DNA of 64,000 nt from contig JAHJCU010000004.1 of NCBI GenBank assembly GCA_018812925.1, positions 244,289 through 308,288 of the forward strand, given 5' to 3'. How positions within the stretch are numbered: the stretch's first letter is position 1; each line of letters starts with the position of its first letter. The DNA is from Candidatus Omnitrophota bacterium. Lineage in GTDB: Bacteria; CAIJMQ01. Below, piece by piece: positions 1 to 64,000 of the stretch. The translations under genes were made by a program, and so were the position numbers. The notes beneath the pieces are model-generated. The model ran no database searches. It was not told the DNA's origin and was given only the letters and a program-made list of their open reading frames with translations.

Positions 1-432
1 CCAAAAATGAACAGCAAGGTCTTCTTCATTTCCATCATTAGCCATTTTCAACCAACCTGCCGCTTTGGATAATTCACCTTTTAGAAAATAAACATAACCC
101 ATACCTTTGCAAGCACGCCAATCGTTGGAAGATAAAGAAAGCGCCTTTTCAAAATTTAAAAGCGCTTTGTCTTCTTCGCCTTTAATAATATTCACATTTG
201 CAAGTTCTATACGCGCCTTTACCGAACGGGGATTAAGAGCGATTTCCTTTGTGTACATTTCCTTAGCTATATCGAACCGACTTTGTTTTAGATTAATATC
301 TCCAAGCCCTAAATGCGCGCCTCTTATCTTCGGGTCTTGGACAAGCGCTTTTTTTAAATAATCTTCCGCTTTTTCCAATTGACCTTTAAGTTGACAGGTC
401 AGCCCAATATCCAATAGTTCTTCTGCATTCAT
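1..432 (-). CDS. TPR-repeat protein; gene truncated by window start. The N-terminus is encoded at 432. Minus-strand translation starts MNAEELLDIGLTCQLKGQLEKAEDYLKKALVQDPK...
   Basis: Reverse-complement translation is an uninterrupted ORF running off the window edge. Tandem 34-aa TPR-like periodicity (A/L/Y/G spacing, KAL..L..NP motifs). Not in the ORF track because no stop lies inside the window. Confidence 0.5.
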   Translation of the reverse strand, partial: MNAEELLDIGLTCQLKGQLEKAEDYLKKALVQDPKIRGAHLGLGDINLKQSRFDIAKEMYTKEIALNPRSVKARIELANVNIIKGEEDKALLNFEKALSLSSNDWRACKGMGYVYFLKGELSKAAGWLKMANDGNEEDLAVHFW

Positions 433-460
433 AATAATCTTGATTAGTTTTTTAGAAGTT

Positions 461-630
461 AATTACCATTTACTATTTACCCGAAGCACTCCTGTTGGAG
501 TGCGAAGTCCCCCCTGCTAGTTTTGCCCCGTGAAATTCGAAGAATTCCCTGCCCCTTGAAATTACATCCGCAATTTCTAAGGGTAAAAGCAAAACTAGGG
601 GGGATCGTTTATCCATTTACCAATTACGAG
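461..630. repeat. Composite intergenic repeat. Outer termini aattaccatttac / ccatttaccaattacg (family A). Internal hairpin core gaagtcccccctgctagttttgc...gcaaaactagggggg (family B).
   Basis: The terminus motif recurs at 2728-2862, 61891-61978 and 62588-62735. The core motif recurs at 37905-38097, 42030-42150, 42755-42835 and 47640-47760. Confidence 0.7.
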
Positions 631-652
631 TTTTTCATTTTACACTTTCTTA

Positions 653-1978
653 TTATATTTTTCTATTAAGAGCTGAAACCTTATCCCTTAATTTCCTTAT
701 ACTGCTAAACGAAAAGTTGCCCCGTATCAACGGTAATATAGTATCATTATGCCATAGCGGGTCTAAATTATCGTCTATTATTCCTTCATCTTTTAATATC
801 TTCTCATCCATTGTATGGGGAACAAGAGAATAGGTTACAAGTGTTATGTGAACTTTAAGGTTATGCAGAAATTTAATTCCTTCTTCAACTTCTTCTTGCT
901 TCTGATAAGGCATTCCTATCATCAGATATACTCCGATATCTTTACCGCTAAATCCGACACTTTTTAAATTTTCAACCGCTGTCTTGAATTCTTCGGTAGT
1001 AACTTTACCGCCTGTGTTTTTCTGGCGTATAGGATTAACCGTCTCAAAAGATAATGTTATAGTTTTGAAATTGGATTCTTTAAGTTTTTTAGCTAATTTT
1101 TTATCTATAAACCTTACGTGCAAACCATTTGGCGTATGAAAATTAACAGTAATACCCCTTCTCAAAACTCCGTCCAGAATGGGAATAATATGTTTATCGG
1201 CATTTACCAGTAGCGCATCATCATAAAAAGCAATATCTTTAACCCCGTATTTTTCACGGTAAAACTCAATTTCATCGACCACTTCTTTTGGTTGCCTTTG
1301 TACAAATTGTCCATGAAACAACTTGGAACCACAATAAGAACAATTAAAAGGGCATCCTTTAGAGGTCTCTACCACCAGGGAAGAAGTATCAGAGAGTAGA
1401 CTATATTCGGGATAAATATAGTACTTGGGAGATGCGATATTCTGACCTAAGATTGAGGACAACTGCACACAAACCGAAGACAAATCACTTCCTGAAATAA
1501 CATAACCTATTCCCTCTAAACTTTTTGCGTGTTCGGGAAGCAAGGTGGCGTATATACCACCCAAGAGAATCGGAACATCGGGGAATTCTCCTTTCAAAAA
1601 TTTTGCAGTATGTTCAACTCCTGGATACCAATATGTCATTCCCGAAGTCATAAAAATAAAGTCAGGTTTTAGAATATTTTTCACTTCTTCAATGGCAAGC
1701 TTTTCAGGTAACCCATAGATAGAATAAGGACGCTGGATATCTTTTATTGGCTCCGGTTTTTGAATTTTTCTTTTATAAAATTTACCGCAACCAAAACTAT
1801 CATTTCTCGCCAGATTTTTTATTTTGGGATGATTGCGGTTTAAAAAATCAATATACGAAAGATTACATCCGTGTGCTTTGAGCAGGGAGGCTATTCGTAA
1901 AAGTCCGACAGGCCTCATCCATAAATCATATGCCGCAAAATCACATATCCAGGGATTAACGAGTAGAATGTTTTTCAT
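653..1978 (-). CDS. B12-binding domain / radical SAM protein
   Basis: CPFNCSYCGS (CxxxCxxC radical SAM cluster motif). N-terminal Rossmann-like region typical of B12-binding radical SAM enzymes. Confidence 0.7.
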   Translation of the reverse strand: MKNILLVNPWICDFAAYDLWMRPVGLLRIASLLKAHGCNLSYIDFLNRNHPKIKNLARNDSFGCGKFYKRKIQKPEPIKDIQRPYSIYGLPEKLAIEEVKNILKPDFIFMTSGMTYWYPGVEHTAKFLKGEFPDVPILLGGIYATLLPEHAKSLEGIGYVISGSDLSSVCVQLSSILGQNIASPKYYIYPEYSLLSDTSSLVVETSKGCPFNCSYCGSKLFHGQFVQRQPKEVVDEIEFYREKYGVKDIAFYDDALLVNADKHIIPILDGVLRRGITVNFHTPNGLHVRFIDKKLAKKLKESNFKTITLSFETVNPIRQKNTGGKVTTEEFKTAVENLKSVGFSGKDIGVYLMIGMPYQKQEEVEEGIKFLHNLKVHITLVTYSLVPHTMDEKILKDEGIIDDNLDPLWHNDTILPLIRGNFSFSSIRKLRDKVSALNRKI

Positions 1979-2111
1979 AATAATTTAAAGATTGATGCTG
2001 GATGATAGATACTTGATACTAGTAAAAATCTTCTACCAGCAACTGAAATCTAGTATCTAGAATCGTTTTTATTTTAAAAAATAGTTTATCATTTTGATAT
2101 AATTAAAAACA

Positions 2112-2711
2112 ATGGAAATAGTGCTGGCTACTCAAAACAGAGATAAAATAAAAGAGATTAGGGAAATCTTAAAAGGTATTCCCGTTAAACTCATAACTTT
2201 TGATGAACATTCGCGGGAACTTTGCGTTGAAGAAGACGGGAAAACACTGGAAGAAAATGCAATAAAAAAAGCAGAAGTATGGATGAAAGAGACCGAAAAA
2301 CCCGCCTTAGCAGACGATTCGGGACTTGAAGTAGATTATTTAAACGGAGCGCCTGGTGTATATTCATCGCGTTTTGCAGGAGAAAATGTAAATTATGCAG
2401 ACAATAATGTTAAATTATTAAAAATGATGGAAGGTGTGCCAGAAGAAAAAAGAACAGCTCGGTTTAGATGCATTGCCGCTTTAATATTTCCCGACGGGGG
2501 AAAAGAACTGTTTGAAGGAACAATAGAAGGAATAATCATAAATGCTCCCCGAGGCGAATCAGGTTTCGGCTATGACCCGATATTTCTTATACCCGAATAT
2601 AACAAAACATTTGCGGAACTTGGAGATGAAATAAAAAATAAAATTTCGCATAGGGCAATGGCTTTCAGCAAGTTTAGGAAATACCTTGAGATTTATTTAA
2701 ACAAGGGATAG
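2112..2711 (+). CDS. rdgB: Non-canonical purine NTP pyrophosphatase (RdgB/HAM1 family)
   Basis: Full-length match to the HAM1 pattern: ATQNRDKIKE, DDSGLEVDYLNGAPGVYSSRFAG, GFGYDPIF, ISHRAMAF. Confidence 0.9.
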   Translation: MEIVLATQNRDKIKEIREILKGIPVKLITFDEHSRELCVEEDGKTLEENAIKKAEVWMKETEKPALADDSGLEVDYLNGAPGVYSSRFAGENVNYADNNVKLLKMMEGVPEEKRTARFRCIAALIFPDGGKELFEGTIEGIIINAPRGESGFGYDPIFLIPEYNKTFAELGDEIKNKISHRAMAFSKFRKYLEIYLNKG

Positions 2712-2727
2712 CTGATACATTGGTTAG

Positions 2728-2862
2728 ATTTCGTAATTGGTAACTCGCCCCGTGGAATCTAAAAGATTCCCGGGACCAAAGTCCTTGAGATTGCTCAGCA
2801 ATCTCTAAGGGTAAACTGTAATTCGTAATTTTTTAATTACCATTTACCATTTACTATTTGCG
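2728..2862. repeat. MITE-like element, family A. TIR tcgtaattggtaa ... ttaccatttac. Internal palindromes cccgtggaatct/agattcccggg and gagattgctcagcaatctc.
   Basis: The 70-bp core 2750-2820 is the near-exact reverse complement (1 mismatch by eye) of 62640-62710. Confidence 0.75.
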
Positions 2863-2868
2863 GGAATT

Positions 2869-3495
2869 ATGACTAAAATTAAAATCTGCGGTATAACAAA
2901 TCTGGAAGACGCGCTTTTTGCTGCATCACTTGGAGTAGATGCTCTCGGATTTGTATTTGCCAAAAGCAAGCGAAGAATAACTGCGGTGGATGCCAGCCAA
3001 ATAATCGATGAACTTCCGCAATCTGTGCTAAAAATAGGAGTATTTGTTAACGAAGAAGAACAAAGAGTGAGAGAGATACTTCAAGTCTGCCGCCTTAATA
3101 TGATCCAATTCCACGGCGATGAATCCCCCGAATATATATTGAAATTCAGAGAAGAAGTAATCAAATCTTTTAGAATAGAAAATGAAAATTCCTTAAAAGA
3201 TATTCCTAAATATAAAGCGATTGCATATCTTTTAGACACATATTCTAAAGAAAGTTATGGAGGTACAGGCGAAACATTCAACTGGGATTTGGCAGTCAAA
3301 GCCAAAAAATTCGGTCCGATAATCTTGGCAGGCGGTTTAACACCGGATAATGTTGTAGAAGCAATCAAGAAAGTCCAACCCTACGGCGTAGATGTTTCTT
3401 CAGGCGTCGAATCCTACCCCGGCAAAAAAGACCCGCAAAAGTTAGAAGAGTTTGTGAAGAGGGTGAGGGGGATTTCGAATACAGACATGACTTAA
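2869..3495 (+). CDS. trpF: Phosphoribosylanthranilate isomerase
   Basis: KICGIT...DA...GAD.LGFVF start and overall PRAI (TIM barrel) pattern. Length 208 aa. Confidence 0.85.
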   Translation: MTKIKICGITNLEDALFAASLGVDALGFVFAKSKRRITAVDASQIIDELPQSVLKIGVFVNEEEQRVREILQVCRLNMIQFHGDESPEYILKFREEVIKSFRIENENSLKDIPKYKAIAYLLDTYSKESYGGTGETFNWDLAVKAKKFGPIILAGGLTPDNVVEAIKKVQPYGVDVSSGVESYPGKKDPQKLEEFVKRVRGISNTDMT

Positions 3496-4430
3496 GGGGA
3501 TTTTACTTGAATGGATTCATCTGAAATGCAATCTGCGATCTTGCGATAAACGGTAGTAATTTCATCCGTAATGTTCCACGCATAACTCAGAGCGTCAATC
3601 TGTTTTTCAGAAGAAAACTTTTTATGAGAATAAGCTTTAGGATTGTCAGGAAGAATAATAGATACTGCCCATAAGTTGTCCCCCAGATGGTTCATTATAG
3701 GTAAAAGCCAACCCGTCTTAGTTAAAGTATAATAATGTTGTATGCAATCTCGATACTCTTTTGCTTTTGCTCCATAATTTCCCCAACTTTCATTCAGTCT
3801 ATCAATCAATAGCTTAGGCAATAAATTTGAGCGCTTACATACAGCGAGGAATTTCTCAAAAGACCTAGGACAACCTTCTTTCTTGAAAAAGACAGACCAA
3901 AGAACTATGCGTATCATTTCATAACAGCGTATCGCAACAGTAATAAGAGCATCAAATTCGTAAAGTGGCTCACAAGTATGCATTGGAGCAAATGTTTGAC
4001 CTGTTTCTTCCCCTTCGAATCTACCTTTTGAATTAGCAAATCGCAAAGCAATATCACAATAACTATACGCTAATCTTTTACAGTGATATTCCAAAGCTCC
4101 CAAAACATAAACTAAGTCATGAAACTGCTCAACAGACAGACCTTTCTTGCCTATAAGCAACGTCTCAGCTTCGAAATATAGATCCAAACAGGATGGATTT
4201 GTTGGAGATAATAAATCTTCTTGAAACCCTTGAGGTACCCAAAAGGCTTTTAATAATGGGCGAAGACCATATTTCTTTTCTATAAGTTGTGGCTTCCATG
4301 GGACGAAATTTCCACCTCTTACCGAACGATAGTGCCATATACCATTATCATTTAAAACTACTTCGATTCCTTTTTCATAGATTATACGAATTAAGCCATA
4401 TTTTTCTTTGGCAATCTTTTTAGATACCAC
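3492..4430 (-). CDS. Hypothetical protein. Possible HEPN/Abi-like (abortive-infection type) protein.
   Basis: 312-aa ORF converging on trpF (4-nt overlap). No housekeeping family recognised. Contains an R-x4-H motif (YRDCIQHY) as in HEPN RNase folds. Assignment tentative. Confidence 0.3.
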   Translation of the reverse strand: MVSKKIAKEKYGLIRIIYEKGIEVVLNDNGIWHYRSVRGGNFVPWKPQLIEKKYGLRPLLKAFWVPQGFQEDLLSPTNPSCLDLYFEAETLLIGKKGLSVEQFHDLVYVLGALEYHCKRLAYSYCDIALRFANSKGRFEGEETGQTFAPMHTCEPLYEFDALITVAIRCYEMIRIVLWSVFFKKEGCPRSFEKFLAVCKRSNLLPKLLIDRLNESWGNYGAKAKEYRDCIQHYYTLTKTGWLLPIMNHLGDNLWAVSIILPDNPKAYSHKKFSSEKQIDALSYAWNITDEITTVYRKIADCISDESIQVKSP

Positions 4431-4478
4431 GATTTTAATTTATACTCCGCTGTATTCAAAAAATCAATTTTCAGGCGT

Positions 4479-4694
4479 TTATTTTTTGTTTTTGTCGACG
4501 ATATTAAATACAAAGGTGAGCAGTAGTGATATGGTCACGCTAATAATAACGGAAATCAATACAATATGCAGAAGACTTAATCCCATAGTAATGCCGACAC
4601 CTACTGAAACTCCACCTGCAACACCGGATGAAATTCCTGTAATCATACCCGCTCGCCTTTTTATATTTATGCTATCTTCCCGTTTCAGAAACAT
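4479..4694 (-). CDS. Small glycine-zipper membrane protein (71 aa)
   Basis: Starts 3 nt after the arfB stop on the same strand. GxxxG-rich hydrophobic core GISSGVAGGVSVGVGITMGL followed by a second TM segment. Confidence 0.45.
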   Translation of the reverse strand: MFLKREDSINIKRRAGMITGISSGVAGGVSVGVGITMGLSLLHIVLISVIISVTISLLLTFVFNIVDKNKK

Positions 4695-4697
4695 TCT

Positions 4698-5117
4698 CTA
4701 TTCCTCCTTGATTCCTACTTTAGACCTAAGCGACTTTTTATCTGACTGTTTGTGTTTTGCCTCAAGCATCTTTTCTTTGGCGCGTTTGGAGCGTCTGCGT
4801 TTTTGTCTGCGGATTTTTTCAATGCGTTTTCTTTCCGCCGCAACAAAGCCTTTTTGTTTTTTTTCGATTAAATCAAGAATGCGTCTTCGCGCAAGGAGAC
4901 GGTTTAGCACTTGACTACGCGTTTCCTGGCATTTGACAGAAAGCCCTGTAGGAATATGGGTTAGTACAACGCAGGTTGAGGTTTTGTTGACATTTTGTCC
5001 GCCAGGGCCGGATGAACGGATAAATTTTTCTTCCATGTCGCTTTCTTTAACTCCGAGTTGCACCATACGCTTATCAAGTTCTTGCTGTTTTCCTGAAGAG
5101 ACATTGAATTGATTCAT
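4698..5117 (-). CDS. arfB: Peptidyl-tRNA hydrolase ArfB (class I release factor-like, GGQ domain)
   Basis: SGPGGQNVNK GGQ motif. Basic C-terminal tail (RRRSKRAKEK). About 139 aa, as in ArfB/YaeJ. Confidence 0.85.
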   Translation of the reverse strand: MNQFNVSSGKQQELDKRMVQLGVKESDMEEKFIRSSGPGGQNVNKTSTCVVLTHIPTGLSVKCQETRSQVLNRLLARRRILDLIEKKQKGFVAAERKRIEKIRRQKRRRSKRAKEKMLEAKHKQSDKKSLRSKVGIKEE

Positions 5118-5160
5118 TTGGAATGTATTATTCTAATTAACGCTATAGATTGCCCTGATT

Positions 5161-6354
5161 TCATCTCCTACCTATTTGGGAAAGAATTTTCATGTGCGGC
5201 TGGAAAATCATATCGTAAATATCCATAGCGTAACGGTCGGTCATACCTGAGATATAATCCGATATATATATTAATTCTTCCTTTTTGTTTTTTCTTATTC
5301 TTTCCTGCACATTTATAGGTAGAAGTTCGCGTTTATCTTTGAATTTGTTGAATAGCCGTCTTATTATTTCCCTGCCTTTTTCTATCATTAAAAGCACATT
5401 GGGATGCTGATACATCTCTTTCTCAAGTATATTTCTCAGTTGATTAAAATCTTCTATTTCATCTTTAGCAAAGCCGACTATGGGATGGGATAATTTTCTA
5501 ATATCAAGACAACTGTTTACTTTTTTCTTCTGCAGGTTTTCATAAGTCTGGGTCAGGACTTTCACATTGCAATATTCAATTAAATGTCTTACAGACCTGC
5601 GATATATAAGTTCTTTGTTTTGGGAACCTACTTCTTTTTTAGCTTTGGTAAAAACTTTTTTCCACAGCAGGTTACCGGATTCATTTAAAATATCGTCGGT
5701 TATAAGCCCCACCCTTAATCCGTCGTCCAAATCATGAGCCAAAAAAGCCAGTTCATCTGCCACTGAAACAATTTGAGCTTCTATACTTGGCTGGGGAAAG
5801 CGTAAAAATTCTTTTGGAGATGTAAATTTATCATAAGCGGTTAAATGACGCGCAATACCTTCTCTTACTTCCCATGTAAGATTTAAACCATCAAAATCAA
5901 CATATCTTTTTTCCAGTTTGTCCACAATGCGAAGACCTTGAAGATTATGGTTAAACCCACCGTTGGCTTTCATTAGTTCGCACAACTCTGCTTCCCCTGC
6001 ATGTCCAAAAGGCGTATGCCCAATATCGTGCGCAAGAGCAATAACTTCCACTAAATCTTCATTTACTTTCAAGGTTCTGGCCAAAGTTCGGGCGTGTTGC
6101 ATAACTTCTATCGTATGAGTAAGCCGTGTACGGTAAAAATCGGCTTCATCAATAAGGAAAACCTGTGTTTTATATTGAAGTCTTCTAAAAGCCGAGGAAT
6201 AGATTATTCTATCTCTGTCTCTTTGAAAGGCACTGCGATAAAAATCTTTACCTTCTTTAAAATGTCTTTTTGCGTTTTTGCTTTTGGAACTATACGAAGC
6301 CAACATATCTTCTGCTGATTCAATTCTTTCCCTGATAGATTCTTTTTTTGACAT
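5161..6354 (-). CDS. dGTP triphosphohydrolase-like HD-domain phosphohydrolase
   Basis: HD motif AHDIGHTPFGHAGE. Length and DLDD.. pattern of the Dgt family. Confidence 0.75.
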   Translation of the reverse strand: MSKKESIRERIESAEDMLASYSSKSKNAKRHFKEGKDFYRSAFQRDRDRIIYSSAFRRLQYKTQVFLIDEADFYRTRLTHTIEVMQHARTLARTLKVNEDLVEVIALAHDIGHTPFGHAGEAELCELMKANGGFNHNLQGLRIVDKLEKRYVDFDGLNLTWEVREGIARHLTAYDKFTSPKEFLRFPQPSIEAQIVSVADELAFLAHDLDDGLRVGLITDDILNESGNLLWKKVFTKAKKEVGSQNKELIYRRSVRHLIEYCNVKVLTQTYENLQKKKVNSCLDIRKLSHPIVGFAKDEIEDFNQLRNILEKEMYQHPNVLLMIEKGREIIRRLFNKFKDKRELLPINVQERIRKNKKEELIYISDYISGMTDRYAMDIYDMIFQPHMKILSQIGRR

Positions 6355-6451
6355 GTCTTATTGTAAGAAGATACTGTTTTATTGTCAAACCCCGCTGTCC
6401 CCGTTAAACTCTTTGAAATGAGTTCCCACGCCTCGGCTAAACAAAAAGCGG

Positions 6452-6480
6452 TTGTCTATGAAATATTCATCTGTTATAAT
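6452..6480 (+). promoter_or_regulatory. Putative sigma-70 promoter of ftsH (TTGTCT - 17 nt - TATAAT)
   Basis: Hexamers read directly about 20 nt upstream of the ftsH start. Confidence 0.4.
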
Positions 6481-6500
6481 GCCCGAAAATAGGGTTTAAA

Positions 6501-8447
6501 ATGGGAAAAAGAGAAAATTTTAAAAAGAAGGTTGCGCAAAAGAGTCGCGGGACGTTTCCACGAGCTCTTGTATTAGGAATTCTAATTTTTGGATTATTCC
6601 TGTATATGCTCAGTATGTTTAACCTAAATAAAGAAGAAATAATTCCGGTTACATATTCAGAATTCATACAACAGGTAAAAGATGGGAACATAGCCTCTGC
6701 AGTTGTTATAGAAAAGATTACCAGAGGAAGAGATATAAAAGGTGTTTTTACTTCTGGCAAATCTTTTGCTGTTTATGCGCCCGAAGACCCTGTATTATTT
6801 AAACTTCTCGATGAATATAATGTTAGTTATGACGCAAAGCCGGAAGATACGATATTAAAACAGATTCTTTCATTTCTTCCGTTTCTCCTATTTATCCTCT
6901 TTATATGGTTTTTTGTTTTTCGCCAAATGCAATCCACAGGCAATAAAGCGTTATCATTTGGCAAAAGCAGAGCCCGAATGGCTACAAACGATAAGCAGAA
7001 AGTGACTTTTAAAGATGTGGCAGGGGTAGATGAAGCAAAAGAAGAATTACAGGAAATTATAGATTTCTTAAAAAGCCCCCAAAAGTTTCAGAAATTGGGC
7101 GGTAAAATACCAAAAGGTGTTCTTATAGTAGGACAACCAGGTACAGGGAAAACATTATTGGCAAAAGCAATAGCAGGAGAAGCCAATGTTCCTTTCTTTT
7201 CTATATCCGGTTCAGATTTTGTGGAAATGTTCGTAGGGGTGGGAGCAGCCAGAGTGAGAGACCTATTTGAAAAAGCTAAAAAACAATCTCCTTCTATTAT
7301 TTTTGTGGATGAGATAGATGCGGTAGGAAGACAAAGAGGAGCTGGATTTGGTGGAGGACATGATGAAAGAGAACAGACTCTAAATCAGTTGCTCTCTGAA
7401 ATGGACGGTTTTGATACAAAAGCAGGTGTAATTATGATTGCTGCAACAAACAGACCCGACGTTTTAGACCCTGCACTTCTTCGCCCCGGCAGATTTGATA
7501 GACATATCGTAGTTGATATGCCCGATATAAAGGGAAGAGAAGAAATCATGCAAATCCACACCAGAGAAGTTAAATTGGGTAAAGATGTAGATTTGAAATT
7601 AATTGCGCGGCAGACACCCGGTTTCTCTGGAGCTGACTTGGCAAACCTCGTAAACGAAGCAGCTCTACTTGCCGCAAGAAGAAATAAACAAATGGTCAGC
7701 AATAACGAACTGGAAGAATCTATTTACAGAGTTATGGCTGGGCCCGAAAGAAAGAGCAGAGTTATATCTGAACATGAGAAGAAGTTGATAGCCTATCATG
7801 AATCCGGCCATGCTCTTATTGCTCATCTCTTGCCATTTGCAGATCCTGTTCATAAAATTTCCATCATTCCCCGGGGTATTGCTGCACTTGGATATACTTT
7901 GCAATTACCTCTTGAAGATAGATTTATAATGACAAAGAGCGAGATACTGGAAAAAATTACTGTCCTTATGGGCGGCAGAATAGCAGAGAATATATTTTTT
8001 AACGAGAGCACCACAGGAGCAAAAAGTGATTTAAAGGTAGCTACAGAAACAGTGCAGAAGATGATAACAGAATATGGAATGAGCGAGAAATTGGGTCCTA
8101 TAACCTTAGGTAAAAGTGATGAACTGGTATTCCTGGGCCGAGATTTCTCCAGAGAGAGAAATTTTTCGGAAGCTGTGGCTTCAGAAATAGATGAGGAAAT
8201 ACGAAGGATAATCAATGAATGTTACAAAAGAGGAGAAGATATTATAAAAAATAATAAAGCAAAAATAGAGAAATTAGTAAAAATACTACTCACAAAAGAA
8301 GTTTTGGATGCCGAAGAAATAGAAAAAATATTGGGCAAGTCTCCTAAAAAGAATTCTTTGCCTCTAACAAACTCAAAGCTATCAGGCAAAGAACAAAAAA
8401 CAAAAGTAATAGAGCCGCCCGTGATTCGCCAAAACGAGAAGGTTTAA
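6501..8447 (+). CDS. ftsH: ATP-dependent zinc metalloprotease FtsH
   Basis: N-terminal TM pair, Walker [12 protein letters not shown] region, HESGHAL zinc site. Confidence 0.95.
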
Positions 8448-8469
8448 AAAATCCATTATCTTCAATACA

Positions 8470-9339
8470 ATGGTTTGTCTTAAATGCGGTCGATATAATC
8501 TCAATTTAGAATCAAAAACCCATCTGATGGGGATTTTAAACATAACACCTGATTCGTTCTATGACGGCGGAAAATATTCATCTCTATCACAAACAGAAAA
8601 AAGAGCAATACAGATAGAAGAAGACGGAGCGGATATAATCGATATAGGAGGAGTTTCCACGCGCCCCGGTTCACAACCTCCCAGCGAAGAAGAAGAAACA
8701 AAAAGAGTCATCCCCTTAATCAAAAAAATAATCAAAAAAATAAATATTCCAATCTCTATCGATACTTATCGCGCAGAAGTGGCAAGAAAAGCGCTGGATT
8801 TAGGCGTAAGTATTGTGAACGATGTTACTGCTCTTAACGGTGATAAAAAAATGGTTGAAGTTGTTGCCGAATATAATGTCCCAATTATTTTAATGCACAT
8901 GAAAGGGGAACCTTGCAAGATGCAGAAAAATCCTTACTACAAAAATGTAATACAAGAAATAAGTCAATTTTTAAAAGAAAGAATTGATTTTTCTCTTGCG
9001 CGTGGCATAAAGAAAGAAAACATACTCATTGACCCCGGGATAGGATTTGGGAAAAGATTAGAAGATAATCTTGAAATCATAAGCAAGTTAAAAGAATTCG
9101 GCGGGTTAGGAAAACCTATCGTCCTTGGAGTTTCAAGGAAATCTTTTATAGGCAAGGTGCTTGATTTGCCGATAGAAGAACGACTTTTGGGCACTGCCGC
9201 ATCTGTAACAGCGGCAATTATGAACGGAGCCAATATTTTAAGAGTTCACGACATAGCCGAAATGTCTCAGGTAATCAAAATGACAGATGTGATACTACGA
9301 CCAAAGACTAAAGACTGTAGACCTAAGACTAGCAACTAA
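8470..9339 (+). CDS. folP: Dihydropteroate synthase
   Basis: GILNITPDSFYDGG, DIGG.STRPG pterin-binding motifs. Conserved ftsH-folP synteny. Confidence 0.9.
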   Translation: MVCLKCGRYNLNLESKTHLMGILNITPDSFYDGGKYSSLSQTEKRAIQIEEDGADIIDIGGVSTRPGSQPPSEEEETKRVIPLIKKIIKKINIPISIDTYRAEVARKALDLGVSIVNDVTALNGDKKMVEVVAEYNVPIILMHMKGEPCKMQKNPYYKNVIQEISQFLKERIDFSLARGIKKENILIDPGIGFGKRLEDNLEIISKLKEFGGLGKPIVLGVSRKSFIGKVLDLPIEERLLGTAASVTAAIMNGANILRVHDIAEMSQVIKMTDVILRPKTKDCRPKTSN

Positions 9340-9388
9340 AAATATGTTGCTTGTGTTTTGTAGGTCTTGAGTCTGTTGTCTTCAGTCT
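9305..9388. repeat. Imperfect palindrome built from AGAC(T/A) pentamer units (agactaaagactgtagacctaagact ... taggtcttgagtctgttgtcttcagtct)
   Basis: Overlaps the last codons of folP and the folP-rhomboid spacer. A similar AGACAG-unit tract lies at 22195-22255. Confidence 0.5.
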
Positions 9389-9403
9389 ATAGTCTATATT
9401 TAA

Positions 9404-10090
9404 ATGATACCTTTAAAAAACGATATCCCAAGAAATACTTTCCCTTTAATAGTCTTACTACTTATTCTAATTAATATCCTTCTTTTCTTTCATGAAATAT
9501 CTTTGGGAAAATCTTTAGAGTTATTTATAAAAAATTACGGCGTCATACCTGTAAATTTCTTTTCCAACAAAGCCGACTTATTTTCGAGGGGCTATACTTT
9601 AATTACCTCAATTTTTCTTCACGGAAGTTGGCTGCATCTTTTTGGAAATATGTGGTTTTTATGGATTTTTGGTAAAAACATAGAAGACAGGCTTGGGCAT
9701 CTGCGCTACATAATTTTTTATTTGGGATGCGGGATAGCAGGAGGATTGGCGCATATTTATGTCAATCCCGCTTCAGCTATACCGACTATAGGAGCTTCGG
9801 GAGCAATCTCGGGTATTCTCGGCGCTTATTTTATTCTTTATCCTTTTGCGCGCATTCTTACTGCAGTGCCAATTTTCTTCTTTTTTTATTTTATAAAACT
9901 CCCTGCTTTCTTTTTTTTAGGACTATGGTTTCTTATACAGTTTTTTTCGGGAACATCGTCTATATTAACCGAACCAACCTCAATGGGAGAAGTCGCCTGG
10001 TGGGCGCACGTAGGAGGTTTTGCTGCCGGTATAATTCTTGTCCCGTTTTTTTTAATAGGAAGAAAAAAGCCTGCCCGCTCGTTTACATAA
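9404..10090 (+). CDS. Rhomboid family intramembrane serine protease
   Basis: GASGAISGILGAYF (GxSG) and downstream HVGGFAAG catalytic His. Multiple TM helices. Confidence 0.8.
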   Translation: MIPLKNDIPRNTFPLIVLLLILINILLFFHEISLGKSLELFIKNYGVIPVNFFSNKADLFSRGYTLITSIFLHGSWLHLFGNMWFLWIFGKNIEDRLGHLRYIIFYLGCGIAGGLAHIYVNPASAIPTIGASGAISGILGAYFILYPFARILTAVPIFFFFYFIKLPAFFFLGLWFLIQFFSGTSSILTEPTSMGEVAWWAHVGGFAAGIILVPFFLIGRKKPARSFT

Positions 10091-10116
10091 ACAAGCAGGC
10101 AGGAAAAGTAAAACAA
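10081..10116. terminator. Bidirectional GC-rich hairpin between convergent rhomboid and mreB genes (cctgcccgctcgt...acaagcaggcagg)
   Basis: About 13-bp imperfect stem, 8-nt loop. Lies between convergent genes. Confidence 0.5.
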
Positions 10117-10224
10117 AATAATTAATTGTTTACCCCGTTTAGAGATAAAAAAAAAACAAACAAAAGGTCAAATCCCACTTAAAATTGTAAAAGCTGACGA
10201 GAAGACAGCGATATTACAGATAAG

Positions 10225-10275
10225 TTACGGTCGCCATTGTATATGTGGCGACCTATCTCTAACGGAGTTTATTCA
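10225..10275. repeat. Family D element: cggtcgccattgtatatgtggcgacctatctctaacggagtttattc
   Basis: Second copy at 25155-25197 contains a perfect 18-bp palindrome ggtcgccatatggcgacc followed by the same tatctctaacgg.gtttat tail. Confidence 0.7.
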
Positions 10276-11297
10276 AAAGTCGCGATTCTTCTTAAGAAAG
10301 CTATTTCGTCAAGACACTTACCTGCGCCAACTGCCACTGCAGTGAAAGGGTCTTCAGCCATAGTCACGGGAAGTCCTGTTTTTTCAGCAATAGTTTTATC
10401 CAACCCTTTAAGACAAGAACCTCCGCCGGCTAAAACTATACCCTTATCAACCAAATCTGCGGCTAATTCAGGCGGCGTTCTTTCTAATGTTTCTCTTATC
10501 ACTTTTAGAATTGCATCCACAGGAGGTTTTAACGCTTCCCTTACTTCTTCCGATGAGATAGTCAATGTTTTAGGAAGTCCCACAACCAAATCTCTTCCTT
10601 TAACTTGCATACTTGTCTCTTCTTCTTGTGGAAACGCGGAACCTATCTTTATCTTGACATCTTCGGCTGTTCTTTCTCCTATCATAAGATTATGTTTGTC
10701 TTTCATATGTTGAATTATTGCTTCGTTCATTTCATCTCCTGCAATTCTAATCATTTGACATTCCACAATTCCCGCCAAAGAAATGACTGCAACTTCACTT
10801 GTCCCGCCGCCGATATCAACAACCATATTCCCGCCTGGGGTTTGAACCGGCAAACCTGCGCCGATAGCCGCAGCCATGGGTTGTTCGACTAAATATACTT
10901 CCCGAGCACCTGCTTCTGTCGCGGATTCCTTAACAGCTCTTTTTTCAGCTTCAGTAATGCCGGACGCTATGGCTATTACCACTCTGGGACGAATAAGTTT
11001 TCTTCTACCATTGGCTTTGTTTATAAAATATCTCAGCATTGCTTCCGTCGCTTCAAAATCGGTAATTACTCCGTCTTTTAAAGGTCTTGTAGCCACAATA
11101 GAAGCAGGAGTTCTTCCAAGCATTTCTTTCGCTTCATTCCCTACCGCAAGTATGGTTTTAGAACCCTTATGAATAGCTATAACTGAAGGTTCGAACAAAA
11201 CAATACCTTTACCCTTAGCATATACCAAAGTATTGGCAGTGCCCAGATCTATACCCAGGTCATTAGAAGAAAAACCCCAGATACGATCAAATATCAT
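10269..11297 (-). CDS. mreB: Rod shape-determining protein MreB
   Basis: DLGTANTLVY, actin-fold phosphate 1/2 motifs. 342 aa. Confidence 0.95.
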   Translation of the reverse strand: MIFDRIWGFSSNDLGIDLGTANTLVYAKGKGIVLFEPSVIAIHKGSKTILAVGNEAKEMLGRTPASIVATRPLKDGVITDFEATEAMLRYFINKANGRRKLIRPRVVIAIASGITEAEKRAVKESATEAGAREVYLVEQPMAAAIGAGLPVQTPGGNMVVDIGGGTSEVAVISLAGIVECQMIRIAGDEMNEAIIQHMKDKHNLMIGERTAEDVKIKIGSAFPQEEETSMQVKGRDLVVGLPKTLTISSEEVREALKPPVDAILKVIRETLERTPPELAADLVDKGIVLAGGGSCLKGLDKTIAEKTGLPVTMAEDPFTAVAVGAGKCLDEIAFLRRIATFE

Positions 11298-11400
11298 ATT
11301 ATTACCTCCCGTTTTTTTAATTAAATATTAATTTTCTAAACATCCGCCGTAATTATATCCTTTTTTATAAAAAAAGCAAAACAAAATAAAATATAGTATA

Positions 11401-11769
11401 ATGTCGACCGATATGTTAAGGTCTCTATTAAAAACAAAAATAAACGGCGCTACCGTTACCCAAACACAACTTCATTATGAAGGAAGTATCACAATCGACG
11501 AAGAAATAATGGAGCAAGCCGATTTACTTCCTTTCGAAGAGGTTTGGGTATTGAATGTAAACAATGGCACGCGTTTTGTCACTTACTGCATAAAAGGAAA
11601 AAGAAATAGTGGGGCTATATGTCTAAACGGCCCCAGCGCAAGATTGACTCAAGTAGGAGATAAAATTATGATTGTCTGTTTTTCTTCCTTTTCACAGGAA
11701 GAGGCAAAAAATCATAAACCGAAATTAGTTTATCTTGGTGCAAGTAATAAAATTATAAAAATAACTTAA
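11401..11769 (+). CDS. panD: Aspartate 1-decarboxylase
   Basis: MLRSLLKTKINGATVTQTQLHYEGSITID matches the PanD N-terminus including the self-cleavage Gly-Ser. Confidence 0.9.
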   Translation: MSTDMLRSLLKTKINGATVTQTQLHYEGSITIDEEIMEQADLLPFEEVWVLNVNNGTRFVTYCIKGKRNSGAICLNGPSARLTQVGDKIMIVCFSSFSQEEAKNHKPKLVYLGASNKIIKIT

Positions 11770-11790
11770 GCTGATTTTTTCCATCAGGAT

Positions 11791-12576
11791 TTAGCATTCT
11801 TCTCTTATACTTTGAATTGTCTCTGCTTTTCCGTCTTCATTAACTTGAATAATTACCGCATTTAGCAAACCTGTTCCTGAAGAAGGTTTCATTCTGTAGG
11901 GAATTCCCGTAAGAAATCTTTTTAAAACAATATCCGCTTCAACTCCTATTATAGAATCAATTGACCCGGTCATCCCCACATCGGTAATATATGCGGTCCT
12001 ATCAGGTAAAACGCAAGCGTCTGCGGTCTGAACATGAGTATGGGTTCCTATAACTGCGGAGACTTTGCCGTCCAAAAACCTGCCCATAGCTACTTTTTCG
12101 GATGTTGCTTCTGCATGAAAATCCACAATTATTATAGAGGTATGTTTTTTTATCAAAGCAATTTCTTCTAAGGCTTTTCTAAAGGGACAATCTACGATAG
12201 GCATAAAAACTCTACCGGATAAATTTATTACACCTACGGATATTCCGTTATCTGTTTTTGCAACACAAGCGCCGCAACCTGGAACACCGGGCGGATAATT
12301 TGCAGGCCTCAGTATTTTCTCATTATTATCAAGATGAGGGATTATCTCTTTTTTATCCCAAATATGATTGCCTGAGGTAATAACATCAATTCCTAATTCG
12401 AAAAGCTCCTGGGCTGTTTGGGGCGTTAAACCTACTCCTCCGGAAGCATTTTCTCCGTTTGCTATGCAAAGATTAAACTCTTTCTTATGGCAAGCGAGAT
12501 AATTTTTGACTAAGGTTCTTCCTGCTTTGCCAATTATATCTCCTATCACCAGAATTTTTATCATTGTCGAGATCAC
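11791..12576 (-). CDS. ymdB: YmdB-like metallophosphoesterase (TIGR00282 family; 2',3'-cyclic nucleotide phosphodiesterase)
   Basis: KILVIGDIIGKAGR, GNHIWD, metallophosphatase His/Asp pattern. Lies immediately downstream of rny, as in many bacteria. Confidence 0.85.
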   Translation of the reverse strand: MISTMIKILVIGDIIGKAGRTLVKNYLACHKKEFNLCIANGENASGGVGLTPQTAQELFELGIDVITSGNHIWDKKEIIPHLDNNEKILRPANYPPGVPGCGACVAKTDNGISVGVINLSGRVFMPIVDCPFRKALEEIALIKKHTSIIIVDFHAEATSEKVAMGRFLDGKVSAVIGTHTHVQTADACVLPDRTAYITDVGMTGSIDSIIGVEADIVLKRFLTGIPYRMKPSSGTGLLNAVIIQVNEDGKAETIQSIREEC

Positions 12577-12616
12577 ATAGTATATGGTTGACAGTCAATT
12601 AACTATAAACTATCAA

Positions 12617-12651
12617 CCCCGCCTGCTCTCGACAAAGGAGAGCGGGCAGGC
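12617..12651. terminator. GC-rich hairpin ccccgcctgctctcgacaaaggagagcgggcagg in the rny-ymdB spacer
   Basis: Near-perfect inverted repeat. Member of the recurrent CCCGCCTGC...GCAGGCGGG hairpin family. Confidence 0.45.
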
Positions 12652-12665
12652 ATACACTATTTCTA

Positions 12666-14237
12666 TTATTTCGCGTAATCTATCGCTCTTTTTTCCCTAA
12701 TAACGGTAATTTTAATCTGCCCCGCATACTCCATTTCTTTTTGAATTTTCTGGGACAAATCATGAGCCAAAATAGCAGTCTGGTCATCGCTAATCGCTTC
12801 TGGTTCAACCATTACCCTAACTTCTCTTCCAGCCTGAATGGCATAAGATTTTTTAACACCGTCAAAAGAGTTGGCAATGCTTTCCAGTTTTTCTAATCTC
12901 TTAATATAATTTTCCAGACTTTCTCTTCTTGCTCCGGGTCTTGCAGCAGAAATTGTATCAGCCGCCTGCAAAAGTGCAGCGTAAACATTTGAAGCGGATG
13001 TTTCAGCTTCATGATGACTTCTAACAGCATCTATTAAAACAGCCGATTCGTTGAATTTTTCCGCTAACTGAGCGCCAATTTGGGCATGCGAACCTTCCAC
13101 TTCATGGTCAACCGCTTTACCCAAATCGTGCAAAAGTCCTATTCTTTTGGCTAATTTTATATCTAACTTTAATTCTCCGGCCATTATTCCCATTAGAAAA
13201 GCCATTTCCACGGAATGTTGCAATACATTCTGTCCATAGCTTGTTCTATACTTCAGTCTGCCCAAAAGAATCTTTTCTTCCGGTTTTAAATCGTGTATGC
13301 CCAATTCAAAACAAGCTTTTTCTCCTTCTTCTCTGATAGATGCCTCTATTTTTTCTTTAACTTTGGTTACGACCTCTTCAATTCTGGCAGGATGTATTCT
13401 CCCGTCTGAAATTAATTTTTCAAGAGACATTCGGGCAATTTCCCTTCTAACCGGGTCAAATCCCGACAAAGTTACAGCTTCAGGCGTATCGTCAACAATA
13501 ACATTTACCCCTGTTGCGTTTTCTAAAGCCCTTATATTTCTGCCTTCTCTACCGATAATTCTTCCTTTCATCTCGTCAGATGGCAAAGCAACTACCGAAG
13601 CAGTGCTTTCTACAACCTGATCCATCGCAATTCTCTGAATGGAAAAAGATATAATCTCCTGAGCTTTTTTCTCGGAAATTTCTTTTATTTCATCTTCCAT
13701 CCTCTTGGTTAAAATTGCCTTTTGCTCTTTGAGCTCTTGTTCTATCCTTTCAAGAAGCAATTTCTTAGCTTCCTCTTCGGAAAGATGAGAAATCCTTTCC
13801 AAATTAGTTTTTTCTTCCTGTATGATTTGTTGTAAAGTATTATCTTTTTCAAGCAGGACTCTTTCCTTATCTTTAATTCTATCTATCCTTGCTTCAAACT
13901 CCCTTTCTTTTTGCTCCCACAACTCTAATTTTCTGTCTAAATTCTCTTCCCGATGTAAAATCTTTTCTTCTCTTGCGAAAAGTTCTTGTCTTCTTTTTTG
14001 GATTTCCGCATCGGATTTAGACCTTAATTGATATAATTCCTCCTTAGATTCAAGCTGCAGTTCTTTGCGTTTTGTCTCTACCTGGCTTTCCGCATCGGCA
14101 ATTAGTTTTTTGACCTGTTCTTCGGCTCTTTTTATTTTTCTTTCGCTTACGAATTTTCGGGAGAAATACCCGACAAAAAACAAGGTTATTCCTGCGAACG
14201 CAGAAATAATCAAAAATTTAATTGGCAATCTAATCAC
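12666..14237 (-). CDS. rny: Ribonuclease Y
   Basis: N-terminal TM, long coiled coil, KH domain ([12 protein letters not shown]), HD domain (LLHDLGKA). Confidence 0.95.
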
Positions 14238-14643
14238 CCCCTTTAGACCGCAGAGGGGATTAACATTTCAAATCCTGCCCAATAGACAGAAAAATTCTAA
14301 ATAAAGAGATTCTTCAAGAAATAACTTACTGTCTTTTTGCTCATTTCTCTCTACCGAACTTCCCAGTTTGCCAAAAGGCAAGAAAATTTTCAAATTCAAA
14401 TGTTAAAACCTATTTAGTTTGTTCTCTATATTAAATCAATAATCTTTTTCTCTGCGGTAACAGAAGAATTATAAAAAATAGAAGAGTAAAAGTCAACCCC
14501 TGCCGCTTTTGCAACAGGCGGGAGAGCAAACCCGGGTTAGAGACAAATTTTACCTTCAAAGGCAGTATTTACTGCATTTTTGAATACAATTTATACGAAA
14601 TCTCATCCACAGAGAACCTAATTTCCAAAACCCTAATGCTTCG

Positions 14644-15750
14644 TCAAGACGAATCAGACCCAATAGATTTTCTGCCGATATGTTCAAGCAAAGCGATTAT
14701 GATAAATATTACAACAGCTTGCAGTAAAATTACCGTTGCTCCAAGTTTTCCAACCGCGAAAAGAAGCGTGGCATTTATTCCTATGCAAAAAGTGACCAGA
14801 TAAATAAAAGCAACAGCCTGCGGTTGAGTCATACCAAGCTGAACCAATCTATGGGAAAAATGATTTTTATCGCCAACAAAAAGAGGTTTTTTTCGAGATA
14901 ACCTAATAAGAACCACAGAAACCGTATCAAATATAGGTACTCCAAGAATAAGAAGAGGCATAACTACAGGCAAAAGAGTGGGGTTCCCTTTGGAATAAAA
15001 GGTGGACATAATAGTTAAAGTCGCTAACATAAATCCGAGCCACATACTTCCTGCATCGCCCATAAACATAGAAGAAGGATACCAATTAAAAATGAGAAAT
15101 CCCGCTAAAACGCCTGCAAAAATTACCAAAATAGAAGAAGTAAAAAGCTGATATTGTAAAGAAGTAATCCCCGCAAAGATTAATGTAGCAACCAGAGCCA
15201 CTCCACATGCCAACCCATCCATATTATCCATAAGGTTGAAAGAATTCATAAGAAGGACAAACCATAGGACTGTAAGCAATCCTCCGAAAAAAGTATTGGG
15301 CATAAAGAGGGTAATTCTCACTCCCCAAGAAACCATAAGAATGCCGATAACAGACGTGGAAAAAAGCTTGACATAAGCGTTCATACCCTTTATATCGTCG
15401 AACAAGCCAATAATCATAACTAATGTCCCTCCTAAAATAATTGGCAATATTTTAGAAATCACTCTTTGCAGGGGGGGTATTATCTCTATAATGGATTGCG
15501 GCATAAGCAACTTAAGACCGGGAGAATTCCAAAAAAATCTCAAGATAACTATGCCGATCACAATTGTCAGTATGAGAGAAAAGAAAAGCGCCAATCCGCC
15601 GAGAAGCGGTTTCGGCGATATGTGAACTTTTCTTTCAGAAGGAATGTCCAAAATATTGAATTTTAAGGCAATACTACGAAATAAAGGTGTTAATATCAGT
15701 GAGAAAAGAAAAGAAATAGCGAAAAGACCAGAATAGATAATTATCCACAT
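14644..15750 (-). CDS. Glycosyltransferase family 4 polyprenyl-phosphate sugar-1-phosphate transferase (MraY/WecA-like)
   Basis: NLMDNMDGLA and DDIKG motifs. 10 or more TM segments. Confidence 0.75.
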   Translation of the reverse strand: MWIIIYSGLFAISFLFSLILTPLFRSIALKFNILDIPSERKVHISPKPLLGGLALFFSLILTIVIGIVILRFFWNSPGLKLLMPQSIIEIIPPLQRVISKILPIILGGTLVMIIGLFDDIKGMNAYVKLFSTSVIGILMVSWGVRITLFMPNTFFGGLLTVLWFVLLMNSFNLMDNMDGLACGVALVATLIFAGITSLQYQLFTSSILVIFAGVLAGFLIFNWYPSSMFMGDAGSMWLGFMLATLTIMSTFYSKGNPTLLPVVMPLLILGVPIFDTVSVVLIRLSRKKPLFVGDKNHFSHRLVQLGMTQPQAVAFIYLVTFCIGINATLLFAVGKLGATVILLQAVVIFIIIALLEHIGRKSIGSDSS

Positions 15751-15813
15751 ATAATTTTATTAAAGATTTCAGATTAAAGATTTAAAATTCTTAAAATCTT
15801 GAATTTTTAATTA

Positions 15814-16785
15814 TCATTTACTTTTTTTCTTATAATACTCAATCACGTCTTTTATTATATCTTCCAAAGATTTTGTCGGTTTAAACCCGATTGTTTTAGA
15901 GATTTTTGATATATCGGGAACTCTATATTTCAAGTCTTCAAAATCATCACCGTAAACTTGTCTATAAGGAATATATTTAATTTGAGATTTGCTTTGAGTA
16001 AGTTGCTTAACCATTTCGGCTAATTGAGAAATATTAACAGGCTGAGGACTGCCCAAATTAAATATTTCACCATTTGTGTTCTCGTTTTCCATAAGAGAGA
16101 TTAAACCATTGACAGTGTCTTCTATATGGATAAAACTCCTCAATTGTTTTCCATCGCCATATACAGTTATCGGCTCGCCTTTTAACGCCTGTTCGACAAA
16201 CCTTGGAATAACCATACCATATTCCCCCACTTGTTTGGGACCGGATACGTTGAAAAGTCTTGTTATAACTATGGGCAACACTTTTTCTTTATGATAAGCA
16301 ATAGCCAAAAACTCATCTGTTGCTTTGCTGGCAGAATAACTCCATCTTAATTTTGTGGTTGGGCCCAGTATTCTGTCGGATTCCTCATTGAAAGGATAAT
16401 TTTCGCTTTTGCCATATATTTCCGACGAAGAAGTAATAAGTACCTTTTTTTTATCATGAGACGCAATTTCAAGAACATTTTCTGTCCCTTCAATATTAAT
16501 TCTTATGGATTTAATAAGATTTTCCATAATATATTTGACCCCAACTGCTGCTGCAAGATGATAAATTATCTCGCATTTATCTATTAGTTCTTTCAACAAG
16601 TCTTTATCTAATATGGAGCCCTGCTGGAAATGGAATCTGGGATTATTAAAAAGATGGGATATATTTTCTTTATTGCCCGTGGAAAAATCATCGATCGCAA
16701 ACACATCATTATTTTCTTTTAAAAGCAATCGTTCTGTTAAATTAGAGCCTATAAAACCAGCTGCGCCTGTTACCAAACATTGCAT
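15814..16785 (-). CDS. NAD-dependent epimerase/dehydratase (SDR; UDP-sugar 4-epimerase / UDP-glucuronate decarboxylase-like)
   Basis: TGAAGFIGSNL Rossmann motif, YSASK catalytic YxxxK. Confidence 0.8.
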   Translation of the reverse strand: MQCLVTGAAGFIGSNLTERLLLKENNDVFAIDDFSTGNKENISHLFNNPRFHFQQGSILDKDLLKELIDKCEIIYHLAAAVGVKYIMENLIKSIRINIEGTENVLEIASHDKKKVLITSSSEIYGKSENYPFNEESDRILGPTTKLRWSYSASKATDEFLAIAYHKEKVLPIVITRLFNVSGPKQVGEYGMVIPRFVEQALKGEPITVYGDGKQLRSFIHIEDTVNGLISLMENENTNGEIFNLGSPQPVNISQLAEMVKQLTQSKSQIKYIPYRQVYGDDFEDLKYRVPDISKISKTIGFKPTKSLEDIIKDVIEYYKKKSK

Positions 16786-16994
16786 TTTGTGCTCTTCCTT
16801 TTAATTAAAAAATAAAATTGTCGACGTATAACAATAACTCAAAAATAGAATATCACACATAAAGAATCTGCTACTCTTTCAAAAAGAGCAGCAGATTTTA
16901 TAAAACCCTTAGGATTAATTGTCTTGCCAGCCTGCTTGCTTCTACGTTACCTGCTCTAATATAAAATCGGAATGTTGAGCGGGCAGGCAATCAC

Positions 16995-17291
16995 CTATAT
17001 CTTACTAAGTTTGTCTAACCGCACCTTTTTTACAGAAGGCTTATTAATCATATTCGGCATCCAATCAGGCGCATTATCAGGTTTTTTTACTTTCACTACT
17101 TTACCCTTAAAAACATGTAATCTCCACTTGCCGTCTTTTTTTCTTGAATGTTCTCTTAATTTGATAAGACCTTCATTATCCTTTAAACCTCTTGAAGCGG
17201 CTTTTAATGCAGCAGCTCTCGGTGACCTACCCGTAAAAACATGTTTCTCCTTACTGCCTATTCTTAAAGAATACTGTTTAACTGTGTCCAT
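16995..17291 (-). CDS. MC1-family (archaeal non-histone chromosomal protein MC1-like) DNA-binding protein
   Basis: HVFTGRSPRAAALKAASRG, IKLRE...HVFKG and PDWMPNMINKPSVKKVRLDKL align along the whole length with Methanosarcina MC1 as I recall it (GVFTGKQPRQAALKAANRG, IRLRERGTKKVHVFKA, PDWMPEKISKPFVKKE). Confidence 0.7.
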   Translation of the reverse strand: MDTVKQYSLRIGSKEKHVFTGRSPRAAALKAASRGLKDNEGLIKLREHSRKKDGKWRLHVFKGKVVKVKKPDNAPDWMPNMINKPSVKKVRLDKLSKI

Positions 17292-17433
17292 AGCTCTACC
17301 TCCTTTTGTTAAAAATTAAAGTTGTTTCAAAATAATCTAAAAGCTTTCCAAATCATCTGCGGATTAATAACCCCTATGCACGCTTGTTTATATCCTTATA
17401 TCAAAAAGAAACAGCATTGACAAGTCTTGTTTT

Positions 17434-18207
17434 TTATTTCCCTTTCAAAAAAGTAGAAATTTTTTTAGAAAAACTCGCTATCTTTTCACTGTTTGGATTC
17501 AGTTGAAGAGCTTTTTTTATATATGCGCGCGCTTGAACATAATCTCCGTTTTCAAAATACCACACAGCCACCATATAATACGCTTCCTCTTTCTTGTTAT
17601 TGAACATAAACTTCAATATCTTTTCCCATTGGCTTTTACCATATACCTTTTCTATTACCTCTTTGTTTTCCACGATATATCTTACTGCAAGCTTGTTGCG
17701 CTTAAATGAAGGTAGCATTGACTTAAATAATTTTAAAGACGTTTCGAATAATTCTTTTGCAGATTCTATTTCTCCAGGCATTTCTTCTCTAATTTTTACC
17801 ATCAATTCCTTAAAATCTTCCAAAGCTTCCGACAATTCTTCGTCGGTTTTGTTAAATCTTTGTCTTACTATATGGTCGTATTGTTCCAAAACATAAATAT
17901 GTTCCTTGAAACTCATTAATTGATGGAAAATTAAATGTATTGCGCGTTCAAAAGCGATTTCATGCGTCAGGAATTGGTGAGGTTTGTCTAAAAGATCGCG
18001 TATCAAATCTTTTAAATTCCAAAGCGGTCCCCTTTTTTCTTCCGTTCCCACCCATTCGGCAAAATGAACAAATTTAATTTTCCCTTCGCTTTTAAACTGC
18101 CGATATTCTTTTTTAAAATGCAAATAAGCGTTAAAAAATTGTTGGATGACATCTCTTAAAAACTCATCCCTCCTTTCTTCTAACCACATATTATCTTTCT
18201 GTTCCAT
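17434..18207 (-). CDS. Hypothetical protein with C-terminal TPR-like helix pair
   Basis: 257-aa ORF with good coding texture. Only the C-terminal AYYMVAVWYFENGDYVQARAYIKKALQLNP resembles TPR. Confidence 0.4.
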   Translation of the reverse strand: MEQKDNMWLEERRDEFLRDVIQQFFNAYLHFKKEYRQFKSEGKIKFVHFAEWVGTEEKRGPLWNLKDLIRDLLDKPHQFLTHEIAFERAIHLIFHQLMSFKEHIYVLEQYDHIVRQRFNKTDEELSEALEDFKELMVKIREEMPGEIESAKELFETSLKLFKSMLPSFKRNKLAVRYIVENKEVIEKVYGKSQWEKILKFMFNNKKEEAYYMVAVWYFENGDYVQARAYIKKALQLNPNSEKIASFSKKISTFLKGK

Positions 18208-18281
18208 TTTTCACTCCCTATATAAAAAAGCGTATGGTTTGTAACTTATGGCAGAAACTATAAACCATAAACTATCAACTT

Positions 18282-18962
18282 TCAACTCTCAACTATTTTC
18301 CCGTCTACAATTCTTATAATACGGTCCATCTTAAGCGCCAACTCTTCCTGATGGGTGGCTATAAATAATGTCCCCCCCATATTTCGTATTAAATTTAACA
18401 TAAGCTCTACAATTTTTTCTGCCGTTGCCTTATCAAGATTACCGGTGGGTTCATCCGCAAATAAAATTATAGGTTCATTTATTATAGCTCTGCCAACAGC
18501 CACTCTTTGCTGCTCTCCACCGGATAAAGCATATGGATAATGAGAAGCTCTTTGTGTAAGTTTTAATTCTTTCAGAATTTCTTTTGCTTTTTCTTTGACT
18601 TCGAATAAAAGTTGTTTATCTATTAAACCTGGTAACATGATGTTTTCCAATGCAGAAAGTTCGGGCAATAAATTAAAAAACTGAAATACGAACCCCATGT
18701 CTTTTTTCCTCAAATCAGCTCTTTGTTCATCCGAAAATTTGAGAATATCCTGTCCCTTCCAATAAATTTTGCCTTTAGATGGTCTTTCCAGTCCCGCCAA
18801 AAGACAAAGAAGAGTAGATTTACCCGCACCCGAAGAACCCAGCAAAGCAATTGACTGGCCTTCGTAAATTTCCAAATCAATTCCTCTTATCACTTCCAAG
18901 GAACTTTCACCTACCGGATAACTTTTGTGTAAACCCACGGCTTTTATCAAAGGGCTACTCAT
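18282..18962 (-). CDS. lolD: Lipoprotein-releasing system ATP-binding protein LolD (ABC ATPase)
   Basis: Walker A GSSGAGKST, signature LSGGEQQRVA, Walker B ILFADEPT. Overlaps the upstream permease gene by 8 nt. Confidence 0.85.
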   Translation of the reverse strand: MSSPLIKAVGLHKSYPVGESSLEVIRGIDLEIYEGQSIALLGSSGAGKSTLLCLLAGLERPSKGKIYWKGQDILKFSDEQRADLRKKDMGFVFQFFNLLPELSALENIMLPGLIDKQLLFEVKEKAKEILKELKLTQRASHYPYALSGGEQQRVAVGRAIINEPIILFADEPTGNLDKATAEKIVELMLNLIRNMGGTLFIATHQEELALKMDRIIRIVDGKIVES

Positions 18963-20202
18963 ATCTTAAAGTCTCCCCAACTGTTAGTTTCGATGCTCTT
19001 GATGCGGGATAAATCGTTGCAAGAAGACATATGAATAACGCCAATAATCCCACTACGGCAAACATCGTCCACTCCAGTTTAATGGGTAGATACGGCATAG
19101 AATATATTTCTTCGGACAGAGCAATAAAATGATATTTTTTGAGCAATATCCCAAGAACAAGACCAACAAGGCAACCTAATACCGCCCCGCAAAAACCAAT
19201 AATCAAACCTTGATATAAAAATATTTTCCTGATATCGGCAGAAGTGGCTCCTATGGCTTTAAGTATTCCTATCTGTCTTTTCTTTTCCATCACCATTACA
19301 ATCAATGTGGAAGCGATATTGAAAGACGCAACGATTACTATAAGAGTAAGAATAGTAAACATTGCTATTTTTTCAAGTTTCAACGCCTCGAAAAGCGTTC
19401 TATCCGTTTCCTGCCAAGTCCTTACTATAGATGCAGGACCAAGAAGAACCTGCAGTTTTTCTTTTACGGCTGGCGCTTTAAATACATCTTCTATTTTAAC
19501 TTGTATTCCGTCATACTCGCTTCCCAATCCGAGTAAATCCCGCGCATCTTCCAAAGACAAAAACACAAGCGAATTGTCATATTCGTACATTCCGGAATTA
19601 AAAAACCCTTTAACTTTAAACTTCTTAACTTTTAACTGCGTGGAAATAAGAGATACTTCGTCGTAATCAAAGAGACCTAAACCCTTCGCAAGTTCTTCGC
19701 CGATTAAAATCCCGCCATCTAAATCCGCTAATTCTGCAGCGTTCTTTTGTGGTTCTAAAACAAATTCATCCATTAAAACAGGTTTAATATATTTCTTTAA
19801 ATCCGTAACTTTGATTTCTTTCTGGAAATCAATGCCTTTAATTATTATTCCCTTAGCTCTTTCACGACACTGCAAAATTCCTTCGCCCCAAAGAACAGGG
19901 GAACTGGCAACAACACCATCCACTTGCTCTATTTTTTCGATAGTGGAAGATAAACCGTTAGAATCAGGAGAAAACATATTGACAACAATGTGCGGTTTTA
20001 ATCCCAATATCTTGTTTCTGATTTCTTCGCTAAATCCATTCATCACGCCCATCACAACAATAATCGCCGCAACCCCAAGCGCAATACCCAATATTGAAAT
20101 AAAAGTAGCAAAGGAAAGAAACCTCTTCCCCTTGCTCTTCATATGCCTAACCGCTAAAAAAAATCTGTAATCCATAGGTTTTAAAGATAAATCAAATATC
20201 AA
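18955..20202 (-). CDS. lolE: Lipoprotein-releasing system permease LolC/E (FtsX-like)
   Basis: MacB-like periplasmic domain between TM1 and TM2. C-terminal FtsX 3-TM bundle. Confidence 0.8.
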   Translation of the reverse strand: MIFDLSLKPMDYRFFLAVRHMKSKGKRFLSFATFISILGIALGVAAIIVVMGVMNGFSEEIRNKILGLKPHIVVNMFSPDSNGLSSTIEKIEQVDGVVASSPVLWGEGILQCRERAKGIIIKGIDFQKEIKVTDLKKYIKPVLMDEFVLEPQKNAAELADLDGGILIGEELAKGLGLFDYDEVSLISTQLKVKKFKVKGFFNSGMYEYDNSLVFLSLEDARDLLGLGSEYDGIQVKIEDVFKAPAVKEKLQVLLGPASIVRTWQETDRTLFEALKLEKIAMFTILTLIVIVASFNIASTLIVMVMEKKRQIGILKAIGATSADIRKIFLYQGLIIGFCGAVLGCLVGLVLGILLKKYHFIALSEEIYSMPYLPIKLEWTMFAVVGLLALFICLLATIYPASRASKLTVGETLRYE

Positions 20203-20271
20203 AAATTAAAAATCAAATATACGTATAAAAAATTAAAAAATAGGATAGAGACCATAGCCCTTACAAACCCA

Positions 20272-22137
20272 TTATTCCCCTTTATCATCTCCAAAAAAAG
20301 CCGCAGGGCCAACTTTCTTTTTTATCTCGAAAGACTTTTTTGCCAAATCAAAAGCCATGCCTAAATCTGCTTCGTCACATTTGTGGCAAGCGACTCTAAC
20401 AAGACCCCCCATTGTATATTTCTTGCCCGTTATATCTCTAAATGGACAATCTATATCTAGTAAGTCTTTTGGTGTTAAGCGAAGTGGAGCAATAGTAAGT
20501 TTTGATTTTTGGGGAAAAATACTAAAAAAAGGACCAACACCAATTCCGTCGTCAAAACTAAATTGACTCCTATCAACACGGACACTTATATTGTTGCTTA
20601 AAGCCAATATTTTATAAGTCAACTGTTTACAAAAATCAAGATGATATTTTAAAAACTTCAAGTTTTTCATATCTGGACCAAATAAAGATGCTTGTCCCCA
20701 TAATAATCCTAATGATGTTTTATCAAACTTTCTCATATGGGTAGATATTATAGTTTTTGCCTCTTGTTTGCTGATGAAGTGGGCCGGTATCTCGTCAATT
20801 TCTCGTTTAATTACTTCCCCTCTCTGTTGTATATCTACAACTCTTAACAAACCTAGATTTCCCCGAGTAAAGTATTCCTTCGGGGTTTCCCATTTCGGGA
20901 ATTTAGATATATGCACTTCTAGTATCCGTTCCAATTCAGTAAACAACAAAAAAGTAGAATAGGAAGCGTTATCGGAGTGAAATACTATAGGAATATCTTC
21001 TAAGAACCTCTCTCTATTATGTCCTATTTCCCCTATTTCCTCGCATTTGCAACGGAATTTTACGATGTTTCGATGAAAGAAATACACATTTATTGGATAT
21101 CTAATCTGCTCTAAATACTGGGTGGAATATACTCCTCCCATTCTCCAGACAAATTTATCATGTTCAGAGATGAAATCTTCATAGATATCCATTTTCTTCC
21201 AACTATCTGTTGCAAGTAAAAATGCCATCTTTTTCTCCGGTAGAATCAGAAAAGGGTTCCCAATTTTCTGTTTAATTATTTCCCACTCACTATTAGTAAC
21301 TGGGAAATTCGTACCCTCTGGCCGTCTTAATATACTGAGATTTCTAAGCCCTTCTATGTTCTTTAGTTCTTTGCGCAGGATAGGATTGTTTATTAATTTT
21401 TTGATAATTTTTATTTTAGCCATCCATCGTTCCTTCATAAACTTTTTTTCGTCAATCCGATATTTGTCAGGTCCTGCTGGGTTAGAATTGAAGAAAGGTT
21501 CGGATATAACTTCTGCAATAGCATAAATACCAGCATCCTTACCTGACATCCAAATCAAAGCTATATCACCAATCTTGATCTTATCTTTATATTGGAAAAT
21601 GCTCCAGCCATCGATATTGCAATTGGGATCAGTCAACGCGTTCAAAATATCATATTTGTCTGGATTTGCCTGAAAAATCCAAATATTTCTGTCTTTGCTT
21701 AAAGTGACTGGCTTTTCTTCAACTTTGCTTTCTTTTGGTTGGGTTTGTTCAACATCATCAAGAAATTTATAATTATGTTTTTGCGCTAGGTTCGATATGA
21801 AAGCAAGCCCTAATTCTTTACACTCAATTCCTACGTTCTCCAAAAAAAGTTTTCTTTCGCTGGGGATAATGTTTGCGCATAGTAGAAGCTCGATTGTTTT
21901 ATGAGGATTCTGTTGCTTTAATAAGCCGTAATATTCAATGATTTGTCCGGAGGCATCTCTCGATAAAATCCCCCTTTTGACTTCAACTATAATAGTTCGA
22001 TTATATTTGTCTTCAAAAACTATATCAGCAAAACAACTTCCTATCTTAACTTGTTGCCCAATAAGCTTAAAACCAGAATTAGGGAAGAAATCTTCGGGAT
22101 ATTGGGCGATAAGATTTTCTATATCTTTTTCCAACAT
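20272..22137 (-). CDS. PD-(D/E)xK nuclease (NucS/DUF91-like) - EVE (PUA-like) domain fusion with a roughly 330-aa uncharacterised C-terminal domain. Candidate modification-dependent restriction enzyme.
   Basis: N-terminus GSCFADIVFEDKYNRTIIVEVKRG matches the D...(D/E)xK core. Residues around 150-215 (WIFQANPDKYDI...IGDIALIWMSGKDAGIYAIAEVISEP) match the EVE/PUA-like signature. The remainder is unrecognised. Confidence 0.55.
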   Translation of the reverse strand: MLEKDIENLIAQYPEDFFPNSGFKLIGQQVKIGSCFADIVFEDKYNRTIIVEVKRGILSRDASGQIIEYYGLLKQQNPHKTIELLLCANIIPSERKLFLENVGIECKELGLAFISNLAQKHNYKFLDDVEQTQPKESKVEEKPVTLSKDRNIWIFQANPDKYDILNALTDPNCNIDGWSIFQYKDKIKIGDIALIWMSGKDAGIYAIAEVISEPFFNSNPAGPDKYRIDEKKFMKERWMAKIKIIKKLINNPILRKELKNIEGLRNLSILRRPEGTNFPVTNSEWEIIKQKIGNPFLILPEKKMAFLLATDSWKKMDIYEDFISEHDKFVWRMGGVYSTQYLEQIRYPINVYFFHRNIVKFRCKCEEIGEIGHNRERFLEDIPIVFHSDNASYSTFLLFTELERILEVHISKFPKWETPKEYFTRGNLGLLRVVDIQQRGEVIKREIDEIPAHFISKQEAKTIISTHMRKFDKTSLGLLWGQASLFGPDMKNLKFLKYHLDFCKQLTYKILALSNNISVRVDRSQFSFDDGIGVGPFFSIFPQKSKLTIAPLRLTPKDLLDIDCPFRDITGKKYTMGGLVRVACHKCDEADLGMAFDLAKKSFEIKKKVGPAAFFGDDKGE

Positions 22138-22255
22138 AATTACCGTCTATTTTTGTAGGATTTTAAACTTAAAACTTATAACTTACCACTTAATACTATT
22201 TATCCCTTTTTCTCTTTTCTGACTTCTGTCCTCTGTCTTCTGTTATCTGTCTTTT

Positions 22256-23707
22256 TCACGCTTCCGGTCTAAGCAACGGAAACAGAATAACATCGCGGAT
22301 GGATTTGGAATCTGTAAGAAGCATTGTAAGGCGGTCGATTCCTATTCCCAATCCTGCGGTGGGCGGCATACCGTATTCCAACGCCGTTATGAAATCTTTA
22401 TCAAGAGGATGCGCCTCTTCGTCTCCTTTATCACGCATTTGTGTTTGTTTTTTAAACCTTTTTTCCTGTTCTCTCGGGTCGTTTAATTCCGTGTAAGCGT
22501 TGCCCAATTCAAGAGCGCCGATAAACGGCTGGAATCTTTCGACTATTTTACCTTCACTGCCTTTCTTTTCTTTTGCCAATGGCGAAAGTTCAATAGGGAA
22601 ATCCGTCACAAAAATCGGCTGAATAAAATTGGGGATTGCAAATTTTTTGAACAATGAATCCAAGATATGCCAAAAAGAATCGTCCGCGTCAACCCCTTTT
22701 TTCTTTGCTTCTTTTCTTATTTGTTCTTCCGAATCCTTCTCCACATCTATCCCGCAATATTTTTTAAACGCTTCTGCGTAAGTAATCCTTTCCCATTTTT
22801 CGGGGAAAGAGATTTTCTGGGATTGATAAATGACTTCATTACTGCCTTTAGTTTCTTTGACTAATTCATTGAACATTTGTTCTGTAAATTCCATTAAATC
22901 CTCGTAATCGGCATATGCCCAATAAAGTTCGAGCATCGTAAATTCCGGATTATGCCTTGTGGAAGTGCCCTCATTCCTGAAATTCCTGTTGAGCTCGTAG
23001 ATTTTTTCATATCCTCCGACAATTAACTTTTTAAGGTAAAGTTCGGGAGCAATCCTTAAATAAAGGTCAATATCTAAAGCGTTATGGTGGGTAATAAACG
23101 GCTTTGCTAAAGCGCCTCCGGGAAGTGGCTGCATCATTGGCGTTTCTACTTCTATAAAACTGTGCTTATTTAGAAAACTTCTCATACCGGTTATTATTTT
23201 GCTTCTTGTAAGAAAGATATCTTTAACTTCACCGTTCATTACCAAATCCAGATACCGCTGTCGGTATCTTGTTTCCACATCCTGTAGGCCATACCACTTT
23301 TGAGGAAGCGGATTTAAACACTTTGTTAAAGGCAAAAGTTCTTTTGCAACTATAGTAATTTCTCCGGTTCTTGTTTTAAAAACTTCACCGCTTACACCTA
23401 TATGGTCGCCAATATCCAATAATTGTAAAATTTCATAAGTTTCTTGCCCGACCGTATCCAGCTTGTAATAAACCTGAACTTTTGAATCTTTGTCTTGAAT
23501 ATCCATAAAAGTCGATTTGCCGTGTTCTCTAACACTCATTATCCTGCCTGCGACTTTTACGGGTTTGCCTTCAAATTCTTTGAATTGTTGATTAACTTGG
23601 CTTAACGAGCAGGAAATTGAAAATTTATTACTAAAAGGCTCTACGCCCTTTTCTTCCAATTTATTAAGTTTTTCTTCTCTTACCTTCGAAAGTTCGTCGC
23701 GTTTCAT
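22256..23707 (-). CDS. lysS: Lysyl-tRNA synthetase (class II)
   Basis: N-terminal OB anticodon-binding domain, class II motifs FRNEG, GLGIGIDRL. Confidence 0.95.
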   Translation of the reverse strand: MKRDELSKVREEKLNKLEEKGVEPFSNKFSISCSLSQVNQQFKEFEGKPVKVAGRIMSVREHGKSTFMDIQDKDSKVQVYYKLDTVGQETYEILQLLDIGDHIGVSGEVFKTRTGEITIVAKELLPLTKCLNPLPQKWYGLQDVETRYRQRYLDLVMNGEVKDIFLTRSKIITGMRSFLNKHSFIEVETPMMQPLPGGALAKPFITHHNALDIDLYLRIAPELYLKKLIVGGYEKIYELNRNFRNEGTSTRHNPEFTMLELYWAYADYEDLMEFTEQMFNELVKETKGSNEVIYQSQKISFPEKWERITYAEAFKKYCGIDVEKDSEEQIRKEAKKKGVDADDSFWHILDSLFKKFAIPNFIQPIFVTDFPIELSPLAKEKKGSEGKIVERFQPFIGALELGNAYTELNDPREQEKRFKKQTQMRDKGDEEAHPLDKDFITALEYGMPPTAGLGIGIDRLTMLLTDSKSIRDVILFPLLRPEA

Positions 23708-23890
23708 AATTTTTACCTTTATAAAGATTGAATGGATTATAGAAAACCCTTACTATATAAGTCAATTTTGATAAACTGTATTAAATACCCTTTTTTCATC
23801 AATTGTACGTCTGCCCATCATTTTTGCCGTTTAAGAATTTGAATGCTATTGACAGTCGTTGTAAAATGGTGATTGAGGATAAGATAAAAA

Positions 23891-24970
23891 ATGAAAAAGC
23901 TAGAGTTTATTGTACCCCCGCAAACTTATCAAAAAGCGGAGCCAAAGGGGAAAATAAAAAAAGAAAGCGTAGTAGACCCATACTTGCATCTTGTCAGAAG
24001 CCTAAGCCAACTTATGAGCACAAATAAACTTTATGGAACTAACCATAAAATATTCAAAGAGCATTTGAAGCAAGTCTTTCCGGAAGTCAGCAAATTGCTG
24101 TTGGAAAAGAAATCTATTTCTTTTTTTGAAACAGATAATACTCTTTTAGTAAACCGCAAAAAGATTGAAACTAACGATGGATTGACTAAACGGCTACTGA
24201 GAAGTCTTTGCGATCTATCAGTGGGATACCTAATATTAGAATCAGGACTAACCCTTGAAGAATTTATAGTTTTTATACGTCTGTTATGTAACGAAGAACC
24301 TCTAAAGGGAGAAGAAAATATAAAGCAATACTTAAAAGAAAAAGGGGCTAATCACGTACTTGTCCGTTCTGCTACTTACAAATTAGTTGAGGAAGACGAG
24401 AAAGTTGTAAAAAAAGGCGAGGTTCTGGCAATTGAAGAGCTCTCTTTTGAGATACGTAATAGATTTTTACAAGATTTGAAAAACGGAGAGGTAGGCAAAA
24501 AACTCGTAAAAGAAGAACGAAAATATAGAGAGTTAGCCCACGACCCTTCTTTCCTTTCTAAGGCAATATTTGATTTAGCCAAAAATAAAGATAACCCCGA
24601 AGACCTTGCAAAAATTATTTGGTTGATTGGCGACTATATGATAGGTGAAATTGATACCGCTAGAGAAGAAAAAATTAATCGTATAGCAATAGAGAAACTA
24701 AAAAAACAGATATTCATTTTATGGAGAGAGAAGATAAGTAAACCAGATATGGAGAAACATATTCAAAAAACCTTTACCGCAATAAGTCTTGCTTCAAAGA
24801 TTAAAGGATTAATCTTGCTTTATGAAAAATATACAAAAAACTTGGAAAAGAATGCGTCCCAAATTCAGAAAATATTAGAAACACTACCTAAAGAAAGCCA
24901 GTTATATCAGCAAACAAAAGAAAAATTAGACAAAATCGGCTTATTCCCTCCCCAAAAAACGAATAAATAA
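23891..24970 (+). CDS. Hypothetical protein (359 aa, K/E-rich, no recognised domain)
   Basis: Long ORF with coding-like composition. No family recognised by inspection. Confidence 0.4.
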   Translation: MKKLEFIVPPQTYQKAEPKGKIKKESVVDPYLHLVRSLSQLMSTNKLYGTNHKIFKEHLKQVFPEVSKLLLEKKSISFFETDNTLLVNRKKIETNDGLTKRLLRSLCDLSVGYLILESGLTLEEFIVFIRLLCNEEPLKGEENIKQYLKEKGANHVLVRSATYKLVEEDEKVVKKGEVLAIEELSFEIRNRFLQDLKNGEVGKKLVKEERKYRELAHDPSFLSKAIFDLAKNKDNPEDLAKIIWLIGDYMIGEIDTAREEKINRIAIEKLKKQIFILWREKISKPDMEKHIQKTFTAISLASKIKGLILLYEKYTKNLEKNASQIQKILETLPKESQLYQQTKEKLDKIGLFPPQKTNK

Positions 24971-25154
24971 ATTCACCCATCTTTTATATAGCAAAACCAC
25001 CCATTTTTAGTGTCTATTGCAATCTTTTAAAAACAATATGCTAAAATATTTTTATATTCAATGTATTTACCCCGTTAAAGATCGAAAAGAAGAAACTATG
25101 AATTGTCTATCGCTTCAGAAATAAAGGGGGAATGTCCAAAGGTTAAGTGTGATT

Positions 25155-25197
25155 CACGGTCGCCATATGGCGACCTATCTCTAACGGGGTTTACTTC
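25155..25197. repeat. Family D element with perfect 18-bp palindrome ggtcgccatatggcgacc + tatctctaacggggtttacttc
   Basis: Paralogous to 10225-10275. Confidence 0.7.
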
Positions 25198-25252
25198 TCA
25201 ATATGTGTTATATAACACAGTTCAAACAAGAAAAACGAACTAATTCCGATAT

Positions 25253-26011
25253 ATGAAATCAAATATATATATGCCCAGAACTTACAGAAAAACTTCCAAG
25301 CCAAAAGACCTTTATTGTTACGAGATAAAACATAAGGAAAGTGACCTGCTTATAAGTTCCGGGGAAAACCTTAAAGACACGGCTTTGAAAAGTTTAAAAA
25401 AATACAGAAACCAGATTGAGGAATATATAGAAAAAGACCCTCATTTTGCATCTGCTTTGATTCCTTATAAACTTTTAAAGAGTGCGCCGCTTATTACAAG
25501 AAAAATGCAGGAGGCGGGAAAAGTTTGCGGGGTGGGCCCAATGGCCGCAGTAGCAGGCGCCATCAGCCAATTTGTAGGGAAAGACCTTTTAAAATTAACT
25601 GACGAGGTCATCATAGAAAACGGGGGAGATATATTCATAAAAACTAAAAAGACACGCAAAATCGCAATATTTTCAGGTAACACTCCCTGGAAAGATAAAC
25701 TGATTTTAGTAATAAATCCCGAACAGACTCCGATTGGGATATGTACATCAAGCGGAAAAATAGGACACTCACTTTCTTTCGGGAAAGCAGACGCCGTTGC
25801 TGTAACATCCGACTGCGCAATATTAGCTGACGCTGTTGCTACCGCAGTAGGGAATATGATACAATCGCCCCACGATATCCCGAAAGCTATCCGTTATTGC
25901 AGGAAAATTAAAAATATCAAAGGTTTAGTTATAATTAAGGATAGTGATTTAGGAATATGGGGTGATATTCAGTTGGAAGATAGAGAAAGAAATACAATAG
26001 AAATACGGTAG
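25253..26011 (+). CDS. UPF0280-family protein (archaeal-type, ApbE-like fold). Assignment from memory.
   Basis: GVGPMAAVAGA motif and length of about 250 aa. Confidence 0.45.
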   Translation: MKSNIYMPRTYRKTSKPKDLYCYEIKHKESDLLISSGENLKDTALKSLKKYRNQIEEYIEKDPHFASALIPYKLLKSAPLITRKMQEAGKVCGVGPMAAVAGAISQFVGKDLLKLTDEVIIENGGDIFIKTKKTRKIAIFSGNTPWKDKLILVINPEQTPIGICTSSGKIGHSLSFGKADAVAVTSDCAILADAVATAVGNMIQSPHDIPKAIRYCRKIKNIKGLVIIKDSDLGIWGDIQLEDRERNTIEIR

Positions 26012-26061
26012 AAATGCAGTGGAAATACGTAGTAGAAAGGCAATATATTTCGATATATTTC

Positions 26062-26087
26062 CCCGCCTGCTTGCGAAGCGGGCAGGC
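26062..26087 (+). terminator. GC-rich hairpin ccccgcctgcttgcgaagcgggcagg after the UPF0280 gene
   Basis: Inverted repeat of the CCCGCCTGC family 50 nt past the stop. Weak T-tract. Confidence 0.4.
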
Positions 26088-26141
26088 ACATATTTCAATT
26101 TATTTCCATTGACGAATAATAAATGAGGGGGTGAAAATTTA

Positions 26142-26339
26142 GTGCCGCATGTTAAGTTAGATAAAGGTGAACCTTTAGATAAGGTCTTAAGAAAATTCAA
26201 GAGACAGCTGGAAAGAGAAGGCTTATTCAAAGAATTAAGAAGAAGAGAATTCTACGAAAAGCCCACGGAAAAAAGAAGAAAAAAATATTTGAAAACCGTT
26301 AAGAAAATCGCATATGCGAGAAGACACCCAGAAGCATGA
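26142..26339 (+). CDS. rpsU: 30S ribosomal protein S21 (GTG start)
   Basis: MPHVKLDKGEPLDKVLRKFKRQLEREGLFKELRRREFYEKPTEKRRKK is canonical S21. RBS gaggggg precedes the GTG. Confidence 0.9.
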   Translation: MPHVKLDKGEPLDKVLRKFKRQLEREGLFKELRRREFYEKPTEKRRKKYLKTVKKIAYARRHPEA

Positions 26340-26367
26340 TCCCATTAGAAGTCCCGCCATTAATGCA

Positions 26368-27636
26368 ATGTCGGGCAGTTCCAATACCCGCCTTGATGAG
26401 ATAAAGGCGAGGCAGGTAAAGCCGGAACTTACTTCTAACGGAACAAGTTTATTAAAAAAATTATCCAAGGCTACGTCGTCAAAGATTATTTTATTTGTGA
26501 TGGACGGTGTGGGCGGCTTGCCCATAGAAGGCAAAACAGAACTTGAACACGCCTTAAAGCCTAACCTTGATTCTTTGGCAAGACAAAGCGTATGCGGAGT
26601 AGTTGACCCGATATCAGCCGGAATAACTCCCGGTAGCGGTCCTGCGCATTTGGGACTGTTTGGATGTGACCCATTAAAATACAATATAGGACGAGGAGTG
26701 CTTGAAGCCTCAGGCATAAACTTTCCTTTGGAAAAAGACGATTTGGCTGTTCGCATAAATTTCGCGACAATTGACAAAGAAGGGAAAATTACCGATAGAA
26801 GAGCCGGCAGAATTTCTACCGAAATAAACGAAAAATTATGCGAAGAATTAAGTAGAATAAAGATAGATTCAGTAAAAATTTTCGTAAAACCTGTTAAAGA
26901 ACATCGCGCAGTGGTGGTATTTAGGGGCAAAAATTTATCGGAAGCAATTGCTGAAACAGACCCTCAAGTATTAGGAGCGCTTCCCTTGGAACCTATTGCC
27001 TTGTCCAAAGAAGCCCAAACCACCTCTGAAATTATAAGTAAATTCGTATCCGAAGCAAAAAAGGTCCTTGCGCCTCATCATCCTGCAAATATGTTATTGT
27101 TAAGAGGTTTTGCAAAACCGCCTTCTTTGCCTTCTTTTCAGGAAATATACCGTCTTAATCCTGCGGCCATTGCAACATATCCAATGTATAAGGGACTTGC
27201 CCGTCTTGTAGGTATGAAAGTTTTGCAGTTAAAAGGCGGTAATATTGAAGATGAGGTAACAGCTTTAGAAGAAAACTATAAAGACCACGACTTTTTCTTT
27301 ATTCACATAAAAGGAACAGATAGCGCCGGTGAAGACGGAGATTGGAAAAGAAAAGTGCAGGTAATCGAAAATGCGGATAAATTTATTCCTAGAATTCTTA
27401 AACTCAAACCCGAATCCTTAGTAATAACAGGCGACCACTCTACTCCATCTGTCCTTAAATCACATTCATGGCATCCTGTCCCGATACTTCTTTATTCTCC
27501 TACTTGCAGAGTTGATGATGTGAATAATTTTTCTGAAACCGCCTGCGTTAAAGGCGGATTAGGCAGAATCAAGGCGTTAGATATAATGCCTCTTGCTATG
27601 GCTCATGCGCAGAAATTAGAAAAATACGGGGCTTAA
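26368..27636 (+). CDS. apgM: Cofactor-independent phosphoglycerate mutase, archaeal type (ApgM)
   Basis: ILFVMDGVGG, metalloenzyme-superfamily motifs, DHSTP. Start moved to the internal Met after the rpsU stop. The ORF-track start at 26314 would overlap rpsU. Confidence 0.75.
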   Translation: MSGSSNTRLDEIKARQVKPELTSNGTSLLKKLSKATSSKIILFVMDGVGGLPIEGKTELEHALKPNLDSLARQSVCGVVDPISAGITPGSGPAHLGLFGCDPLKYNIGRGVLEASGINFPLEKDDLAVRINFATIDKEGKITDRRAGRISTEINEKLCEELSRIKIDSVKIFVKPVKEHRAVVVFRGKNLSEAIAETDPQVLGALPLEPIALSKEAQTTSEIISKFVSEAKKVLAPHHPANMLLLRGFAKPPSLPSFQEIYRLNPAAIATYPMYKGLARLVGMKVLQLKGGNIEDEVTALEENYKDHDFFFIHIKGTDSAGEDGDWKRKVQVIENADKFIPRILKLKPESLVITGDHSTPSVLKSHSWHPVPILLYSPTCRVDDVNNFSETACVKGGLGRIKALDIMPLAMAHAQKLEKYGA

Positions 27637-27680
27637 TAGCCGACTATCGCAATCAACGCCTTCTTTTTTAAAATAATATA

Positions 27681-28682
27681 ATGACATCCGAATACAAATT
27701 CAAACTCGCTGTTCTTCTGTTAATAATAGTTATCGCGGGCGGAATATTCGGTTATATGGCCATAGAAGATTGGACATTTCTGGATGCACTTTACATGACC
27801 ATAATAACCGTGGCAACAGTAGGTTTTGAAGAAGTTCATAATTTATCCACTACAGGTAGAATTTTTACTATAGGGCTGATAATATCAAGTATATCCATTT
27901 TAGCCTATGGTATTACTGCTATTTCCAGTTTTATTATAGAAGGTCAGTTCCGTGAAATAGGAAGGAGAAGAAAAATGGAAGCGAAAATCAAAAAGCTTAA
28001 AAATCATTTTATTGTATGCGGTGAAGGAAAAGTATGCTTGCAGGTCGTAGAAGAATTGCAAAGAGCAAAAGTTTCTTTTGTAGTGATTGCCAATAATATT
28101 CAGGCATTTGAAGAAGATCAGGGACTGACTTTAATACAAGGTGACGCAACGGACGACGAAATATTGAAAAAAGCAAAAATAGAGGATGCAAAGGGGCTAA
28201 TTGCGTGCCTTAATTCCGATACTGACAACCTATTTATTACCCTTTCAGCCCGAGCATTGAATCCCAAACTTAATATTGTGGCTGAAGCAAGAGAAGAGAT
28301 TTCGCAAAGCAAAATGCTTAAGGCAGGAGCAAATAATGTAATTTCCCCCGATATTATAGGCGGAAGAAGAATGGCTTCTGTACTATTAAGACCTACTGTC
28401 GTTTCTTTTTTGGATGTTATGACAAGAGGTGATAATGATGTTACCTTAAGGCTGGAAGAAGTTAAACTATGTCCTAACTCTACGCTAGTAGGGAAAACTC
28501 TAAACGATACGGAAATTCGCAAGAAAACAGGCACTCTTGTAGTAGCGATAAAAGATAATGAAACCGGTATAATTAAATACAACCCTCCGTCACACTCAAT
28601 ACTTAAGGCAGAAGATATTCTTTTAGTATTAGGAGAAGAAGAAACAATTAATAAATTGTCGCAACTTTGTAAAAAAGATTAG
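27681..28682 (+). CDS. Ion channel with pore loop plus RCK (TrkA-N/TrkA-C) domains. Atypical selectivity filter TVGFEE.
   Basis: Two TM segments flanking pore helix YMTIITVATVGFEEV. NAD-binding-like FIVCGEGKV. C-terminal TrkA-C. Confidence 0.7.
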   Translation: MTSEYKFKLAVLLLIIVIAGGIFGYMAIEDWTFLDALYMTIITVATVGFEEVHNLSTTGRIFTIGLIISSISILAYGITAISSFIIEGQFREIGRRRKMEAKIKKLKNHFIVCGEGKVCLQVVEELQRAKVSFVVIANNIQAFEEDQGLTLIQGDATDDEILKKAKIEDAKGLIACLNSDTDNLFITLSARALNPKLNIVAEAREEISQSKMLKAGANNVISPDIIGGRRMASVLLRPTVVSFLDVMTRGDNDVTLRLEEVKLCPNSTLVGKTLNDTEIRKKTGTLVVAIKDNETGIIKYNPPSHSILKAEDILLVLGEEETINKLSQLCKKD

Positions 28683-28789
28683 ATTTTCAAGAAAGAAAAA
28701 AGCGCCTTAGGACAGTTAAAAATTATATTACACATAAGTTTTTTCTATCTCTGCTAAATGTTCTGTTCCGGAAAAGAAAATCTTACATC

Positions 28790-29755
28790 CTAATATGGTT
28801 CCACATTGATAGTGCCTGTTACGGAAATAGGCATAGATATCGGCTGCTGTATTTCAGGAGACTGAACTATTATACTCCCGGTTAATCTCATATTTTGGTT
28901 AGAATGTTTTATCCAGCCCGTAGATTCTTGTATCTCCATAATTCCCGTCACAGAACCTGACATATTGTACTGAATTTTATCGGGTCCCATCTCTATCGGA
29001 CCGACGTCTCGATTAGTTTGAATCATTGCAAATACATCAATAACGGCTATCCCGTTTTTTCGTTCCTTTAATGTGTATATCGCATCAATAACCATGGGAA
29101 ATCCTTGATTCATGGTAGTTTTTCTCTGCCAGGTGTCTCCAATACCAATCGGGTTATCAGGATACATATTAAATGAGTTCTCCGTATTTGTTTTTAGCGC
29201 CTCTTCGCTATACTGCATTTTCATCTGAGTTTCCATACCGGCTCTCTCAGGTCCTCCTTCAGATAACTCATTAATTTTCTCCTGTATACGTTCCCAAAGT
29301 GCGTCTGCACCCTTAATTTCTTTTACATGTCCATCAGAAGTTATTGTTATTATTAAACTCTGTCCTGCAATAGCACCAAAGATAGATGCTATAGGATTAT
29401 CACTAGAAACAGAAGTATCAGAAGAATCATATTCAATATTCTGATTAGGATCAGGAATCCAAATTTTAGAAAGGATTGCATCATACGTAACTTTTAGCAC
29501 AAGAGTGCTATCAGCTTGCACATCTTCCACAGTATACATATTTCTCATCTCTGTTTTCTGGGTTATTGTCACTACTTGCCCCGGAACAGTTTGATTAATC
29601 TTCATATCTTGAGTAGTCTTCGTCTTATAAGATTGTCCTTTTTCTAACCGAAGTTTTAAATCTACCTTCTCTTCAGCATAAACACAAGAAATCATGACAC
29701 TGATAACCATTATTACAACTATAAGGATTCCCGATAAAATCCTTTTTTTTCGCAT
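28790..29755 (-). CDS. Secreted hypothetical protein, tandem paralogue A (signal peptide)
   Basis: N-terminal hydrophobic signal. About 65% identical by eye to the neighbouring ORF (shared EKVDLKLRLEKGQSYK, MYPDNPIGIGDTWQRKT). Confidence 0.5.
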   Translation of the reverse strand: MRKKRILSGILIVVIMVISVMISCVYAEEKVDLKLRLEKGQSYKTKTTQDMKINQTVPGQVVTITQKTEMRNMYTVEDVQADSTLVLKVTYDAILSKIWIPDPNQNIEYDSSDTSVSSDNPIASIFGAIAGQSLIITITSDGHVKEIKGADALWERIQEKINELSEGGPERAGMETQMKMQYSEEALKTNTENSFNMYPDNPIGIGDTWQRKTTMNQGFPMVIDAIYTLKERKNGIAVIDVFAMIQTNRDVGPIEMGPDKIQYNMSGSVTGIMEIQESTGWIKHSNQNMRLTGSIIVQSPEIQQPISMPISVTGTINVEPY

Positions 29756-29801
29756 ATTTCTCCTATCTTTTAAAAGTTTAGAGTATTTCGGTATTCTATC
29801 A

Positions 29802-30770
29802 TCAATATGGTTCTTGGGTGATAATGCCCGTTATAGACATCGGTATAGACATCGGCTGGGGTCTTTCAGGGTGGTTAACTATTACACTCCCCGTTAACCT
29901 CAAATTTTGATTAGAACGTATTACCCAACCTGTAGATTCCTGCATTTCCATAATTCCCGTCACAGAACCTGACATGTTGTACTGGATTTTCATATTACTC
30001 ATTTCCATTGGGCCTACTTCTTTATTAGTTTGAATCATTGCGAACACATCAATAACGGCTATGCCGTCTTTCCTTTCCTTCAATGTGTAAATAGAATCGA
30101 CAATCATCGGGAACCCCTGATTAATCTCAGTTTTTCTCTGCCAGGTGTCTCCAATACCAATCGGGTTATCAGGATACATATTGAATGAATTCTCTGTATT
30201 TGTTTTTAATGCTTCCTCACCATACTGCATTTTCATCTGAGTTTCCATAGCGACTCTCTCGGGTCCTTCTTCAGATAACTCATCAATTTTCTCCTCCATA
30301 CGTCTCCAAAGTGCATCTATCCCCTGAACTTCTTTTACATGTCCATCAGGAGTTATAGTTATTGTAAAACTTTGCCCCACGATAGCACCAAGAACTGGTG
30401 TCATAGGACCAACGGCAGTAGAGGTATCGGTGGAATCATACTCAACATTCCACCCAACAGTAGGATTCTCTTGTTTAAAAGAAATAGCGTCATACGTAAC
30501 TTTTATCACAAGAGTGCTGTCAGCTTGCACATCCTCCACAGTGTATATATTCTTCGCTCCTGATTTCTCTATTATTGTCATTGTTTGCTGTTGTCCCTGT
30601 TGCCCCGGGATTGTCTGTTTAATCTTCATCTCATTAAGGGTTCGCATTTTATAAGATTGTCCTTTTTCTAACCGAAGTTTTAAATCTACCTTCTCATCGG
30701 CATAGACAAAAGAAACTGCGACACTAAATGCCATCACAATAAACATTGCTAATATACGTTTAACTTTCAT
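29802..30770 (-). CDS. Secreted hypothetical protein, tandem paralogue B (signal peptide)
   Basis: See paralogue A. Confidence 0.5.
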   Translation of the reverse strand: MKVKRILAMFIVMAFSVAVSFVYADEKVDLKLRLEKGQSYKMRTLNEMKIKQTIPGQQGQQQTMTIIEKSGAKNIYTVEDVQADSTLVIKVTYDAISFKQENPTVGWNVEYDSTDTSTAVGPMTPVLGAIVGQSFTITITPDGHVKEVQGIDALWRRMEEKIDELSEEGPERVAMETQMKMQYGEEALKTNTENSFNMYPDNPIGIGDTWQRKTEINQGFPMIVDSIYTLKERKDGIAVIDVFAMIQTNKEVGPMEMSNMKIQYNMSGSVTGIMEMQESTGWVIRSNQNLRLTGSVIVNHPERPQPMSIPMSITGIITQEPY

Positions 30771-30957
30771 TAACTTTTTATCCTTTCGTATTTACGAGGG
30801 TACATTATGCCCCATCATAGTTAGAGGAATTATCCTCTTGCAAGTTTTTTTTATTATATTCAAAAAGTAAGGACTTGGCAAACTTTTTATTATCAATCCT
30901 TAAAGCAAATTGCATATTGCTCCCTAATCTGCGCTTTAGTATAATCTCATCGTAAAA

Positions 30958-31545
30958 ATGAAAAAATGGCAGCGTAATGTTTATCACTTAGGGACAGGAC
31001 TACTTTTCCCTATCGGTTATTATTTCGGAAATAAACCGGGAGCTGTAGTCACTATAGCAATTTTCTTTCTAATTCTCGTGGTTTTAGAAATATTCCGGTT
31101 TAAACATTCGGGATTTAATAAATGGGCATTTAAACATTTAAACCCTCTTTTCAAACCAAAAGAAAAATCTCATCTGGTAGGCACTACTTATTTTCTTTTG
31201 GGCACTCTTATCGCCGTAATATTTGCGCCGAAATATATAGCAATTTTATCTTTGACTTTTCTTGCCATATCCGACGTTGCGGCGGCTTTTGTAGGCGAAA
31301 GATATGGAAGGATAAAAATTTTCAATAATAAAACTCTTGAAGGCTCAATGGCTTTTTTCCTAACAGCTCTGCTTATCGGTATTGTTTTCATGCAACTGCC
31401 ATTGATGCGAACTGAAGGGCTTAATCTTCAATTGATTCTCTGGGGTAGTTTAACCGCAACTTTAGTCGAGCTTTTCTCTTATAAAGTCGACGACAATTTA
31501 AGCATTCCTGTTATTGCTTCACTGGTAATGACAATATTAGCTTAG
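30958..31545 (+). CDS. CTP-transferase family 1 membrane protein (CdsA / dolichol-kinase-like)
   Basis: Polytopic. NNKTLEGS resembles the CDS/dolichol kinase KTxEG motif. Confidence 0.45.
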   Translation: MKKWQRNVYHLGTGLLFPIGYYFGNKPGAVVTIAIFFLILVVLEIFRFKHSGFNKWAFKHLNPLFKPKEKSHLVGTTYFLLGTLIAVIFAPKYIAILSLTFLAISDVAAAFVGERYGRIKIFNNKTLEGSMAFFLTALLIGIVFMQLPLMRTEGLNLQLILWGSLTATLVELFSYKVDDNLSIPVIASLVMTILA

Positions 31546-32558
31546 ACAATTAACTCATTGCCGACTTTACGCGCGCGTTGGGGTTTATCTAAATTAACGC
31601 CGAGCGCTAAACCTATTTCAACTAAAAGATTCCAACCGGCGCATAAATAAACATACGGGTTCAGTTCACCTAAAGAAGGAACAAGTATTGTGGGGAAAGG
31701 TGTGTTTCTATTGGCGATAGCTATGACTTTGAGCCCAACACCCTTTGTTAAGACTTCCTGAAATTTTTCGATTTCCTCTTCAATCGGGTCAACGACAAAG
31801 ACGATATCATTTTTGTCCATAACCTCTTCAATTCCGTGGACGGCATAAGTGCCTTCCAAATAATCTGATTTCCTGCGGGTAATTTCGTTTGTCTTAAGGG
31901 TAAGCTCTTCTGCAACTCCGTCATTATAGCCGGCGAAATAAATAGTTGACGCTTTAGTAGCTGTTTCAACAATACTCGGGTCAATAGGCAGTGTAAGGGC
32001 TTTTTCAAGATTTGTTGCTAATTCCAAACACTTTTCTTTATTATTAACGCCTTTTATATTCCAGAGTATAGATTCATAAAACAGAGCTTGTTCAACAACA
32101 CTCTTCGTAGCGGCAACAGCATCTTCTTTTCCGCAGGAAAGAACAAATGTTTCCTTGCATTCTTTTTCTAATAGGGTGTTTTCATTAGCAGTTAAAGCGA
32201 ATCTGTTTTCATTTCCTATTTCAGCCAACTTCCTTGCAAGTAAAATAATTTCTTTGGTCCGCCCGGAATTTGACGCGCAGAACACTGCAAACTTTGATAA
32301 GTCATATCCAGCGGCTTGGCGTGAACTTTCCGTAATAATCTGAAGGTCTATCCCCGAAGTTAATGCTTTACGAATAGCATTCTTTGCTGGGAAAAGACGA
32401 CTTGAACCTTCTCCTGTTAATAGCAGCTTGCCTGCTAACTTGATTTTTTGCGCAATATCTTTGGTTTGTTCCGGATTGAAATCCTTTACGATTTCAACCG
32501 TATCCATCATTTCCCTGATAAGCGCATACTGGGAATATTTCTGTTCTTTTCTATTCAT
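31542..32558 (-). CDS. SIS-domain sugar-phosphate isomerase/aminotransferase-like protein (GlmS C-terminal-half-like)
   Basis: Two SIS-like Rossmann repeats (CASNSGRTKE). 338 aa. 27 nt downstream of the large LbH protein on the same strand. Confidence 0.55.
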   Translation of the reverse strand: MNRKEQKYSQYALIREMMDTVEIVKDFNPEQTKDIAQKIKLAGKLLLTGEGSSRLFPAKNAIRKALTSGIDLQIITESSRQAAGYDLSKFAVFCASNSGRTKEIILLARKLAEIGNENRFALTANENTLLEKECKETFVLSCGKEDAVAATKSVVEQALFYESILWNIKGVNNKEKCLELATNLEKALTLPIDPSIVETATKASTIYFAGYNDGVAEELTLKTNEITRRKSDYLEGTYAVHGIEEVMDKNDIVFVVDPIEEEIEKFQEVLTKGVGLKVIAIANRNTPFPTILVPSLGELNPYVYLCAGWNLLVEIGLALGVNLDKPQRARKVGNELIV

Positions 32559-32585
32559 TAGAGATATCTTTCATCAAAGTTAAAA

Positions 32586-34916
32586 TTAATTTCTACTTTT
32601 AATTTTTTCTACCAATTTTTCGAATTCTTTCGTCTCTTTTTGTACTTGTTTTACAAAACTGTTGTCTTCAACTTTACCAATAGCAGCTTTCATTTCGGCA
32701 TCGTTTCTATATGTTATTTTTCTGAAAGGATTATCAAAATCCTTTTTGCGGGAAATATAAACCTGACGGTTGATATCTCCTTGAATTTTCACCGCTTTAT
32801 TTAAAGCCGATGCCCACTCTTCCTTTGTAAGATTATCTGTCCCCAGAAGACTACAAAATGTTGCAAAAGCGTGTTTTTGTTTTTCGAGAGGATATTTATT
32901 CCATAGAATATTATATCTTTCATGAATTTTTTCCCAAGTCAAAAGCTTGCCTGAACCGATATCCAAACGCAGTTTATCCACATCTTTTTGAGAAGTGAGT
33001 TGTCCGCCAAGATTTACCCACTCTGTTTCACGGTTGCAACTTAATTCTTTGCACATTGATGAAAATGGTGCCTTGAGGTTTGTTTGCATATAGTCCAATA
33101 GATTTTTTACGGCATAATAATGCAGCATATCGCCATATGCATGATATGCCTGATATACCTTTAATATCACAACTTTTCGCCCAGATTTTTCCATTTGCTC
33201 GCCTAAAACCTCGAACCTGTTTATTTCTTTTTCTGTCTCTGAAAAAATTTCGCGCCCGAAATGGACAAGTTCTTTCTCGCTTCTGCCTTCAATACCCATA
33301 TTCTGCTTTCTTAAGTTTGCTTTTGCAAGCCATATTTCCAGTAACCTGCGGGCACTAAAAATTTCTTCTATTGTATCGGGGGCAAGGAAATCAAACTCAA
33401 CGTTTTGCGTTTTGTTGATTCGTTTATCGCGGTCTTGAAACTTCCGCATATTTCTTGCCAAAGCGTACATGTTATATAGCCACCAAAACGCAGGCAATAC
33501 TTCTAATTGGTCTTTTGAAGTATTGTTATTGACAAGTGAAAACGGCAACGGAATATCAAGTTCCGCAGGATAATCTGCTTTTGAAAGTAATACAAAAGAT
33601 GCAAATCTACAGGAATGTTTAATGCTTGCGCATAATCCCGGCCAAAAACCCCTTCCTGCCTGAACTTCGTTGTCATTTGCTCTGCTGTTATGGTTTGAAC
33701 CGAGCGTGGCGCCTGCGGCAATATTGCTTTGCCCCATAACTAAAGACGCTATAAGAAAAGAATTGTTGTGATGTTGTTCGTGCGCAGGGAATATAAGATT
33801 ATTTAAAACTTCACAACAGGAAATCGTTGAGTTTGGCCCAAGGAAAGAATTAATTAATCTTGCACCGTATTTAAGACTTGAATTGTTGCCCAAAATAAAC
33901 CGAACTGCTTTACAGCCATAAAAAATATGACAGCCGAAACCGATGATACCGTTCACCAACTCAACACCTTCGCCTATTTGGGTAGATTCCTCTTCGGAAG
34001 AATTAATTGTAAGATTTTTAAGTTTGTTCGCGCCTTTAATATAGCAATGTTCTCCTATTTTGACATCTTTCAAGATACGTGAATTCTTAATTACGCTTTG
34101 ATTGCCGACAGTTCCGTAAAAACCACGCCGGGAATCGAACCCTAAACCAGAACCAGTTCGATTCGGGGCAAGACTCTTTTGTGTAATTTCTTTTAGTTTT
34201 TTCTGTAATGGTGTATCATCGCGATACTTTGCCCAAAGATAAGCATCGGCGGGTATCATACCGTCAAAAGGCAGAACCTTGCGTGAACCCGCTTCATTAA
34301 TCAAATCAAGCCAAACTCTAACATCTTCCGATTCGCCTTCTTTTATAATTCCGTTGCCGAATTTCGCATGATTGGTTGTATGCATTTCATTGATGTTAAA
34401 AAGTATGGAACGCTCCTCTATAATATAATGTGCCAGATAATGGACATTGTGAATTGCCACATCATTGCCTATATCGCAAGAGATGATTACACTGTTTGTG
34501 ATGCCAACTGTCAATTGTAAATCGTGATGTTTAAGCGCGACTTGTCGAATATTTCCAATACGAACAAGCCCTATAAATTTCGTATTCTTTATTTGTTTGG
34601 GTTCAAACTTATCCGTAACAAATATTTCGCCCCAATTGTCTGTAGTATTATTATTCTTTATCAGTTCTTCAATTTCGTTTTTCTTAAGATGTCTGTATCG
34701 TGTTTTGGGGAATAATTTTCGTGCTTGATTTTTGCGAAGATAATATTCATCTTTGCCCTTAGGAAGATATTTCTTTGGAATAAAATTCCGACCGATATTT
34801 TTCGCACTTAGAATCGAAATATTGTCCATATTTCTTGCATCCCTTCTGTTTAGCTTAGAATTATAATCTTTCCCAACGAATTTTACTTCCCTCTTTAATC
34901 CCATATTGTTCGGCAA
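32586..34916 (-). CDS. Large left-handed beta-helix (hexapeptide repeat) protein, DUF4954-like. Recalled family, unverified.
   Basis: 776 aa. Central run of hexapeptide repeats (IKGANKLKNLTINSS..., IGFGCHIFYGCKAV...). N- and C-terminal regions unassigned. Confidence 0.4.
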   Translation of the reverse strand: MPNNMGLKREVKFVGKDYNSKLNRRDARNMDNISILSAKNIGRNFIPKKYLPKGKDEYYLRKNQARKLFPKTRYRHLKKNEIEELIKNNNTTDNWGEIFVTDKFEPKQIKNTKFIGLVRIGNIRQVALKHHDLQLTVGITNSVIISCDIGNDVAIHNVHYLAHYIIEERSILFNINEMHTTNHAKFGNGIIKEGESEDVRVWLDLINEAGSRKVLPFDGMIPADAYLWAKYRDDTPLQKKLKEITQKSLAPNRTGSGLGFDSRRGFYGTVGNQSVIKNSRILKDVKIGEHCYIKGANKLKNLTINSSEEESTQIGEGVELVNGIIGFGCHIFYGCKAVRFILGNNSSLKYGARLINSFLGPNSTISCCEVLNNLIFPAHEQHHNNSFLIASLVMGQSNIAAGATLGSNHNSRANDNEVQAGRGFWPGLCASIKHSCRFASFVLLSKADYPAELDIPLPFSLVNNNTSKDQLEVLPAFWWLYNMYALARNMRKFQDRDKRINKTQNVEFDFLAPDTIEEIFSARRLLEIWLAKANLRKQNMGIEGRSEKELVHFGREIFSETEKEINRFEVLGEQMEKSGRKVVILKVYQAYHAYGDMLHYYAVKNLLDYMQTNLKAPFSSMCKELSCNRETEWVNLGGQLTSQKDVDKLRLDIGSGKLLTWEKIHERYNILWNKYPLEKQKHAFATFCSLLGTDNLTKEEWASALNKAVKIQGDINRQVYISRKKDFDNPFRKITYRNDAEMKAAIGKVEDNSFVKQVQKETKEFEKLVEKIKSRN

Positions 34917-35343
34917 AACCAGCTTTCACCTCAACAACATATTTTGCAGAACCTTTTGAGCTATAGAGCTGGTCGGACATAGGTATAGTTTGTTTTGCGA
35001 TATTTACTATACTATAATCTTCATCCACAAAAACCATATCAAGTGAGGTCGGTGTATTTCTCATCCAGAAATTCCGCGGTTTAACATCCTTAAATATAAA
35101 TAACATTCCGCCTGAGAAATCCGGCAACTCTCTATTCATTAGCCCCATTCTTCTACTCTGGGGAGTGTCTGCAATTTCAATATTGATGGAAACAATTACA
35201 GAACTATCATCTCGCATAAAATCCAATCTGCCGTCTTTACGAATAGTATCTATTGGAGTAGCTTCTAAAGACGCATAACTTGTTAGAAGAAACAACACCA
35301 ACACTAACGAAGAAAAATATTTAAACAAAAATTGTCCTTTCAC
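34861..35343 (-). CDS. DUF192 (COG1430) domain protein, secreted
   Basis: Signal peptide. GGMLFIF...MRNTPTSLDMVFVDEDYSIVNI matches DUF192. Confidence 0.65.
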   Translation of the reverse strand: MKGQFLFKYFSSLVLVLFLLTSYASLEATPIDTIRKDGRLDFMRDDSSVIVSINIEIADTPQSRRMGLMNRELPDFSGGMLFIFKDVKPRNFWMRNTPTSLDMVFVDEDYSIVNIAKQTIPMSDQLYSSKGSAKYVVEVKAGFAEQYGIKEGSKIRWERL

Positions 35344-36530
35344 TTGTTCTGTTTCCCGGAAACTTTATAACCCAAGGCTTCTCTCATCACATAATAAAGG
35401 TCTGTATTATCAATCGCTCTACCCAATTTGTAACTTCCGGGACCCTGGCTCCACACAATGGTATCTTGAGCAGTATGGCCTTTACTAGTCCAACCCGCCT
35501 CTACAAATTCCCCGGCTTTGGCAAGACGACCATAAGGACCATTTACAGCAAAACCTCCGCAGTCATGGTCAGCTACAATAATTAATAATGTTTCCGACTT
35601 CCTCCTGGAAGATGCGTTAATCCAATCCAATGCCACCTTTACCGCTTCATCAAAAGCCAGAGTTTCAGTGATTTGATACTCTAAATCATTACCGTGATTA
35701 GCCCAGTCAACTTGAGAACCTTCCACCATCAGAAAGAAACCATTTCTGTTTTTCTCCAATAGAGCTAACGCCGCTTTAGTCATTTCAGGCAACCTCGGTT
35801 CTTCCGTGTCAACGGGACGGTCCTTTTCGGGAGTTAACGCATCATCGGCAAAAAGCCCAAGCAGTTTTTTAGCGCCGCGGCCTACGGCTTCTTCCATCTG
35901 CGACTTCGTATAGACTACAGCATACCCTTTCTCTTCCGCCATCTTAATAAAATCACCGGAAACACCGCATTTATCGGGCGTATCAGGATTGAATTTTTTC
36001 CTGCCGCCGCCAAACATCACATCAACTCCGGTTGCTTCAATGTATTGCCGCGCTATTTCAGTTTCACAAGAACGGGAATTAACGTGCGCCCCCCATACCG
36101 CAGGAGTAGCGTGAGTTATTGTAGAAGTAGCCACCAAGCCTGTGGCTTTACCTTTATACTTTGCTAATTCTAAGATAGTAGGATTATACGAACCATCTTC
36201 AGAATGATAGCCAATCTCATCATTATTGAATTTTTCACCGCAAGCCCAAGCAGAAGCCGCAGCAGCAGAATCAGTCACGGTGCTATTGGCAGAATGGGTT
36301 CGTTGATAACCGATATTCGGCAATGTTTCAAAATAAAGAGGGGCTCCGTTGGGCCCGTTTTTATAAATACGGGCGGCAGTCACATCAGACAGCCCCATCC
36401 CGTCCGGGATCATAATGATGATATTTTTAGCTCTATGGCTAATATAATCATTCGTCTGCGCAGAAGATAGTAATGGTATAAAACTTATACATATTAATAA
36501 GATGACGATTCTTTTAAATAACTTTTGCAT
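35340..36530 (-). CDS. Alkaline phosphatase (PhoA family), secreted
   Basis: Signal peptide. Active-site VTDSAAAASAWACGEK (DSA Ser). Metal-ligand HATPA, DHD. Confidence 0.8.
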   Translation of the reverse strand: MQKLFKRIVILLICISFIPLLSSAQTNDYISHRAKNIIIMIPDGMGLSDVTAARIYKNGPNGAPLYFETLPNIGYQRTHSANSTVTDSAAAASAWACGEKFNNDEIGYHSEDGSYNPTILELAKYKGKATGLVATSTITHATPAVWGAHVNSRSCETEIARQYIEATGVDVMFGGGRKKFNPDTPDKCGVSGDFIKMAEEKGYAVVYTKSQMEEAVGRGAKKLLGLFADDALTPEKDRPVDTEEPRLPEMTKAALALLEKNRNGFFLMVEGSQVDWANHGNDLEYQITETLAFDEAVKVALDWINASSRRKSETLLIIVADHDCGGFAVNGPYGRLAKAGEFVEAGWTSKGHTAQDTIVWSQGPGSYKLGRAIDNTDLYYVMREALGYKVSGKQNK

Positions 36531-36574
36531 TTTTTATAAACCTCTAACCTAAATTATTTTCAACCTAATTATTC

Positions 36575-37543
36575 TTACTTGAACATCTCAATATCCGCGC
36601 CGACTAATTCGCCGGCAACATCTTCCATCGTTATGATACCGGCACAACTACCCTTATGTCCCATAACAAATAATAGATGCTGTTTGTTTTGAATCATTGT
36701 AGTAAGAGCAACCATAAGATTATCGGACGACTGCACGCGAAGCATTGGCTTCGCCTGACTTATAATTTGCTCCAAGTCACTGGTAATAGTCGGCAGAACG
36801 CCTTTCATATTCACATATCCGTAAATACCCTGAATATCATCGGTATTGCTTATCGGATAACGCGTATGTTTAAAAGTATTTGCCAATTCAATAACATCTT
36901 CAATTCTATCGCTCTTTTTAATAAACTTGACCTTATCGCAGGCAATCATTGCTTTTTCGATAGTCGTATGACTTAATCGAATTGTATTCGCAATTATATT
37001 TTCCTGCTGCAGACCTATCACCTTGCCGGCACGCGCCATTGAAGCAAAAGTTACAATGTCTGCGGTTGTAATTTGTTCGTGTTCTCTGTCTCGCCCTATT
37101 CGGCTAAACATCATTTCACTTAAACGAACAACGGGATGAAGCGTTTTAGTTATTATTTCCAACGGTTTAGCCAAATACGGCGCCAATCTATCGCGGAACC
37201 TTACACCGATAATTTTGGGCAGTATTTCCGTTCCTAATAGGATAACTAATGTGAAAACTGCGGAAAAAATCCATATTGCGTTTTTTCCGTATAACTCGAC
37301 AAAAGCAGCGCCAGCCACAGTTGCGCCGCCAGTATGAGCAATTGTGTTTAATATCAATATTGCCGCTATCGGACGGGCAATGGTTTTCTTCATCCTTATC
37401 CAAGAATCTGCAACTTTCGGCCTATTGTGCTTCATCCTATTCATAGTAAGAGGATTAAGACTAAGTAATATGGCTTCAGCAAGCGAACATAGGAATGAGA
37501 CGACAACAGCAATAACAACACTAACAATGAATTTGGTAAACAT
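36575..37543 (-). CDS. CNNM/TlyC-family transporter-associated protein (DUF21 + CBS pair)
   Basis: N-terminal 4-TM DUF21, then tandem CBS domains. Confidence 0.7.
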   Translation of the reverse strand: MFTKFIVSVVIAVVVSFLCSLAEAILLSLNPLTMNRMKHNRPKVADSWIRMKKTIARPIAAILILNTIAHTGGATVAGAAFVELYGKNAIWIFSAVFTLVILLGTEILPKIIGVRFRDRLAPYLAKPLEIITKTLHPVVRLSEMMFSRIGRDREHEQITTADIVTFASMARAGKVIGLQQENIIANTIRLSHTTIEKAMIACDKVKFIKKSDRIEDVIELANTFKHTRYPISNTDDIQGIYGYVNMKGVLPTITSDLEQIISQAKPMLRVQSSDNLMVALTTMIQNKQHLLFVMGHKGSCAGIITMEDVAGELVGADIEMFK

Positions 37544-37641
37544 AGTTTTCCTCGTTTATATCTAATTATACAGAAAAACAAATGAAAAGAAATCTGTCTG
37601 CCCCCACATTTTCGCAAAGGCAAAACTATGGGGAGATGAGT

Positions 37642-37884
37642 CTATCTGATAATACTTAACACAATATAAGGAACAAGATTGCACGCAAATATAAACATCT
37701 TAAAAATAGCTATACCCGCGTAATGAATAGAATCAAACTTTTCCACAGACATCTTGAACCATTTACTATGCATTCTGTAAATAAAATCATGCATTAACAT
37801 AAAAGCCAGAAACCACCACAAAAGAAGCCCCATATTAATTACAAAACACCACCCAAACGCCTGACGTATAGCATCAATCGTCAT
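37642..37884 (-). CDS. Small membrane protein (80 aa, 2 TM)
   Basis: ORF bounded by the family B repeat upstream. Hydrophobic segments. Confidence 0.35.
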   Translation of the reverse strand: MTIDAIRQAFGWCFVINMGLLLWWFLAFMLMHDFIYRMHSKWFKMSVEKFDSIHYAGIAIFKMFIFACNLVPYIVLSIIR

Positions 37885-37904
37885 ATTACACCTCCTTAAA
37901 TTGG

Positions 37905-38097
37905 AACGTAGTTCCGATTTATCCCGCAGAGTATCGGAAAAATATCCCTTCTGGAAATTTTTCCGATGTCTTACGTCGCGGGATCCATCAACGTTTTAAT
38001 TACCCCCGCGGTTAGTTTTGCGAACACAGTGAGCAAAACTACGCCTGTCCCCGCGTCCAGATTTGCTTTGACAAATCTGCGGGGAGGGGTGTCATTA
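37905..38097. repeat. Family B composite hairpin element (three consecutive stem-loops; ends ggggaggggtgtcattac)
   Basis: atcggaaaaat...atttttccgat stem (also at 58948-59010). ttagttttgcgaacacagtgagcaaaacta stem. cagatttg...caaatctg stem. Confidence 0.7.
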
Positions 38098-38301
38098 CTT
38101 ATCCTTTTCATACTTTTCCACAATCTTTACTAGAATTGAACATATGCAATAAATAGACATGCAGATAAGCCCCGTACAAATTGCCATTAATCCGTGTAAC
38201 TTTGTTTGAGGATTAACTAGAATAATCAATCCGCAAACAATAAGAACCGCACCAAAAACCCATGGACAACCAACATATACCAACTTTTCCAATTTTGTCA
38301 T
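38095..38301 (-). CDS. Small membrane protein (68 aa)
   Basis: Two TM helices. Last gene of a same-strand string with the beta-lactamase-like and deaminase genes. Confidence 0.4.
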   Translation of the reverse strand: MTKLEKLVYVGCPWVFGAVLIVCGLIILVNPQTKLHGLMAICTGLICMSIYCICSILVKIVEKYEKDK

Positions 38302-38349
38302 CTCATTTCCCTCCTTTTAATTTTCAATTATACAAAAACCAAATCTGTT

Positions 38350-39567
38350 TCAACCCCCGCCTTTTCCATCTTTTTCCTTCTCTGAAAATAAAAGGCTTGG
38401 ATTATAGTTCGCATTACGCAGTGCTTCAACGAGTAACATATTGATTTCGCCGCCGGCTTTACTAGCTTCATCTCCGCCGATATTCATCATGACACAGGTT
38501 GCATAGTTCTGTTCAGGGACAATATGTACAATCGCATAACCACGAGATTGACTCTGCCCAGAATGCCAATAAACCGGACCTTTTGCCCAGTTTGTAGGCT
38601 GCACACGCCATCCTCCTGTTGTATAAAGCTTTCTTTTGCCCTTACCTATCTCAACCACTGTATAAAATTCCCTGAGCGTCTTTTGTGTGATTGGTAAACC
38701 TTCAGACTGCTTTGCTTGTGTTCCAAGCAGATGAAACGCGGCAAAGCGTCCAAGGTCAATTACAGAACAATGTATGCCTCCAACCGGACTTCGACAATAA
38801 ACAGAGTCCCCCGTTGGTGATAGGGGTGTGATTTTACCGTTGCGGAGTTGGTGATACCATGGAGCATCGATTAAATCTGGCGGTGTTGCCATCGGACCAA
38901 AACCAGCAGTATTCATCTTCAGCTTTTGGAATATAAGTTCATTGACAAAACTTTCCCACAATTTTCCAGTTAATCTCTCCTCCATACTTGCAACTATGAT
39001 TCCACCACCGCTATATATATAGGCACTACCCGGAATTGCTTCTTGTTTATCAGACAATGCCGCGGAAACATAAGCAACTCTCTGTTCCATAACGGTAGTT
39101 CCCCCTGCGTCTATATCTGCCTCTTTCATTGTGGGCTGATACGGAAGTCCGCTCGTATGACTTAGAAGCTGCCTAACCGTAACGTAGTGATAAAGGCTTT
39201 GATGACCAGGAAACATCTCAGGAAAAATCTGTCCTATTGTCGTATCCCAATCTAACTTATTTTGATCCTTCAAAATCGCGGTTAACGTTCCCGTTATCGG
39301 CTTTGTAATTGAACCTAACTCAAATGCATCATTACGCGTTACTGGAATATCTTCGCCCCATTTGCGAAGTCCAACCGCTGAGGCAACAACAACACGGTCT
39401 CCAATAACAATAGCAGCTGCTACAGCAGGTAACTTTCTCTTAATCCGTATCTCTTCAAGTTTCTTACGCAACAATGTGGGGTCTCTAATTAAAATCTCCC
39501 CACTAAAACAGGAGACAGTTATAAAGAAAATAACAAGGCAGAACAAAGAAAAACAAATCCGTTTCAT
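38350..39567 (-). CDS. Beta-lactamase-family serine hydrolase (AmpH/PBP4*-like), lipoprotein signal
   Basis: SITK (SxxK) active-site motif. Lipobox-like ITVSC. About 400 aa. Confidence 0.75.
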   Translation of the reverse strand: MKRICFSLFCLVIFFITVSCFSGEILIRDPTLLRKKLEEIRIKRKLPAVAAAIVIGDRVVVASAVGLRKWGEDIPVTRNDAFELGSITKPITGTLTAILKDQNKLDWDTTIGQIFPEMFPGHQSLYHYVTVRQLLSHTSGLPYQPTMKEADIDAGGTTVMEQRVAYVSAALSDKQEAIPGSAYIYSGGGIIVASMEERLTGKLWESFVNELIFQKLKMNTAGFGPMATPPDLIDAPWYHQLRNGKITPLSPTGDSVYCRSPVGGIHCSVIDLGRFAAFHLLGTQAKQSEGLPITQKTLREFYTVVEIGKGKRKLYTTGGWRVQPTNWAKGPVYWHSGQSQSRGYAIVHIVPEQNYATCVMMNIGGDEASKAGGEINMLLVEALRNANYNPSLLFSEKEKDGKGGG

Positions 39568-39594
39568 TTTAAGACCCTGACTCTTTTTTGCAAC

Positions 39595-40035
39595 TTAAAC
39601 TCCTATATCCTCGCTCCAAAGCTTTGGATTTTCGCTGATAAACTTTCGCATCATTGTTATGCATGTTTCATCCTGTAACACTTCCACATCTACACCTTTT
39701 GACTTGAGATATTCTTCCTCTCCCATAAACGTCTTGTTCTCGCCGATAACAACCCGCTTGATACCATACAATATTATGGCGCCCGAACACATAGGGCACG
39801 GTGAAAGCGTAGTATATAAAACGCATTCTTTATACACTGATGCCGGCCGGCGCTTCGCGTTTTCCAGAGCATCCATCTCAGCGTGCAAAATAACGCTTCC
39901 TTTCTGCACGCGCCTGTTGTGCCCCCGGCCGATTATCTTTCCACTATAAACAATAACAGCGCCTATGGGTATGCCTCCCTCACTTAAACCTTTTTTAGCT
40001 TCTTCTATAGCCGCCTTCATAAATTCATTTATCAT
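39595..40035 (-). CDS. Zinc-dependent cytosine deaminase, yeast Fcy1-like (CMP/dCMP deaminase fold)
   Basis: HAEMDALENA and LYTTLSPCPMCSGAIILYGIKRVVIGEN plus C-terminal ...ENPKLWSEDIG parallel yeast Fcy1 (HGEISTLEN, TTLSPCDMCTGAIIMYGIPRCVVGEN, ...RPQDWFEDIGE) as recalled. Confidence 0.7.
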   Translation of the reverse strand: MINEFMKAAIEEAKKGLSEGGIPIGAVIVYSGKIIGRGHNRRVQKGSVILHAEMDALENAKRRPASVYKECVLYTTLSPCPMCSGAIILYGIKRVVIGENKTFMGEEEYLKSKGVDVEVLQDETCITMMRKFISENPKLWSEDIGV

Positions 40036-40039
40036 AATT

Positions 40040-40192
40040 TTATTTTAACAAGACAATGCCGCTTACCACAGAAAATATTATTACTGCCCAATTATAAATG
40101 GTCCAAAAGGCATCCTTGTTAATAATCATACCCGCAATCGTAGCAACCGCTAAAACCAACAGCAACCCGCCAATAATCTTATTCTTTTTCAT
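40040..40192 (-). CDS. Small membrane peptide (50 aa), first gene of the deaminase/hydrolase string
   Basis: RBS GGAGGT 8 nt upstream. MKKNKIIGGLLLVLAVATIAGMIINKDAFWTIYNWAVIIFSVVSGIVLLK. Below the ORF-track length cut-off. Confidence 0.4.
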   Translation of the reverse strand: MKKNKIIGGLLLVLAVATIAGMIINKDAFWTIYNWAVIIFSVVSGIVLLK

Positions 40193-40202
40193 ATTAACCT
40201 CC

Positions 40203-40252
40203 ATTCAAGATTTGGGACTGTTTTTTCAATAATGTGTCATTGCAAGACCTGC
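40203..40252. repeat. Short form of the island punctuation element: aagatttgggactgtttttt + gtgtcattgcaagacc
   Basis: Both terminal motifs of the composite element adjacent to each other. Copies of each motif at 40625, 42010, 42735 and 42837, 47690. Confidence 0.7.
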
Positions 40253-40255
40253 TTC

Positions 40256-40588
40256 TTACCTCCCTCGTGAATTGTTGGACATATCTCTGTTGTTTATCTT
40301 AAGTATCGAAAACTTGCTTTCTAAATACTTGTCAAACGGAACCCCACTAAGCACTGCTCCAATGATCCAGCCATATAGAGTACCTGTGAAACCATATTTC
40401 ATGCCACCAAGATACGCCAAGGGAATGCCCGCAAAACAACACCCTAAAAACAACAGTGGCCAGTAGAACCAGTGATGTTTGCCAATAAGCCCTGTATGGC
40501 AAAGTGGACACGGAAATCGTCCGAAAGGAGCCTTGACATACCGCTTCCATGTCAACAGAAAATCACCATTGCATTGTGGGCATTTCAT
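40256..40588 (-). CDS. Zinc-ribbon (CPQC...CPLC) membrane protein, 110 aa
   Basis: N-terminal two CxxC pairs, then 2 TM helices. Confidence 0.45.
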   Translation of the reverse strand: MKCPQCNGDFLLTWKRYVKAPFGRFPCPLCHTGLIGKHHWFYWPLLFLGCCFAGIPLAYLGGMKYGFTGTLYGWIIGAVLSGVPFDKYLESKFSILKINNRDMSNNSRGR

Positions 40589-40624
40589 ACAATAATCCTC
40601 TTTTCAATTACACAAAATCCTTTT

Positions 40625-40644
40625 TAAGATTTGGGACTGTTTTT
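40625..40644 (-). promoter_or_regulatory. Conserved promoter-proximal motif AAAAACAGTCCCAAATCTTA 37 nt upstream of the start codon
   Basis: The same 20-mer sits 15-87 nt upstream of four consecutive transcription-unit starts (40207, 40625, 42010, 42735). Confidence 0.45.
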
Positions 40645-40675
40645 ATTTTAAAAGGCACCATCCCTTTTATTTTAT

Positions 40676-41923
40676 TTAAATAAAAAATAATGGCATAAAT
40701 AAGACGTTCCTTTTTTTGTCAAAAGCAAAATAATTTTCGGAAAGAACAACCATTTTATTCGGCGAATACTTTTCTTTAAAACTAAGTAAAGCTCTGCCGG
40801 TTTTATTGGAATGTAAAGTCGATTTTACCTCTACAGCAGTAATTTGCCCGCGTCTTTCCAATATAAAATCAATTTCCGCATTGGATTTTGTCCGCCAGTA
40901 ATTAATATTATCTTCTTCTTTTAATAATTGGCTCGCTACAAAATTCTCATTTAACTTACCTCTGTCAGTCCTTTGAACTAACTCCTGAAAATTATCTATC
41001 GCAACGTTTCGAAATCCGTTGTCACAAAAATAGACCTTAGGCGATTTGGCAATTTCAACCCTTTTATTTCTATAAAAAGGCATAACTTTTTTTATCAGAA
41101 AGGTCTTTTCCAAAATATTAATATGTTCCAATAGCTTTTTATAATTAAGAGAAGTAATCTGACTTAATTCATTATATACAACCAAAGAACCAGTCTGCAG
41201 AGCCAACGCTTTTATAAGCTTCTGCAATTCCAATTCTGTGCTTAATTGGAGTATATCTCTTATTTCCCTTAACAGATATATATTGTAGATATTTTTCAAT
41301 ACGGTGATTTTTTCTTCTTTGCCATCGGCAATCGCAACTCTGGGATAACCGCCATATATCACATATTCATAATAATATTTGCTTATTTCCTGTATTACTG
41401 CATCGGATACTAGAGGAGGTGTTTTTCTCTTATCCGCAAAATAATTATCTATTTTTTCTTTAACTTCCAAATAGAGATTTTCATAAAGCGCGGGGTTTCT
41501 AAAACTTAAAAATTCCTTAAAACTAAAAGGATAGAGTTGGAATGTAAAAATTCTGCCTACAAGATATTTAAGCGCTTGATTAGTTAAATCCAAAACAGAA
41601 GAACCGGAAATAATAATTTTTGTCTTATGAGTATCGTAAAGATATTTTAATTTCTGTCCGCCTTCTTTTGCATATTGGAATTCATCTATAAACAGATATT
41701 CGGCACCTTTTACATGCAGGTTATAAAATGTCTTAATATCATCATTAAACAAATTAAGAGTATCTCTGTCTTCAAAATCAATATATTTTGCTTTCTTAAG
41801 CGGTTTTGCTATTTGCTTTAAAAGCGTGGTTTTGCCCGATTGACGAGGACCAATAACCGCAAGAATTTCGGGTTTATTCAAATACGACTTGATTTTGTCC
41901 TCTAATTCCCTTTTGATATACAT
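40676..41923 (-). CDS. AAA+ ATPase with C-terminal DUF4143 (COG1373 family)
   Basis: Walker A GPRQSGKTTLL, Walker B FIDEFQ. About 415 aa, typical of this family. Confidence 0.75.
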   Translation of the reverse strand: MYIKRELEDKIKSYLNKPEILAVIGPRQSGKTTLLKQIAKPLKKAKYIDFEDRDTLNLFNDDIKTFYNLHVKGAEYLFIDEFQYAKEGGQKLKYLYDTHKTKIIISGSSVLDLTNQALKYLVGRIFTFQLYPFSFKEFLSFRNPALYENLYLEVKEKIDNYFADKRKTPPLVSDAVIQEISKYYYEYVIYGGYPRVAIADGKEEKITVLKNIYNIYLLREIRDILQLSTELELQKLIKALALQTGSLVVYNELSQITSLNYKKLLEHINILEKTFLIKKVMPFYRNKRVEIAKSPKVYFCDNGFRNVAIDNFQELVQRTDRGKLNENFVASQLLKEEDNINYWRTKSNAEIDFILERRGQITAVEVKSTLHSNKTGRALLSFKEKYSPNKMVVLSENYFAFDKKRNVLFMPLFFI

Positions 41924-42002
41924 AATTTTACCCCTGCTATTCTTTACTTTTGTTAAATTATAGCAGGTTTATTTTTAATGTCAAGGGATGAATTTCAAAA
42001 GA

Positions 42003-42155
42003 TGAAGAGTTAAGATTTGGGACTGTTTTTCGAAGTCCCCCTATTGGGGGACGAAGCCCCCATCGCCAGTTTTGCGAGCGGAGCGAGTGAAACTATGCAC
42101 TGTCCCCACTGCTAGTTTTGCGGAAGCAAAACTGTGGGGAGGGGTATACCCCTTT
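42003..42155. repeat. Composite element: ttaagatttgggactgttttt + family B hairpin core + ggggaggggtatacccctttttatttc
   Basis: Compare 42735-42858 and 504-606. Confidence 0.75.
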
Positions 42156-42698
42156 TTATTTCTTATCAACAGATTTATAATAAGCATTGGTGATTTTAAT
42201 TTCGTAATGGTCAAATTTGGGAATTGGCGCTTTATCACAGCCACTACAATCTACTACAAAATTCTCTTCCTCGCCAGGACGAAGGGTCCCTCTAATATAT
42301 TCAGAACATTCGTATACAAATTTCCCTTCTTTATCGAATAGTTCAACTTCAATATTAATTGAACCCCATGCATCGCTACCCGTATTAGCAACAACTCCAA
42401 CCACATTGAAGCTGTCTTCTGTTGGGAACCATTCGTGATGAGATTTGATTATCAGTCCTGAATCCTGACTAAAGTCTCTATACGTATAATCAAAACTTTT
42501 CTCAACCTTCTTCCCTATAAAATATATAGCTGTAAACATAATTGCAATGAATAAAAAACCATAAATGAAACCGGAGAGAGGATGATGTATAAAAACTGAA
42601 AACTTTGTCTGCCAATGATGGCAATGCGGACACCTTTTGGCACGACTATCAATCTGCTGATAACAAGACTTGCACTCCTTCATTTGTTTTTCATCCAT
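42156..42698 (-). CDS. Zinc-ribbon (CKSC...CPHC) membrane protein with about 120-aa extracytoplasmic domain, 180 aa
   Basis: Same architecture as 40256-40588 (N-terminal zinc ribbon, then TM) with a larger C-terminal domain. Confidence 0.45.
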   Translation of the reverse strand: MDEKQMKECKSCYQQIDSRAKRCPHCHHWQTKFSVFIHHPLSGFIYGFLFIAIMFTAIYFIGKKVEKSFDYTYRDFSQDSGLIIKSHHEWFPTEDSFNVVGVVANTGSDAWGSINIEVELFDKEGKFVYECSEYIRGTLRPGEEENFVVDCSGCDKAPIPKFDHYEIKITNAYYKSVDKK

Positions 42699-42734
42699 TT
42701 TCCCCTCCTTTTAATTTTTAAGAATATAGCATAG

Positions 42735-42858
42735 ATTAAGATTTGGGACTGTTTTTCGAAGTCCCCCTATTTGGGGGACGAAGCCCCCATCGCTAGTTTT
42801 ACGAGCGGAGCGAGTGAAACTATGGGGGTACTCTTCTGTCATTGCAAAACCTGACCAT
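42735..42858. repeat. Full-length composite element (ttaagatttgggactgttttt - gaagtccccc...gggggac - cccatcgctagttttacg...gaaactatggggg - tgtcattgcaaaacc)
   Basis: Near-identical to 42010-42100 over about 90 nt. Confidence 0.75.
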
Positions 42859-42880
42859 ATTTATTCGGTATTTCTTCATT

Positions 42881-44395
42881 CTAAAATTCGAATTGTTTTC
42901 CTTTTACTGCCGGAGCCCTTTTTAATACTTCTATTGAGTGTGAAGTAGGAATATTTAGTCTTGCGCCATTTAGCACTTCTTCAATTGTAACAATATTTAC
43001 AACAGGATATTTTGTCCCAGTTAAGTTATAAGCATAAGAACCTGCACTTTTAGATTCTGCAACCATAGGTTTTGTTGGAGATTCTAATGTTAAAAATATA
43101 CCCATAACTGCATCTTCCCTTCTCATGGCGCCTTCTAAATCTCTTATATCTCCCGATTTTATTTGTTCACCCGATTTAACCGAGAAAAGTATTTTTTTAT
43201 AAACATCCTTATCTTTTAATCTATCATCTAAAATAAAAGCAGTCCCATCTATACCCTTATCTGCCCCCTTCTTTTCGTTAATTATTGCTCTATTGTTTGT
43301 ATAAGTTAATACAGCCCATTTTTCAAATTCTTTTCTTAATCTGTCATCTTTTTTGTTTGCTAAAGCCCTTGCTGATTCTATGTCTTTAGGTATCCCATCT
43401 AAATGAATTTTATTCAAAACATCTTTACCAAAACTATCTTCAAGCCGTCTTAAAATAACACTGATACTTTGATAGGTAATATCAATTCCAACCCATCTTC
43501 TCTTTAATTTTTCTGCGACTGCAATAGAAGTTCCACATCCACAATAAGCATCTAAAATTATATTCCCTTCATTGCTACTTGCTTTGATTATTTGTTCTAA
43601 TAACTTTTCTGGCTTCTGTGTCGGATAACCTTGTCGTTCATTTCCAATTGGCGATATTTGAGGAATTATCCATACATCATTCATTTTTGTCCCATCTTCA
43701 TTAAAATAAACTTTGTATGGCGTTATATTCTTACCCTTTTTCCAGTAAAATTTCTTTCCATCTTCATCGTGTTCCCACGGATGGTTTTTAAGATTTGTTT
43801 CCTGATATGGTTGAAAAAGTGTATTAAATATAAAATCGTTTGTTTTTGAATATCTGAAAATAATGTCGTGCATTGTTTGAAAATCCCTACTCACGCCAGT
43901 ATATCTTCTATAATGCCAAATGAGTTCATTTCTAAAATCTCCCCCTTTAGGGCAAAATATTGCATCCAAAATTAACTTTAAATAATGACTTGCAGTAGGG
44001 TCGCAATGAAGATAAAAACTTCCTGTTGGTTTTAAAACTCTCTGAATTTCTGCAATTCGCAAAGTCATACTAACTAAATAAGCTAATAAACTTCCCTTAC
44101 CTAAGACTTTTGACAATCCCAATATTAAGTCAATGCTTTGTACAGTAAAAACTCCATTGTAATTTTCTGTTATTTGTTTAAGACCTTCATTCGCTTTATC
44201 GTCCCATTCCCAAGTATCAATAAATGCCTGTGCCTGTGCTTTGTCTTCCTCGCCCTTATTAAGATAAATTTGATTGTAAGTTCTTTTTGAATTAAAGGGA
44301 GGGTCAATGTAGCATAGGTCAATACTATTATCTTTAATCTTTTTCCTGAGTATTTCTAAATTATCGCCATAATAAAGTTTATTTTTGAATTCCAT
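42881..44395 (-). CDS. DNA methyltransferase (beta-class N6-A/N4-C; motif IV DPPF before motif I) fused to C-terminal Mrr-like restriction endonuclease domain
   Basis: CYIDPPFNS (motif IV). ILDAYCGCGTS (motif I). C-terminal GADKGIDGTAFILDD...ILFSVKSGEQIKSGDIRDLEGAM resembles the Mrr_cat GxDxGIDG...QxK core. Confidence 0.75.
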   Translation of the reverse strand: MEFKNKLYYGDNLEILRKKIKDNSIDLCYIDPPFNSKRTYNQIYLNKGEEDKAQAQAFIDTWEWDDKANEGLKQITENYNGVFTVQSIDLILGLSKVLGKGSLLAYLVSMTLRIAEIQRVLKPTGSFYLHCDPTASHYLKLILDAIFCPKGGDFRNELIWHYRRYTGVSRDFQTMHDIIFRYSKTNDFIFNTLFQPYQETNLKNHPWEHDEDGKKFYWKKGKNITPYKVYFNEDGTKMNDVWIIPQISPIGNERQGYPTQKPEKLLEQIIKASSNEGNIILDAYCGCGTSIAVAEKLKRRWVGIDITYQSISVILRRLEDSFGKDVLNKIHLDGIPKDIESARALANKKDDRLRKEFEKWAVLTYTNNRAIINEKKGADKGIDGTAFILDDRLKDKDVYKKILFSVKSGEQIKSGDIRDLEGAMRREDAVMGIFLTLESPTKPMVAESKSAGSYAYNLTGTKYPVVNIVTIEEVLNGARLNIPTSHSIEVLKRAPAVKGKQFEF

Positions 44396-44774
44396 TAATC
44401 CCTCCTTTTCTGTCCTTTAATTTTATTCATTAAATATAGTGAAAGGCTTAAGTAGCAGGTCACAACCATTGTCGGTTATAATTGTCTACACCTTGTTGTA
44501 TTTCGCCTATTAAAATTTCCCTTGGAATCTAAAAATACACCAAAGCAGGGGATAGCGCCTGCTATTCCTTTGCCAAGCCTTTCACAAAACACAACCCTTC
44601 TAGATCCCTTTAACAAGATTATCCAAAGACCCTGAGGAACAATCTCAGGGTTTTCTCTGGGTCTTAATTATGGGAAGGCATGGGTATGCTTCGTTAAAAA
44701 AGCACTTATGTGCTTCATAGCATACCTCCTTTCGGATTGTATCGTTATTAAAACTACTCTTTCAGAGAACGTAT

Positions 44775-44815
44775 GTGTATAATATAATCTCTTAAACAAT
44801 AATAATCAACAAAGA
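44775..44815. repeat. 40-bp direct repeat copy 1 (tgtgtataatataatctcttaaacaataataatcaac). Contains TATAAT.
   Basis: Copy 2 at 47818-47858 immediately upstream of cmk. The two copies bracket the SBP-like/GGDEF module. Confidence 0.7.
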
Positions 44816-44921
44816 TGTTATTGCGAGGTCCGATGACTTTGAAAAGAGCGAGCACCGGACTTCTTCTAACAGTATCTTAAATGCGAAATTTTTACTATAA
44901 TCGCTGATAGGTCTCATAAAA

Positions 44922-46151
44922 ATGGAAAAAGAAATTCTAAAATTCTGGCTGATGCCCAATTCGGGCTTTGAAACCGCAGAGATAATCGATACGGAAATTA
45001 AAGAGTTCACAAAAAAGAATCCATCCGTTGACGTTCAATACGATATTATTCCTTGGGCGCGCGCTTGGGAAAGGATTGTAGAGCACATTAAAAATAAATC
45101 CTGCCCCGATGTTATCCAAATAGGCAATTCGTGGAGCGGAACGCTTTCCATGTTTAAATCTTTTGCCGATATTTCAAAATATAAAAAAGAAATAGTAAAA
45201 AAGAATTTTTTGTTTGATGTTGTCGGCTCTTCTCCGCTGACGAGTAATGACGGCAACAACTGCCTTCCGTGGTTCGCTGATATACGCATTTTATATTATC
45301 GAAAAGATATTTTAGAGAAATACCATATCCCCACAGAATGGCTGGATACATGGGAAGGAATTGTTCGTGTTTGCGAGAAACTAAAAAAAATAGACGAACA
45401 AGGTATATCCCCAATTGGAGTTTCGGGACAATTTGAACAGACACTTGTCCAAGATATTGCCTGCTGGATATGGAACGCGGGCGGAGATTTCTTTTCTAGA
45501 GACAAGGGGAAAATCTTAATAAATCAAAAAGAGTCAATCAACGGCATGGAGTTTTATTTTGACTTAATTAACAACTATTCTTCTAAGGAAGCTCTGTTTA
45601 AAAACTACAGCTATGTCGCAGACAACTTTTTCTTAAGGGATAAATATGCGCTGTATTTCTCGAGTCCGTGGCACCTCGTGACCTTCCTGAGCAAAAACAA
45701 TCCGCATTTCAGTAAAAAGTTGCACAAAAAGATAGGCATAGCTTTATTTCCTAAGAGCACTCTTCAGAGAACTACTTTTCGCGGAGGTAGCGACCTTGCT
45801 ATTATGAGGTCTACTTCTATGTTTAAGGAATCTCTTGAATTGATTAAATTTCTGGTTTCCAGACAGTCCCAGGCAAGATATTGTAAGAATATCGGAATGC
45901 TCCCGTCAAATATGAAAGCTTTTGAATCAATATATATACAAAATACAACTCAGAAGAAAATACTAAAAGAATCCTATAAAATAGGTAGGGGATTCCCTAA
46001 TCATTTATACTGGGGCAGCATGGAAATAATTGTGGCGCGGTCTTTCTCCAAAATAATGAAGAAAATTGCGGAGAACAGATACAACCATAATATTTTAAAG
46101 AAAGAGATTGACTATCTTGCGGAACAGATGGAATACGTAATAAATTTATAA
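44922..46151 (+). CDS. Family-1 extracellular solute-binding protein homologue lacking a signal peptide (cytoplasmic SBP-like)
   Basis: The sequence begins directly with the mature-SBP beta-strand (EILKFWLMPNSG...IQIGNSWSGTL; cf. MalE LVIWINGDKG...FGGYA). No hydrophobic leader. Confidence 0.65.
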   Translation: MEKEILKFWLMPNSGFETAEIIDTEIKEFTKKNPSVDVQYDIIPWARAWERIVEHIKNKSCPDVIQIGNSWSGTLSMFKSFADISKYKKEIVKKNFLFDVVGSSPLTSNDGNNCLPWFADIRILYYRKDILEKYHIPTEWLDTWEGIVRVCEKLKKIDEQGISPIGVSGQFEQTLVQDIACWIWNAGGDFFSRDKGKILINQKESINGMEFYFDLINNYSSKEALFKNYSYVADNFFLRDKYALYFSSPWHLVTFLSKNNPHFSKKLHKKIGIALFPKSTLQRTTFRGGSDLAIMRSTSMFKESLELIKFLVSRQSQARYCKNIGMLPSNMKAFESIYIQNTTQKKILKESYKIGRGFPNHLYWGSMEIIVARSFSKIMKKIAENRYNHNILKKEIDYLAEQMEYVINL

Positions 46152-46160
46152 AAAGTATTC

Positions 46161-47627
46161 ATGATTAAAATAAAGAGAATAAAAGAGATTCTGCGGATTA
46201 ACAGGCACTTGAAAGCATTAAATCGAATCAGCCAGAGTTTCCATTTTCTCAACGATATAAAAATACCATTGAAGATGGTTATAGAAAATATCTTAAAAGA
46301 GATGAAACTTGATGAAACCACAATACTTTTATACAAGAAAGAAAGCAAAGCTCTCTACTCTATTTTATTTGCTACCGAAAGAGGCATTCAAGAAGGAGAA
46401 GAATTTATACTGATAGAGCCAAACGACTTTTTTGCTTCTCTTTTATCTAATGAAACAAAATATAAGTATTTGCCGAAAGAGTTTACCCTCTATATCCCGA
46501 TAAAGTATAGAAATTTGCCTATTGGTATTCTGCGGGCAAGAAACGACACATCAAAAAGACCGATTAATAAGAAATATATCCAACTTCTGGTTGATTACAC
46601 AAATATAATTGCATCAGGGATATATGATGTCAACAGGTCTTCTGAAAATCAGAAGTTTCTAAATAAGTTAGTGGCGTTATCAAACATCACTATATCAGCC
46701 ATCAGCACTCTGGAGAAAAAAAGAATATTGGGCATTATTTTAAAAGATATTGTTATGAGTCTCGGATTTGACAGGGTAAAACTTTATCTTATGAATGACA
46801 AAGGGGACTCATTAAACGGAGTTATGTCATTTGATATAAGGGGAAGAATAAAAATCATAAAAAATGAGAAATATCCTATCGGCAAGGGAACAAACAGGTT
46901 TTATAACGAGTTAATTGCGCGGCAAAAAAGAATGTTTAAATTAAATAAAGATATTTTTGGGCTAGTTAAAGTTTTCCCTATGAAAGTTAAAAACCAGATT
47001 ATTGGATTTATGGAAGTGGACAATATTTTCAGTCGTCAGATTATCAGCAAGGAAGACATAGATCATCTTAAATTATTCATCAATCAGACGAGCATTGCAA
47101 TAGAAAACGCCCGCCTTTACAACAGGGTAACGGAACTTTCAATAAAAGATGAACTTTCGGGTCTTTATAATGCCCGCCATTTCTATCAGCAATTAGAAAA
47201 TGAACTGGCAAGGATAGAAAGATACCAAAACCCTCTTGCTATAATTATGATAGATATCGACTACTTCAAAAAATACAACGATAATTACGGACATCTGACA
47301 GGCGACAATATTATAAGGGATATCGGTGAAATAATTTCCAACAGCGTGCGAACAATTGATATCCCGGCGCGTTACGGCGGGGACGAATTCATAGTACTAT
47401 TAGTTAACTGTTCGCTTGACCAGGCGGTTAAAGTCGCCCAAAGAATTAAAAGGGGAGTTGACAATAGCAATTTTACGTTTAAAGGAAAAAAATTAAAGAT
47501 TACAGTAAGTATGGGAGTAGCAGTCCATCCCCCCAGAAAAATATCAGGTAAGGAACTTGTGAAATTAGCAGACAGTTCTCTTTATAAAGCAAAACAGGCA
47601 GGAAGAAACAAAATCTACCCGAGTTAG
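46161..47627 (+). CDS. Diguanylate cyclase (tandem GAF-like N-terminal region + GGDEF), cytoplasmic
   Basis: RYGGDEF active site, IMIDIDYFKKYND. No TM segments. 9-nt gap from the SBP-like gene. Confidence 0.85.
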   Translation: MIKIKRIKEILRINRHLKALNRISQSFHFLNDIKIPLKMVIENILKEMKLDETTILLYKKESKALYSILFATERGIQEGEEFILIEPNDFFASLLSNETKYKYLPKEFTLYIPIKYRNLPIGILRARNDTSKRPINKKYIQLLVDYTNIIASGIYDVNRSSENQKFLNKLVALSNITISAISTLEKKRILGIILKDIVMSLGFDRVKLYLMNDKGDSLNGVMSFDIRGRIKIIKNEKYPIGKGTNRFYNELIARQKRMFKLNKDIFGLVKVFPMKVKNQIIGFMEVDNIFSRQIISKEDIDHLKLFINQTSIAIENARLYNRVTELSIKDELSGLYNARHFYQQLENELARIERYQNPLAIIMIDIDYFKKYNDNYGHLTGDNIIRDIGEIISNSVRTIDIPARYGGDEFIVLLVNCSLDQAVKVAQRIKRGVDNSNFTFKGKKLKITVSMGVAVHPPRKISGKELVKLADSSLYKAKQAGRNKIYPS

Positions 47628-47639
47628 AAATTCCACAAA

Positions 47640-47760
47640 AGCCCCCATTACCAGTCTCGCCATTATATCTTTGGTAGACTGTGGGGGAGTGTCATTGCAA
47701 GACCCGAAGTCCCCATTGCCAGTTTTGCGAACGCAAAACTATGGGGATGACCCCATTTTT
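47640..47760. repeat. Family B-type hairpin element ending in terminator-like stem (ccccattgccagttttgcgaacgcaaaactatgggg) + ATTTTT
   Basis: Shares gtgtcattgcaagaccc and cagttttgcg...gcaaaactatgggg with the island elements. Confidence 0.65.
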
Positions 47761-47817
47761 AGGCTATTTCTTATCGCCATTTTTTAGGTTCTCATATCCA
47801 ACAACTATACGGCAATT

Positions 47818-47858
47818 TTCCTGTATAATATAGCCTCTTAAACAATAATAATCAACTA
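47818..47858. repeat. 40-bp direct repeat copy 2 (tgtataatatagcctcttaaacaataataatcaac). Probable cmk promoter/leader.
   Basis: See 44775-44815. Confidence 0.7.
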
Positions 47859-47867
47859 AGGAGAGCA

Positions 47868-48536
47868 ATGAAAAAGAACACTATTATCACGATTGACGGG
47901 CCTGCTGGAGCGGGAAAGACAACTATTGCAAAAGAGGTTGCAAAACGCTTAGGATTTTTATATTTAGATACGGGAGCGATGTATAGGGCGCTCACTTTGA
48001 AGGCGCTAACAGAAGGTATAACGGTTGAAGAGGAAGAGAAACTTGTGGAAATGGTGAAGGAAACTATTTTAATAGCGAAGAAAGATGATAAGAAGGGAAT
48101 GAGGATATGGGTGGACGGAGAAGAAGTGACTGACAAGATACGAACCGAAGAGGTAACGAATAACATCTGGTGGGTGTGTAGAGTAAAAGATGTGCGGAAG
48201 AAGATGAAGAAGCTTCAGAGGGAAATCGGTTCAAGTGGCGGAATTGTTGTGGAAGGCAGAGATATCGGCACGGTTGTATTCCCCAAGGCACCTTTCAAAT
48301 TTTATCTGGATGCTTCTATTGATGAGCGGGCAAAAAGAAGATGGCTTGAACAAACTAATAAAGGAATACAAAGCGACCTTGAAAAAATTAAGCAGGATAT
48401 AAAAGAAAGAGATAATAAAGATTTCACAAGAGAAATTGCGCCCTTAAAAAAAGCAGAAGATGCTATTTCGGTGGATACGACGGGGCTCTCTATCGAAGAT
48501 GTAGTAGGGAAAATTATCGAGCAAGTAAGTCAATGA
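47868..48536 (+). CDS. cmk: Cytidylate kinase
   Basis: ITIDGPAGAGKTT P-loop and overall Cmk pattern. Confidence 0.9.
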   Translation: MKKNTIITIDGPAGAGKTTIAKEVAKRLGFLYLDTGAMYRALTLKALTEGITVEEEEKLVEMVKETILIAKKDDKKGMRIWVDGEEVTDKIRTEEVTNNIWWVCRVKDVRKKMKKLQREIGSSGGIVVEGRDIGTVVFPKAPFKFYLDASIDERAKRRWLEQTNKGIQSDLEKIKQDIKERDNKDFTREIAPLKKAEDAISVDTTGLSIEDVVGKIIEQVSQ

Positions 48537-48549
48537 CAATCAAAAAAAC

Positions 48550-48632
48550 GGTTATCGTAAAGATAAAACGGTTTGCGGTTTGCGTTAAAAATTATTTACG
48601 AAAACCGATAACCTATAACCGAAAACCGATTT
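48550..48632. repeat. Family E repeat (aaacggttatcgtaaagataaaacggtttgcggtttgcgttaaaaattatttacgaaaaccgataacctataaccgaaaaccg)
   Basis: Copies at 50027-50110, 50505-50550 (partial) and 53640-53755 (reverse orientation). Confidence 0.75.
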
Positions 48633-48639
48633 ATTTAAA

Positions 48640-50022
48640 ATGTTAAATAAATCTGATACTATCGCCGCTATCTCCACCCCTCTCGGCGAGGGCGGAATCG
48701 GTATCGTCAGATTATCGGGGAAGAAGGCGCTGACAATTGCGGATAAGTTATTTAAAGGCAGAAACGGCGCCACCCCTTCAAAACTTCCTTCATATACTAT
48801 TCATTACGGTCATATCATAAGAAACAAAGAAATCTTAGATGAGGTTATCCTCTCTATTATGAGAAAGCCGAAGAGTTATACCAGAGAGGATGTTGTTGAG
48901 ATAAATTGTCACGGGGGAATACTTCCACTTAGAAAAACGCTTGAAGCAGTCCTTGAATGCGGGGCGAGGTTGGCTGAACCGGGTGAATTTACCAAGAGGG
49001 CATTTTTAAACGGAAGGATAGATCTAACTCAAGCCGAAGCGGTTATAAATATCGTTGAAGCGAAAACAGAACTTGCGCTTAAGTCGGCAATATCGCAATT
49101 AAAAGGCGCATTTTCTAAAAAGGTACAAGAACTTAAAGACGAAACTTTAGAATTATTAACTTTGTTCGAAGCTGAATTGGATTTTCCCGAAGAGGATATT
49201 GAAAAAACAAAACGGAACAAACTAATAGAGAGGATTAAACGGATAACATCCGAAACTGATAAATTGTTAAGACAAAGCAGGGAAGGTGAAATTCTGCGTG
49301 ACGGCTTGTTGGTGCTTTTAATCGGCAAAGCAAATGTCGGCAAATCCACTTTCTTAAACCGCTTGGTAGGAAAAGAACGGGCAATAGTCACACATATACC
49401 AGGCACTACGCGGGATATTATTGAGGAATGGATTAATATCGAAGGCATACCCGTAAAAATAGTTGATACTGCAGGATTTAAAAAAATAGAAAATATAATT
49501 GATAAAAAGGCGCAAGAGAAAGTTGAAGAAAAACTGGCAGATGCAAACCTTGTTCTGTTTATGGTTGACGGAACAAAATCGTTATCAAGCCAAGATAAAG
49601 AAATTGCAAAGATTATAAAAGATAAAAAGATGCTGTGTCTGATAAATAAAGTTGACCTACCTGAAAAGATATCTAAAAATAAGCTCAAAAGTTTAATAGG
49701 CAATAAGAAGGTTCTTGAAATATCGGCGCTGAAAGGAAAAGGCATTAATGCGATTAAGAAGTTTATAAGGGATAGCGTGTTTGCAGGCGGGGTGTCAGCC
49801 GGCGAAAGCACTATTATGGTAAACGCCAGAAGCAGAGAATCTTTGAAAGACGCATATAACGGACTTCTTAAGGGTTTTGATGCGATAACAGAAGGTTTAA
49901 GTGAAGAATTTATTGCTGTTGACTTGAAAGAATCGCTGAATTCGTTTAAAAAGATTTTAGGCGAAACACTGGAAGAAGATATACTGGACAGAATTTTTCA
50001 AAAGTTTTGTATAGGAAAATAA
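48640..50022 (+). CDS. mnmE: tRNA modification GTPase MnmE (TrmE)
   Basis: G-domain GKANVGKST. C-terminal CIGK tetrapeptide. N-terminal THF-binding domain. Confidence 0.9.
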   Translation: MLNKSDTIAAISTPLGEGGIGIVRLSGKKALTIADKLFKGRNGATPSKLPSYTIHYGHIIRNKEILDEVILSIMRKPKSYTREDVVEINCHGGILPLRKTLEAVLECGARLAEPGEFTKRAFLNGRIDLTQAEAVINIVEAKTELALKSAISQLKGAFSKKVQELKDETLELLTLFEAELDFPEEDIEKTKRNKLIERIKRITSETDKLLRQSREGEILRDGLLVLLIGKANVGKSTFLNRLVGKERAIVTHIPGTTRDIIEEWINIEGIPVKIVDTAGFKKIENIIDKKAQEKVEEKLADANLVLFMVDGTKSLSSQDKEIAKIIKDKKMLCLINKVDLPEKISKNKLKSLIGNKKVLEISALKGKGINAIKKFIRDSVFAGGVSAGESTIMVNARSRESLKDAYNGLLKGFDAITEGLSEEFIAVDLKESLNSFKKILGETLEEDILDRIFQKFCIGK

Positions 50023-50026
50023 CTAA

Positions 50027-50110
50027 AAATCGGTTATCGTAAAGATAAAACGGTTTGCGATTTGCGTTAAAGATTATTTGCGAAAATCGATAACCTATAA
50101 CCGTCTTTTG
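50027..50110. repeat. Family E repeat, copy 2
   Basis: About 90% identical by eye to 48550-48632. Confidence 0.75.
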
Positions 50111-50130
50111 TTTTTGCGAATTATAAAGAC

Positions 50131-50493
50131 ATGAATATTATAAAAAGTTATAAAGATTTAGAAGTATGGAAGAAAGGCATTGAGTTGGTAAAAAAAGTTT
50201 ATCTCATCACAAAGAAATTTCCTAAGGAAGAAGTATATGGATTGACTAATCAGATGCGAAGAGCGGCGGTGTCTATTCCTTCAAATATTGCTGAAGGAAA
50301 AATGAGACAACATACTAATGAATATGTTCAATTCTTGTATATAGCACTTGGTTCTTGTGGGGAGTTAGATACCCAGTTGATTATTTCCGAACAATTGGGA
50401 TATATTTCTAAACAAGATGCATTAAGTTTTGCTGATGAAAGCGATCATATTTCACGAATGATAAGGAATCTCATTAAAACCATAAGAAAATGA
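50131..50493 (+). CDS. Four-helix-bundle protein (TIGR02436; 23S rRNA intervening-sequence protein family)
   Basis: YKDLEVWKK...A..L...I...T..FPKEE.YGLT.Q.RRAA.SI..NIAEG is the family consensus. 120 aa. Confidence 0.85.
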   Translation: MNIIKSYKDLEVWKKGIELVKKVYLITKKFPKEEVYGLTNQMRRAAVSIPSNIAEGKMRQHTNEYVQFLYIALGSCGELDTQLIISEQLGYISKQDALSFADESDHISRMIRNLIKTIRK

Positions 50494-50504
50494 ATCATTT
50501 ATTA

Positions 50505-50550
50505 TTGTTTTTGCGAAAACCGAACACCTATAACCGATAACCGTTATTTA
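50505..50550. repeat. Family E repeat, partial copy 3 (tttttgcgaaaaccgaacacctataaccgataaccg)
   Basis: Matches the 3-prime half of the family E element. Confidence 0.6.
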
Positions 50551-50556
50551 GAAGAT

Positions 50557-51165
50557 ATGAATATACTTTACGCTTTTGCGCATATTATACTTAATCCCAT
50601 TTTCAAGATTCTTTTCAGATGGGACATAAAAGGTAAAGATAACATTCCAAAAAGAGGCGGTGTTATTTTGGCGGCGCATCATGAAAGTTATCTTGACCCT
50701 ATGCTAGTAGGTACCGCCTCACCTCGACAGATTTATTTCTTGGCAAGGAAAGAATTGTTTCAACTCGGTTGTTTCTCGTGGCTTATAAAAAGACTGAACA
50801 CTATACCTATTTCAAGAGAACAGCTGCAAATCGGCACATTGAAAAAATCACTTCAGATTCTAAAGGAAGGTAAAGTCTTGCTCCTTTTTCCCGAAGGGAC
50901 AAGAAGCCCGGCAGGCACAATATCGGAAGGCGAAAAAGGAGTCGGGCTTATTGCCTCCAAGTCAAATGTTGCGGTAATACCTGTTTTAATAAAGGGTAGC
51001 GGCTATGCATTAACCAGAGATACGAATCGAATTACTCCTCATAAAATTTCTGTTGTATTCGGAAAACCGTTATATTTTGAAAACTTGGATAGTGAATCAA
51101 AGAAGGACGCTTATCAGGAATTTACCGATAGAGTTATGGAGGAAATGAGAAAGTTAGCCCCCTAA
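50557..51165 (+). CDS. plsC: 1-acyl-sn-glycerol-3-phosphate acyltransferase
   Basis: HESYLD (HxxxxD) and FPEGTRS motifs. Confidence 0.85.
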   Translation: MNILYAFAHIILNPIFKILFRWDIKGKDNIPKRGGVILAAHHESYLDPMLVGTASPRQIYFLARKELFQLGCFSWLIKRLNTIPISREQLQIGTLKKSLQILKEGKVLLLFPEGTRSPAGTISEGEKGVGLIASKSNVAVIPVLIKGSGYALTRDTNRITPHKISVVFGKPLYFENLDSESKKDAYQEFTDRVMEEMRKLAP

Positions 51166-51198
51166 GAAAAATTGTTGTTATAAAAAATAAAATCGGGA

Positions 51199-52083
51199 TT
51201 AGTGAATTTTAACTTTTAACAACCTGCTTAATTCTATAACAAGCGGCGAAGCGATATAAATACTGGAATATGTTCCCACCACTATTCCTACCGCTAAAGC
51301 AAAAGCAAAATCTTTTATTACCGGACCGCCTAAAAATAATAATGCAAGAACAGGAACAAGTGTGGTGCCGGAGGTAATTATTGTCCTTGGAAGCGTTTGA
51401 TTTATAGAAGCGTTGATTGTTTCCGGGATATGTTTATGGCGCGAAAGTTTCATGTTTTCTCTTATTCTGTCGAAGACTACTATTGTATCGTTTAAGGAAT
51501 ATCCCACAATCGTCAAAAGCGCGGCAACAACCGAAAGTGAAATTTCTTTTCTTGCAAGCGAAAATATGCCGACCGTAAACAACACATCATGGAAAAGACA
51601 TATAACAGCGGCAAATCCGAAAGTGAATTTAAATCTCCAAGCTGTATATATAAGAATACCGATTAGAGCAAAAAACACGGCGATAAGCGCTTGTCTTTTC
51701 ATTAAGTTGCCGACTACAGGACCTATTGTGATTTCTTCCTCCACTAGAGGAATAAAAGACACGAACTTACTATTAATAACTGTCTGAATTTCTTTTCTTG
51801 TTTCGCCGGCTGTCTTTATAAGGACTCCCTTTCCTGCGTTGTATGATTGAATAGTGCTTTTGGCAAGACCCGCTTCCGCCAAAGCATTCCTCACATCACC
51901 CGTATTTACCGATTCTGAAAACTTGTATCTGACAAGAGTGCCGCCTGTAAAATCAATCCCGAAATTAGCAGGACCTCTTAAGAAAAAACTTATCAGTCCG
52001 ATAAGGACTAAACTTGAAGACGCAATAAACGCAATCTTCCTGTATTTCATAAAATCTATATTTGTGTCTTTTATAAATCGCAT
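51199..52083 (-). CDS. secF: Protein translocase subunit SecF
   Basis: 6-TM SecF pattern, periplasmic loop, C-terminal SSD-like bundle. Confidence 0.9.
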   Translation of the reverse strand: MRFIKDTNIDFMKYRKIAFIASSSLVLIGLISFFLRGPANFGIDFTGGTLVRYKFSESVNTGDVRNALAEAGLAKSTIQSYNAGKGVLIKTAGETRKEIQTVINSKFVSFIPLVEEEITIGPVVGNLMKRQALIAVFFALIGILIYTAWRFKFTFGFAAVICLFHDVLFTVGIFSLARKEISLSVVAALLTIVGYSLNDTIVVFDRIRENMKLSRHKHIPETINASINQTLPRTIITSGTTLVPVLALLFLGGPVIKDFAFALAVGIVVGTYSSIYIASPLVIELSRLLKVKIH

Positions 52084-52186
52084 ATTTAACTACCTCAAAT
52101 CCAGATTCCAGATGCTTGATACCAGATTCTTGTTAATAAATTTTATCCTTCTGTTTTTGCTAGTATCCGGTATCTAGCATCAAGTA

Positions 52187-53638
52187 TCATATGCTCAATC
52201 TCTTTACTTTCCTTACATATATTAAATAGTCAAAAATTAGTTTGGTAACAACTAAAGCTGTAAACATGCTCGCAACTATCCCGATAGATAAAACAACCGC
52301 AAAACCTTTTATAGGGCCGGTTCCGAAATAGAACAGAACTAAAGCCGAAATAAGTGTAGTAATATTTGCATCAATAATGGTAATAAGCGCTTTGCTGTAA
52401 CCGGAATCCACTGCAGCTCTAATTGTCTTGTTTTGGGCAAGTTCTTCTCTTATCCTTTCAAATACCAGAACATTGGCGTCCACGCTCATGCCTATGGTCA
52501 AAACCAAACCTGCTATTCCTGGAAGAGTTAAAGTAGCGCGAAGACTCGCTAATGCTCCCAATATTAAAAGCAGACACAGACAAAGGGCAAAATTCGCAAT
52601 CACCCCGGAAAAAGCGTAGTAGATAGACATAAACAAAACCACCAGTATAATTCCCAGAAGAGCAGCTCTAAAGCCCTGTCTTATGGAATCTTCACCAAGC
52701 GTAGGACCCACCTTCATAATAGATAAAACTTCTATTGGAACAGGCAAAGCGCCTGCTCTCAATATGGAAGCCAAAGTACTTGCCTCTTCCATATCAAAAT
52801 TTCCGCTAATCCGCGCACTACCACCTGAAATTTTCTCGCTTATATTGGGAGCGGAATGCACTTTGCCGTCAAGAAGAATAGCTAATCTCCTATTTACGTT
52901 TTCGCCAGTCAACCTTGAGAAAATCCTTGCTCCGATTGTGTTGAATTGTAAACTTACTTCCGGCATACCTAAATTTCCAAAACCAACGAATGCGTTTGTA
53001 AGATATTCACCGCCAAGAGATGCTTCTTTACGTAACAACAATGCTTCCGTTTCACCATTTTCCTTGGTTAGATATTTAAGTTCTAAATTTGAAGGGATTT
53101 CTCCTTTTTTTGCTTTTTCTATTAAATCCGAATTATCGTTCACATCGGCTTCGACGAGTTTAAATTCCAAATAGGCAATTCTACTGACCACTTCCAAAGC
53201 TTTATCCGTATCAACCACTCCGGGAAGTTGAACAACAATTTGGTCTGCGCCTTGCTTTTGTATTTGCGGCTCGGAAACTCCAAACTCGTCTATCCTGTTT
53301 TTGATAATTTCTAAAGTTCTGTCAACCGCTTTGTTCCTTCTGGTTTTCTGCACCTGAAGAATTTCTTGTATAAGTTTCCCTTTATTTTTGTTGTTGGAGT
53401 CGATGCCCATTTTTCCTGATATCTTCTGTATTTCTTCAGGAGTGTTTGTTTCCAATACATCTTGCGTCATATTCATCATAGGGTCTAAATCAAGTTTCGC
53501 ACCCAAGACCAGATGTATTCCACCCTTAAGGTCAAGTCCTCTGTTGATTTTTGTTTGAGGCGGATACATGCTCCAGAAAGCAAGACCGACAACAATGACC
53601 ACTAATATGAGCCGATAGTTTAAACTTCTTGTATTCAT
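52187..53638 (-). CDS. secD: Protein translocase subunit SecD
   Basis: Large periplasmic domain then 5 C-terminal TM segments. Adjacent to secF. Confidence 0.9.
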   Translation of the reverse strand: MNTRSLNYRLILVVIVVGLAFWSMYPPQTKINRGLDLKGGIHLVLGAKLDLDPMMNMTQDVLETNTPEEIQKISGKMGIDSNNKNKGKLIQEILQVQKTRRNKAVDRTLEIIKNRIDEFGVSEPQIQKQGADQIVVQLPGVVDTDKALEVVSRIAYLEFKLVEADVNDNSDLIEKAKKGEIPSNLELKYLTKENGETEALLLRKEASLGGEYLTNAFVGFGNLGMPEVSLQFNTIGARIFSRLTGENVNRRLAILLDGKVHSAPNISEKISGGSARISGNFDMEEASTLASILRAGALPVPIEVLSIMKVGPTLGEDSIRQGFRAALLGIILVVLFMSIYYAFSGVIANFALCLCLLLILGALASLRATLTLPGIAGLVLTIGMSVDANVLVFERIREELAQNKTIRAAVDSGYSKALITIIDANITTLISALVLFYFGTGPIKGFAVVLSIGIVASMFTALVVTKLIFDYLIYVRKVKRLSI

Positions 53639-53639
53639 T

Positions 53640-53755
53640 GTTTTTCTAAAATCAGGTTTTCGGGGATCGGTGTTCGGTTTTCGTTAAAAAACGTTTTTCT
53701 TTTCACGCTAACCGTAAACCGTTTTATCTTTACGATAACCGTTTTTTACTGTTCT
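53640..53755. repeat. Family E repeat, reverse-orientation copy in the yajC-secD spacer
   Basis: Reverse complement reads aaacggttatcgtaaagataaaacggtttacggttagcgtgaaaag...cgaaaaccgaacaccgatcccc. Confidence 0.7.
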
Positions 53756-54066
53756 TTTGCTTTATTACCAATAGCATTTTTCAAAATATCTATTTCCACG
53801 CCTTTTGCTATTTCAATGACAAATTTATTTTCTTTTATATCAACTATTTTACCGTAGATGCCGCCATTTGTTATAACTTTGTCCCCTCTTTTTAAAGCTT
53901 CCAGCATTGTCTTATGCTCTTTATCTTTCTTACGTTGCGGCATAATAATCAGAAAATAAAATATGCCGAAGATAAGAATAAAAGGAAGAAAAGCAGTAAG
54001 AGAATTACCACCACCGGCTGTTCCACCAGCACCTGAAGCCATTGCATATAAATTTTCCATATTCAA
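53746..54066 (-). CDS. yajC: Preprotein translocase subunit YajC
   Basis: Single TM plus VITNGGIYGKIVDI...EIAKGVEI motif. Confidence 0.85.
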   Translation of the reverse strand: MNMENLYAMASGAGGTAGGGNSLTAFLPFILIFGIFYFLIIMPQRKKDKEHKTMLEALKRGDKVITNGGIYGKIVDIKENKFVIEIAKGVEIDILKNAIGNKAKEQ

Positions 54067-54133
54067 ACCCCCCTTTAATTAAAATTAAAAATCGAAAACA
54101 TCTATCAAAATATGTAAAATTTTACTATTTACA

Positions 54134-55258
<1,125 letters not shown>

Positions 55259-55329
55259 TCATTATAAACGAGTAAAAGAAGGGTTACAAGAAACAACCTT
55301 TGAATGTATCAGGAGTTCTTTGGTTAATT

Positions 55330-55914
55330 CTATTTCTTTGTTATTTGTTCAGCAAGTTCAGCAAGACGATATTCAATTCCCAGAAGTTTTTCGCGGGTGT
55401 TAAGTTCGGAGCGCACTATAACGGCTTGAAGCATCGCCACTGCTACAGCTACCTCACCAAAAAGTAGAAGAGCAAGCATCTGAACACCCATCAACCGATC
55501 TAATAATCCCCCTGAGATAACAAAAACTAAAATTGCTAATATTCCGAGGACAACCAAATCAAGTCCTGCTCGAGACAAGTAATCTTTCTTCAAATTAATA
55601 GTGCCTTTTTTGAGTATTCTGCCCTCAACTATGACAGTAATTAAACCGAAAACGGCACCCATTGCGCATATAAACCGACCCTGGAAGGGGAATCCCTTTT
55701 CAAGTATTGGCACAATTATCGCAAAAGCGCCAAAAAAAATAGTTAAGACCAAACCTGTAATTAGTCCTATTATATGAGGCAATTTTATGATACCTGTAAG
55801 TTTCCGTTCAATCATTGCTTGTACCTCCTTTTCGTATTTTTCTTTATAAGACAGATTAAATTGTTCGCTTTCTAATAGTTGGTCGCGGAAAGACTGGTAA
55901 GCGTTACTGTTCAT
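55330..55914 (-). CDS. Polytopic membrane protein, candidate anti-sigma factor (overlaps the sigma gene stop by 11 nt)
   Basis: Cytoplasmic N-terminal about 50 aa, then 4 TM segments. Translationally coupled to the ECF sigma gene. Confidence 0.4.
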   Translation of the reverse strand: MNSNAYQSFRDQLLESEQFNLSYKEKYEKEVQAMIERKLTGIIKLPHIIGLITGLVLTIFFGAFAIIVPILEKGFPFQGRFICAMGAVFGLITVIVEGRILKKGTINLKKDYLSRAGLDLVVLGILAILVFVISGGLLDRLMGVQMLALLLFGEVAVAVAMLQAVIVRSELNTREKLLGIEYRLAELAEQITKK

Positions 55915-56464
55915 TTCTCCCCTCCTTCTCTAATACAGTTCTAAGAGCACTTTTAGCATAATGGAGCCGTGATTTTACTGTTCCCATGGGAACTTCCAAA
56001 ACCTCTGCAATTTCTTCCAAGGAAAGGTCTTGTAGAAAGTAAAGCGTCAAAACATCCCTATGAGGTAAAGATATCCGGCTTAGTCCATAGTGAACCTGCT
56101 CTGCATCTTCAAAATGAAAATGTTCATTGTTCTCATCAATATAAGAAGTATTTTCATTCTCGTTAATTAAAACGAGTTTTGAATGTTGAGTTCTAAAGTG
56201 ACTCATAGCTGTATTTCGAGCAATTCTATATAACCATGGGGGTAAACTCCGTGGTTCACGCAACGATTTGATACCTCGAATGACTTTTAACCACACCTCT
56301 TGGAGAATATCCCAGGCATCTTGTTCGTTATCTACAAGTCTACGCACATAATAGAAAAGGCGCCTTTCCCAATTCCGAATCAATTCTTCCAAAGCATTCT
56401 TTTCTCCTCGCCTACAACGCAAGACAAGAAGTTCATAATAAATAGCTTCTTTTTCAGTTATCAT
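55904..56464 (-). CDS. ECF-type RNA polymerase sigma-70 factor
   Basis: Region 2 (DAWDILQEVWLKV) and region 4 HTH (LSLEEIAEVLEVPMGTVKSRLHYA). Confidence 0.85.
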   Translation of the reverse strand: MITEKEAIYYELLVLRCRRGEKNALEELIRNWERRLFYYVRRLVDNEQDAWDILQEVWLKVIRGIKSLREPRSLPPWLYRIARNTAMSHFRTQHSKLVLINENENTSYIDENNEHFHFEDAEQVHYGLSRISLPHRDVLTLYFLQDLSLEEIAEVLEVPMGTVKSRLHYAKSALRTVLEKEGRNEQ

Positions 56465-56620
56465 TATTTGGCTCTTTTATTATTATAGACGCAGAAAGAT
56501 ATGATTTGGTTCAATCCCTTTTAATTGATTTAATGAAGGAATCATAAGTCAAAAAAATTGTTGGGGATTTTACCATACACTATAAACCGTCAACTATAGA
56601 CTATCAACTATAAACTATCT

Positions 56621-57868
56621 TTAATACGGCGGGAATTTTTTGCACAGAGCTTTCACTTCTTCTCTGATTTGCTCAAGTTTTTTGTCGTCATTTCTGTTTG
56701 TTAACGCGCTATGAATAAATGAAACAATAAGTTCAATTTCTTTTTCACCCATACCTTGAGTCGTTACTGAAGGTGTTCCCAACCTGATTCCGGAAGTTAA
56801 TTTTGCCGATAGCGGGTCAAAGGGTATGGTATTCTTATTTATACATATATTAGCTTTTTTCAATATTTCTACTGTATCTTTACCGGTTATACCCTGAGGC
56901 CTTAAATCTACCAAAACAAGATGTGTATCCGTACCATCGGACACCAATCTGTAACCTAATTTTTTAAGAGAATCCGCCAATACTTTGGCATTGGCAATAA
57001 CTTTTTCCTGATATTTTTTAAATTCGTTAGTAGATGCCAAATGAAGAGCAATCGCCTTGGCCGCAATAACGTGCATAAGAGGACCGCCCTGAATTCCGGG
57101 AAAAACGGTAGAATCCACCTGTTTTGCAAATTTATTCTTGCACATTACGATACCTCCGCGAGGTCCCCTTAATGTTTTATGAGTAGTTGTCGTTGTAAAA
57201 TCCGTAAATGGATGCGGTGAAGGATGAAGCCCCGCCACAACCAATCCGGCAATATGCGCGATGTCGGCTAAAAGATATGCCTCCGTCCTTGACGCAATTT
57301 CCGAAAAAGTTTTAAAATCCACTTTTCTGGGATATGCAGTATAACCACATACAATCAATTTGGGCTTATGTTTTTTTGCCAGGTCTTCAACAATATTAAA
57401 ATCGATTGTTTCTGTTTTTTTATCTACACCATAAAAATAAGGTTTAAAAAACTTTCCTGAAAAATTTACACTGCTTCCGTGAGTAAGATGTCCGCCGGCA
57501 CGCAAATCCATAGCAAGAAACGCATCTCCGACTTTAAGAGTCGAAAAATAAACAGACATATTTGCCTGAGAACCAGAGTGCGGTTGGACATTGGCATATT
57601 CGCAATTGAACAGTTCTTTCGTTCTTTCAATCGCTATTTTTTCTACCTGGTCGATAAATTGACAACCACCGTAGTATCGGGCAAAAGAATAACCTTCAGC
57701 ATATTTATTCGTCAGAACAGAACCCTGCGCAGATAGCACAGGTAAGGAAGCAAAATTTTCAGACGCTATTAAGTTTATTGTCTCCTCCTCGCGTTCTACT
57801 TCTTTTTGAATCCACTTAAAAACTTCAGGGTCAGCAGTTTTTATGTCTTCATAATTCATTCTTTCCAT
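56621..57868 (-). CDS. glyA: Serine hydroxymethyltransferase
   Basis: PLP-lysine region TTTTHKTLRGPRGG. N-terminal LIASENF. Confidence 0.95.
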   Translation of the reverse strand: MERMNYEDIKTADPEVFKWIQKEVEREEETINLIASENFASLPVLSAQGSVLTNKYAEGYSFARYYGGCQFIDQVEKIAIERTKELFNCEYANVQPHSGSQANMSVYFSTLKVGDAFLAMDLRAGGHLTHGSSVNFSGKFFKPYFYGVDKKTETIDFNIVEDLAKKHKPKLIVCGYTAYPRKVDFKTFSEIASRTEAYLLADIAHIAGLVVAGLHPSPHPFTDFTTTTTHKTLRGPRGGIVMCKNKFAKQVDSTVFPGIQGGPLMHVIAAKAIALHLASTNEFKKYQEKVIANAKVLADSLKKLGYRLVSDGTDTHLVLVDLRPQGITGKDTVEILKKANICINKNTIPFDPLSAKLTSGIRLGTPSVTTQGMGEKEIELIVSFIHSALTNRNDDKKLEQIREEVKALCKKFPPY

Positions 57869-58899
57869 AAGAAGGGACCTCCTTCACTTTTCTTTGTTGA
57901 TGAGATTGTGGATGCTTCTTTAAAATCCTGTATTGATTCAAGCATGGCTGTATCACCGACAATAATTACTTTGAGTTTGTTGTTGTATTTGGGCAGGGCA
58001 AAAGCTCCAAAAGTAATATAGGCATCGGAATGAACTCTGTGATTAATCATCTCTACGACCTGACTTACTTCTCTAAAGTTTAAATCTTCTCCGCCCATAA
58101 CACTTATTAAAACTCTTTTGAGTTTTCTAACACTGTTTTTCTCAAGCCACGGTGAATTAACTGCCAAATCTACGGCAGATAAAACTCTATTCTCACCTTC
58201 TGCTTCGCCGATAGCCAAAAGAACTTCCCTTCCGCCTTCTATGACTTTTCTAAATGCCGCCATATCCATATTTACTATCCCGGGATTTATTAAATGAGAA
58301 GAAAGACTCTCGATAAGCTCTGCAAAAACATGGTTTGCCTTTTCGAAACTTTCGGTCAAGGATAAATTTTCCGTAAAATTTGCAAATAATTTGTCATTCT
58401 CGATTGCAATTACAGCGTCTACACTTCTTTTCAACTCTTCTTTGCCTCTTATAGCTTTCATCTTTTTCTTTTTCCCTTCAAAAGAAAAAGGAAGCGATAT
58501 AACGGCAATAGTCATTATTCCCAATCCGCTTGCAATTTCCGAAATAACAGGAGCAGCGCCGGTTCCGGTGCCTCCGCCCATACCCGCTACGATGAACACA
58601 AGATGAGCTCCTTTTAACACCTGCACAATTTCTTCCCTTTGTTCTTCACAAGCTCTTTTTGCAGCATCTAAATTGCCGCCTGTTCCCTCGCCTTTAGTTG
58701 TATATGTTCCCAATTCTATTTTTATAGGAGCCAATGAGGCCTTCAGAGCTTGAGAATCCGTATTGATATTAATGAATTCTATACCCGAAAAAGTATCTCT
58801 TGCCGCTAAATTTACGATATTGCCCCCGGCTCCGCCTACGCCGAAAACTTTGATACTTAAAGCGGATTTGCCGTTTATTTTATTATCTATTTTAAACAT
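57856..58899 (-). CDS. ftsZ: Cell division protein FtsZ (short form, 347 aa)
   Basis: GGGTGTGAAPVI tubulin signature, GVGGAGGN. Confidence 0.9.
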   Translation of the reverse strand: MFKIDNKINGKSALSIKVFGVGGAGGNIVNLAARDTFSGIEFININTDSQALKASLAPIKIELGTYTTKGEGTGGNLDAAKRACEEQREEIVQVLKGAHLVFIVAGMGGGTGTGAAPVISEIASGLGIMTIAVISLPFSFEGKKKKMKAIRGKEELKRSVDAVIAIENDKLFANFTENLSLTESFEKANHVFAELIESLSSHLINPGIVNMDMAAFRKVIEGGREVLLAIGEAEGENRVLSAVDLAVNSPWLEKNSVRKLKRVLISVMGGEDLNFREVSQVVEMINHRVHSDAYITFGAFALPKYNNKLKVIIVGDTAMLESIQDFKEASTISSTKKSEGGPFLWKE

Positions 58900-59036
58900 A
58901 TTTTTATTCCCAACTTATCTTATTTACTGAACCCCGCCTCGTAAAACATCGGAAAAATTTCTTCCCCGCCTGCCAATCTTTTGCAGGCAGAGATATTTTT
59001 CCGATACTCTGTGGGGTAATCGAAACTACATTTCGA

Positions 59037-60269
59037 TTAAAAGAAATTTTTTATCCAATTAAAAACTTTACCTATTGTTTTATCATAAATATTCTCTTTT
59101 TCCCACGGGAAATTTTTTTCTTTATCTCTAACACGTTTACCGTAAGCAATAAGCCCCAACGATGTCGCATATTCCATCGATTCTGAAGGTTTTTGAAAAA
59201 TAGACGGGTTAGCAATTAAATCTGTTCTAATTCCGCCGATTCTCACGGGCAAATTCATCTTCTGCTCTATGACTTCTTTTAATCCAACAAGATTGGATGT
59301 ACCACCCGTAAGCACAATACCCGAACCTAATAAAGGCAGATAATTTCCAATTCTTGCAAATATATGTGAAACCAACATTTCACTTTTCTCTTCTATGATT
59401 TCCGCCAACTCCAATTTTCTTATTTTTTTTGCAGTCGGTTTCCCGAAATTTATTTCTTCGTTATTGTCTAGCAGATACCTTAGGCAAACTCCATGACTCT
59501 TCTTGATTTCCTCGGCTTCTTTTAATGAAACATGCAGTCTGGTCGCTATTTCTCTGGACAAATTTTCTCCTCCATAAGGAAGCGAAGACAAATAAGCAGG
59601 ATATTCTCCTTTATAAATCGCAATATCTGTCAAATGTGAACCCAAGTCTATCAATCCCACCCCTAAATCTTTTTCTTCCGGATAAAGAATAGCTTCTCCG
59701 GTGGCAATCATATTTGCAATAACATGTTCTACATCTAATCCCGCTAAATGAACGCATCTTATTGCGTTTTGAATTGCCGTCGTAATCCCTATTACAGAGG
59801 TTAATTTAACTTTCAATTCTTTTCCGAAAAGTCCGATTGGATTTTTAACCCCCGCTACATTATCCAAGATAAACTCCGAGGGAAGAACATGCAACACTTC
59901 TAACCCTAAAGACGAAGGGCTTGTTTTGGCTTTAAAAATAACTTCTTTTAGATGTTGAACTCCAATTTCTTCCTGGTCAGTTGATAGAGATATCTTGCCT
60001 TCATTATTATTTGAATGAAGATGTTGTCCCGAAATGCCGATAAAGACTGAAGTGATTTCTGTTTTTGCTTTTTTCTCCGCTTTTTGGATTATCCTGCTAA
60101 TACATTCACAGGCAGCTTTCAAATCAACGATAACTCCCCCTCTAATGCCAACGGATTCTTCAATTTCATAACTTTTAAGATTGATTTCTCCGTCTTTACA
60201 ATCGCCTATAGCCACAGCAATTTTACTACTGCCTAAATCAATCCCGGTAATTAAATTTTTATTTTCCAT
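59037..60269 (-). CDS. ftsA: Cell division protein FtsA
   Basis: Actin-like ATPase. GIDLGSSKIAVAIG start. Adjacent to ftsZ. Confidence 0.9.
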   Translation of the reverse strand: MENKNLITGIDLGSSKIAVAIGDCKDGEINLKSYEIEESVGIRGGVIVDLKAACECISRIIQKAEKKAKTEITSVFIGISGQHLHSNNNEGKISLSTDQEEIGVQHLKEVIFKAKTSPSSLGLEVLHVLPSEFILDNVAGVKNPIGLFGKELKVKLTSVIGITTAIQNAIRCVHLAGLDVEHVIANMIATGEAILYPEEKDLGVGLIDLGSHLTDIAIYKGEYPAYLSSLPYGGENLSREIATRLHVSLKEAEEIKKSHGVCLRYLLDNNEEINFGKPTAKKIRKLELAEIIEEKSEMLVSHIFARIGNYLPLLGSGIVLTGGTSNLVGLKEVIEQKMNLPVRIGGIRTDLIANPSIFQKPSESMEYATSLGLIAYGKRVRDKEKNFPWEKENIYDKTIGKVFNWIKNFF

Positions 60270-60282
60270 TTTTCTCTAACAA

Positions 60283-60996
60283 CTAATATGGTTTTACCAC
60301 AATATCCTCTCCAAATCTAAAATCAATATATTCTACATTTTTGTAAGGTAATACTTCCATTAAAACCGACAAATAATATGATTCCTTTGCATGTTCTTCG
60401 CTATTCATCCTAATCTCGGTTTTTGCGTTTTCAAGAAGGAAAAACACTTCTGTTTCTGTTTTTACTTTTATAATTTTCACAGAAACTATATCTTTTATAG
60501 AAAGGTATGTTTTTATGGCTCTTTCAAACCCTATAAACGTTTGCCCCAACGGCAAATTTTCTTTCCCGTTTAGTTTCTCATAAACAAGTAGCGGATAAGA
60601 CTCGTTTTCATCGCCTCTGAAGGAGAAAATCGTTCCCTCTTGTGACACCGCCAACTTCATATTTTCCTTCAAAAGCGCGCGTGGGATATATTCATTCACT
60701 TCAACTATCAATTTATCAGGAAGTTCTTTTTTAACTACAACATTCTTTATTTCAGGAATTTCATTTACTCTATCCCTTAATACATCCATTCTGGCAAGAA
60801 AAATATTTTTGTTTTTTAATTGAGAAAAGCTCCCTTCGTCTATCAGGTCTGAATTTAAAATTTCTATATCCTTAATAAGGAACAAACTGGAGCCTATAAA
60901 AATATAGACAATGACAATGCCTGCAAAAAAGATTGCTGCAACTATTATGCTGAATCTTTTTAATAGAGGGGGAAAAAGAGCATTCTTTTTAAACAA
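60283..60996 (-). CDS. ftsQ: Cell division protein FtsQ/DivIB (TM + POTRA)
   Basis: Single N-terminal TM, POTRA-like region. Position between murB and ftsA. Confidence 0.7.
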   Translation of the reverse strand: MFKKNALFPPLLKRFSIIVAAIFFAGIVIVYIFIGSSLFLIKDIEILNSDLIDEGSFSQLKNKNIFLARMDVLRDRVNEIPEIKNVVVKKELPDKLIVEVNEYIPRALLKENMKLAVSQEGTIFSFRGDENESYPLLVYEKLNGKENLPLGQTFIGFERAIKTYLSIKDIVSVKIIKVKTETEVFFLLENAKTEIRMNSEEHAKESYYLSVLMEVLPYKNVEYIDFRFGEDIVVKPY

Positions 60997-61882
60997 TTTT
61001 TATCTCCGGTTCTAAAAATATGCCAAATTTTTTTTGAACTTTATCTTGAATAATATTTATCAATTCCAATATATCGTTTGAAGTTGCAGCGCCGGTATTT
61101 ACGATGAAATTAGCATGAAGCTTGGAAACTACAGCACCACCTTTAGATAAGCCTTTTAAGTTGGCTTCCTCAATGAATTTGGCCGCAGAACCTTCGGGAG
61201 GGTTTTTAAAAACACATCCCGCAGATTTCATGTTCCATGGTTGTCGTTTTTTTCGTTCCTTGATATTGTTTTTCATGTCTTCGTCTATCTTGTTTTTATC
61301 TTTTTCAAATAGGGAAAACTCTACTTCCACAACTATTTTCTTTTGTGTATCTATATCACTTTTCCTGTAAAAAAAACCTATTTGCTCTTTTAGAACTATT
61401 TTTTCACCTTGACAATCCATCACCGTTAATTTAGAAACAACATCTTCCATCTTTCCGCAAGATGTCCCGGCATTTGTAATTACTGCTCCTCCAATTGTTC
61501 CCGGAATACCTGCAAGCGGCTCTAATCCCCCCAGGGAATAACTCTTAACTTCTCTTAAAAGAGCACGGAGAGAAACTCCGGCACCTGCTGTAATCGTTTC
61601 TTTAGAACGAGTGATCTTTTTGAACCCGTCTCCCAGTTTAATTACTAAACCTTTCCATCCTTCGTCACTTATTAAAAGGTTGCTGCCATTTCCGATAGTC
61701 AAAAAAGGAATATTAACCTCTTTACACCAATTAAGAAGAATGCTCAAGTCCTCTTTTGTCTGGACTGTACAGAAATAATCCGCATCACCTCCTACCCCAA
61801 ATGTAGTATATCCTGCGAGAGAAACCTTTTCTTCTATTTTGCTAAAACCAAGTCCGAGTTTATTTTGTAGCGCTGTGCACAT
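60989..61882 (-). CDS. murB: UDP-N-acetylenolpyruvoylglucosamine reductase
   Basis: FAD-binding GGGSN-like motif (GNGSNLL). C-terminal MurB domain. 8-nt overlap with ftsQ. Confidence 0.9.
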   Translation of the reverse strand: MCTALQNKLGLGFSKIEEKVSLAGYTTFGVGGDADYFCTVQTKEDLSILLNWCKEVNIPFLTIGNGSNLLISDEGWKGLVIKLGDGFKKITRSKETITAGAGVSLRALLREVKSYSLGGLEPLAGIPGTIGGAVITNAGTSCGKMEDVVSKLTVMDCQGEKIVLKEQIGFFYRKSDIDTQKKIVVEVEFSLFEKDKNKIDEDMKNNIKERKKRQPWNMKSAGCVFKNPPEGSAAKFIEEANLKGLSKGGAVVSKLHANFIVNTGAATSNDILELINIIQDKVQKKFGIFLEPEIKIV

Positions 61883-61890
61883 ATATATAT

Positions 61891-61978
61891 CGTAATCCGT
61901 AAATGGTAATCGGTAATTAGTTCCCTTATCTTCTATCGAAAATAGAAAGGGGACGGTTTATGAGTTACCAATTACAAG
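61891..61978. repeat. Short MITE-like family A copy (cgtaatccgtaaatggtaatcggtaattag ... gagttaccaattacaag)
   Basis: TIR-like ends shared with 2728-2862 and 62588-62735. Internal hairpin cccttatcttctatcgaaaatagaaagggg. Confidence 0.6.
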
Positions 61979-62319
61979 ACAAATTTACGCCTATTTTCTT
62001 TGAACGAAAAATATAAACCCGCCTGCTTGCTCCGCATCCCCGCCTGCCAACAAACCTTTTGGGCGGGCAGGAAAGCCGGGCAGACTTATGCAAAAATAGG
62101 GCAGGTATGATAGAATAATCCATCAAATTAAGTGTTAAGAATTATAGCATAAATCTTCTGTCTTAAGGGAAAAAGTGAGACTTGATTGCACTGTTGAAAA
62201 ACCACAGATTATACGGTTCAAAATAGAGTTTTAAAGCCGTTATTTCTTTAATGTGTGTAATCCGTGAGAAATATTCACAATCTGTTTCTCGGAAAAAAAG
62301 GAAGGAGGTGAGAGAATTC

Positions 62320-62577
62320 ATGAAAGAAGAACAAATAGGTAAAATCACCCATTTCTTTCCTCATATACCCGCAGGAGTAATAGAACTTGAGAAAGAGTTG
62401 AAAATCTCGGATAAAATACATATTAAAGGTCATACCACAGACTTAACTCAAATTATAGATTCTATGCAGATAGATAACGTGTCCGTTCAGGAAGGCAAAA
62501 AGGGAGATGATGTAGCCATAAAATTGAAAGACCGTGTAAGAATTCACGATTTAGTTTATAAAGTAATAGAGGAATAA
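62320..62577 (+). CDS. Small hypothetical protein (85 aa), beta-barrel-like. Start placed at ATG after RBS GGAGGTG.
   Basis: The ORF track starts at 62251, but the strong RBS precedes the Met at 62320 (MKEEQIGKITHFF...). Confidence 0.4.
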   Translation: MKEEQIGKITHFFPHIPAGVIELEKELKISDKIHIKGHTTDLTQIIDSMQIDNVSVQEGKKGDDVAIKLKDRVRIHDLVYKVIEE

Positions 62578-62587
62578 CTAATCTACT

Positions 62588-62735
62588 AACGTAATTGGTA
62601 AGGGGTAATTTGTAAATAGTAATTACGAGTTACTGATTACCCTTAGAGATTGCTGAGCAATCTCAAGGACTTTGGTCCCGGGAATCTTTCAGATTCCACG
62701 GGGCGAATTACTAATCGCGATTTACGGGTTACGAT
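62588..62735. repeat. MITE-like family A element, inverted orientation relative to 2728-2862
   Basis: 62640-62710 is the reverse complement of 2750-2820 with a single mismatch by eye. TIR cgtaattggtaa / ttaccc... Confidence 0.75.
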
Positions 62736-62818
62736 ACTCCAACTTAATACATAAGAACTGAATACAAAATACCCATAACAAGTCTTTAAATCACTACATT
62801 TGAATTGAAATATTATCT

Positions 62819-64000
62819 ATGTCTGAATATATCCTTCAATCTTCTAAAAGATTCACGGCAAGCGGAGATTATCTTAAAGACTTAAACCCGCAACAGCTCC
62901 AAGCAGTTACCGCCGAAGATGGCCCATGCATGGTAATTGCAGGCGCGGGTAGCGGCAAAACAAGAGTCGTTACTTGCAGAGTCGCCTATCTTATGGAAAA
63001 AGGCATCCCCGCGGAAAATATTCTTCTTGTCACCTTTACGCAAAAAGCCGCAAAAGAAATGTTGCAACGCGCTTCAGGCTTAATCAGTAACGATATTTCC
63101 AAATTATGGGGAGGTACTTTCCACCATATAAGCAATTTAATTTTGAGAAAACACGCTTCCAAAATAGGATTCAAATCCGATTATACAATTTTGGATAACG
63201 CAGATTCTCAAGACCTCATAAATATATGTAGACAGGAAACAACCCCAAAACAAACCGGCAAATTATTCCCCAAGGCCAGAGTACTTCAAGATATTCTGGG
63301 TCTTTCAATAAATACTCGGGAACATATAAAATTAGTAATAGACAAAAAATATCCCCATCTGGATGAATTTACTCAAGACATTCAAAGAGTTTTCTCGAAA
63401 TACGAGAAAAAGAAAAAAAATATAAACGCGCTTGATTTTGACGACTTACTTGATAAATTCCTTATTCTTTTGAGCGAAAACGAAAACATAAGAGAATTTT
63501 ATTCTAACTCTTTTAGATATATTCTTGTAGATGAATATCAGGATACAAATCTTCTGCAATCCGAAATTCTTGATATCTTGGCTTCACGTTGGCGCAATTT
63601 GATGGTTGTGGGAGACGATTTTCAATCCATTTATTCTTTCAGGGGAGCAAGATACGATAACATCCTCGAATTTCCCCAAAAATATACCGATGCAAAAGTG
63701 TTCACGGTAGATATAAATTATCGTTCTACACCGCATATTTTAAATTTCGCAAATTGTGTAATTTCATCCGCCCGTCACAAATTTAAAAAAGGACTTATCC
63801 CACAAAGAAAAGAAGGGGTAAATCCAATCGTAGTCCCTACCATAGATGTTTACCAGCAAGCTTCTTTCATCGCGCAGAGAATATTTGAACTATACGAAGA
63901 AGGCATACGCTTATCAGACATCGCCGTCCTTTACAGGGCACACTTTCACTCGATGGAACTTCAAATGGAACTTACAAAAAGAGGGATACCTTTCTGGACA
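62819..64000 (+). CDS. UvrD/PcrA/Rep-family ATP-dependent DNA helicase (C-terminus beyond window)
   Basis: Walker A GAGSGKT, motif II VDEYQDTN, motif III, YRST. ORF open to the window end. Confidence 0.9.
   Translation, partial: MSEYILQSSKRFTASGDYLKDLNPQQLQAVTAEDGPCMVIAGAGSGKTRVVTCRVAYLMEKGIPAENILLVTFTQKAAKEMLQRASGLISNDISKLWGGTFHHISNLILRKHASKIGFKSDYTILDNADSQDLINICRQETTPKQTGKLFPKARVLQDILGLSINTREHIKLVIDKKYPHLDEFTQDIQRVFSKYEKKKKNINALDFDDLLDKFLILLSENENIREFYSNSFRYILVDEYQDTNLLQSEILDILASRWRNLMVVGDDFQSIYSFRGARYDNILEFPQKYTDAKVFTVDINYRSTPHILNFANCVISSARHKFKKGLIPQRKEGVNPIVVPTIDVYQQASFIAQRIFELYEEGIRLSDIAVLYRAHFHSMELQMELTKRGIPFWT

What the first reader, a model, noticed from the sequence alone, without database searches (positions are those of the whole stretch)
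16995..17291. Bacterial homologue of the archaeal chromatin protein MC1
The 98-aa product aligns end to end with Methanosarcina MC1 as I recall it (HVFTG.SPRAAALKAASRG / IKLRE...HVFKG / PDWMP...KP.VKK).
The MC1 family is regarded as characteristic of Euryarchaeota (Methanosarcinales, Halobacteria).
The window has Lol, SecDF and FtsQAZ and is clearly bacterial. This is therefore either an inter-domain transfer of a nucleoid-architectural protein or evidence of an unusual lineage.
Two other archaeal-type genes (ApgM, UPF0280) lie 8-10 kb away.
Basis: partly seen in the sequence, partly recalled or inferred. Interest (0 to 1): 0.6.

Follow-up and report, generated by a model that had tools for sequence, protein, structure and literature searches.

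The report
Archaeal MC1 chromatin protein in bacteria
A small, very basic gene in this uncultured groundwater bacterium (Omnitrophota/Ratteibacteria) is a real, well-conserved copy of MC1, a DNA-bending chromosome protein otherwise typical of archaea. It was most likely acquired long ago from Altiarchaeota-like archaea, and public databases already label it as MC1.

Summary
The ORF at 16995-17291 (-) encodes a 98-aa protein (pI 10.7). It scores 78.5 bits on Pfam MC1 (cutoff 23) and E = 1.7e-16 against solved Methanosarcina MC1. All experimentally validated DNA-contact residues are kept. The window is bacterial (RNase Y, MreB, FtsH, LolCDE, SecDF, FtsAZ, MnmE).

The gene is not a chimera. The identical protein lies in the same gene order on 13 contigs; the six shown come from six different assemblies. 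Three diverged relatives keep the gene in place, with dN/dS 0.03-0.05. GC, codon use and tetranucleotides match the host. A sigma-70-like promoter, an AGGAGG ribosome-binding site and a hairpin terminator are conserved.

The bacterial sequences form one clade. Where labelled, they come from Omnitrophota, Ratteibacteria and Calescamantes. They share a 5-residue hairpin insertion with Altiarchaeota-type archaeal MC1s and nest among them, which points to an old archaea-to-bacteria transfer. These genomes probably carry 2-3 paralogues.

Novelty is limited. [quoted passage not shown] No study of it was found. Whether HU is still present, and how abundant MC1 is, could not be tested.

The parts
16995..17291 (-). 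MC1-family gene: 98 aa, 11.2 kDa, pI 10.7, 27 Lys+Arg
   Evidence: ORF. PF05854 78.5 bits. PDB 1T23 E 1.7e-16. AF2 model pLDDT 90.9 with beta-beta-alpha-beta-beta-beta order. dN/dS 0.03-0.05 against L001-L003. GC 0.360, GC3 0.303 and CAI-like 0.747 all fall within the range of the window's genes.
17299..17307 (-). Ribosome-binding site AAAAGGAGG, 7 nt before the ATG
   Evidence: Read from the sequence. Invariant in the window and in L001-L003 (alignment A3).
17395..17423 (-). Conserved sigma-70-like promoter candidate: TTGTCA (17423-17418), 17-nt spacer, TGnTATAAG (-10 hexamer at 17400-17395). It implies a 5' UTR of about 97 nt.
   Evidence: The block CTTG(T/C)CAA...TTCTTTTTG(A/G)TATAA is conserved in four diverged genomes. 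The consensus scanner did not call it because the -10 hexamer lacks the final T. Its promoter function is inferred, not shown.
16865..16897 (-). Intrinsic-terminator-like hairpin about 100 nt after the stop codon
   Evidence: 15-bp stem followed by a T-rich tail. Conserved in L001-L003, with a compensatory C-G for T-A change in L002 (alignment A4).
17121..17135 (-). Codons for residues 53-57 (DGKWR): a 5-residue insertion in the beta3-beta4 hairpin. It is shared with Altiarchaeota-type MC1 and absent from Methanosarcinales-type MC1.
   Evidence: Alignments. In the AF2 model it falls in the loop between E42-47 and E56-69.

Best explanation
The gene encodes a functional member of the MC1 family of monomeric, sequence-tolerant DNA-bending nucleoid proteins, working in a bacterium.

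By homology with Methanosarcina MC1, the protein should bind the minor groove on the concave side of DNA. Contacts would come from the flexible Pro-x-Trp-Met-Pro arm (P75, W77, M78, P79), the last beta-strand (K88, K89, R91, L92) and the helix arginine (R25). Binding would bend the DNA by roughly 100 degrees, which compacts and protects the chromosome.

The gene is expressed as a single-gene unit from its own conserved bacterial-type promoter, with a strong ribosome-binding site and its own terminator.

It entered bacteria by an old transfer from archaea related to Altiarchaeota. It has since been fully adapted to the host genome, inherited vertically within the Ratteibacteria/Omnitrophota-labelled lineage, and duplicated.

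Shown here: family membership, conservation of contact residues, purifying selection, a stable chromosomal position and the bacterial context. Inferred: DNA bending, a role in the nucleoid, promoter activity, the direction of transfer and the donor.
For: - **Family membership:** PF05854 78.5 bits; solved MC1 E 1.7e-16.
- **Contact residues:** mutagenesis and NMR identified K22, R25, K30, P72, W74, M75, P76, K85, K86, R88 and I89 in M. thermophila MC1 (PMC3928310). They align with R22, R25, K30, P75, W77, M78, P79, K88, K89, R91 and L92 here. R25, P75, W77, P79 and K89 are invariant across 44 diverse members.
- **Fold:** the AF2 model has pLDDT 90.9. Its helix 24-34, loop 70-80 and strand 81-95 match the described helix, LP5 arm and beta5.
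- **Not a chimera:** the identical protein occurs on 13 contigs. The six shown come from six different assemblies (ENA, two Logan runs, three NCBI), one contig is 419 kb long, and all six share the order LolCE-LolD-TPR-MC1-epimerase-GT4-RNase Y where they extend that far.
- **Stable position:** the same position is kept in L001-L003. There the neighbouring proteins are 71-92% identical and MC1 is 86-93% identical.
- **Selection:** dN/dS is 0.03-0.05 at dS of about 1.5.
- **Composition:** GC, GC3 and CAI-like values lie within 1 sd of the window's genes. Tetranucleotide correlation of the 4 kb around the gene with the rest of the window is 0.972, against 0.957 +/- 0.025 for all such segments.
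- **Expression signals:** the promoter-like block, ribosome-binding site and terminator are conserved. Single-gene operons are typical of nucleoid-protein genes (PMC11390915).
- **Origin:** the bacterial group is monophyletic in 68% of 200 NJ bootstraps. The archaeal 94-95-aa group is never monophyletic, so it is paraphyletic to the bacterial group. The whole insertion-bearing group has 86% support.
- **Contexts:** the 94-95-aa forms have archaeal neighbours (aIF2-beta, MCH, ELP3, PCNA). The 98-aa forms have bacterial neighbours (SurA, ExbBD, LpxB, PriA, MnmG, IspD).
- **Paralogues:** a second copy, 69-70% identical, lies on another contig of the same metagenome assembly. That contig has matching composition (r = 0.984), and the NCBI accession numbers of the two copies are close together.
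Against: - No binding, bending, abundance or localisation data exist for any bacterial MC1.
- The -10 hexamer lacks the canonical final T, and the consensus scan did not call it.
- Codon adaptation is only average for the window, so very high expression is not indicated.
- The tree comes from about 100 columns by NJ only. Support for the exact sister relationship is weak (bacterial plus 94-95-aa group: 52%).
- Donor identity rests on one named Altiarchaeales MAG plus context checks on unnamed contigs.
- In M. acetivorans one paralogue (MC1b) behaves more like a regulator (bioRxiv 10.1101/2025.11.24.690127). A global architectural role therefore cannot be assumed for every copy.
Confidence: 0.75

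Rival explanations
1. The protein is a specialised DNA-binding regulator, or is used only under stress or stasis, and is not a general nucleoid-architectural protein. The MC1 fold would be retained, but the protein would act at a limited set of sites alongside HU/IHF.
For: In M. acetivorans the two MC1 paralogues have diverged, and MC1b looks like a transcription-factor-like regulator. The bacterial genomes seem to hold 2-3 diverged paralogues, which fits subfunctionalisation. Codon adaptation is average. A 2017 review states that MC1 in bacteria accompanies HU and never replaces it. The lineage-specific DGKWR insertion next to the basic patch could alter binding.
Against: All residues needed for non-specific minor-groove binding and bending are kept. 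The strong ribosome-binding site, the single-gene unit and the very low dN/dS are typical of abundant nucleoid proteins. No partner or target gene is conserved next to it: the different bacterial lineages show different contexts.
Confidence: 0.2
2. The transfer ran the other way. The insertion-bearing subfamily arose in bacteria, and Altiarchaeota-type archaea acquired it from them.
For: The bacterial and Altiarchaeota-type sequences are 63-72% identical and fall in a single 50%-identity cluster. The NJ tree is unrooted by nature and weakly supported inside the subfamily.
Against: The rest of the family is archaeal where labelled or checked: 2834 hits at 90% clustering and 363 clusters at 50%. 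The insertion-bearing archaeal groups (94-95 aa, plus the RERGRRNKDGTYS group with an archaeal uS15 context) are paraphyletic around a monophyletic bacterial clade. The bacterial forms carry a further 4-residue insertion, xDGL, that the 94-95-aa Altiarchaeota-type forms lack.
Confidence: 0.08
3. It is an assembly or binning artefact: an archaeal fragment joined to a bacterial contig.
For: None was found. The only argument is the prior expectation that MC1 is archaeal.
Against: The gene lies 142 nt and 209 nt from bacterial-context genes inside a continuous 64-kb window. The identical arrangement appears in six different assemblies, on contigs up to 419 kb. Synteny holds in three diverged genomes. 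There is no anomaly in GC, GC3, codon use or tetranucleotides. The upstream signals are bacterial in type.
Confidence: 0.01
4. It is cargo of a mobile element or virus, for example a plasmid or phage chromatin protein, and not a host chromosomal gene.
For: One relative (P0016) lies among many tiny unannotated ORFs, 5 kb from an IS transposase. An IMG/VR contig carries a 90-aa MC1 close to a tyrosine-recombinase-like ORF (my reading of its sequence, not a family search). Halococcus plasmids carry MC1 genes. Chloroviruses are reported to encode MC1-like proteins.
Against: In the window the gene sits between housekeeping genes, with no integrase, repeats or compositional shift, and stays there across species. 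There was no hit in 50,697 phage records and no bacterial plasmid hit. PHROGs found no phage genes in the P0016 context other than the transposase.
Confidence: 0.02

Closest known systems
MC1 of Methanosarcina thermophila (PDB 1T23, 2KHL, 2NBJ; Pfam PF05854)
   Same: Same family at 50% identity: a single-domain basic protein of about 95 aa. It has the same order of strands and helix, the same P-x-W-M-P arm, the helix Arg25 and the basic last strand that contact DNA.
   Different: The host is a bacterium. The beta3-beta4 hairpin carries a 5-residue insertion (DGKWR). The loop after the helix is shorter than in Methanosarcina. Q23 is S, R71 is A and I89 is L. No biochemistry exists for it.
MC1 of Candidatus Altiarchaeales archaeon WOR_SM1_SCG (P0031) and related 94-95-aa archaeal MC1s
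   Same: 68% identity and the same hairpin insertion. They fall in the same 50%-identity cluster and are also small single-domain proteins.
   Different: The archaeal forms lack the 4-residue xDGL insertion. They sit next to aIF2-beta or PCNA and can occur as tandem pairs. The bacterial forms have bacterial promoter and ribosome-binding signals and bacterial neighbours.
Bacterial histones (Bdellovibrio and others) and the 'IHF histones' of Omnitrophota
   Same: These are analogous cases of chromatin proteins typical of archaea and eukaryotes being encoded in bacteria, including in candidate phyla (PMC11390915).
   Different: The fold and DNA-binding mode are unrelated: a histone-fold dimer against a monomeric MC1. 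For Bdellovibrio, abundance and binding have been measured (my own knowledge, not checked here). No such data exist for bacterial MC1.
HTa of Thermoplasma (HU acquired by an archaeon)
   Same: It is the mirror case: a main nucleoid protein of one domain transferred to the other and kept there (PMC7613761).
   Different: The direction is opposite and the protein family is different. HTa is shown to be the main chromatin protein of its host, which is not known here.

Membership tests
MC1 (Pfam PF05854, non-histone chromosomal protein MC1) | Match to the family profile above the curated gathering score, over essentially the full length | tested here: met
   78.5 bits against a cutoff of 23; profile positions 12-95 of 96.
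MC1 (Pfam PF05854) | Sequence homology to the experimentally characterised and solved MC1 of Methanosarcina | tested here: met
   1T23/2KHL/2NBJ, E 1.7e-16, residues 13-95 against 13-92. Global identity is 50%.
MC1 (Pfam PF05854) | Small (about 90-100 aa), single-domain, strongly basic protein | tested here: met
   98 aa, 11.2 kDa, pI 10.69, 27 K+R against 9 D+E. MC1 is the only Pfam domain above its cutoff.
MC1 (Pfam PF05854) | DNA-contact residues shown by NMR and mutagenesis: helix Arg25; arm Pro72, Trp74, Met75 (Pro76); beta5 Lys85, Lys86, Arg88, Ile89 | tested here: met
   R25, P75, W77, M78, P79, K88, K89 and R91 are present, and L92 is a conservative Ile-to-Leu change. R25, P75, W77, P79 and K89 are invariant in 44 members.
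MC1 (Pfam PF05854) | MC1 fold: one helix packed on five antiparallel strands, with a long flexible arm (LP5) | tested here: inconclusive
MC1 (Pfam PF05854) | Binds double-stranded DNA as a monomer and bends it sharply; abundant on the chromosome | not testable with these tools
   This needs purified protein (gel shift, minicircle or AFM assays) and proteomics of the organism.
MC1 (Pfam PF05854) | Customary taxonomic range (Methanosarcinales, Methanomicrobiales, Halobacteria, MG-II). This is a habit of the family, not a structural criterion. | tested here: not met
   The host is bacterial. NCBI labels the identical protein Candidatus Omnitrophica/Omnitrophota. This does not affect membership by homology.

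The most novel reading that the evidence does not exclude
In this Ratteibacteria/Omnitrophota-labelled lineage, duplicated MC1 paralogues may have become the principal nucleoid-structuring proteins, dominating or even replacing HU. That would be a bacterial chromatin built on an archaeal DNA-bending protein, acquired from co-resident Altiarchaeota-like archaea in subsurface water. It would contradict the published statement that MC1 never displaces HU in bacteria.
Probability: 0.12. Interest if true: 0.8.

Novelty: new member of a known kind. Interest (0 to 1): 0.45.

Why it matters
Nucleoid proteins are usually treated as markers of a domain: HU for bacteria, and histones, Alba and MC1 for archaea. 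This is a stably inherited, strongly constrained and duplicated MC1 in several candidate bacterial phyla. It shows that an archaeal DNA-bending protein can be taken up and kept by bacteria, as histones were in Bdellovibrio and HU was in Thermoplasma. It offers a natural experiment on how interchangeable chromatin proteins are between the domains. The shared insertion with Altiarchaeota-type MC1 also gives a concrete marker of gene flow between archaea and bacteria. The practical value is modest, because the protein is already correctly named in public databases and no function has been measured.

Tried and rejected
- **Vicinamibacterales hit L006** from the genome scan is spurious: 28 residues with no ORF.
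- **Possible mobile vehicle.** There were no phage records and no bacterial plasmids, only Halococcus plasmids at 32-34% identity. PHROGs found nothing phage-like around P0016 except an IS transposase. The TPR gene beside P0016 is unrelated to the window's TPR gene.
- **HU, histone and Alba searches** by tblastn in the window and in 277 kb of held loci found nothing. That is too little sequence to say anything about the genome.
- **Regulatory RNA in the conserved 5' UTR.** There was no Rfam hit and no covariation.
- **Consensus promoter scan.** It did not call the conserved block, so I located it by comparative alignment instead.
- **Bootstrap tree.** A first script timed out. It was redone with a numpy NJ implementation.
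- **Literature.** No paper pairs MC1 with Omnitrophota, Omnitrophica or Ratteibacteria.
- **Not used.** I did not use the third large protein search or the metagenome scan, because they could not settle the HU question.

Full report
**1. The observation**

The minus-strand ORF 16995..17291 starts with ATG and encodes 98 residues. It is preceded by AAAAGGAGG, 7 nt upstream. The product scores 78.5 bits on Pfam PF05854, 'Non-histone chromosomal protein MC1', against a gathering score of 23, and covers positions 12-95 of the 96-position profile.

Against all PDB sequences the only match is the MC1 chain of 1T23/2KHL/2NBJ. That match has E = 1.7e-16 over residues 13-95, and global identity is 50%. 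NCBIfam has no model for the family. The protein is 11.2 kDa with pI 10.7.

**2. Is the window bacterial, and is the gene really part of it?**

Genes on both sides are bacterial housekeeping genes:
- LolCE, LolD, a bacterial-type class II LysRS, RNase Y, YmdB, MreB, FtsH and FolP.
- Further along the window: SecD, SecF, FtsZ, FtsA, MnmE, Tgt and a GGDEF protein.

Composition shows no anomaly:
- GC is flat across the window.
- The gene has GC 0.360, GC3 0.303 and a CAI-like index of 0.747. The window's genes average 0.376 +/- 0.027, 0.327 +/- 0.035 and 0.732 +/- 0.027.
- Tetranucleotide correlation of the 4 kb around the gene with the rest of the window is 0.972. The mean for all such segments is 0.957 +/- 0.025.

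The identical protein is on record on 13 contigs. The six shown come from six different assemblies (ENA, two Logan runs and three NCBI assemblies). All six have the same order, LolCE-LolD-TPR-MC1-epimerase-GT4-RNase Y-YmdB-PanD-MreB where they extend that far, and one contig is 419 kb long.

Three diverged genomes keep the gene at the same place (L001, L002, L003). Their neighbouring proteins are 71-92% identical to the window's. A chimera is excluded.

**3. Is the gene functional?**

Between the window and L001-L003 the synonymous sites are nearly saturated (dS about 1.5), while dN is 0.05-0.07. This gives dN/dS of 0.03-0.05. MC1 is 86-93% identical across these genomes, as conserved as LysRS and RNase Y and more conserved than its immediate neighbours.

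Comparative alignment of the upstream spacer shows three conserved features:
- a block TTG(T/C)CA, 17 nt, TGnTATAA(G/A) at 17423-17395;
- an invariant AAAAGGAGG;
- a leader of about 97 nt.

Downstream, a 15-bp hairpin with a T-rich tail (16897-16865) is conserved, with a compensatory change in L002. The gene is thus a single-gene unit with bacterial-type signals, which is the usual layout of nucleoid-protein genes (PMC11390915). The promoter assignment is inferred: the consensus scanner did not call it, because the -10 hexamer lacks the final T.

**4. Mechanism by homology**

NMR, docking and mutagenesis of M. thermophila MC1 define three contact areas (PMC3928310):
- Arg25, with Lys22 and Lys30, on the helix;
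- the hydrophobic arm Pro72, Trp74, Met75 and Pro76;
- Lys85, Lys86, Arg88 and Ile89 on the last strand.

R25A/Q lowers affinity more than 100-fold. W74F, P72A and I89A reduce bending.

In alignment A1 these positions are R22, R25, K30, P75, W77, M78, P79, K88, K89, R91 and L92 in the window protein. R25, P75, W77, P79 and K89 are invariant across 44 diverse family members.

An AlphaFold2 model built on that alignment has pLDDT 90.9. It gives strands 5-11 and 14-21, helix 24-34, strands 42-47 and 56-69, a loop at 70-80 and a strand at 81-95. The helix, arm and last strand therefore sit where the literature puts them.

The most likely function is monomeric minor-groove binding on the concave face, with sharp bending. 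That would compact and protect DNA. This function is inferred and was not tested.

**5. Where it came from**

A word-seeded profile search found 2834 MC1 proteins at 90% clustering. An exhaustive HMM search of 1.84 billion 50%-identity representatives found only 363 clusters at E <= 1e-3. The family is therefore small.

The top-scoring set forms a distinct subfamily at 60% identity or more to the query. Scores then drop to Methanosarcinales and Methanoperedens proteins at 42-55% identity.

Indels split the hits cleanly:

| Group | Length | Signature | Context found |
|---|---|---|---|
| B | 98-105 aa | GLKDxDGLIKLREH..KKDG[KLY][WY]R | Bacterial |
| A | 94-95 aa | Same 5-residue hairpin insertion, no xDGL | Archaeal (three of four contigs checked; L018 uninformative) |
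| A2 | 95-100 aa | RERGRRNKDGTYS | Archaeal |
| C and Methanosarcinales-type | 91-113 aa | No hairpin insertion | Archaeal where named (Methanosarcinales, Methanoperedens); contexts not checked |

The context checks were as follows.
- **Group B (bacterial):**
  - the window itself;
  - L016, L019 and L024, with SurA, ExbBD and type IV pilin-like proteins, plus LpxB (L016, L019) and PriA (L016);
  - L013, with MnmG and a LexA-like domain fused to a methylase;
  - L014/L015, with IspD and Hyp genes, labelled Calescamantes.
- **Group A (archaeal):**
  - L004, with aIF2-beta, a named Altiarchaeales MAG;
  - L017, with MCH, aIF2-beta, ELP3 and two tandem MC1 genes;
  - L023, with PCNA.
  - A fourth group A contig, L018 (P0051), has an uninformative context.
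- **Group A2 (archaeal):** L022, with the archaeal form of uS15 and NFACT.

NJ trees with 200 bootstraps gave:
- group B monophyletic in 68%;
- group A never monophyletic, so it is paraphyletic around B;
- A+B in 52%;
- A+B+A2 in 86%.

The simplest history is one old archaea-to-bacteria transfer from an Altiarchaeota-like donor. It was followed by the xDGL insertion and by spread or vertical descent in bacteria. The tree is short and distance-based, so the direction of transfer and the donor remain inferences.

Where NCBI labels exist, the bacterial hosts are Candidatus Omnitrophica/Omnitrophota, Candidatus Ratteibacteria, Candidatus Calescamantes and unclassified 'bacterium'. NCBI taxonomy lists the named Ratteibacteria entries as CG-prefixed MAGs. 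From my own knowledge these are Crystal Geyser genomes, from a site where Altiarchaeum is abundant. This would fit the proposed transfer but was not tested.

**6. Paralogues**

A second bacterial type has 'LY' in place of 'KW' in the insertion and is 69-70% identical to the window protein. It occurs in the same ENA assembly as the 419-kb contig, on a separate 99.9-kb contig. That contig has GC 0.366 and a tetranucleotide correlation of 0.984 with the window.

Its NCBI accession numbers lie within a few hundred of those of the window-type protein:
- MBU0533774 and MBU0534535;
- MBU1048265 and MBU1047968;
- MCK4905558 and MCK4905868.

These genomes therefore probably hold two MC1 genes. Another 'bacterium' MAG appears to hold three. 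This is inferred from accession proximity and composition, not from a closed genome. It parallels MC1a/MC1b in Methanosarcina, where at least one copy seems to be essential and the copies have diverged in role (bioRxiv 10.1101/2025.11.24.690127).

**7. What is already known**

[quoted passage not shown] Burroughs et al. 2017 state in passing that bacterial HU 'might be additionally accompanied by ... MC1 or histones' and that these 'never displace HU' (PMC5499826).

MC1 has also been reported as horizontally acquired in MG-II archaea (PMC7613761) and in chloroviruses (PMC8715426 and PMC5671483). I found no paper that pairs MC1 with Omnitrophota, Omnitrophica or Ratteibacteria. PF05854 is cited in only one paper, on Methanosarcina.

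The finding is therefore a correct and well-supported case of a known family in an unexpected domain. It is already annotated but has not been studied. The following appear to be undescribed in the library I could search:
- the link to Altiarchaeota-type MC1 through the shared insertion;
- the monophyly of the bacterial clade;
- its paralogy;
- the strong constraint on the sequence;
- the bacterial-type expression signals.

**8. What remains open**

Two things would decide whether this is a curiosity or a bacterial chromatin built on an archaeal protein: whether HU/IHF is present in these genomes, and how abundant MC1 is. Neither could be tested here. Only 64 kb of the genome and 277 kb of related loci were held, and they contain no HU, which is uninformative. 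Some Omnitrophota metagenomes are reported to encode IHF-like proteins, so loss of the HU family across the whole phylum is unlikely.

**9. Verdict**

- Observation: confirmed.
- Interpretation (inter-domain transfer of a nucleoid-architectural protein into a candidate-phylum bacterium): supported.
- Chimera: refuted.
- Novelty: a new member of a known kind.
- Interest: moderate.

Noticed in passing
L024 6001-6297 (ENA ERZ27247128 k141_447520); also L025, L016, L019: A second MC1 paralogue ('LY' type) is 69-70% identical to the window protein. It lies at a different locus (pilin-like genes, then MC1, then VIT1 and LeuRS) in the same metagenome assembly. Composition matches the window (r = 0.984), and its NCBI accession numbers are close to those of the window-type protein. 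These bacteria probably carry 2-3 MC1 genes.
   Followed up: partly
window 20272-22137 (-): A 621-aa ORF combines a NucS-type nuclease C-terminal domain with an EVE domain, which binds modified bases. It is present in the window and in the near-identical contigs, but absent between LysRS and LolCE in L002 and L003. It therefore looks like a strain-specific insertion, possibly a modification-dependent nuclease or defence gene.
   Followed up: partly
window 17292-17394 (-) and alignment A3: The leader upstream of MC1 is about 97 nt long and has conserved blocks (GGTTATTnAT, GATTAGTT, TTAATTTTT) in four diverged genomes. There was no Rfam match and no covariation, so its purpose is unknown. It could be an autoregulatory binding site.
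   Followed up: partly
L017 6001-6285 and 6337-6624: An Altiarchaeota-type contig (MCH, aIF2-beta, ELP3) carries two tandem MC1 genes of 94 and 95 aa, 83% identical to each other.
   Followed up: no
L005 7968-8378: An archaeal MC1 of 136 aa has a C-terminal tail of about 45 residues made almost only of Lys, Ala and Thr. The tail is reminiscent of linker-histone tails.
   Followed up: no
L021 5832-6104 (IMGVR_UViG_3300010346_002716): The only IMG/VR contig with an MC1 gene carries a 90-aa copy without the hairpin insertion, at GC 0.48. The gene is next to a TPR gene and about 2.2 kb from an ORF that I read as a tyrosine recombinase from its sequence (no family search was run). It is probably an integrated element of an archaeon.
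   Followed up: no
L016 7462-9299; L019 6471-8257: In two bacterial contigs the MC1 paralogue is directly followed by a DeoC-family gene and a PF01959 DHQS gene. From my own knowledge these are the archaeal-type entry enzymes of the shikimate pathway. This could be a remnant of a co-transferred block or a coincidence. The arrangement is not kept in L024.
   Followed up: no
An S21 gene lies between them in the called genes (L007). They sit among ordinary bacterial genes, and nothing ties them to the MC1 gene.
   Followed up: partly
Search of protein representatives output (P0169, P0179, P0261, P0278): A few MC1-domain proteins are much longer (282-527 aa), with the MC1 domain at one end. These are possible fusions that were not examined.
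   Followed up: no

What the first reader, a model, noticed from the sequence alone, without database searches (positions are those of the whole stretch)
20272..22137. Stand-alone nuclease-EVE fusion protein: candidate modification-dependent (type IV-like) restriction/defence enzyme with a large unknown C-terminal domain
The 621-aa product is one polypeptide with three parts.
1. A NucS/DUF91-style PD-(D/E)xK nuclease core (ADIVFEDKYNRTIIVEVKRG).
2. An EVE/PUA-like modified-base reader (WIFQANPDKYDI...GDIALIWMSGKDAGIYAIAEVISEP).
3. About 330 residues with no recognisable family.
EVE domains fused to nucleases are the hallmark of modification-dependent restriction (McrB-N, SRA/EVE-HNH families). 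This exact three-part arrangement is not one I recognise.
The gene sits alone between lolDE and lysS. It is separated from lysS by a low-complexity AGACAG-unit spacer, consistent with an inserted defence gene.
Basis: partly seen in the sequence, partly recalled or inferred. Interest (0 to 1): 0.75.

Follow-up and report, generated by a model that had tools for sequence, protein, structure and literature searches.

The report
Four-domain modified-DNA restriction nuclease candidate
This gene in an uncultured Omnitrophota bacterium most likely encodes a one-protein phage-defence nuclease that cuts DNA carrying modified bases; it is a more elaborate version of a known enzyme type and sits in a small chromosomal slot that holds different defence or toxin genes in related bacteria.

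Summary
A 621-aa ORF (20272-22137, minus strand) lies between lysS and lolE. Pfam places a NucS-type PD-(D/E)xK nuclease at residues 3-110, with an intact D38/E52/K54 triad, and an EVE domain at 151-289. The "unknown 330 residues" are two separate mobile modules. X (about 303-435) is a second PUA-superfamily fold (ASCH/YTH/EVE-like) with no Pfam family, and elsewhere it is fused to HNH nucleases. Y (about 469-621) is a divergent DUF5655/YdhG/YjbR-like domain, and elsewhere it is fused to GIY-YIG or NucS-like nucleases. In close relatives the lysS-lolE slot instead holds toxin-antitoxin pairs or unrelated ORFs, with sharp shared breakpoints, so the gene lies in a replaceable 1.95-kb segment. 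The type IV (modification-dependent) restriction reading is supported by inference only. EVE-PD-(D/E)xK enzymes were predicted in 2020. Madara, a NucS-like nuclease with an EVE-like domain, was shown in 2026 to restrict glucosyl-hmC T4. What is new is the four-domain arrangement, the unclassified reader-like family X, and the variable slot. Verdict: new variant of a known kind, moderate interest.

The parts
20272..22137 (-). Whole ORF, 621 aa, including the stop codon
   Evidence: The identical protein is on at least 6 independent contigs.
21808..22131 (-). Residues 3-110: NucS_C-type PD-(D/E)xK nuclease domain
   Evidence: Pfam PF01939, E 6e-9, above the cut-off. Aligns to NucS/EndoMS structures 2vld and 5gke.
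21976..22026 (-). Catalytic motif D38 ... E52-x-K54 (ADIVFEDKYNRTIIVEVK)
   Evidence: Aligns residue for residue to D160/E174/K176 of P. abyssi NucS. Invariant in 8 related nuclease heads, along with E3, E7, Q65 and Y69.
21271..21687 (-). Residues 151-289: EVE domain (PUA superfamily modified-base reader)
   Evidence: Pfam PF01878, E 1.4e-19. The family profile hits EVE structures 2gbs, 2ar1 and 2eve at E 1e-8 to 2e-7.
20833..21231 (-). Residues about 303-435: module X, a second PUA-like (ASCH/YTH/EVE-like) fold with no Pfam family
20275..20733 (-). Residues about 469-621: module Y, a divergent DUF5655 / YdhG / YjbR-like alpha-beta domain
22138..22255 (-). Spacer between the lysS stop and the gene start, holding two weak 7-nt tandem arrays (22217-22253 and 22165-22197)
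   Evidence: The purine array is conserved in L096 with a different copy number.
20243..22193 (.). Replaceable segment (1951 bp): the gene plus 56 nt upstream and 29 nt downstream, lacking homology to the same slot in close relatives
   Evidence: blastn breakpoints against L096 and L094. Junction sequences.
20189..20241 (.). Right border: a conserved A/T-rich repeat tract directly upstream of lolE
22256..23707 (-). Flanking lysS (conserved left anchor of the slot)
18955..20202 (-). Flanking lolE-like permease (conserved right anchor of the slot); gene callers start it at 20175

Best explanation
The gene most likely encodes a single-polypeptide, NTP-independent, modification-dependent (type IV-like) restriction endonuclease. 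Shown here: the domain anatomy is an N-terminal NucS-type PD-(D/E)xK nuclease with an intact D38/E52/K54 site, then an EVE domain, then a second PUA-like fold (X), then a DUF5655/YjbR-like domain (Y). The gene occupies a replaceable slot between lysS and lolE. Inferred mechanism: the EVE domain flips a modified base of incoming phage or plasmid DNA into its pocket, as shown for the EVE-HNH enzyme VcaM4I. Module X provides a second modified-base or backbone contact. Module Y, whose fold class includes the 'double-wing' DNA binders YjbR and MotA C-terminal domain, adds DNA affinity or sequence context. Binding then licenses the nuclease, probably after dimerisation because each chain has only one PD-(D/E)xK site, to cut the modified DNA. 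The host would be spared because its own DNA lacks the recognised modification. The identity of that modification is unknown.
For: The nuclease and EVE domains score above the Pfam cut-offs. The catalytic triad aligns to NucS D160/E174/K176 and is invariant across 8 related heads. X has a PUA-superfamily fold by two algorithms, and in other proteins it is fused to HNH nucleases (P0005, P0020, P0027, P0037, P0055) whose HNH part matches the PADLOC 'Type IV methyl-directed restriction enzyme' model. Y is found only beside GIY-YIG/T5orf172 or NucS_C nucleases, or alone, and the Y region of a relative (P0048) matches the candidate defence system PDC-S18. The same nuclease head, 63-73% identical, is joined in other proteins to an McrB N-terminal 5mC reader or other tails, and the same EVE subtype is joined to McrB-type AAA+ proteins. 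Relatives sit among defence genes: X-HNH lies beside HsdR, PDDEXK_4, WYL and a ParB-methyltransferase, and stand-alone X lies near Mrr_cat and GmrSD_N. The lysS-lolE slot holds BrnT/CopG-antitoxin, RHH/YafQ-ParE or unrelated ORFs in relatives with 81-95% identical LolE. No methyltransferase is adjacent. Literature: EVE-PD(D/E)XK was predicted as type IV restriction (PMC7641849); VcaM4I EVE flips 5mC/5hmC (PMC7897488); a NucS-like nuclease with an iEndoIII sensor is active in defence; Madara, NucS-like plus EVE-like, restricts T4 ghmC and not T4(C), and D63A abolishes this.
Against: There are no experimental data for this protein or for any member of the X or Y families. EVE, YTH and ASCH domains also bind modified RNA, so the substrate could be RNA. 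The X model has only moderate confidence (pLDDT 69.5, four sequences in the alignment), the Foldseek E-values are modest (5e-3) and TM-scores are 0.36-0.56. The query's EVE has E where the subfamily consensus has Q in the QGTNFPV motif, and I could not map the pocket residues onto VcaM4I. Base composition does not differ from the flanks (GC 0.351 against 0.372 +/- 0.019). No integrase, target-site duplication or tRNA marks an insertion. The immediate neighbours are housekeeping genes on the same strand, so co-transcription with them is possible. One MAG copy carries a frameshift in the nuclease domain.
Confidence: 0.65

Rival explanations
1. It is an RNA-directed enzyme. The EVE and YTH/ASCH-like domains read modified RNA (for example m6A, ac4C or modified tRNA/rRNA), and the protein acts as an RNA-targeting toxin, an abortive-infection effector or an RNA quality-control factor.
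For: The best fold matches of X include m6A-RNA-binding YTH domains, the ASCH protein of Zymomonas and the ac4C amidohydrolase YqfB. PUA, EVE and ASCH domains are classically RNA-associated (PMC6765204; PMC7641849). Some type IV-like systems (CoCoNuTs) are predicted to target RNA (title and abstract). The slot holds RNase toxins (BrnT, YafQ/ParE-type) in relatives.
Against: The effector is a NucS-type PD-(D/E)xK domain, and its characterised relatives (NucS/EndoMS, END-Mag, Madara) act on DNA. The EVE subtype here co-occurs with McrB-type AAA+ proteins, and the same nuclease head co-occurs with the McrB N-terminal 5mC-DNA reader. The fold class of Y includes the double-wing DNA binders YjbR and MotA C-terminal domain.
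Confidence: 0.12
2. It is a housekeeping DNA-repair enzyme: a NucS/EndoMS-like nuclease whose reader domains sense damaged or mismatched bases, co-expressed with lysS and lolDE.
For: The nuclease domain belongs to the NucS family, a mismatch-repair endonuclease. The gene lies on the same strand as housekeeping genes, with no predicted terminator between lysS and the gene. Its composition is native-like. It is 100% conserved across several samples of this population.
Against: It lacks the NucS N-terminal domain and scores far below the NucS equivalog cut-offs (41 against 216 bits). The gene is absent from the same slot in relatives with 94-95% identical LolE, where unrelated cargo replaces it. 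No full-length homologue exists among 5.8 billion clustered proteins. All four modules shuffle with restriction-type partners.
Confidence: 0.08
3. It is a non-functional or decaying mosaic: a chance fusion of mobile defence-domain fragments that is no longer under selection.
For: The architecture is unique. One MAG copy (GCA_018822305.1) has a 1-nt deletion at gene position 188, and another contig has a homopolymer frameshift at the extreme 3' end.
Against: The ORF is intact and identical in at least 6 contigs. The catalytic residues and the family-invariant residues of EVE, X and Y are retained. The two frameshifts are single-base indels in individual assemblies and could be assembly errors.
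Confidence: 0.05

Closest known systems
Madara (PADLOC candidate PDC-S11), E. coli ECOR34; bioRxiv 10.64898/2026.09.05.749240
   Same: It has an N-terminal NucS-like PD-(D/E)XK nuclease joined by a linker to an EVE-type fold, as a single-gene system with no methyltransferase. It was shown to restrict ghmC-T4 but not unmodified T4, and a catalytic Asp mutant is dead.
   Different: Sequence similarity is confined to the nuclease core and is weak (PDC-S11 model E 0.019, 12 bits, residues 3-75). Madara's reader only 'distantly resembles' EVE, whereas this protein has a canonical Pfam EVE. The PDC-S11 model is about 358 positions long and has no counterpart of X or Y.
Predicted EVE-PD(D/E)XK type IV restriction endonucleases (Bell, Wolf and Koonin 2020, PMC7641849)
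   Same: The core logic is the same: an EVE specificity module fused to a PD-(D/E)xK nuclease. That paper also records rare nuclease-MmcQ/YjbR-EVE fusions and suggests the YjbR-like domain adds sequence specificity.
   Different: Here the nuclease is specifically NucS_C-type and N-terminal. There is a second, unclassified PUA-like domain. The YjbR-like element is a divergent DUF5655 at the C-terminus. NucS and DUF91 are not mentioned in that paper.
VcaM4I / TspA15I (EVE-HNH modification-dependent endonucleases; PMC7897488, PMC6765204)
   Different: Their nuclease is HNH and C-terminal, and they have a single reader. Module X rather than the EVE is what occurs with HNH in the relatives found here.
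YenY4I (EVE-DUF3427-PD-(D/E)XK; PMC6765204)
   Same: It combines a PUA-type reader, a second reader-like domain and a PD-(D/E)xK nuclease in one chain.
   Different: The domain order is reversed, the second domain is DUF3427 (no Pfam match here), and there is no DUF5655-like domain.
END-Mag (NucS-like PD-DExK + inactive EndoIII/Ogg1-like sensor; bioRxiv 10.1101/2025.03.31.646159)
   Same: A NucS-like nuclease serves as the effector of a modification-sensing, single-protein defence enzyme.
   Different: Its sensor is an HhH-glycosylase-like fold, not a PUA-type reader.
NucS/EndoMS mismatch endonuclease (PDB 2vld, 5gke)
   Same: The C-terminal catalytic domain fold and the D-E-K plus Q/Y active-site residues are shared.
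   Different: There is no NucS N-terminal domain, the scores are far below the NucS equivalog cut-offs, and the context and fusion partners differ.

Membership tests
NucS_C / PD-(D/E)xK nuclease domain (PF01939) | Profile match above the curated cut-off | tested here: met
   36.4 bits against a cut-off of 24, residues 3-110.
NucS_C / PD-(D/E)xK nuclease domain (PF01939) | Catalytic Asp ... Glu-x-Lys present | tested here: met
   D38/E52/K54 align to D160/E174/K176 of 2vld and are invariant in 8 heads.
NucS/EndoMS orthologue (NCBIfam NF003270 / NF002876) | Full-length match including the N-terminal DNA-binding/dimerisation domain, above the equivalog cut-off | tested here: not met
   41.2 bits against 216 and 21.4 against 252. 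Only model positions 130-235 are matched.
EVE domain (PF01878) | Profile match above the curated cut-off, and relation to solved EVE structures | tested here: met
   70.9 bits against 23. The family profile hits 2gbs, 2ar1 and 2eve.
EVE domain (PF01878) | Aromatic or hydrophobic pocket for a flipped base (P24/W82/Y130-type residues of VcaM4I) | tested here: inconclusive
   The subfamily has invariant W7, F9, Q10, P13, W32, F132 and near-invariant W50. No alignment to VcaM4I was obtained, so the equivalences are unproven.
Type IV (modification-dependent) restriction enzyme | Modified-base reader domain fused to, or paired with, a nuclease | tested here: met
   NucS_C and EVE are in one chain, together with a second PUA-like fold.
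Type IV (modification-dependent) restriction enzyme | No cognate methyltransferase in the system | tested here: met
   The neighbours are lysS and lolE/lolD, and the replaceable segment holds only this gene.
Type IV (modification-dependent) restriction enzyme | Cleavage depends on a DNA modification, and the enzyme protects against modified phage | not testable with these tools
   This needs biochemistry or a phage challenge.
Madara / PDC-S11 | Match to the PADLOC PDC-S11 models over the full length | tested here: not met
   E 0.019, 12 bits, residues 3-75 only.
PUA superfamily (ASCH/YTH/EVE), for module X | PUA-type pseudobarrel fold | tested here: met
PUA superfamily (ASCH/YTH/EVE), for module X | Sequence membership in an existing family (Pfam ASCH, YTH, EVE, SRA or DUF3427) | tested here: not met
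   No Pfam hit at E<=10. hhalign against the EVE subfamily gives probability 0.09. The profile against PDB finds nothing relevant. There is no PADLOC hit.
DUF5655 (PF18899) / YdhG-YjbR-like fold, for module Y | Profile match to PF18899 | tested here: inconclusive
   The query itself has no hit. Family members found with the X+Y profile do: P0048 (E 1.7e-18 to the profile) scores 26.8 bits against a cut-off of 24, and P0052, P0050, P0039 and P0004 fall below the cut-off.
DUF5655 (PF18899) / YdhG-YjbR-like fold, for module Y | Alpha/beta sandwich fold of the YdhG/YjbR/frataxin class | tested here: met
McrBC-type system | AAA+ GTPase McrB and McrC partner | tested here: not met
   There is no AAA+ domain in the protein or its neighbours. 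Only the EVE subtype is shared with McrB-like proteins.
Mobile element / genomic island insertion | Integrase, a tRNA target, or flanking direct or inverted repeats | tested here: not met
   No significant flanking repeats, no tRNA, no recombinase in the segment, and no GC anomaly. The variability of the slot itself is shown by comparison.

The most novel reading that the evidence does not exclude
This is a dual-reader restriction enzyme. A canonical EVE and a previously unclassified PUA-like family (X; 28 of the 42 hits among 1.84 billion protein-cluster representatives) would each bind a modified base, and a DUF5655 domain would add DNA contacts. Cleavage would then require a combination of marks, for example two modified bases, both strands, or a hypermodified base plus sequence context. 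That would make X a new modified-base sensor family and give DUF5655 its first functional role. In addition, the lysS-lolE slot, bordered by short tandem-repeat tracts, would be a recombination hotspot that exchanges single-gene defence or toxin-antitoxin cassettes in Omnitrophota without a recognisable integrase.
Probability: 0.3. Interest if true: 0.55.

Novelty: new variant of a known kind. Interest (0 to 1): 0.4.

Why it matters
Modification-dependent nucleases are both a major arm of anti-phage immunity and practical tools for mapping epigenetic bases. This locus adds three testable items:

1. A compact family of about 135-aa PUA-like domains (X) that no database classifies. They travel with HNH and NucS-type nucleases and may sense a modification different from those read by known EVE, SRA or YTH readers.
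2. A consistent association of DUF5655-like domains with GIY-YIG and NucS-type nucleases, which suggests a DNA-binding accessory role for a domain of unknown function.
3. An example, from the poorly studied phylum Omnitrophota, of a two-anchor chromosomal slot that swaps toxin-antitoxin and restriction cassettes.

None of this overturns current understanding. It extends a known design.

Tried and rejected
- **LysS scan of genome contigs.** The LolE scan of metagenomes replaced it and worked.
- **Single-sequence searches against PDB.** The whole protein gave only NucS at E 0.025. The EVE region alone gave nothing meaningful, and only the family profile worked. The X family profile gave a chance-level match to T4 endonuclease V (E 0.16), which I rejected.
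- **X as a duplicated EVE.** hhalign of X against the protein's own EVE subfamily gave probability 0.09, so I rejected that idea.
- **AFDB50 fold search.** The library was unavailable.
- **Pocket mapping onto VcaM4I.** No alignment could be obtained, so this is left inconclusive.
- **Insertion signatures.** I searched for target-site duplications or terminal inverted repeats, tRNA genes, Rfam families and a compositional anomaly. All were negative.
- **Promoter and terminator scans.** Counts were at the level of shuffled controls, so I drew no conclusion about the transcription unit.
- **Presence/absence variants in the same population.** Exact LysS and LolE look-ups found none. Only single-base frameshift variants turned up.
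- **Neighbours of stand-alone X.** Apart from an HD-domain protein there were no informative families.
- **P0005 N-terminal domain.** It matched ScoMcrA only at E 0.5, so I do not claim it is an SRA domain.
Full report
**1. Observation**

The ORF is real and lies exactly where stated: 20272..22137 on the minus strand, ATG start, 621 aa. The quoted peptides are in the translation. Pfam-A places a NucS_C domain (PF01939) at residues 3-110 (E 6e-9, 36.4 bits, cut-off 24). It places an EVE domain (PF01878) at residues 151-289 (E 1.4e-19, 70.9 bits, cut-off 23). Residues 300-621 have no Pfam match even at E<=10, whether scanned whole or in halves. The flanking genes are lysS (22256-23707) and lolE/lolD (18955-20202, 18282-18962), all on the minus strand. 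The 118-nt spacer to lysS contains a purine-rich 7-nt array, GACAGAA on the gene strand, at 22217-22253. It also holds a second 7-nt array (TAAGTTT units) at 22165-22197. The identical protein is encoded on at least six contigs from independent samples, always in the same context. A partial copy in NCBI is named as coming from a Candidatus Omnitrophica MAG, so the organism is an uncultured Omnitrophota bacterium.

**2. The nuclease**

The alignment to Pyrococcus abyssi NucS (2vld) and Thermococcus EndoMS (5gke) puts D38, E52 and K54 opposite D160, E174 and K176. It puts Q65 and Y69 opposite Q187 and Y191 (the residue numbers were counted from the printed alignment). That these are the catalytic residues of NucS is from my own knowledge of the NucS literature. 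Across eight related nuclease heads from two sub-clades, E3, E7, D38, E52, K54, Q65 and Y69 are invariant. The protein is not a NucS orthologue. It lacks the NucS N-terminal domain and scores 41 bits against an equivalog cut-off of 216.

**3. The EVE domain**

A profile of this EVE subtype hits the founding EVE structures 2gbs, 2ar1 and 2eve at E 1e-8 to 2e-7. The subtype has the motifs WIFQANP...QGTNFPV. In other proteins it is fused to McrB-type AAA+ modules (P0008-P0016) or to NucS-like heads (P0001, P0002, P0004). I could not map its pocket residues onto VcaM4I (P24/W82/Y130), so pocket integrity is unproven. The query has E where the subfamily consensus has Q in the QGTNFPV motif.

**4. 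The "unknown 330 residues" are two modules**

Searches with the C-terminal part found no full-length relative. Instead they found two non-overlapping sets of proteins. An exhaustive HMMER scan of 1.84 billion cluster representatives found only 42 proteins, and none carried both modules.

- **Module X (about 303-435).** It occurs mostly as stand-alone proteins of 135-150 aa. It is also fused to HNH nucleases (P0005, P0020, P0027, P0037, P0055). Those HNH parts match the PADLOC "Type IV methyl-directed restriction enzyme" model.
  - Foldseek independently returns only YTH and EVE domains, with probabilities of 0.9-1.0. Its E-values (5e-3 and above) and TM-scores (0.36-0.56) are modest.
  - X has no sequence relation to the protein's own EVE (hhalign probability 0.09). 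It has no Pfam, PDB-sequence or PADLOC match.
  - Its conserved positions are rich in aromatics: W16, W34-R35, Y55-F56, F116-x-K118-W119 in model numbering.
- **Module Y (about 469-621).** It occurs alone (P0021, P0025), after T5orf172/GIY-YIG nucleases (P0024, P0039, P0041, P0047, P0048, P0050, P0052), or after NucS_C heads (P0018, P0019, P0046).
  - Relatives reach Pfam DUF5655. P0048 scores 26.8 bits against a cut-off of 24, and others fall just below. The Y region of P0048 also matches the candidate defence system PDC-S18.
[quoted passage not shown] In rare nuclease-YjbR-EVE fusions they may add sequence specificity.

**5. Modularity**

The nuclease head is 58-73% identical to heads attached to quite different tails. 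These include EVE plus other tails (P0001, P0002), the McrB N-terminal 5mC-reader domain PF12102 (P0003), and an unrelated tail (P0006). P0004 has the order NucS_C-DUF5655-EVE. The protein is thus one product of intense domain shuffling among nuclease and reader modules, which is the pattern expected of modification-dependent restriction enzymes.

**6. Genomic context**

A metagenome scan with LolE found close relatives.

| Locus | LolE identity | Contents of the slot upstream of lolE |
|---|---|---|
| Window | - | the 621-aa gene |
| L096 | 95% | two unrelated ORFs (71 and 253 aa) between lysS and lolE |
| L094 | 94% | an RHH antitoxin and a YafQ/ParE-type toxin directly upstream of lolE |
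| L093 | 81% (244-kb contig) | a Pol-beta-type nucleotidyltransferase, a BrnT toxin and a CopG antitoxin between lysS and lolE |

The blastn breakpoints are sharp and shared. Homology to L096 runs from lysS to window position 22194 and resumes at 20242, and L094 resumes at 20243. The replaceable segment is therefore 20243-22193. Its left border is the purine 7-mer array, whose copy number differs in L096. Its right border is an A/T-rich repeat tract upstream of lolE.

There is no integrase, tRNA, target-site duplication or compositional anomaly. The exchange mechanism is therefore unknown, and the acquisition is either old or came from a donor of similar composition.

Relatives of the modules also sit among defence genes. 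X-HNH (P0020) lies next to HsdR, PDDEXK_4, a WYL regulator and a ParB-methyltransferase. Stand-alone X (P0023) lies within 5 kb of Mrr_cat and GmrSD_N genes.

**7. Mechanism**

- **Shown:** the domain anatomy, the retained catalytic residues, the fusion-partner statistics and the replaceable slot.
- **Inferred:** EVE, and probably X, flips and binds a modified base in foreign DNA. Y adds DNA contacts. The single PD-(D/E)xK site per chain implies dimerisation for double-strand cleavage. The host escapes because it lacks the mark.

I put about 0.65 on a modification-dependent DNA restriction function. The rivals are RNA targeting (0.12), housekeeping repair (0.08) and a decaying mosaic (0.05).

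**8. Comparison with what is known**

EVE-PD(D/E)XK and EVE-HNH architectures were catalogued as putative type IV enzymes in 2020. EVE-HNH enzymes are characterised biochemically and structurally. YenY4I is an EVE-DUF3427-PD-(D/E)XK enzyme. A NucS-like nuclease with an EndoIII-like sensor works in defence. Madara (PDC-S11), a NucS-like nuclease plus an EVE-like domain, restricts ghmC-T4 in a way that depends on its catalytic Asp.

Our protein works like these but is not a sequence member of PDC-S11 (E 0.019, nuclease core only). Its distinctive features are the canonical EVE, the extra unclassified PUA-like module X, the C-terminal DUF5655-like module, and an architecture seen in no other representative.

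**9. Verdict**

The novelty is that of a new variant of a known kind, and interest is moderate (0.4). The most novel reading not excluded is a dual-reader enzyme that defines a new modified-base sensor family, sitting in an integrase-less cassette-exchange slot (probability about 0.3).

Noticed in passing
window 16995-17291 (-): A 98-aa ORF carries a precomputed Pfam hit to PF05854 (MC1, the archaeal chromatin protein) in the matching contig annotation (L082 14847-15143). An MC1-like protein in an Omnitrophota bacterium is unusual.
   Followed up: no
window 22172-22190 (spacer); loci L083, L084, L087, L089, L090: Five Logan contigs from different runs end or begin at the same point inside the TAAGTTT 7-nt array, just inside the left border of the replaceable segment. 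This suggests a branch in the assembly graph, caused either by repeat-length heterogeneity or by co-existing alternative cassettes. No alternative junction was recovered.
   Followed up: partly
L085 7571-8783 (GCA_018822305.1) and L088 3023-4960: One MAG copy has a 1-nt deletion at gene position 188 that frameshifts the nuclease domain. Another contig has a T-homopolymer indel near the 3' end that gives a 645-aa product. These could be real inactivation or phase-like variation, or assembly errors.
   Followed up: partly
L093 2928-4994, L094 1-896, L096 1867-2988: The lysS-lolE slot in relatives holds a Pol-beta nucleotidyltransferase with BrnT and a CopG antitoxin, an RHH with a YafQ/ParE toxin, or two ORFs without any family. 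It is a small hotspot exchanging toxin-antitoxin and defence cargo without a visible recombinase.
   Followed up: yes
proteins P0003, P0006, P0001, P0002 (metagenomic, short contigs): Nuclease heads 58-73% identical to the one here are joined to different tails, including the McrB N-terminal 5mC reader (PF12102) and a tail that looks hydrophobic and possibly membrane-spanning, with a precomputed PF02595 hit (P0006). The head is being swapped between readers at a recent evolutionary timescale.
   Followed up: partly
window 23891-24970 (+): A 359-aa ORF divergent from lysS has no Pfam family but is conserved next to lysS in the 81%-LolE relative L093 (164-1240). It is a conserved gene of unknown function.
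   Followed up: no
protein P0052 (rep-search hit): The architecture GIY-YIG + DUF4357 + DUF5655-like suggests that DUF5655 is a recurrent C-terminal accessory of several nuclease families. The library searched holds only one paper mentioning DUF5655, and that one is unrelated.
   Followed up: partly

What the first reader, a model, noticed from the sequence alone, without database searches (positions are those of the whole stretch)
37642..44395. Seven-kb repeat-punctuated accessory island: every transcription unit is bounded by copies of one composite hairpin element
Between the CNNM gene and the SBP-like gene, all genes lie on the minus strand. Each unit is separated by a modular repeat of about 50-190 bp. 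The module has three parts:
- a 5-prime module AAAAACAGTCCCAAATCTTAA (plus-strand ttaagatttgggactgttttt at 40207, 40625, 42010, 42735).
- an optional multi-hairpin core (gaagtccccc..gggggac, cc(a/c)tcgc(c/t)agttttgcg...gcaaaactatgggg).
- a 3-prime module ggtcttgcaatgacac (40235, 42837; degenerate at 38088).
The cargo is accessory-type:
- an MTase-Mrr fusion.
- a DUF4143 ATPase.
- two zinc-ribbon membrane proteins.
- a string of 50-aa peptide, Fcy1-like cytosine deaminase, lipoprotein serine hydrolase and 68-aa peptide.
The layout (unidirectional small cassettes, each followed by a structured imperfect-palindromic site) is reminiscent of an integron cassette array or CALIN. The sites do not look like canonical attC, and no integrase is in the window.
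Copies of the same element also occur at 461-630 and 47640-47760. The element is therefore a genome-dispersed MITE/REP that is strongly concentrated here.
Basis: seen in the sequence. Interest (0 to 1): 0.75.

Follow-up and report, generated by a model that had tools for sequence, protein, structure and literature searches.

The report
Hairpin-repeat mosaic in a hypervariable gene region
In an uncultured Omnitrophota bacterium, a 10-kb stretch between two conserved genes swaps its gene content between related species, and its gene junctions are built from short hairpin repeats, a 21-base junction motif and promoter pieces; it resembles known REP/BIME repeats and phage "regulatory cassettes", and it is not an integron.

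Summary
The repeats are real. The 21-nt "5' module" occurs 4 times (0.01 expected). The hairpin core is a conserved bulged stem-loop with 9 copies in the window, 8 of them between CNNM and cmk.

The spacers are a mosaic of independent pieces, and only 4-5 of 10 spacers carry hairpins. The two "modules" themselves are unstructured.

The organism is a Candidatus Omnitrophota bacterium. In six related genomes the cmk-MnmE-SecDF side is syntenic, while the stretch between cmk and CNNM (where CNNM is seen) holds a different gene set each time, drawn partly from a shared pool. The variable region is therefore 37544-47867, wider than reported.

Of 27 hairpin copies in 184 kb surveyed, 26 lie in these variable regions, almost all in one orientation. 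Two gene blocks (DUF4143; 50aa+deaminase) are about 89% identical between genomes whose core genes are 72-80% identical. Their similarity ends exactly at the last base of the junction motif.

No attC core sites, integrase, transposase or RAYT were found.

Best reading: REP/BIME-like hairpins plus promoter/terminator-like junction cassettes in a hyperplastic region, analogous to phage PeSLs. A new site-specific cassette system is not excluded.

The parts
37544..47867 (.). Hypervariable (hyperplastic) region between the conserved CNNM gene and the conserved cmk gene
   Evidence: Relatives L039, L041, L042, L047, L048 and L005 keep cmk-MnmE-acyltransferase-SecF-SecD-YajC-TGT. L039 and L041 also keep CNNM. 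Between the anchors each carries a different gene set.
40205..40225 (-). Junction motif copy M1 (AAAAACAGTCCCAAATCTTGA in gene sense), 2 nt upstream of the Shine-Dalgarno sequence of the 50-aa gene
   Evidence: The same motif lies in front of the 50aa+deaminase block in L005.
40624..40644 (-). Junction motif copy M2, 31 nt after the DUF4143 stop codon. It is the 3' end of the DUF4143 block.
   Evidence: Similarity between the window and L048 ends at its last base.
42010..42030 (-). Junction motif copy M3, downstream of the 180-aa gene with a hairpin cluster inserted in front of it
   Evidence: In L042 the same motif directly follows the orthologous 180-aa gene.
42736..42756 (-). Junction motif copy M4, downstream of the MTase-Mrr gene and its hairpins, upstream of the 180-aa gene
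39571..39588 (-). Variant junction motif AAAAAGAGTCAGGGTCTT directly after the deaminase stop codon. It is the 3' end of the 50aa+deaminase block.
   Evidence: Similarity to L005 ends right after GGTCTT.
40234..40249 (-).
   Evidence: In L042 the same motif (GGTCTT-hairpin-AATGACAC) carries the -35 of a promoter cassette.
42836..42851 (-). Linker motif copy with 2 mismatches
47689..47704 (-). Linker motif copy lying between two hairpin repeats
38007..38084 (-). Two tandem bulged hairpin repeats (38049-38084 and 38007-38043). The doublet is conserved at 85% in L005, next to different genes.
   Evidence: folding z = -5.0.
42061..42139 (-). Two tandem bulged hairpin repeats (42104-42139 and 42061-42097)
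   Evidence: folding z = -5.2.
42785..42827 (-). Bulged hairpin repeat
   Evidence: 58.8 bits.
47643..47746 (-). Two bulged hairpin repeats (47711-47746 and 47643-47686) between the GGDEF gene and cmk. They are co-oriented with the array although the local genes are on the + strand.
37602..37633 (-). Weak, bulge-less copy of the hairpin repeat, just upstream of the CNNM promoter
   Evidence: (E about 0.1).
509..602 (-). The only copy of the hairpin repeat outside the variable region (long loop, different flanks)
42035..42052 (.). Mini-hairpin GTCCCCC-TATT-GGGGGAC (outer stem only). A second copy lies at 42761-42779.
37919..37987 (-). Second hairpin family, inserted upstream of DUF6868. Copies also lie at 58928-59019 (+) and in L005 between the junction motif and the 50-aa gene.
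38327..38346 (-). Promoter-like cassette AGATTTGGTTTTTGTATAAT upstream of the 68-aa gene. The same cassette (97%) precedes an unrelated 134-aa gene in L027.
41957..41984 (-). Consensus sigma-70 promoter (TTGACA, 16 nt, TATAAT, preceded by TG) of the DUF4143 gene. It marks the 5' end of the DUF4143 block.
44776..44814 (+). Duplicate of the cmk promoter segment (92% to 47822-47860). The two copies bracket the SBP-GGDEF block that relatives lack.
47822..47860 (+). cmk promoter segment, conserved upstream of cmk in relatives
42881..44395 (-). N6_N4 DNA methyltransferase fused to an Mrr-like nuclease domain
42156..42698 (-). 180-aa zinc-ribbon membrane protein. Its orthologue (80% aa) sits in a different neighbourhood in L042.
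40676..41923 (-). AAA_14/DUF4143 ATPase (PADLOC candidate defence family PDC-S01)
40256..40588 (-). 110-aa zinc-ribbon membrane protein
39595..40192 (-). 50-aa peptide gene (40040-40192) plus cytidine/cytosine deaminase gene (39595-40035), forming one block
38350..39567 (-). Beta-lactamase-family serine hydrolase
37642..38301 (-). 68-aa peptide gene (38095-38301) and DUF6868 gene (37642-37884)
44922..47627 (+). Solute-binding protein gene and GAF-GGDEF diguanylate cyclase gene. They are part of the variable region, since they are absent next to cmk in relatives.

Best explanation
The window comes from a Candidatus Omnitrophota chromosome. The segment between the conserved genes CNNM and cmk is a hyperplastic region. 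Related species carry different sets of accessory genes there, partly drawn from a common pool and arranged in different orders.

The spacers in this region are built from a small vocabulary of separable units:
1. An unstructured junction motif that overlaps or directly follows the stop codon of the upstream gene block. It reads (T)AAAAAC(A/G)GTC...TCTT(AA).
2. Zero to three copies of a REP-like hairpin: a 6-bp outer stem CCCCAY/RTGGGG, a 4-nt one-sided bulge, an 8-bp inner stem and a variable loop. All copies point the same way.
3. A linker (ACTTYGGGTCTT...AATGACAC) and an extended -10 promoter piece (AGATTTGGTTTTTGTATAAT).

Shown: the mosaic anatomy, the conserved hairpin structure, the confinement to the variable region in several species, and hairpin presence/absence differences at otherwise identical junctions. 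Also shown: gene blocks end precisely at the junction motif, and two blocks are more similar between genomes than the core genes are.

Inferred:
- The hairpins are small mobile or duplicating elements that insert next to the junction motif, often directly 3' of TCTT(A)(A).
- In the transcript, the hairpins and promoter pieces act as terminator/stabiliser plus promoter units that insulate independently acquired genes.
- The repeated junction sequences are the places where recombination joins, deletes and swaps gene blocks, as described for promoter-stem-loop cassettes (PeSLs) of T4-type phages.

It is not an integron or CALIN.
For: Repeats:
- They are above chance.
- A covariance model finds 9 copies in the window and 18 in relatives.
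- 92% of cells pair, against 35-49% when partners are slid, and 7 of 14 pairs show compensatory changes.
- Hairpin-bearing spacers fold with z = -2.7 to -5.2. Module-only spacers do not.

Variable region:
- Synteny on the cmk-MnmE-SecDF side, with a different gene set on the other side, is seen in L005, L039, L041, L042, L047 and L048.
- 26 of 27 hairpin copies lie in variable regions, which make up 59 of the 184 kb surveyed (binomial 3e-12). For window spacers alone, Fisher p = 0.008.
- AAAAAC[AG]GTC[AC]-type junction motifs are found about 23 times in variable regions, all in gene sense, and once elsewhere.

Mosaic nature:
- In L027 a 116-nt hairpin sits between the motif and the DUF4143 promoter, where the window has none.
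- In L005 a 118-nt hairpin sits between the motif and the 50-aa gene, where the window has none.
- In L022, L042 and L048 the hairpin follows the motif, while in the window it precedes it.

Blocks:
- DUF4143 is 89.0% identical (window/L048) against 72-77% for core genes. Similarity starts at the -35 and ends at the last base of the motif.
- 50aa+deaminase is 89.6% identical (window/L005) against about 80% for core genes, ending after GGTCTT.
- The 180-aa gene is 80% identical (aa) in a different neighbourhood.
- The promoter/RBS piece upstream of the 68-aa gene is 97% identical to the one before an unrelated gene in L027.
- The SBP-GGDEF block is bracketed by a duplicated cmk promoter segment.

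Promoter reading: a 12/12 consensus promoter precedes DUF4143. TGTATAAT occurs 5 times in the window. Four occurrences are intergenic, in sense, 22-139 nt before gene starts at or in the variable region.

PeSL analogy: PMC2839356, PMC4122927.
Against: - No expression data exist, so the promoter, terminator and stabiliser roles are inferred from sequence only. The hairpins are not followed by a U-run in gene sense, so they are not classical intrinsic terminators.
- The function of the 21-nt motif is unknown. Its perfect conservation across species whose core genes are only 72-80% identical is not explained by a merely structural or spacer role.
- Only 75 kb of the source genome and about 20 kb per relative (8 kb for L005) could be surveyed. 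'Confined to this region' may fail genome-wide, and there may be other such regions.
- Within the species the island is identical in at least 6 assemblies. No ongoing shuffling is seen.
- Homologous recombination at 20-40-nt repeats is inefficient, and exact block ends at one motif could equally indicate a site-specific enzyme.
Confidence: 0.6

Rival explanations
1. This is a previously undescribed site-specific cassette system. The junction motif (ending in TCTTAA) and/or the one-orientation bulged hairpins would be substrates of a strand-specific recombinase or HUH/Y1-type single-strand transposase encoded elsewhere in the genome. That enzyme would insert hairpins and whole gene blocks directly 3' of the motif. 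The system would be integron-like in outcome but use different sites and a different enzyme.
For: - Block similarity ends at the exact last base of the motif in two independent comparisons.
- Hairpins of at least three different families abut TCTT, TCTTA or TCTTAA.
- 25 of 27 hairpin copies have the array's orientation, including two that lie between oppositely oriented genes.
- The one-sided 4-nt bulge and variable loop recall structure-specific single-strand sites such as attC, REP and IS200/IS605 ends (PMC5027507, PMC6006769).
- Two blocks are about 10-15 points more similar than core genes.
- A Logan contig from another sample (L004) begins 2 nt from the 5' edge of M1. That is what a graph branch at this junction would give.
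Against: - No integrase, transposase or Y1/RAYT gene lies in the window or its 10-kb flanks.
- The 21-nt motif has no dyad symmetry and does not fold.
- The number of hairpins per junction varies from 0 to 3.
- At the orthologous position after the SNase gene the motif diverges like ordinary sequence in L039 and L041.
- The 5' ends of blocks are not at a common site.
- No structural variation is seen within the species.
Confidence: 0.15
2. The repeats are passengers. The cmk-CNNM interval is simply a tolerated integration hot spot, renewed by homologous recombination in the conserved flanks after DNA uptake. Selfish REP/MITE-like hairpins accumulate there because insertions are harmless. On this reading the repeats play no part in gene turnover and have no important regulatory role.
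For: - The conserved anchors on both sides would allow flank-mediated replacement.
- Composition within the region is heterogeneous, from GC 0.31 to 0.43 against about 0.37 around it.
- The window holds several other hairpin repeat families in ordinary intergenic regions, so hairpin repeats are a general trait of this genome.
- L047 has a variable region with no copy of this hairpin family.
Against: - Flank-mediated replacement predicts whole-region swaps. It does not predict the same blocks in different internal orders with ends at a common motif.
- The 21-nt motif is identical in species with 72-80% core identity, which argues for constraint or recent spread.
- Promoter/RBS pieces are shared by unrelated genes.
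- The SBP-GGDEF block is bracketed by a promoter duplication.
Confidence: 0.2
3. The region is an integron cassette array without integrase (CALIN) with atypical attC sites.
For: The small genes are unidirectional. Structured sites with a one-sided bulge and variable loop lie between some of them, all in one orientation.
Against: - No spacer holds an RYYYAAC...GTTRRRY pair, and only 2+2 single core-site matches occur in 1713 nt on both strands.
- The conserved outer stem is CCCCAY/RTGGGG, without the AAC triplet that all attC sites share (PMC5027507).
- Several junctions lack any hairpin and others have two or three.
- Cassettes have their own promoters.
Confidence: 0.03

Closest known systems
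PeSLs (promoter-early stem-loop regulatory cassettes) of T4-type phages (Arbiol et al. 2010, PMC2839356; Comeau et al. 2014, PMC4122927)
   Same: Both are small composite units of a sigma-70-like promoter plus stem-loop, repeated between non-essential genes. Both are concentrated in hyperplastic regions that interrupt conserved core blocks. In both, insertions, deletions and replacements between relatives have their breakpoints at the units.
   Different: - The host here is a bacterial chromosome (Omnitrophota), not a phage genome.
- The stem-loop is a REP-like bulged hairpin that varies in number and position.
- An extra unstructured 21-nt junction motif is present.
- Promoter and terminator activity and mini-circles are untested here.
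REP sequences and BIMEs of Proteobacteria, with their RAYT/TnpA-REP transposases (PMC3733652, PMC6006769, PMC3116915)
   Same: Both are short imperfect extragenic palindromes in many copies, mostly downstream of genes. Both combine with other short motifs into mosaics. Both have a structure conserved by compensatory changes, and related but diverged families in related species.
   Different: - No unpaired GTAG or CGTC tag is present. The conserved flank is CGAAG/CAAAG.
- All copies are in direct orientation, not the alternating or inverted pairs typical of BIMEs and REPINs.
- Within the sequence surveyed, copies are concentrated in one locus rather than dispersed.
- No RAYT gene is in view.
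Integron cassette arrays / CALIN (PMC4889954, PMC5027507)
   Same: Both have unidirectional small accessory genes, structured sites with one-sided unpaired bases and a variable loop in a single orientation, blocks with defined ends, and no integrase nearby (as in CALIN).
   Different: - There are no R'/R'' core sites and no AAC triplet in the outer stem.
- Each junction has 0-3 hairpins.
- Cassettes carry their own promoters.
- The block boundary is an unstructured 21-nt motif, not the hairpin.
Correia elements and 'minimal mobile elements' of Neisseria (from my own knowledge, not checked in the library)
   Same: Both involve small repeats carrying promoter or terminator signals in intergenic regions, and variable gene cassettes held between conserved flanking genes and exchanged among relatives.
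   Different: Correia elements have 26-bp terminal inverted repeats and a TA duplication. The units here do not, except possibly the 116-nt hairpin in L027.

Membership tests
Integron cassette array / CALIN | At least two attC sites, i.e. hairpins whose R boxes carry RYYYAAC / GTTRRRY with the invariant AAC triplet (PMC5027507, PMC4889954) | tested here: not met
   A regex for RYYYAAC-N43-127-GTTRRRY on both strands of all 10 spacers (with 20-nt margins) gave 0 pairs. The conserved outer stem of the hairpin is CCCCAY/RTGGGG.
Integron cassette array / CALIN | Sites recognised by the IntegronFinder attC covariance model | not testable with these tools
   The model is not available here. Rfam holds no match in 37400-48000 even at E <= 1.
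Integron cassette array / CALIN | Integron integrase (IntI) adjacent. This is required for a complete integron but not for a CALIN. | tested here: not met
   No Phage_integrase or other recombinase is among the Pfam annotations of the genes called in the window and about 10 kb beyond it. A few small ORFs were not scanned.
Integron cassette array / CALIN | One site at the 3' end of each mostly promoterless cassette | tested here: not met
   Each junction has 0 to 3 hairpins. A 12/12 consensus promoter precedes DUF4143, and extended -10 motifs precede other genes.
REP / BIME | Short (20-40 bp) imperfect extragenic palindromes in multiple copies, with a conserved stem-loop | tested here: met
   There are 27 copies in 184 kb, all intergenic. 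92% of cells pair and 7 of 14 pairs show compensatory changes.
REP / BIME | Unpaired GTAG or CGTC tag at one end (PMC3733652) | tested here: not met
   The flank next to the hairpin foot is CGAAG/CAAAG on the window + strand (ACTTCG/ACTTTG/GCTTCG in gene sense), or other units.
REP / BIME | Neighbouring units in opposite orientation (BIME, REPIN) | tested here: not met
   Tandem copies are direct, and 25 of 27 copies share the array orientation.
REP / BIME | High copy number dispersed over the genome | tested here: inconclusive
   Only 75 kb of the source genome was readable. It holds 9 copies, 8 of them in one 10-kb region.
REP / BIME | Cognate RAYT/TnpA-REP gene flanked by REPs (PMC6006769) | not testable with these tools
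   None lies in the 75 kb seen. The rest of the 419-kb contig and the genome cannot be read here.
PeSL-type regulatory cassettes | Composite of a sigma-70-like promoter and a stem-loop, repeated between genes | tested here: inconclusive
   By sequence the feature is met: hairpins plus AGATTTGGTTTTTGTATAAT-type and TTGACA/TATAAT promoters. Promoter and terminator activity was not tested, and the hairpins lack a U-run.
PeSL-type regulatory cassettes | Concentration in hyperplastic regions between conserved core blocks | tested here: met
PeSL-type regulatory cassettes | Breakpoints of indels or replacements between relatives lie at the cassettes | tested here: met
   Shown for the DUF4143, 50aa+deaminase and 180-aa blocks, the hairpin presence/absence differences, and the duplicated cmk promoter around SBP-GGDEF.
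PeSL-type regulatory cassettes | Phage (T4-type) genome context | tested here: not met
   The flanks are bacterial housekeeping genes (FtsZ, FtsA, SecDF, RNase Y, FtsH). The motif is absent from IMG/VR contigs.
IS200/IS605-type hairpin elements (PATE-like) | Insertion directly 3' of a fixed tetra- or pentanucleotide, without target duplication and on one strand only | tested here: inconclusive
   Hairpins abut TCTT/TCTTA/TCTTAA in L005, L022, L027, L042 and L048, and nearly all share one orientation. Many other copies abut other units, however, and no TnpA gene is seen.

The most novel reading that the evidence does not exclude
The cmk-CNNM region of this Omnitrophota clade is a cassette array of a new kind. 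Gene blocks would be delimited at their 3' end by an asymmetric, unstructured 21-nt motif that supplies or follows the stop codon (TAAAAACRGTC...TCTTAA). Both whole blocks and single-orientation bulged hairpins would be inserted directly 3' of that motif by a strand-specific enzyme encoded elsewhere, of HUH/Y1 or another type. That would make it an integron-like gene-capture system that evolved independently of IntI/attC.
Probability: 0.15. Interest if true: 0.75.

Novelty: new variant of a known kind. Interest (0 to 1): 0.45.

Why it matters
Omnitrophota are uncultured, and almost nothing is known about how their genomes gain and reshuffle accessory genes. No paper in the searched library links them to REPs or integrons.

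This locus gives a concrete, cross-species example. A hyperplastic region between fixed core genes has junctions built from a small set of repeat units. Its gene blocks have exact ends and are more alike than the core genes of the same genomes.

If the junction units are regulatory cassettes that also serve as recombination points, the PeSL principle described for T4-type phages would also operate in a bacterial chromosome. If a dedicated enzyme is involved instead, it would be a new gene-capture system.

Either way, the 21-nt motif and the hairpin model give search handles for finding such regions in other MAGs.

Tried and rejected
- **Riboswitch or ncRNA reading of the hairpins:** Rfam finds nothing at gathering threshold in the window, nor at E <= 1 in 37400-48000. 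The second hairpin family occurs in both orientations relative to genes, so it is not a leader RNA.
- **tRNA-linked island:** there are no tRNA or tmRNA genes in the window.
- **Compositional island:** GC is heterogeneous (0.31-0.43) but shows no clean step.
- **Genome-wide mapping with the 19-mer of the module:** this yielded 13 loci in GTDB genomes and 16 in JGI metagenomes. Only L005, L018, L022, L023, L027 and L031 are true relatives. The rest lie in CDSs of unrelated taxa, or in two palindromic terminator-like hairpins (L013, L015), close to the roughly 4 chance hits expected for a 19-mer.
- **Phage origin:** the module has 0 hits in IMG/VR. One hairpin-pattern hit is a chance match inside a CDS and is not recognised by the model.
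- **The module as a promoter:** it holds no -35/-10 pair, and sigma-54 and ECF patterns do not fit (read from the sequence). The generic promoter scan is no better than shuffles (32 found against 36 expected).
- **The module as a hairpin half:** it is unpaired in all folds.
- **The 3' module as the complement of the 5' module (attC-like ends):** they are not complementary.
- **Assembly artefact:** rejected, because the island is 100% identical in at least 6 independent assemblies.
- **Defence-island reading:** only the DUF4143 ATPase (PDC-S01) and the MTase match PADLOC. The cargo in relatives is mixed (glycoside hydrolases, PfkB, HMA, nucleases).

Full report

The 21-nt "5' module" TTAAGATTTGGGACTGTTTTT lies on the + strand at 40205 (one mismatch), 40624, 42010 and 42736. 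Shuffles give 0.01 matches. The "3' module" GGTCTTGCAATGACAC lies on the minus strand at 40234, 42836 (two mismatches) and 47689.

The genes are as described:
- CNNM, 36575-37543
- DUF6868, 37642-37884
- a 68-aa peptide
- a beta-lactamase-family hydrolase
- a cytidine/cytosine deaminase preceded by a 50-aa peptide gene
- a 110-aa and a 180-aa zinc-ribbon membrane protein
- an AAA_14/DUF4143 ATPase
- an N6_N4 methyltransferase fused to an Mrr-like domain

All of these are on the minus strand. A solute-binding protein gene, a GGDEF gene and cmk follow on the plus strand.

The claim that every unit is bounded by one composite hairpin element does not hold. Of the ten spacers between CNNM and cmk, four (five with a weak copy) hold the hairpin. 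Two hold only the module and do not fold better than shuffles (z = +0.97 and -0.81). Three hold neither the 21-nt module nor the hairpin, and one of those has a variant junction motif.

**2. Source and stability**

The window is part of a 419-kb metagenome contig (ENA ERZ27247128). Its cmk protein is named by NCBI as from Candidatus Omnitrophica/Omnitrophota. The island is 100% identical in at least six other assemblies, including GCA_018817465.1 and GCA_018823485.1. It is therefore not an assembly artefact, and it is fixed within this species.

**3. Anatomy of the hairpin**

In gene sense (the window minus strand) the hairpin reads 5'-CCCCAY-AGTTTTGC-loop-GCAAAACT-NNNN-RTGGGG-3'. It has a 6-bp outer stem, an 8-bp inner stem, a 4-nt bulge on the 3' arm only, and a loop of 4 to about 80 nt.

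A covariance model built from nine copies finds these window copies, all in the same orientation:
- 509-602
- 38007-38043 and 38049-38084
- 42061-42097 and 42104-42139
- 42785-42827
- 47643-47686 and 47711-47746
- a weak copy at 37602-37633

Across 28 distinct sequences, 92% of cells pair, against 35-49% when the partners are slid. Seven of 14 pairs show changes on both sides, for example AGTTTTGC/GCAAAACT against AGTCCGCC/GGCGAGACT. That alignment was fitted to the model, so it leans towards the structure. Spacers that hold the hairpins fold with z = -2.7 to -5.2.

**4. The spacers are a mosaic, not one element**

Read in gene sense, the spacers of the window and of relatives follow a loose grammar:
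- the stop codon
- a junction motif, (T)AAAAAC(A/G)GTC...TCTT(AA)
- zero to three hairpins
- a linker, ACTTYGGGTCTT...AATGACAC
- a promoter-like piece, AGATTTGGTTTTTGT(A/G)TAATTGA
- the ribosome-binding site

A variant, AAAAAGAGTCAGGGTCTT, follows the deaminase stop at 39571-39588. At the orthologous position after the SNase gene, four relatives show graded versions:
- L005: AAAAACAGTCCCAAATCTTAA
- L042: AAAGCAGTCCCAAATCTTA
- L041: AAAAAGGGTCA
- L039: AAAAGAGATCGA

In L042 the same GGTCTT...AATGACAC holds an inserted hairpin and supplies the -35 (ATGACA, 16 nt, TATAAT) of a promoter cassette.

The units are separable:
- L027 has a 116-nt hairpin between the motif and the DUF4143 promoter, where the window has none.
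- L005 has a 118-nt hairpin between the motif and the 50-aa gene, where the window has none.
- In L022, L042 and L048 the hairpin follows the motif. In the window it precedes it.

**5. The region is hypervariable between species**

Six related genomes were examined. Their cmk proteins are 72-91% identical to the window's. All keep cmk-MnmE-acyltransferase-SecF-SecD-YajC-TGT-SHMT-FtsZ-FtsA on one side. Two of them show CNNM(-DUF192) as the other anchor (L005).

Between the anchors the gene sets differ completely in order, and largely in content. They draw on a shared pool:
- SNase-HhH: five genomes
- DUF4143: window, L027, L048
- MTase-Mrr: window, L047
- DUF6868: window, L005, L048
- 50aa+deaminase: window, L005
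- the 180-aa protein: window and L042, 80% identical
- UPF0150, HMA, Fer4 and a diphthamide-synthase-like gene

SBP-GGDEF is absent next to cmk in all relatives. In the window it is bracketed by two 92% identical copies of the cmk promoter segment, at 44776-44814 and 47822-47860. The variable region is therefore 37544-47867, wider than the finding. The rest of the window encodes housekeeping genes.

**6. Enrichment**

In the window plus 11 kb of extra flank, 8 of 9 hairpin copies lie in the variable region. In the relatives all 18 copies do, and none lies in about 70 kb of conserved flank.

Overall, 26 of 27 copies lie in 59 of the 184 kb surveyed (binomial 3e-12). At the level of window spacers, 4 of 10 against 1 of 32 carry a copy (Fisher p = 0.008). 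Copies are partly tandem, so these figures overstate independence.

The junction motif is likewise found about 23 times in variable regions, always in gene sense, and once elsewhere. Other hairpin repeat families occur in ordinary spacers of the window. Hairpin repeats as such are thus a general trait of this genome. It is this family and this motif that are local.

Genome-wide distribution could not be measured.

**7. Cassette-like behaviour**

Window 40624-41987 (DUF4143 with its promoter and the downstream motif M2) is 89.0% identical to L048 5778-7133. The core genes of the same two genomes are 72-77% identical. The similarity starts at the -35 (CCCTTGACA) and stops at the last base of ...CAAATCTTAA. 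After that point the window continues with the next gene's promoter, and L048 continues with a hairpin.

The 50aa+deaminase block is 89.6% identical to L005 against about 80% for core genes. Its similarity stops right after AAAAAGRGTCAGGTCTT.

The promoter/RBS piece before the window's 68-aa gene is 97% identical to the piece before an unrelated 134-aa gene in L027.

Hairpins of three families abut TCTT, TCTTA or TCTTAA. In L022 and L018, open reading frames run through the motif in two different frames. In L022 its TAA is the stop codon.

These facts show discrete blocks that have moved between lineages or positions, with the junction motif as their 3' end. They do not show the enzyme or the mechanism.

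**8. What it is not**

- No spacer holds an RYYYAAC...GTTRRRY pair, and the conserved outer stem lacks the AAC triplet shared by all attC sites (PMC5027507).
- Junctions have 0-3 hairpins, and cassettes have promoters.
- No integrase, transposase or Y1/RAYT gene lies in the window or within 10 kb of it.
- The hairpins lack the GTAG/CGTC tag and the alternating orientation of classical REP/BIME families (PMC3733652).
- The elements are absent from IMG/VR.
- No Rfam family matches.

**9. Most likely working**

Shown: the anatomy, the conservation of structure, the confinement to the hyperplastic region in several species, the presence/absence differences, the block ends at the motif, and the elevated identity of two blocks.

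Inferred:
- The hairpins are small duplicating or mobile units that settle next to the junction motif.
- Hairpin plus promoter pieces act as terminator/stabiliser and promoter, so that each acquired gene is insulated and expressed. TGTATAAT occurs five times in the window. Four occurrences are intergenic, in sense, 22-139 nt before the starts of CNNM, the 68-aa gene, SBP and cmk.
- The repeated junctions are where recombination deletes, joins and swaps blocks.

This is the logic described for PeSLs in the hyperplastic regions of T4-type phages (PMC2839356, PMC4122927). I give this reading 0.6.

The rivals are these:
- A dedicated strand-specific enzyme acting at the motif or hairpins (0.15). 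It is favoured by the exact ends, the single orientation and the insertions 3' of TCTT(AA). It is weakened by the absence of any candidate gene and by the variable number of hairpins.
- Repeats as passengers in a hot spot renewed through its flanks (0.2).
- A CALIN with atypical attC sites (0.03).

The function of the perfectly conserved 21-nt motif remains unexplained by any of them.

**10. Novelty and score**

REP-like mosaics, hypervariable islets and regulatory-cassette shuffling are all known. The new elements here are:
- the combination, in an uncultured phylum
- the single orientation
- the confinement to one locus across species
- an unstructured stop-codon-linked junction motif as block end

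I file it as a new variant of a known kind, interest 0.45.

Noticed in passing
window 10131-10268 and 25068-25192 (+ strand): Two structured elements of about 135 nt share a closing stem ACCCCGTT.AGAGAT / ATCTCTAACGGGGT and a terminal hairpin GGTCGCCA...TGGCGACC (MFE -42 and -38 kcal/mol). They have no Rfam match. They could be an unknown ncRNA or another repeat family.
   Followed up: partly
window 48543-48646, 50025-50128, 50510-50561 and, inverted, 53642-53748; gene at 50131-50493: A repeat family of about 100 nt (CGGTTATCG...CGATAACCG) flanks MnmE and a small 23S_rRNA_IVP/bAvd-like gene. That gene sits at the same place in L041 and between cmk and MnmE in L047. It is absent in L039, L042 and L048, so it looks like a second small mobile unit.
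   Followed up: partly
window 2731-2830 and 62621-62720; also 445-485 and 61883-61964: A 100-nt inverted repeat (92%) has copies 59.8 kb apart. It belongs to a hairpin family flanked by ATTACCATTTAC-type short repeats, distinct from the family studied here.
   Followed up: no
window 37919-37987 (-) and 58928-59019 (+); L005 4440-4545: A second long hairpin family (CCCGCGACGTAAGACATCGGAAAAATTTC...) occurs in both orientations relative to genes. It is therefore a repeat element, not a leader RNA.
   Followed up: partly
window 37903-37915; L039 about 8870-8885; L005 about 4535-4555; L048 about 905-925 and 9085-9105: A mini-hairpin sits directly 5' of the Shine-Dalgarno sequence and keeps its pairing through compensatory changes: GGAACGTAGTTCC, GGAACTGCGTTCC, TTTAAACGCGGTTTAAA and TTAACCATAGGTTAA. 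It may be a 5'-end stabiliser of the transcripts.
   Followed up: no
window 44776-44814 and 47822-47860: A 39-nt segment of the cmk promoter/leader is duplicated 3046 nt apart and brackets the SBP-GGDEF block. This looks like the footprint of the event that placed that block next to cmk.
   Followed up: partly
window 28790-30770: Two tandem paralogous DUF6263 genes are about 78-85% identical at 1012-nt spacing.
   Followed up: no
L046 14188-17316 (about 4-7 kb right of the window end): A block of two DNA methyltransferase genes and a 329-aa gene lies between core genes. It may be another small accessory insertion in the same genome.
   Followed up: no
L015 6823-6865 and L013 1735-1775 (unrelated genomes): The module's 19-mer is also one arm of long palindromic terminator-like hairpins in two unrelated organisms. 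This is most likely chance, given about 4 random hits expected for a 19-mer in the collection.
   Followed up: partly
L004 position 1 (window 40227); L002 and L037 position 1 (window 42039); L036 and L038 starts (about window 42771 and 42727): Contigs of the same strain from other samples end within a few to about 35 nt of junction motif copies. The ends near M3 and M4 are explained by their shared 35-nt repeat. The end 2 nt from M1 is not, and may mark strain variation at that junction.
   Followed up: partly
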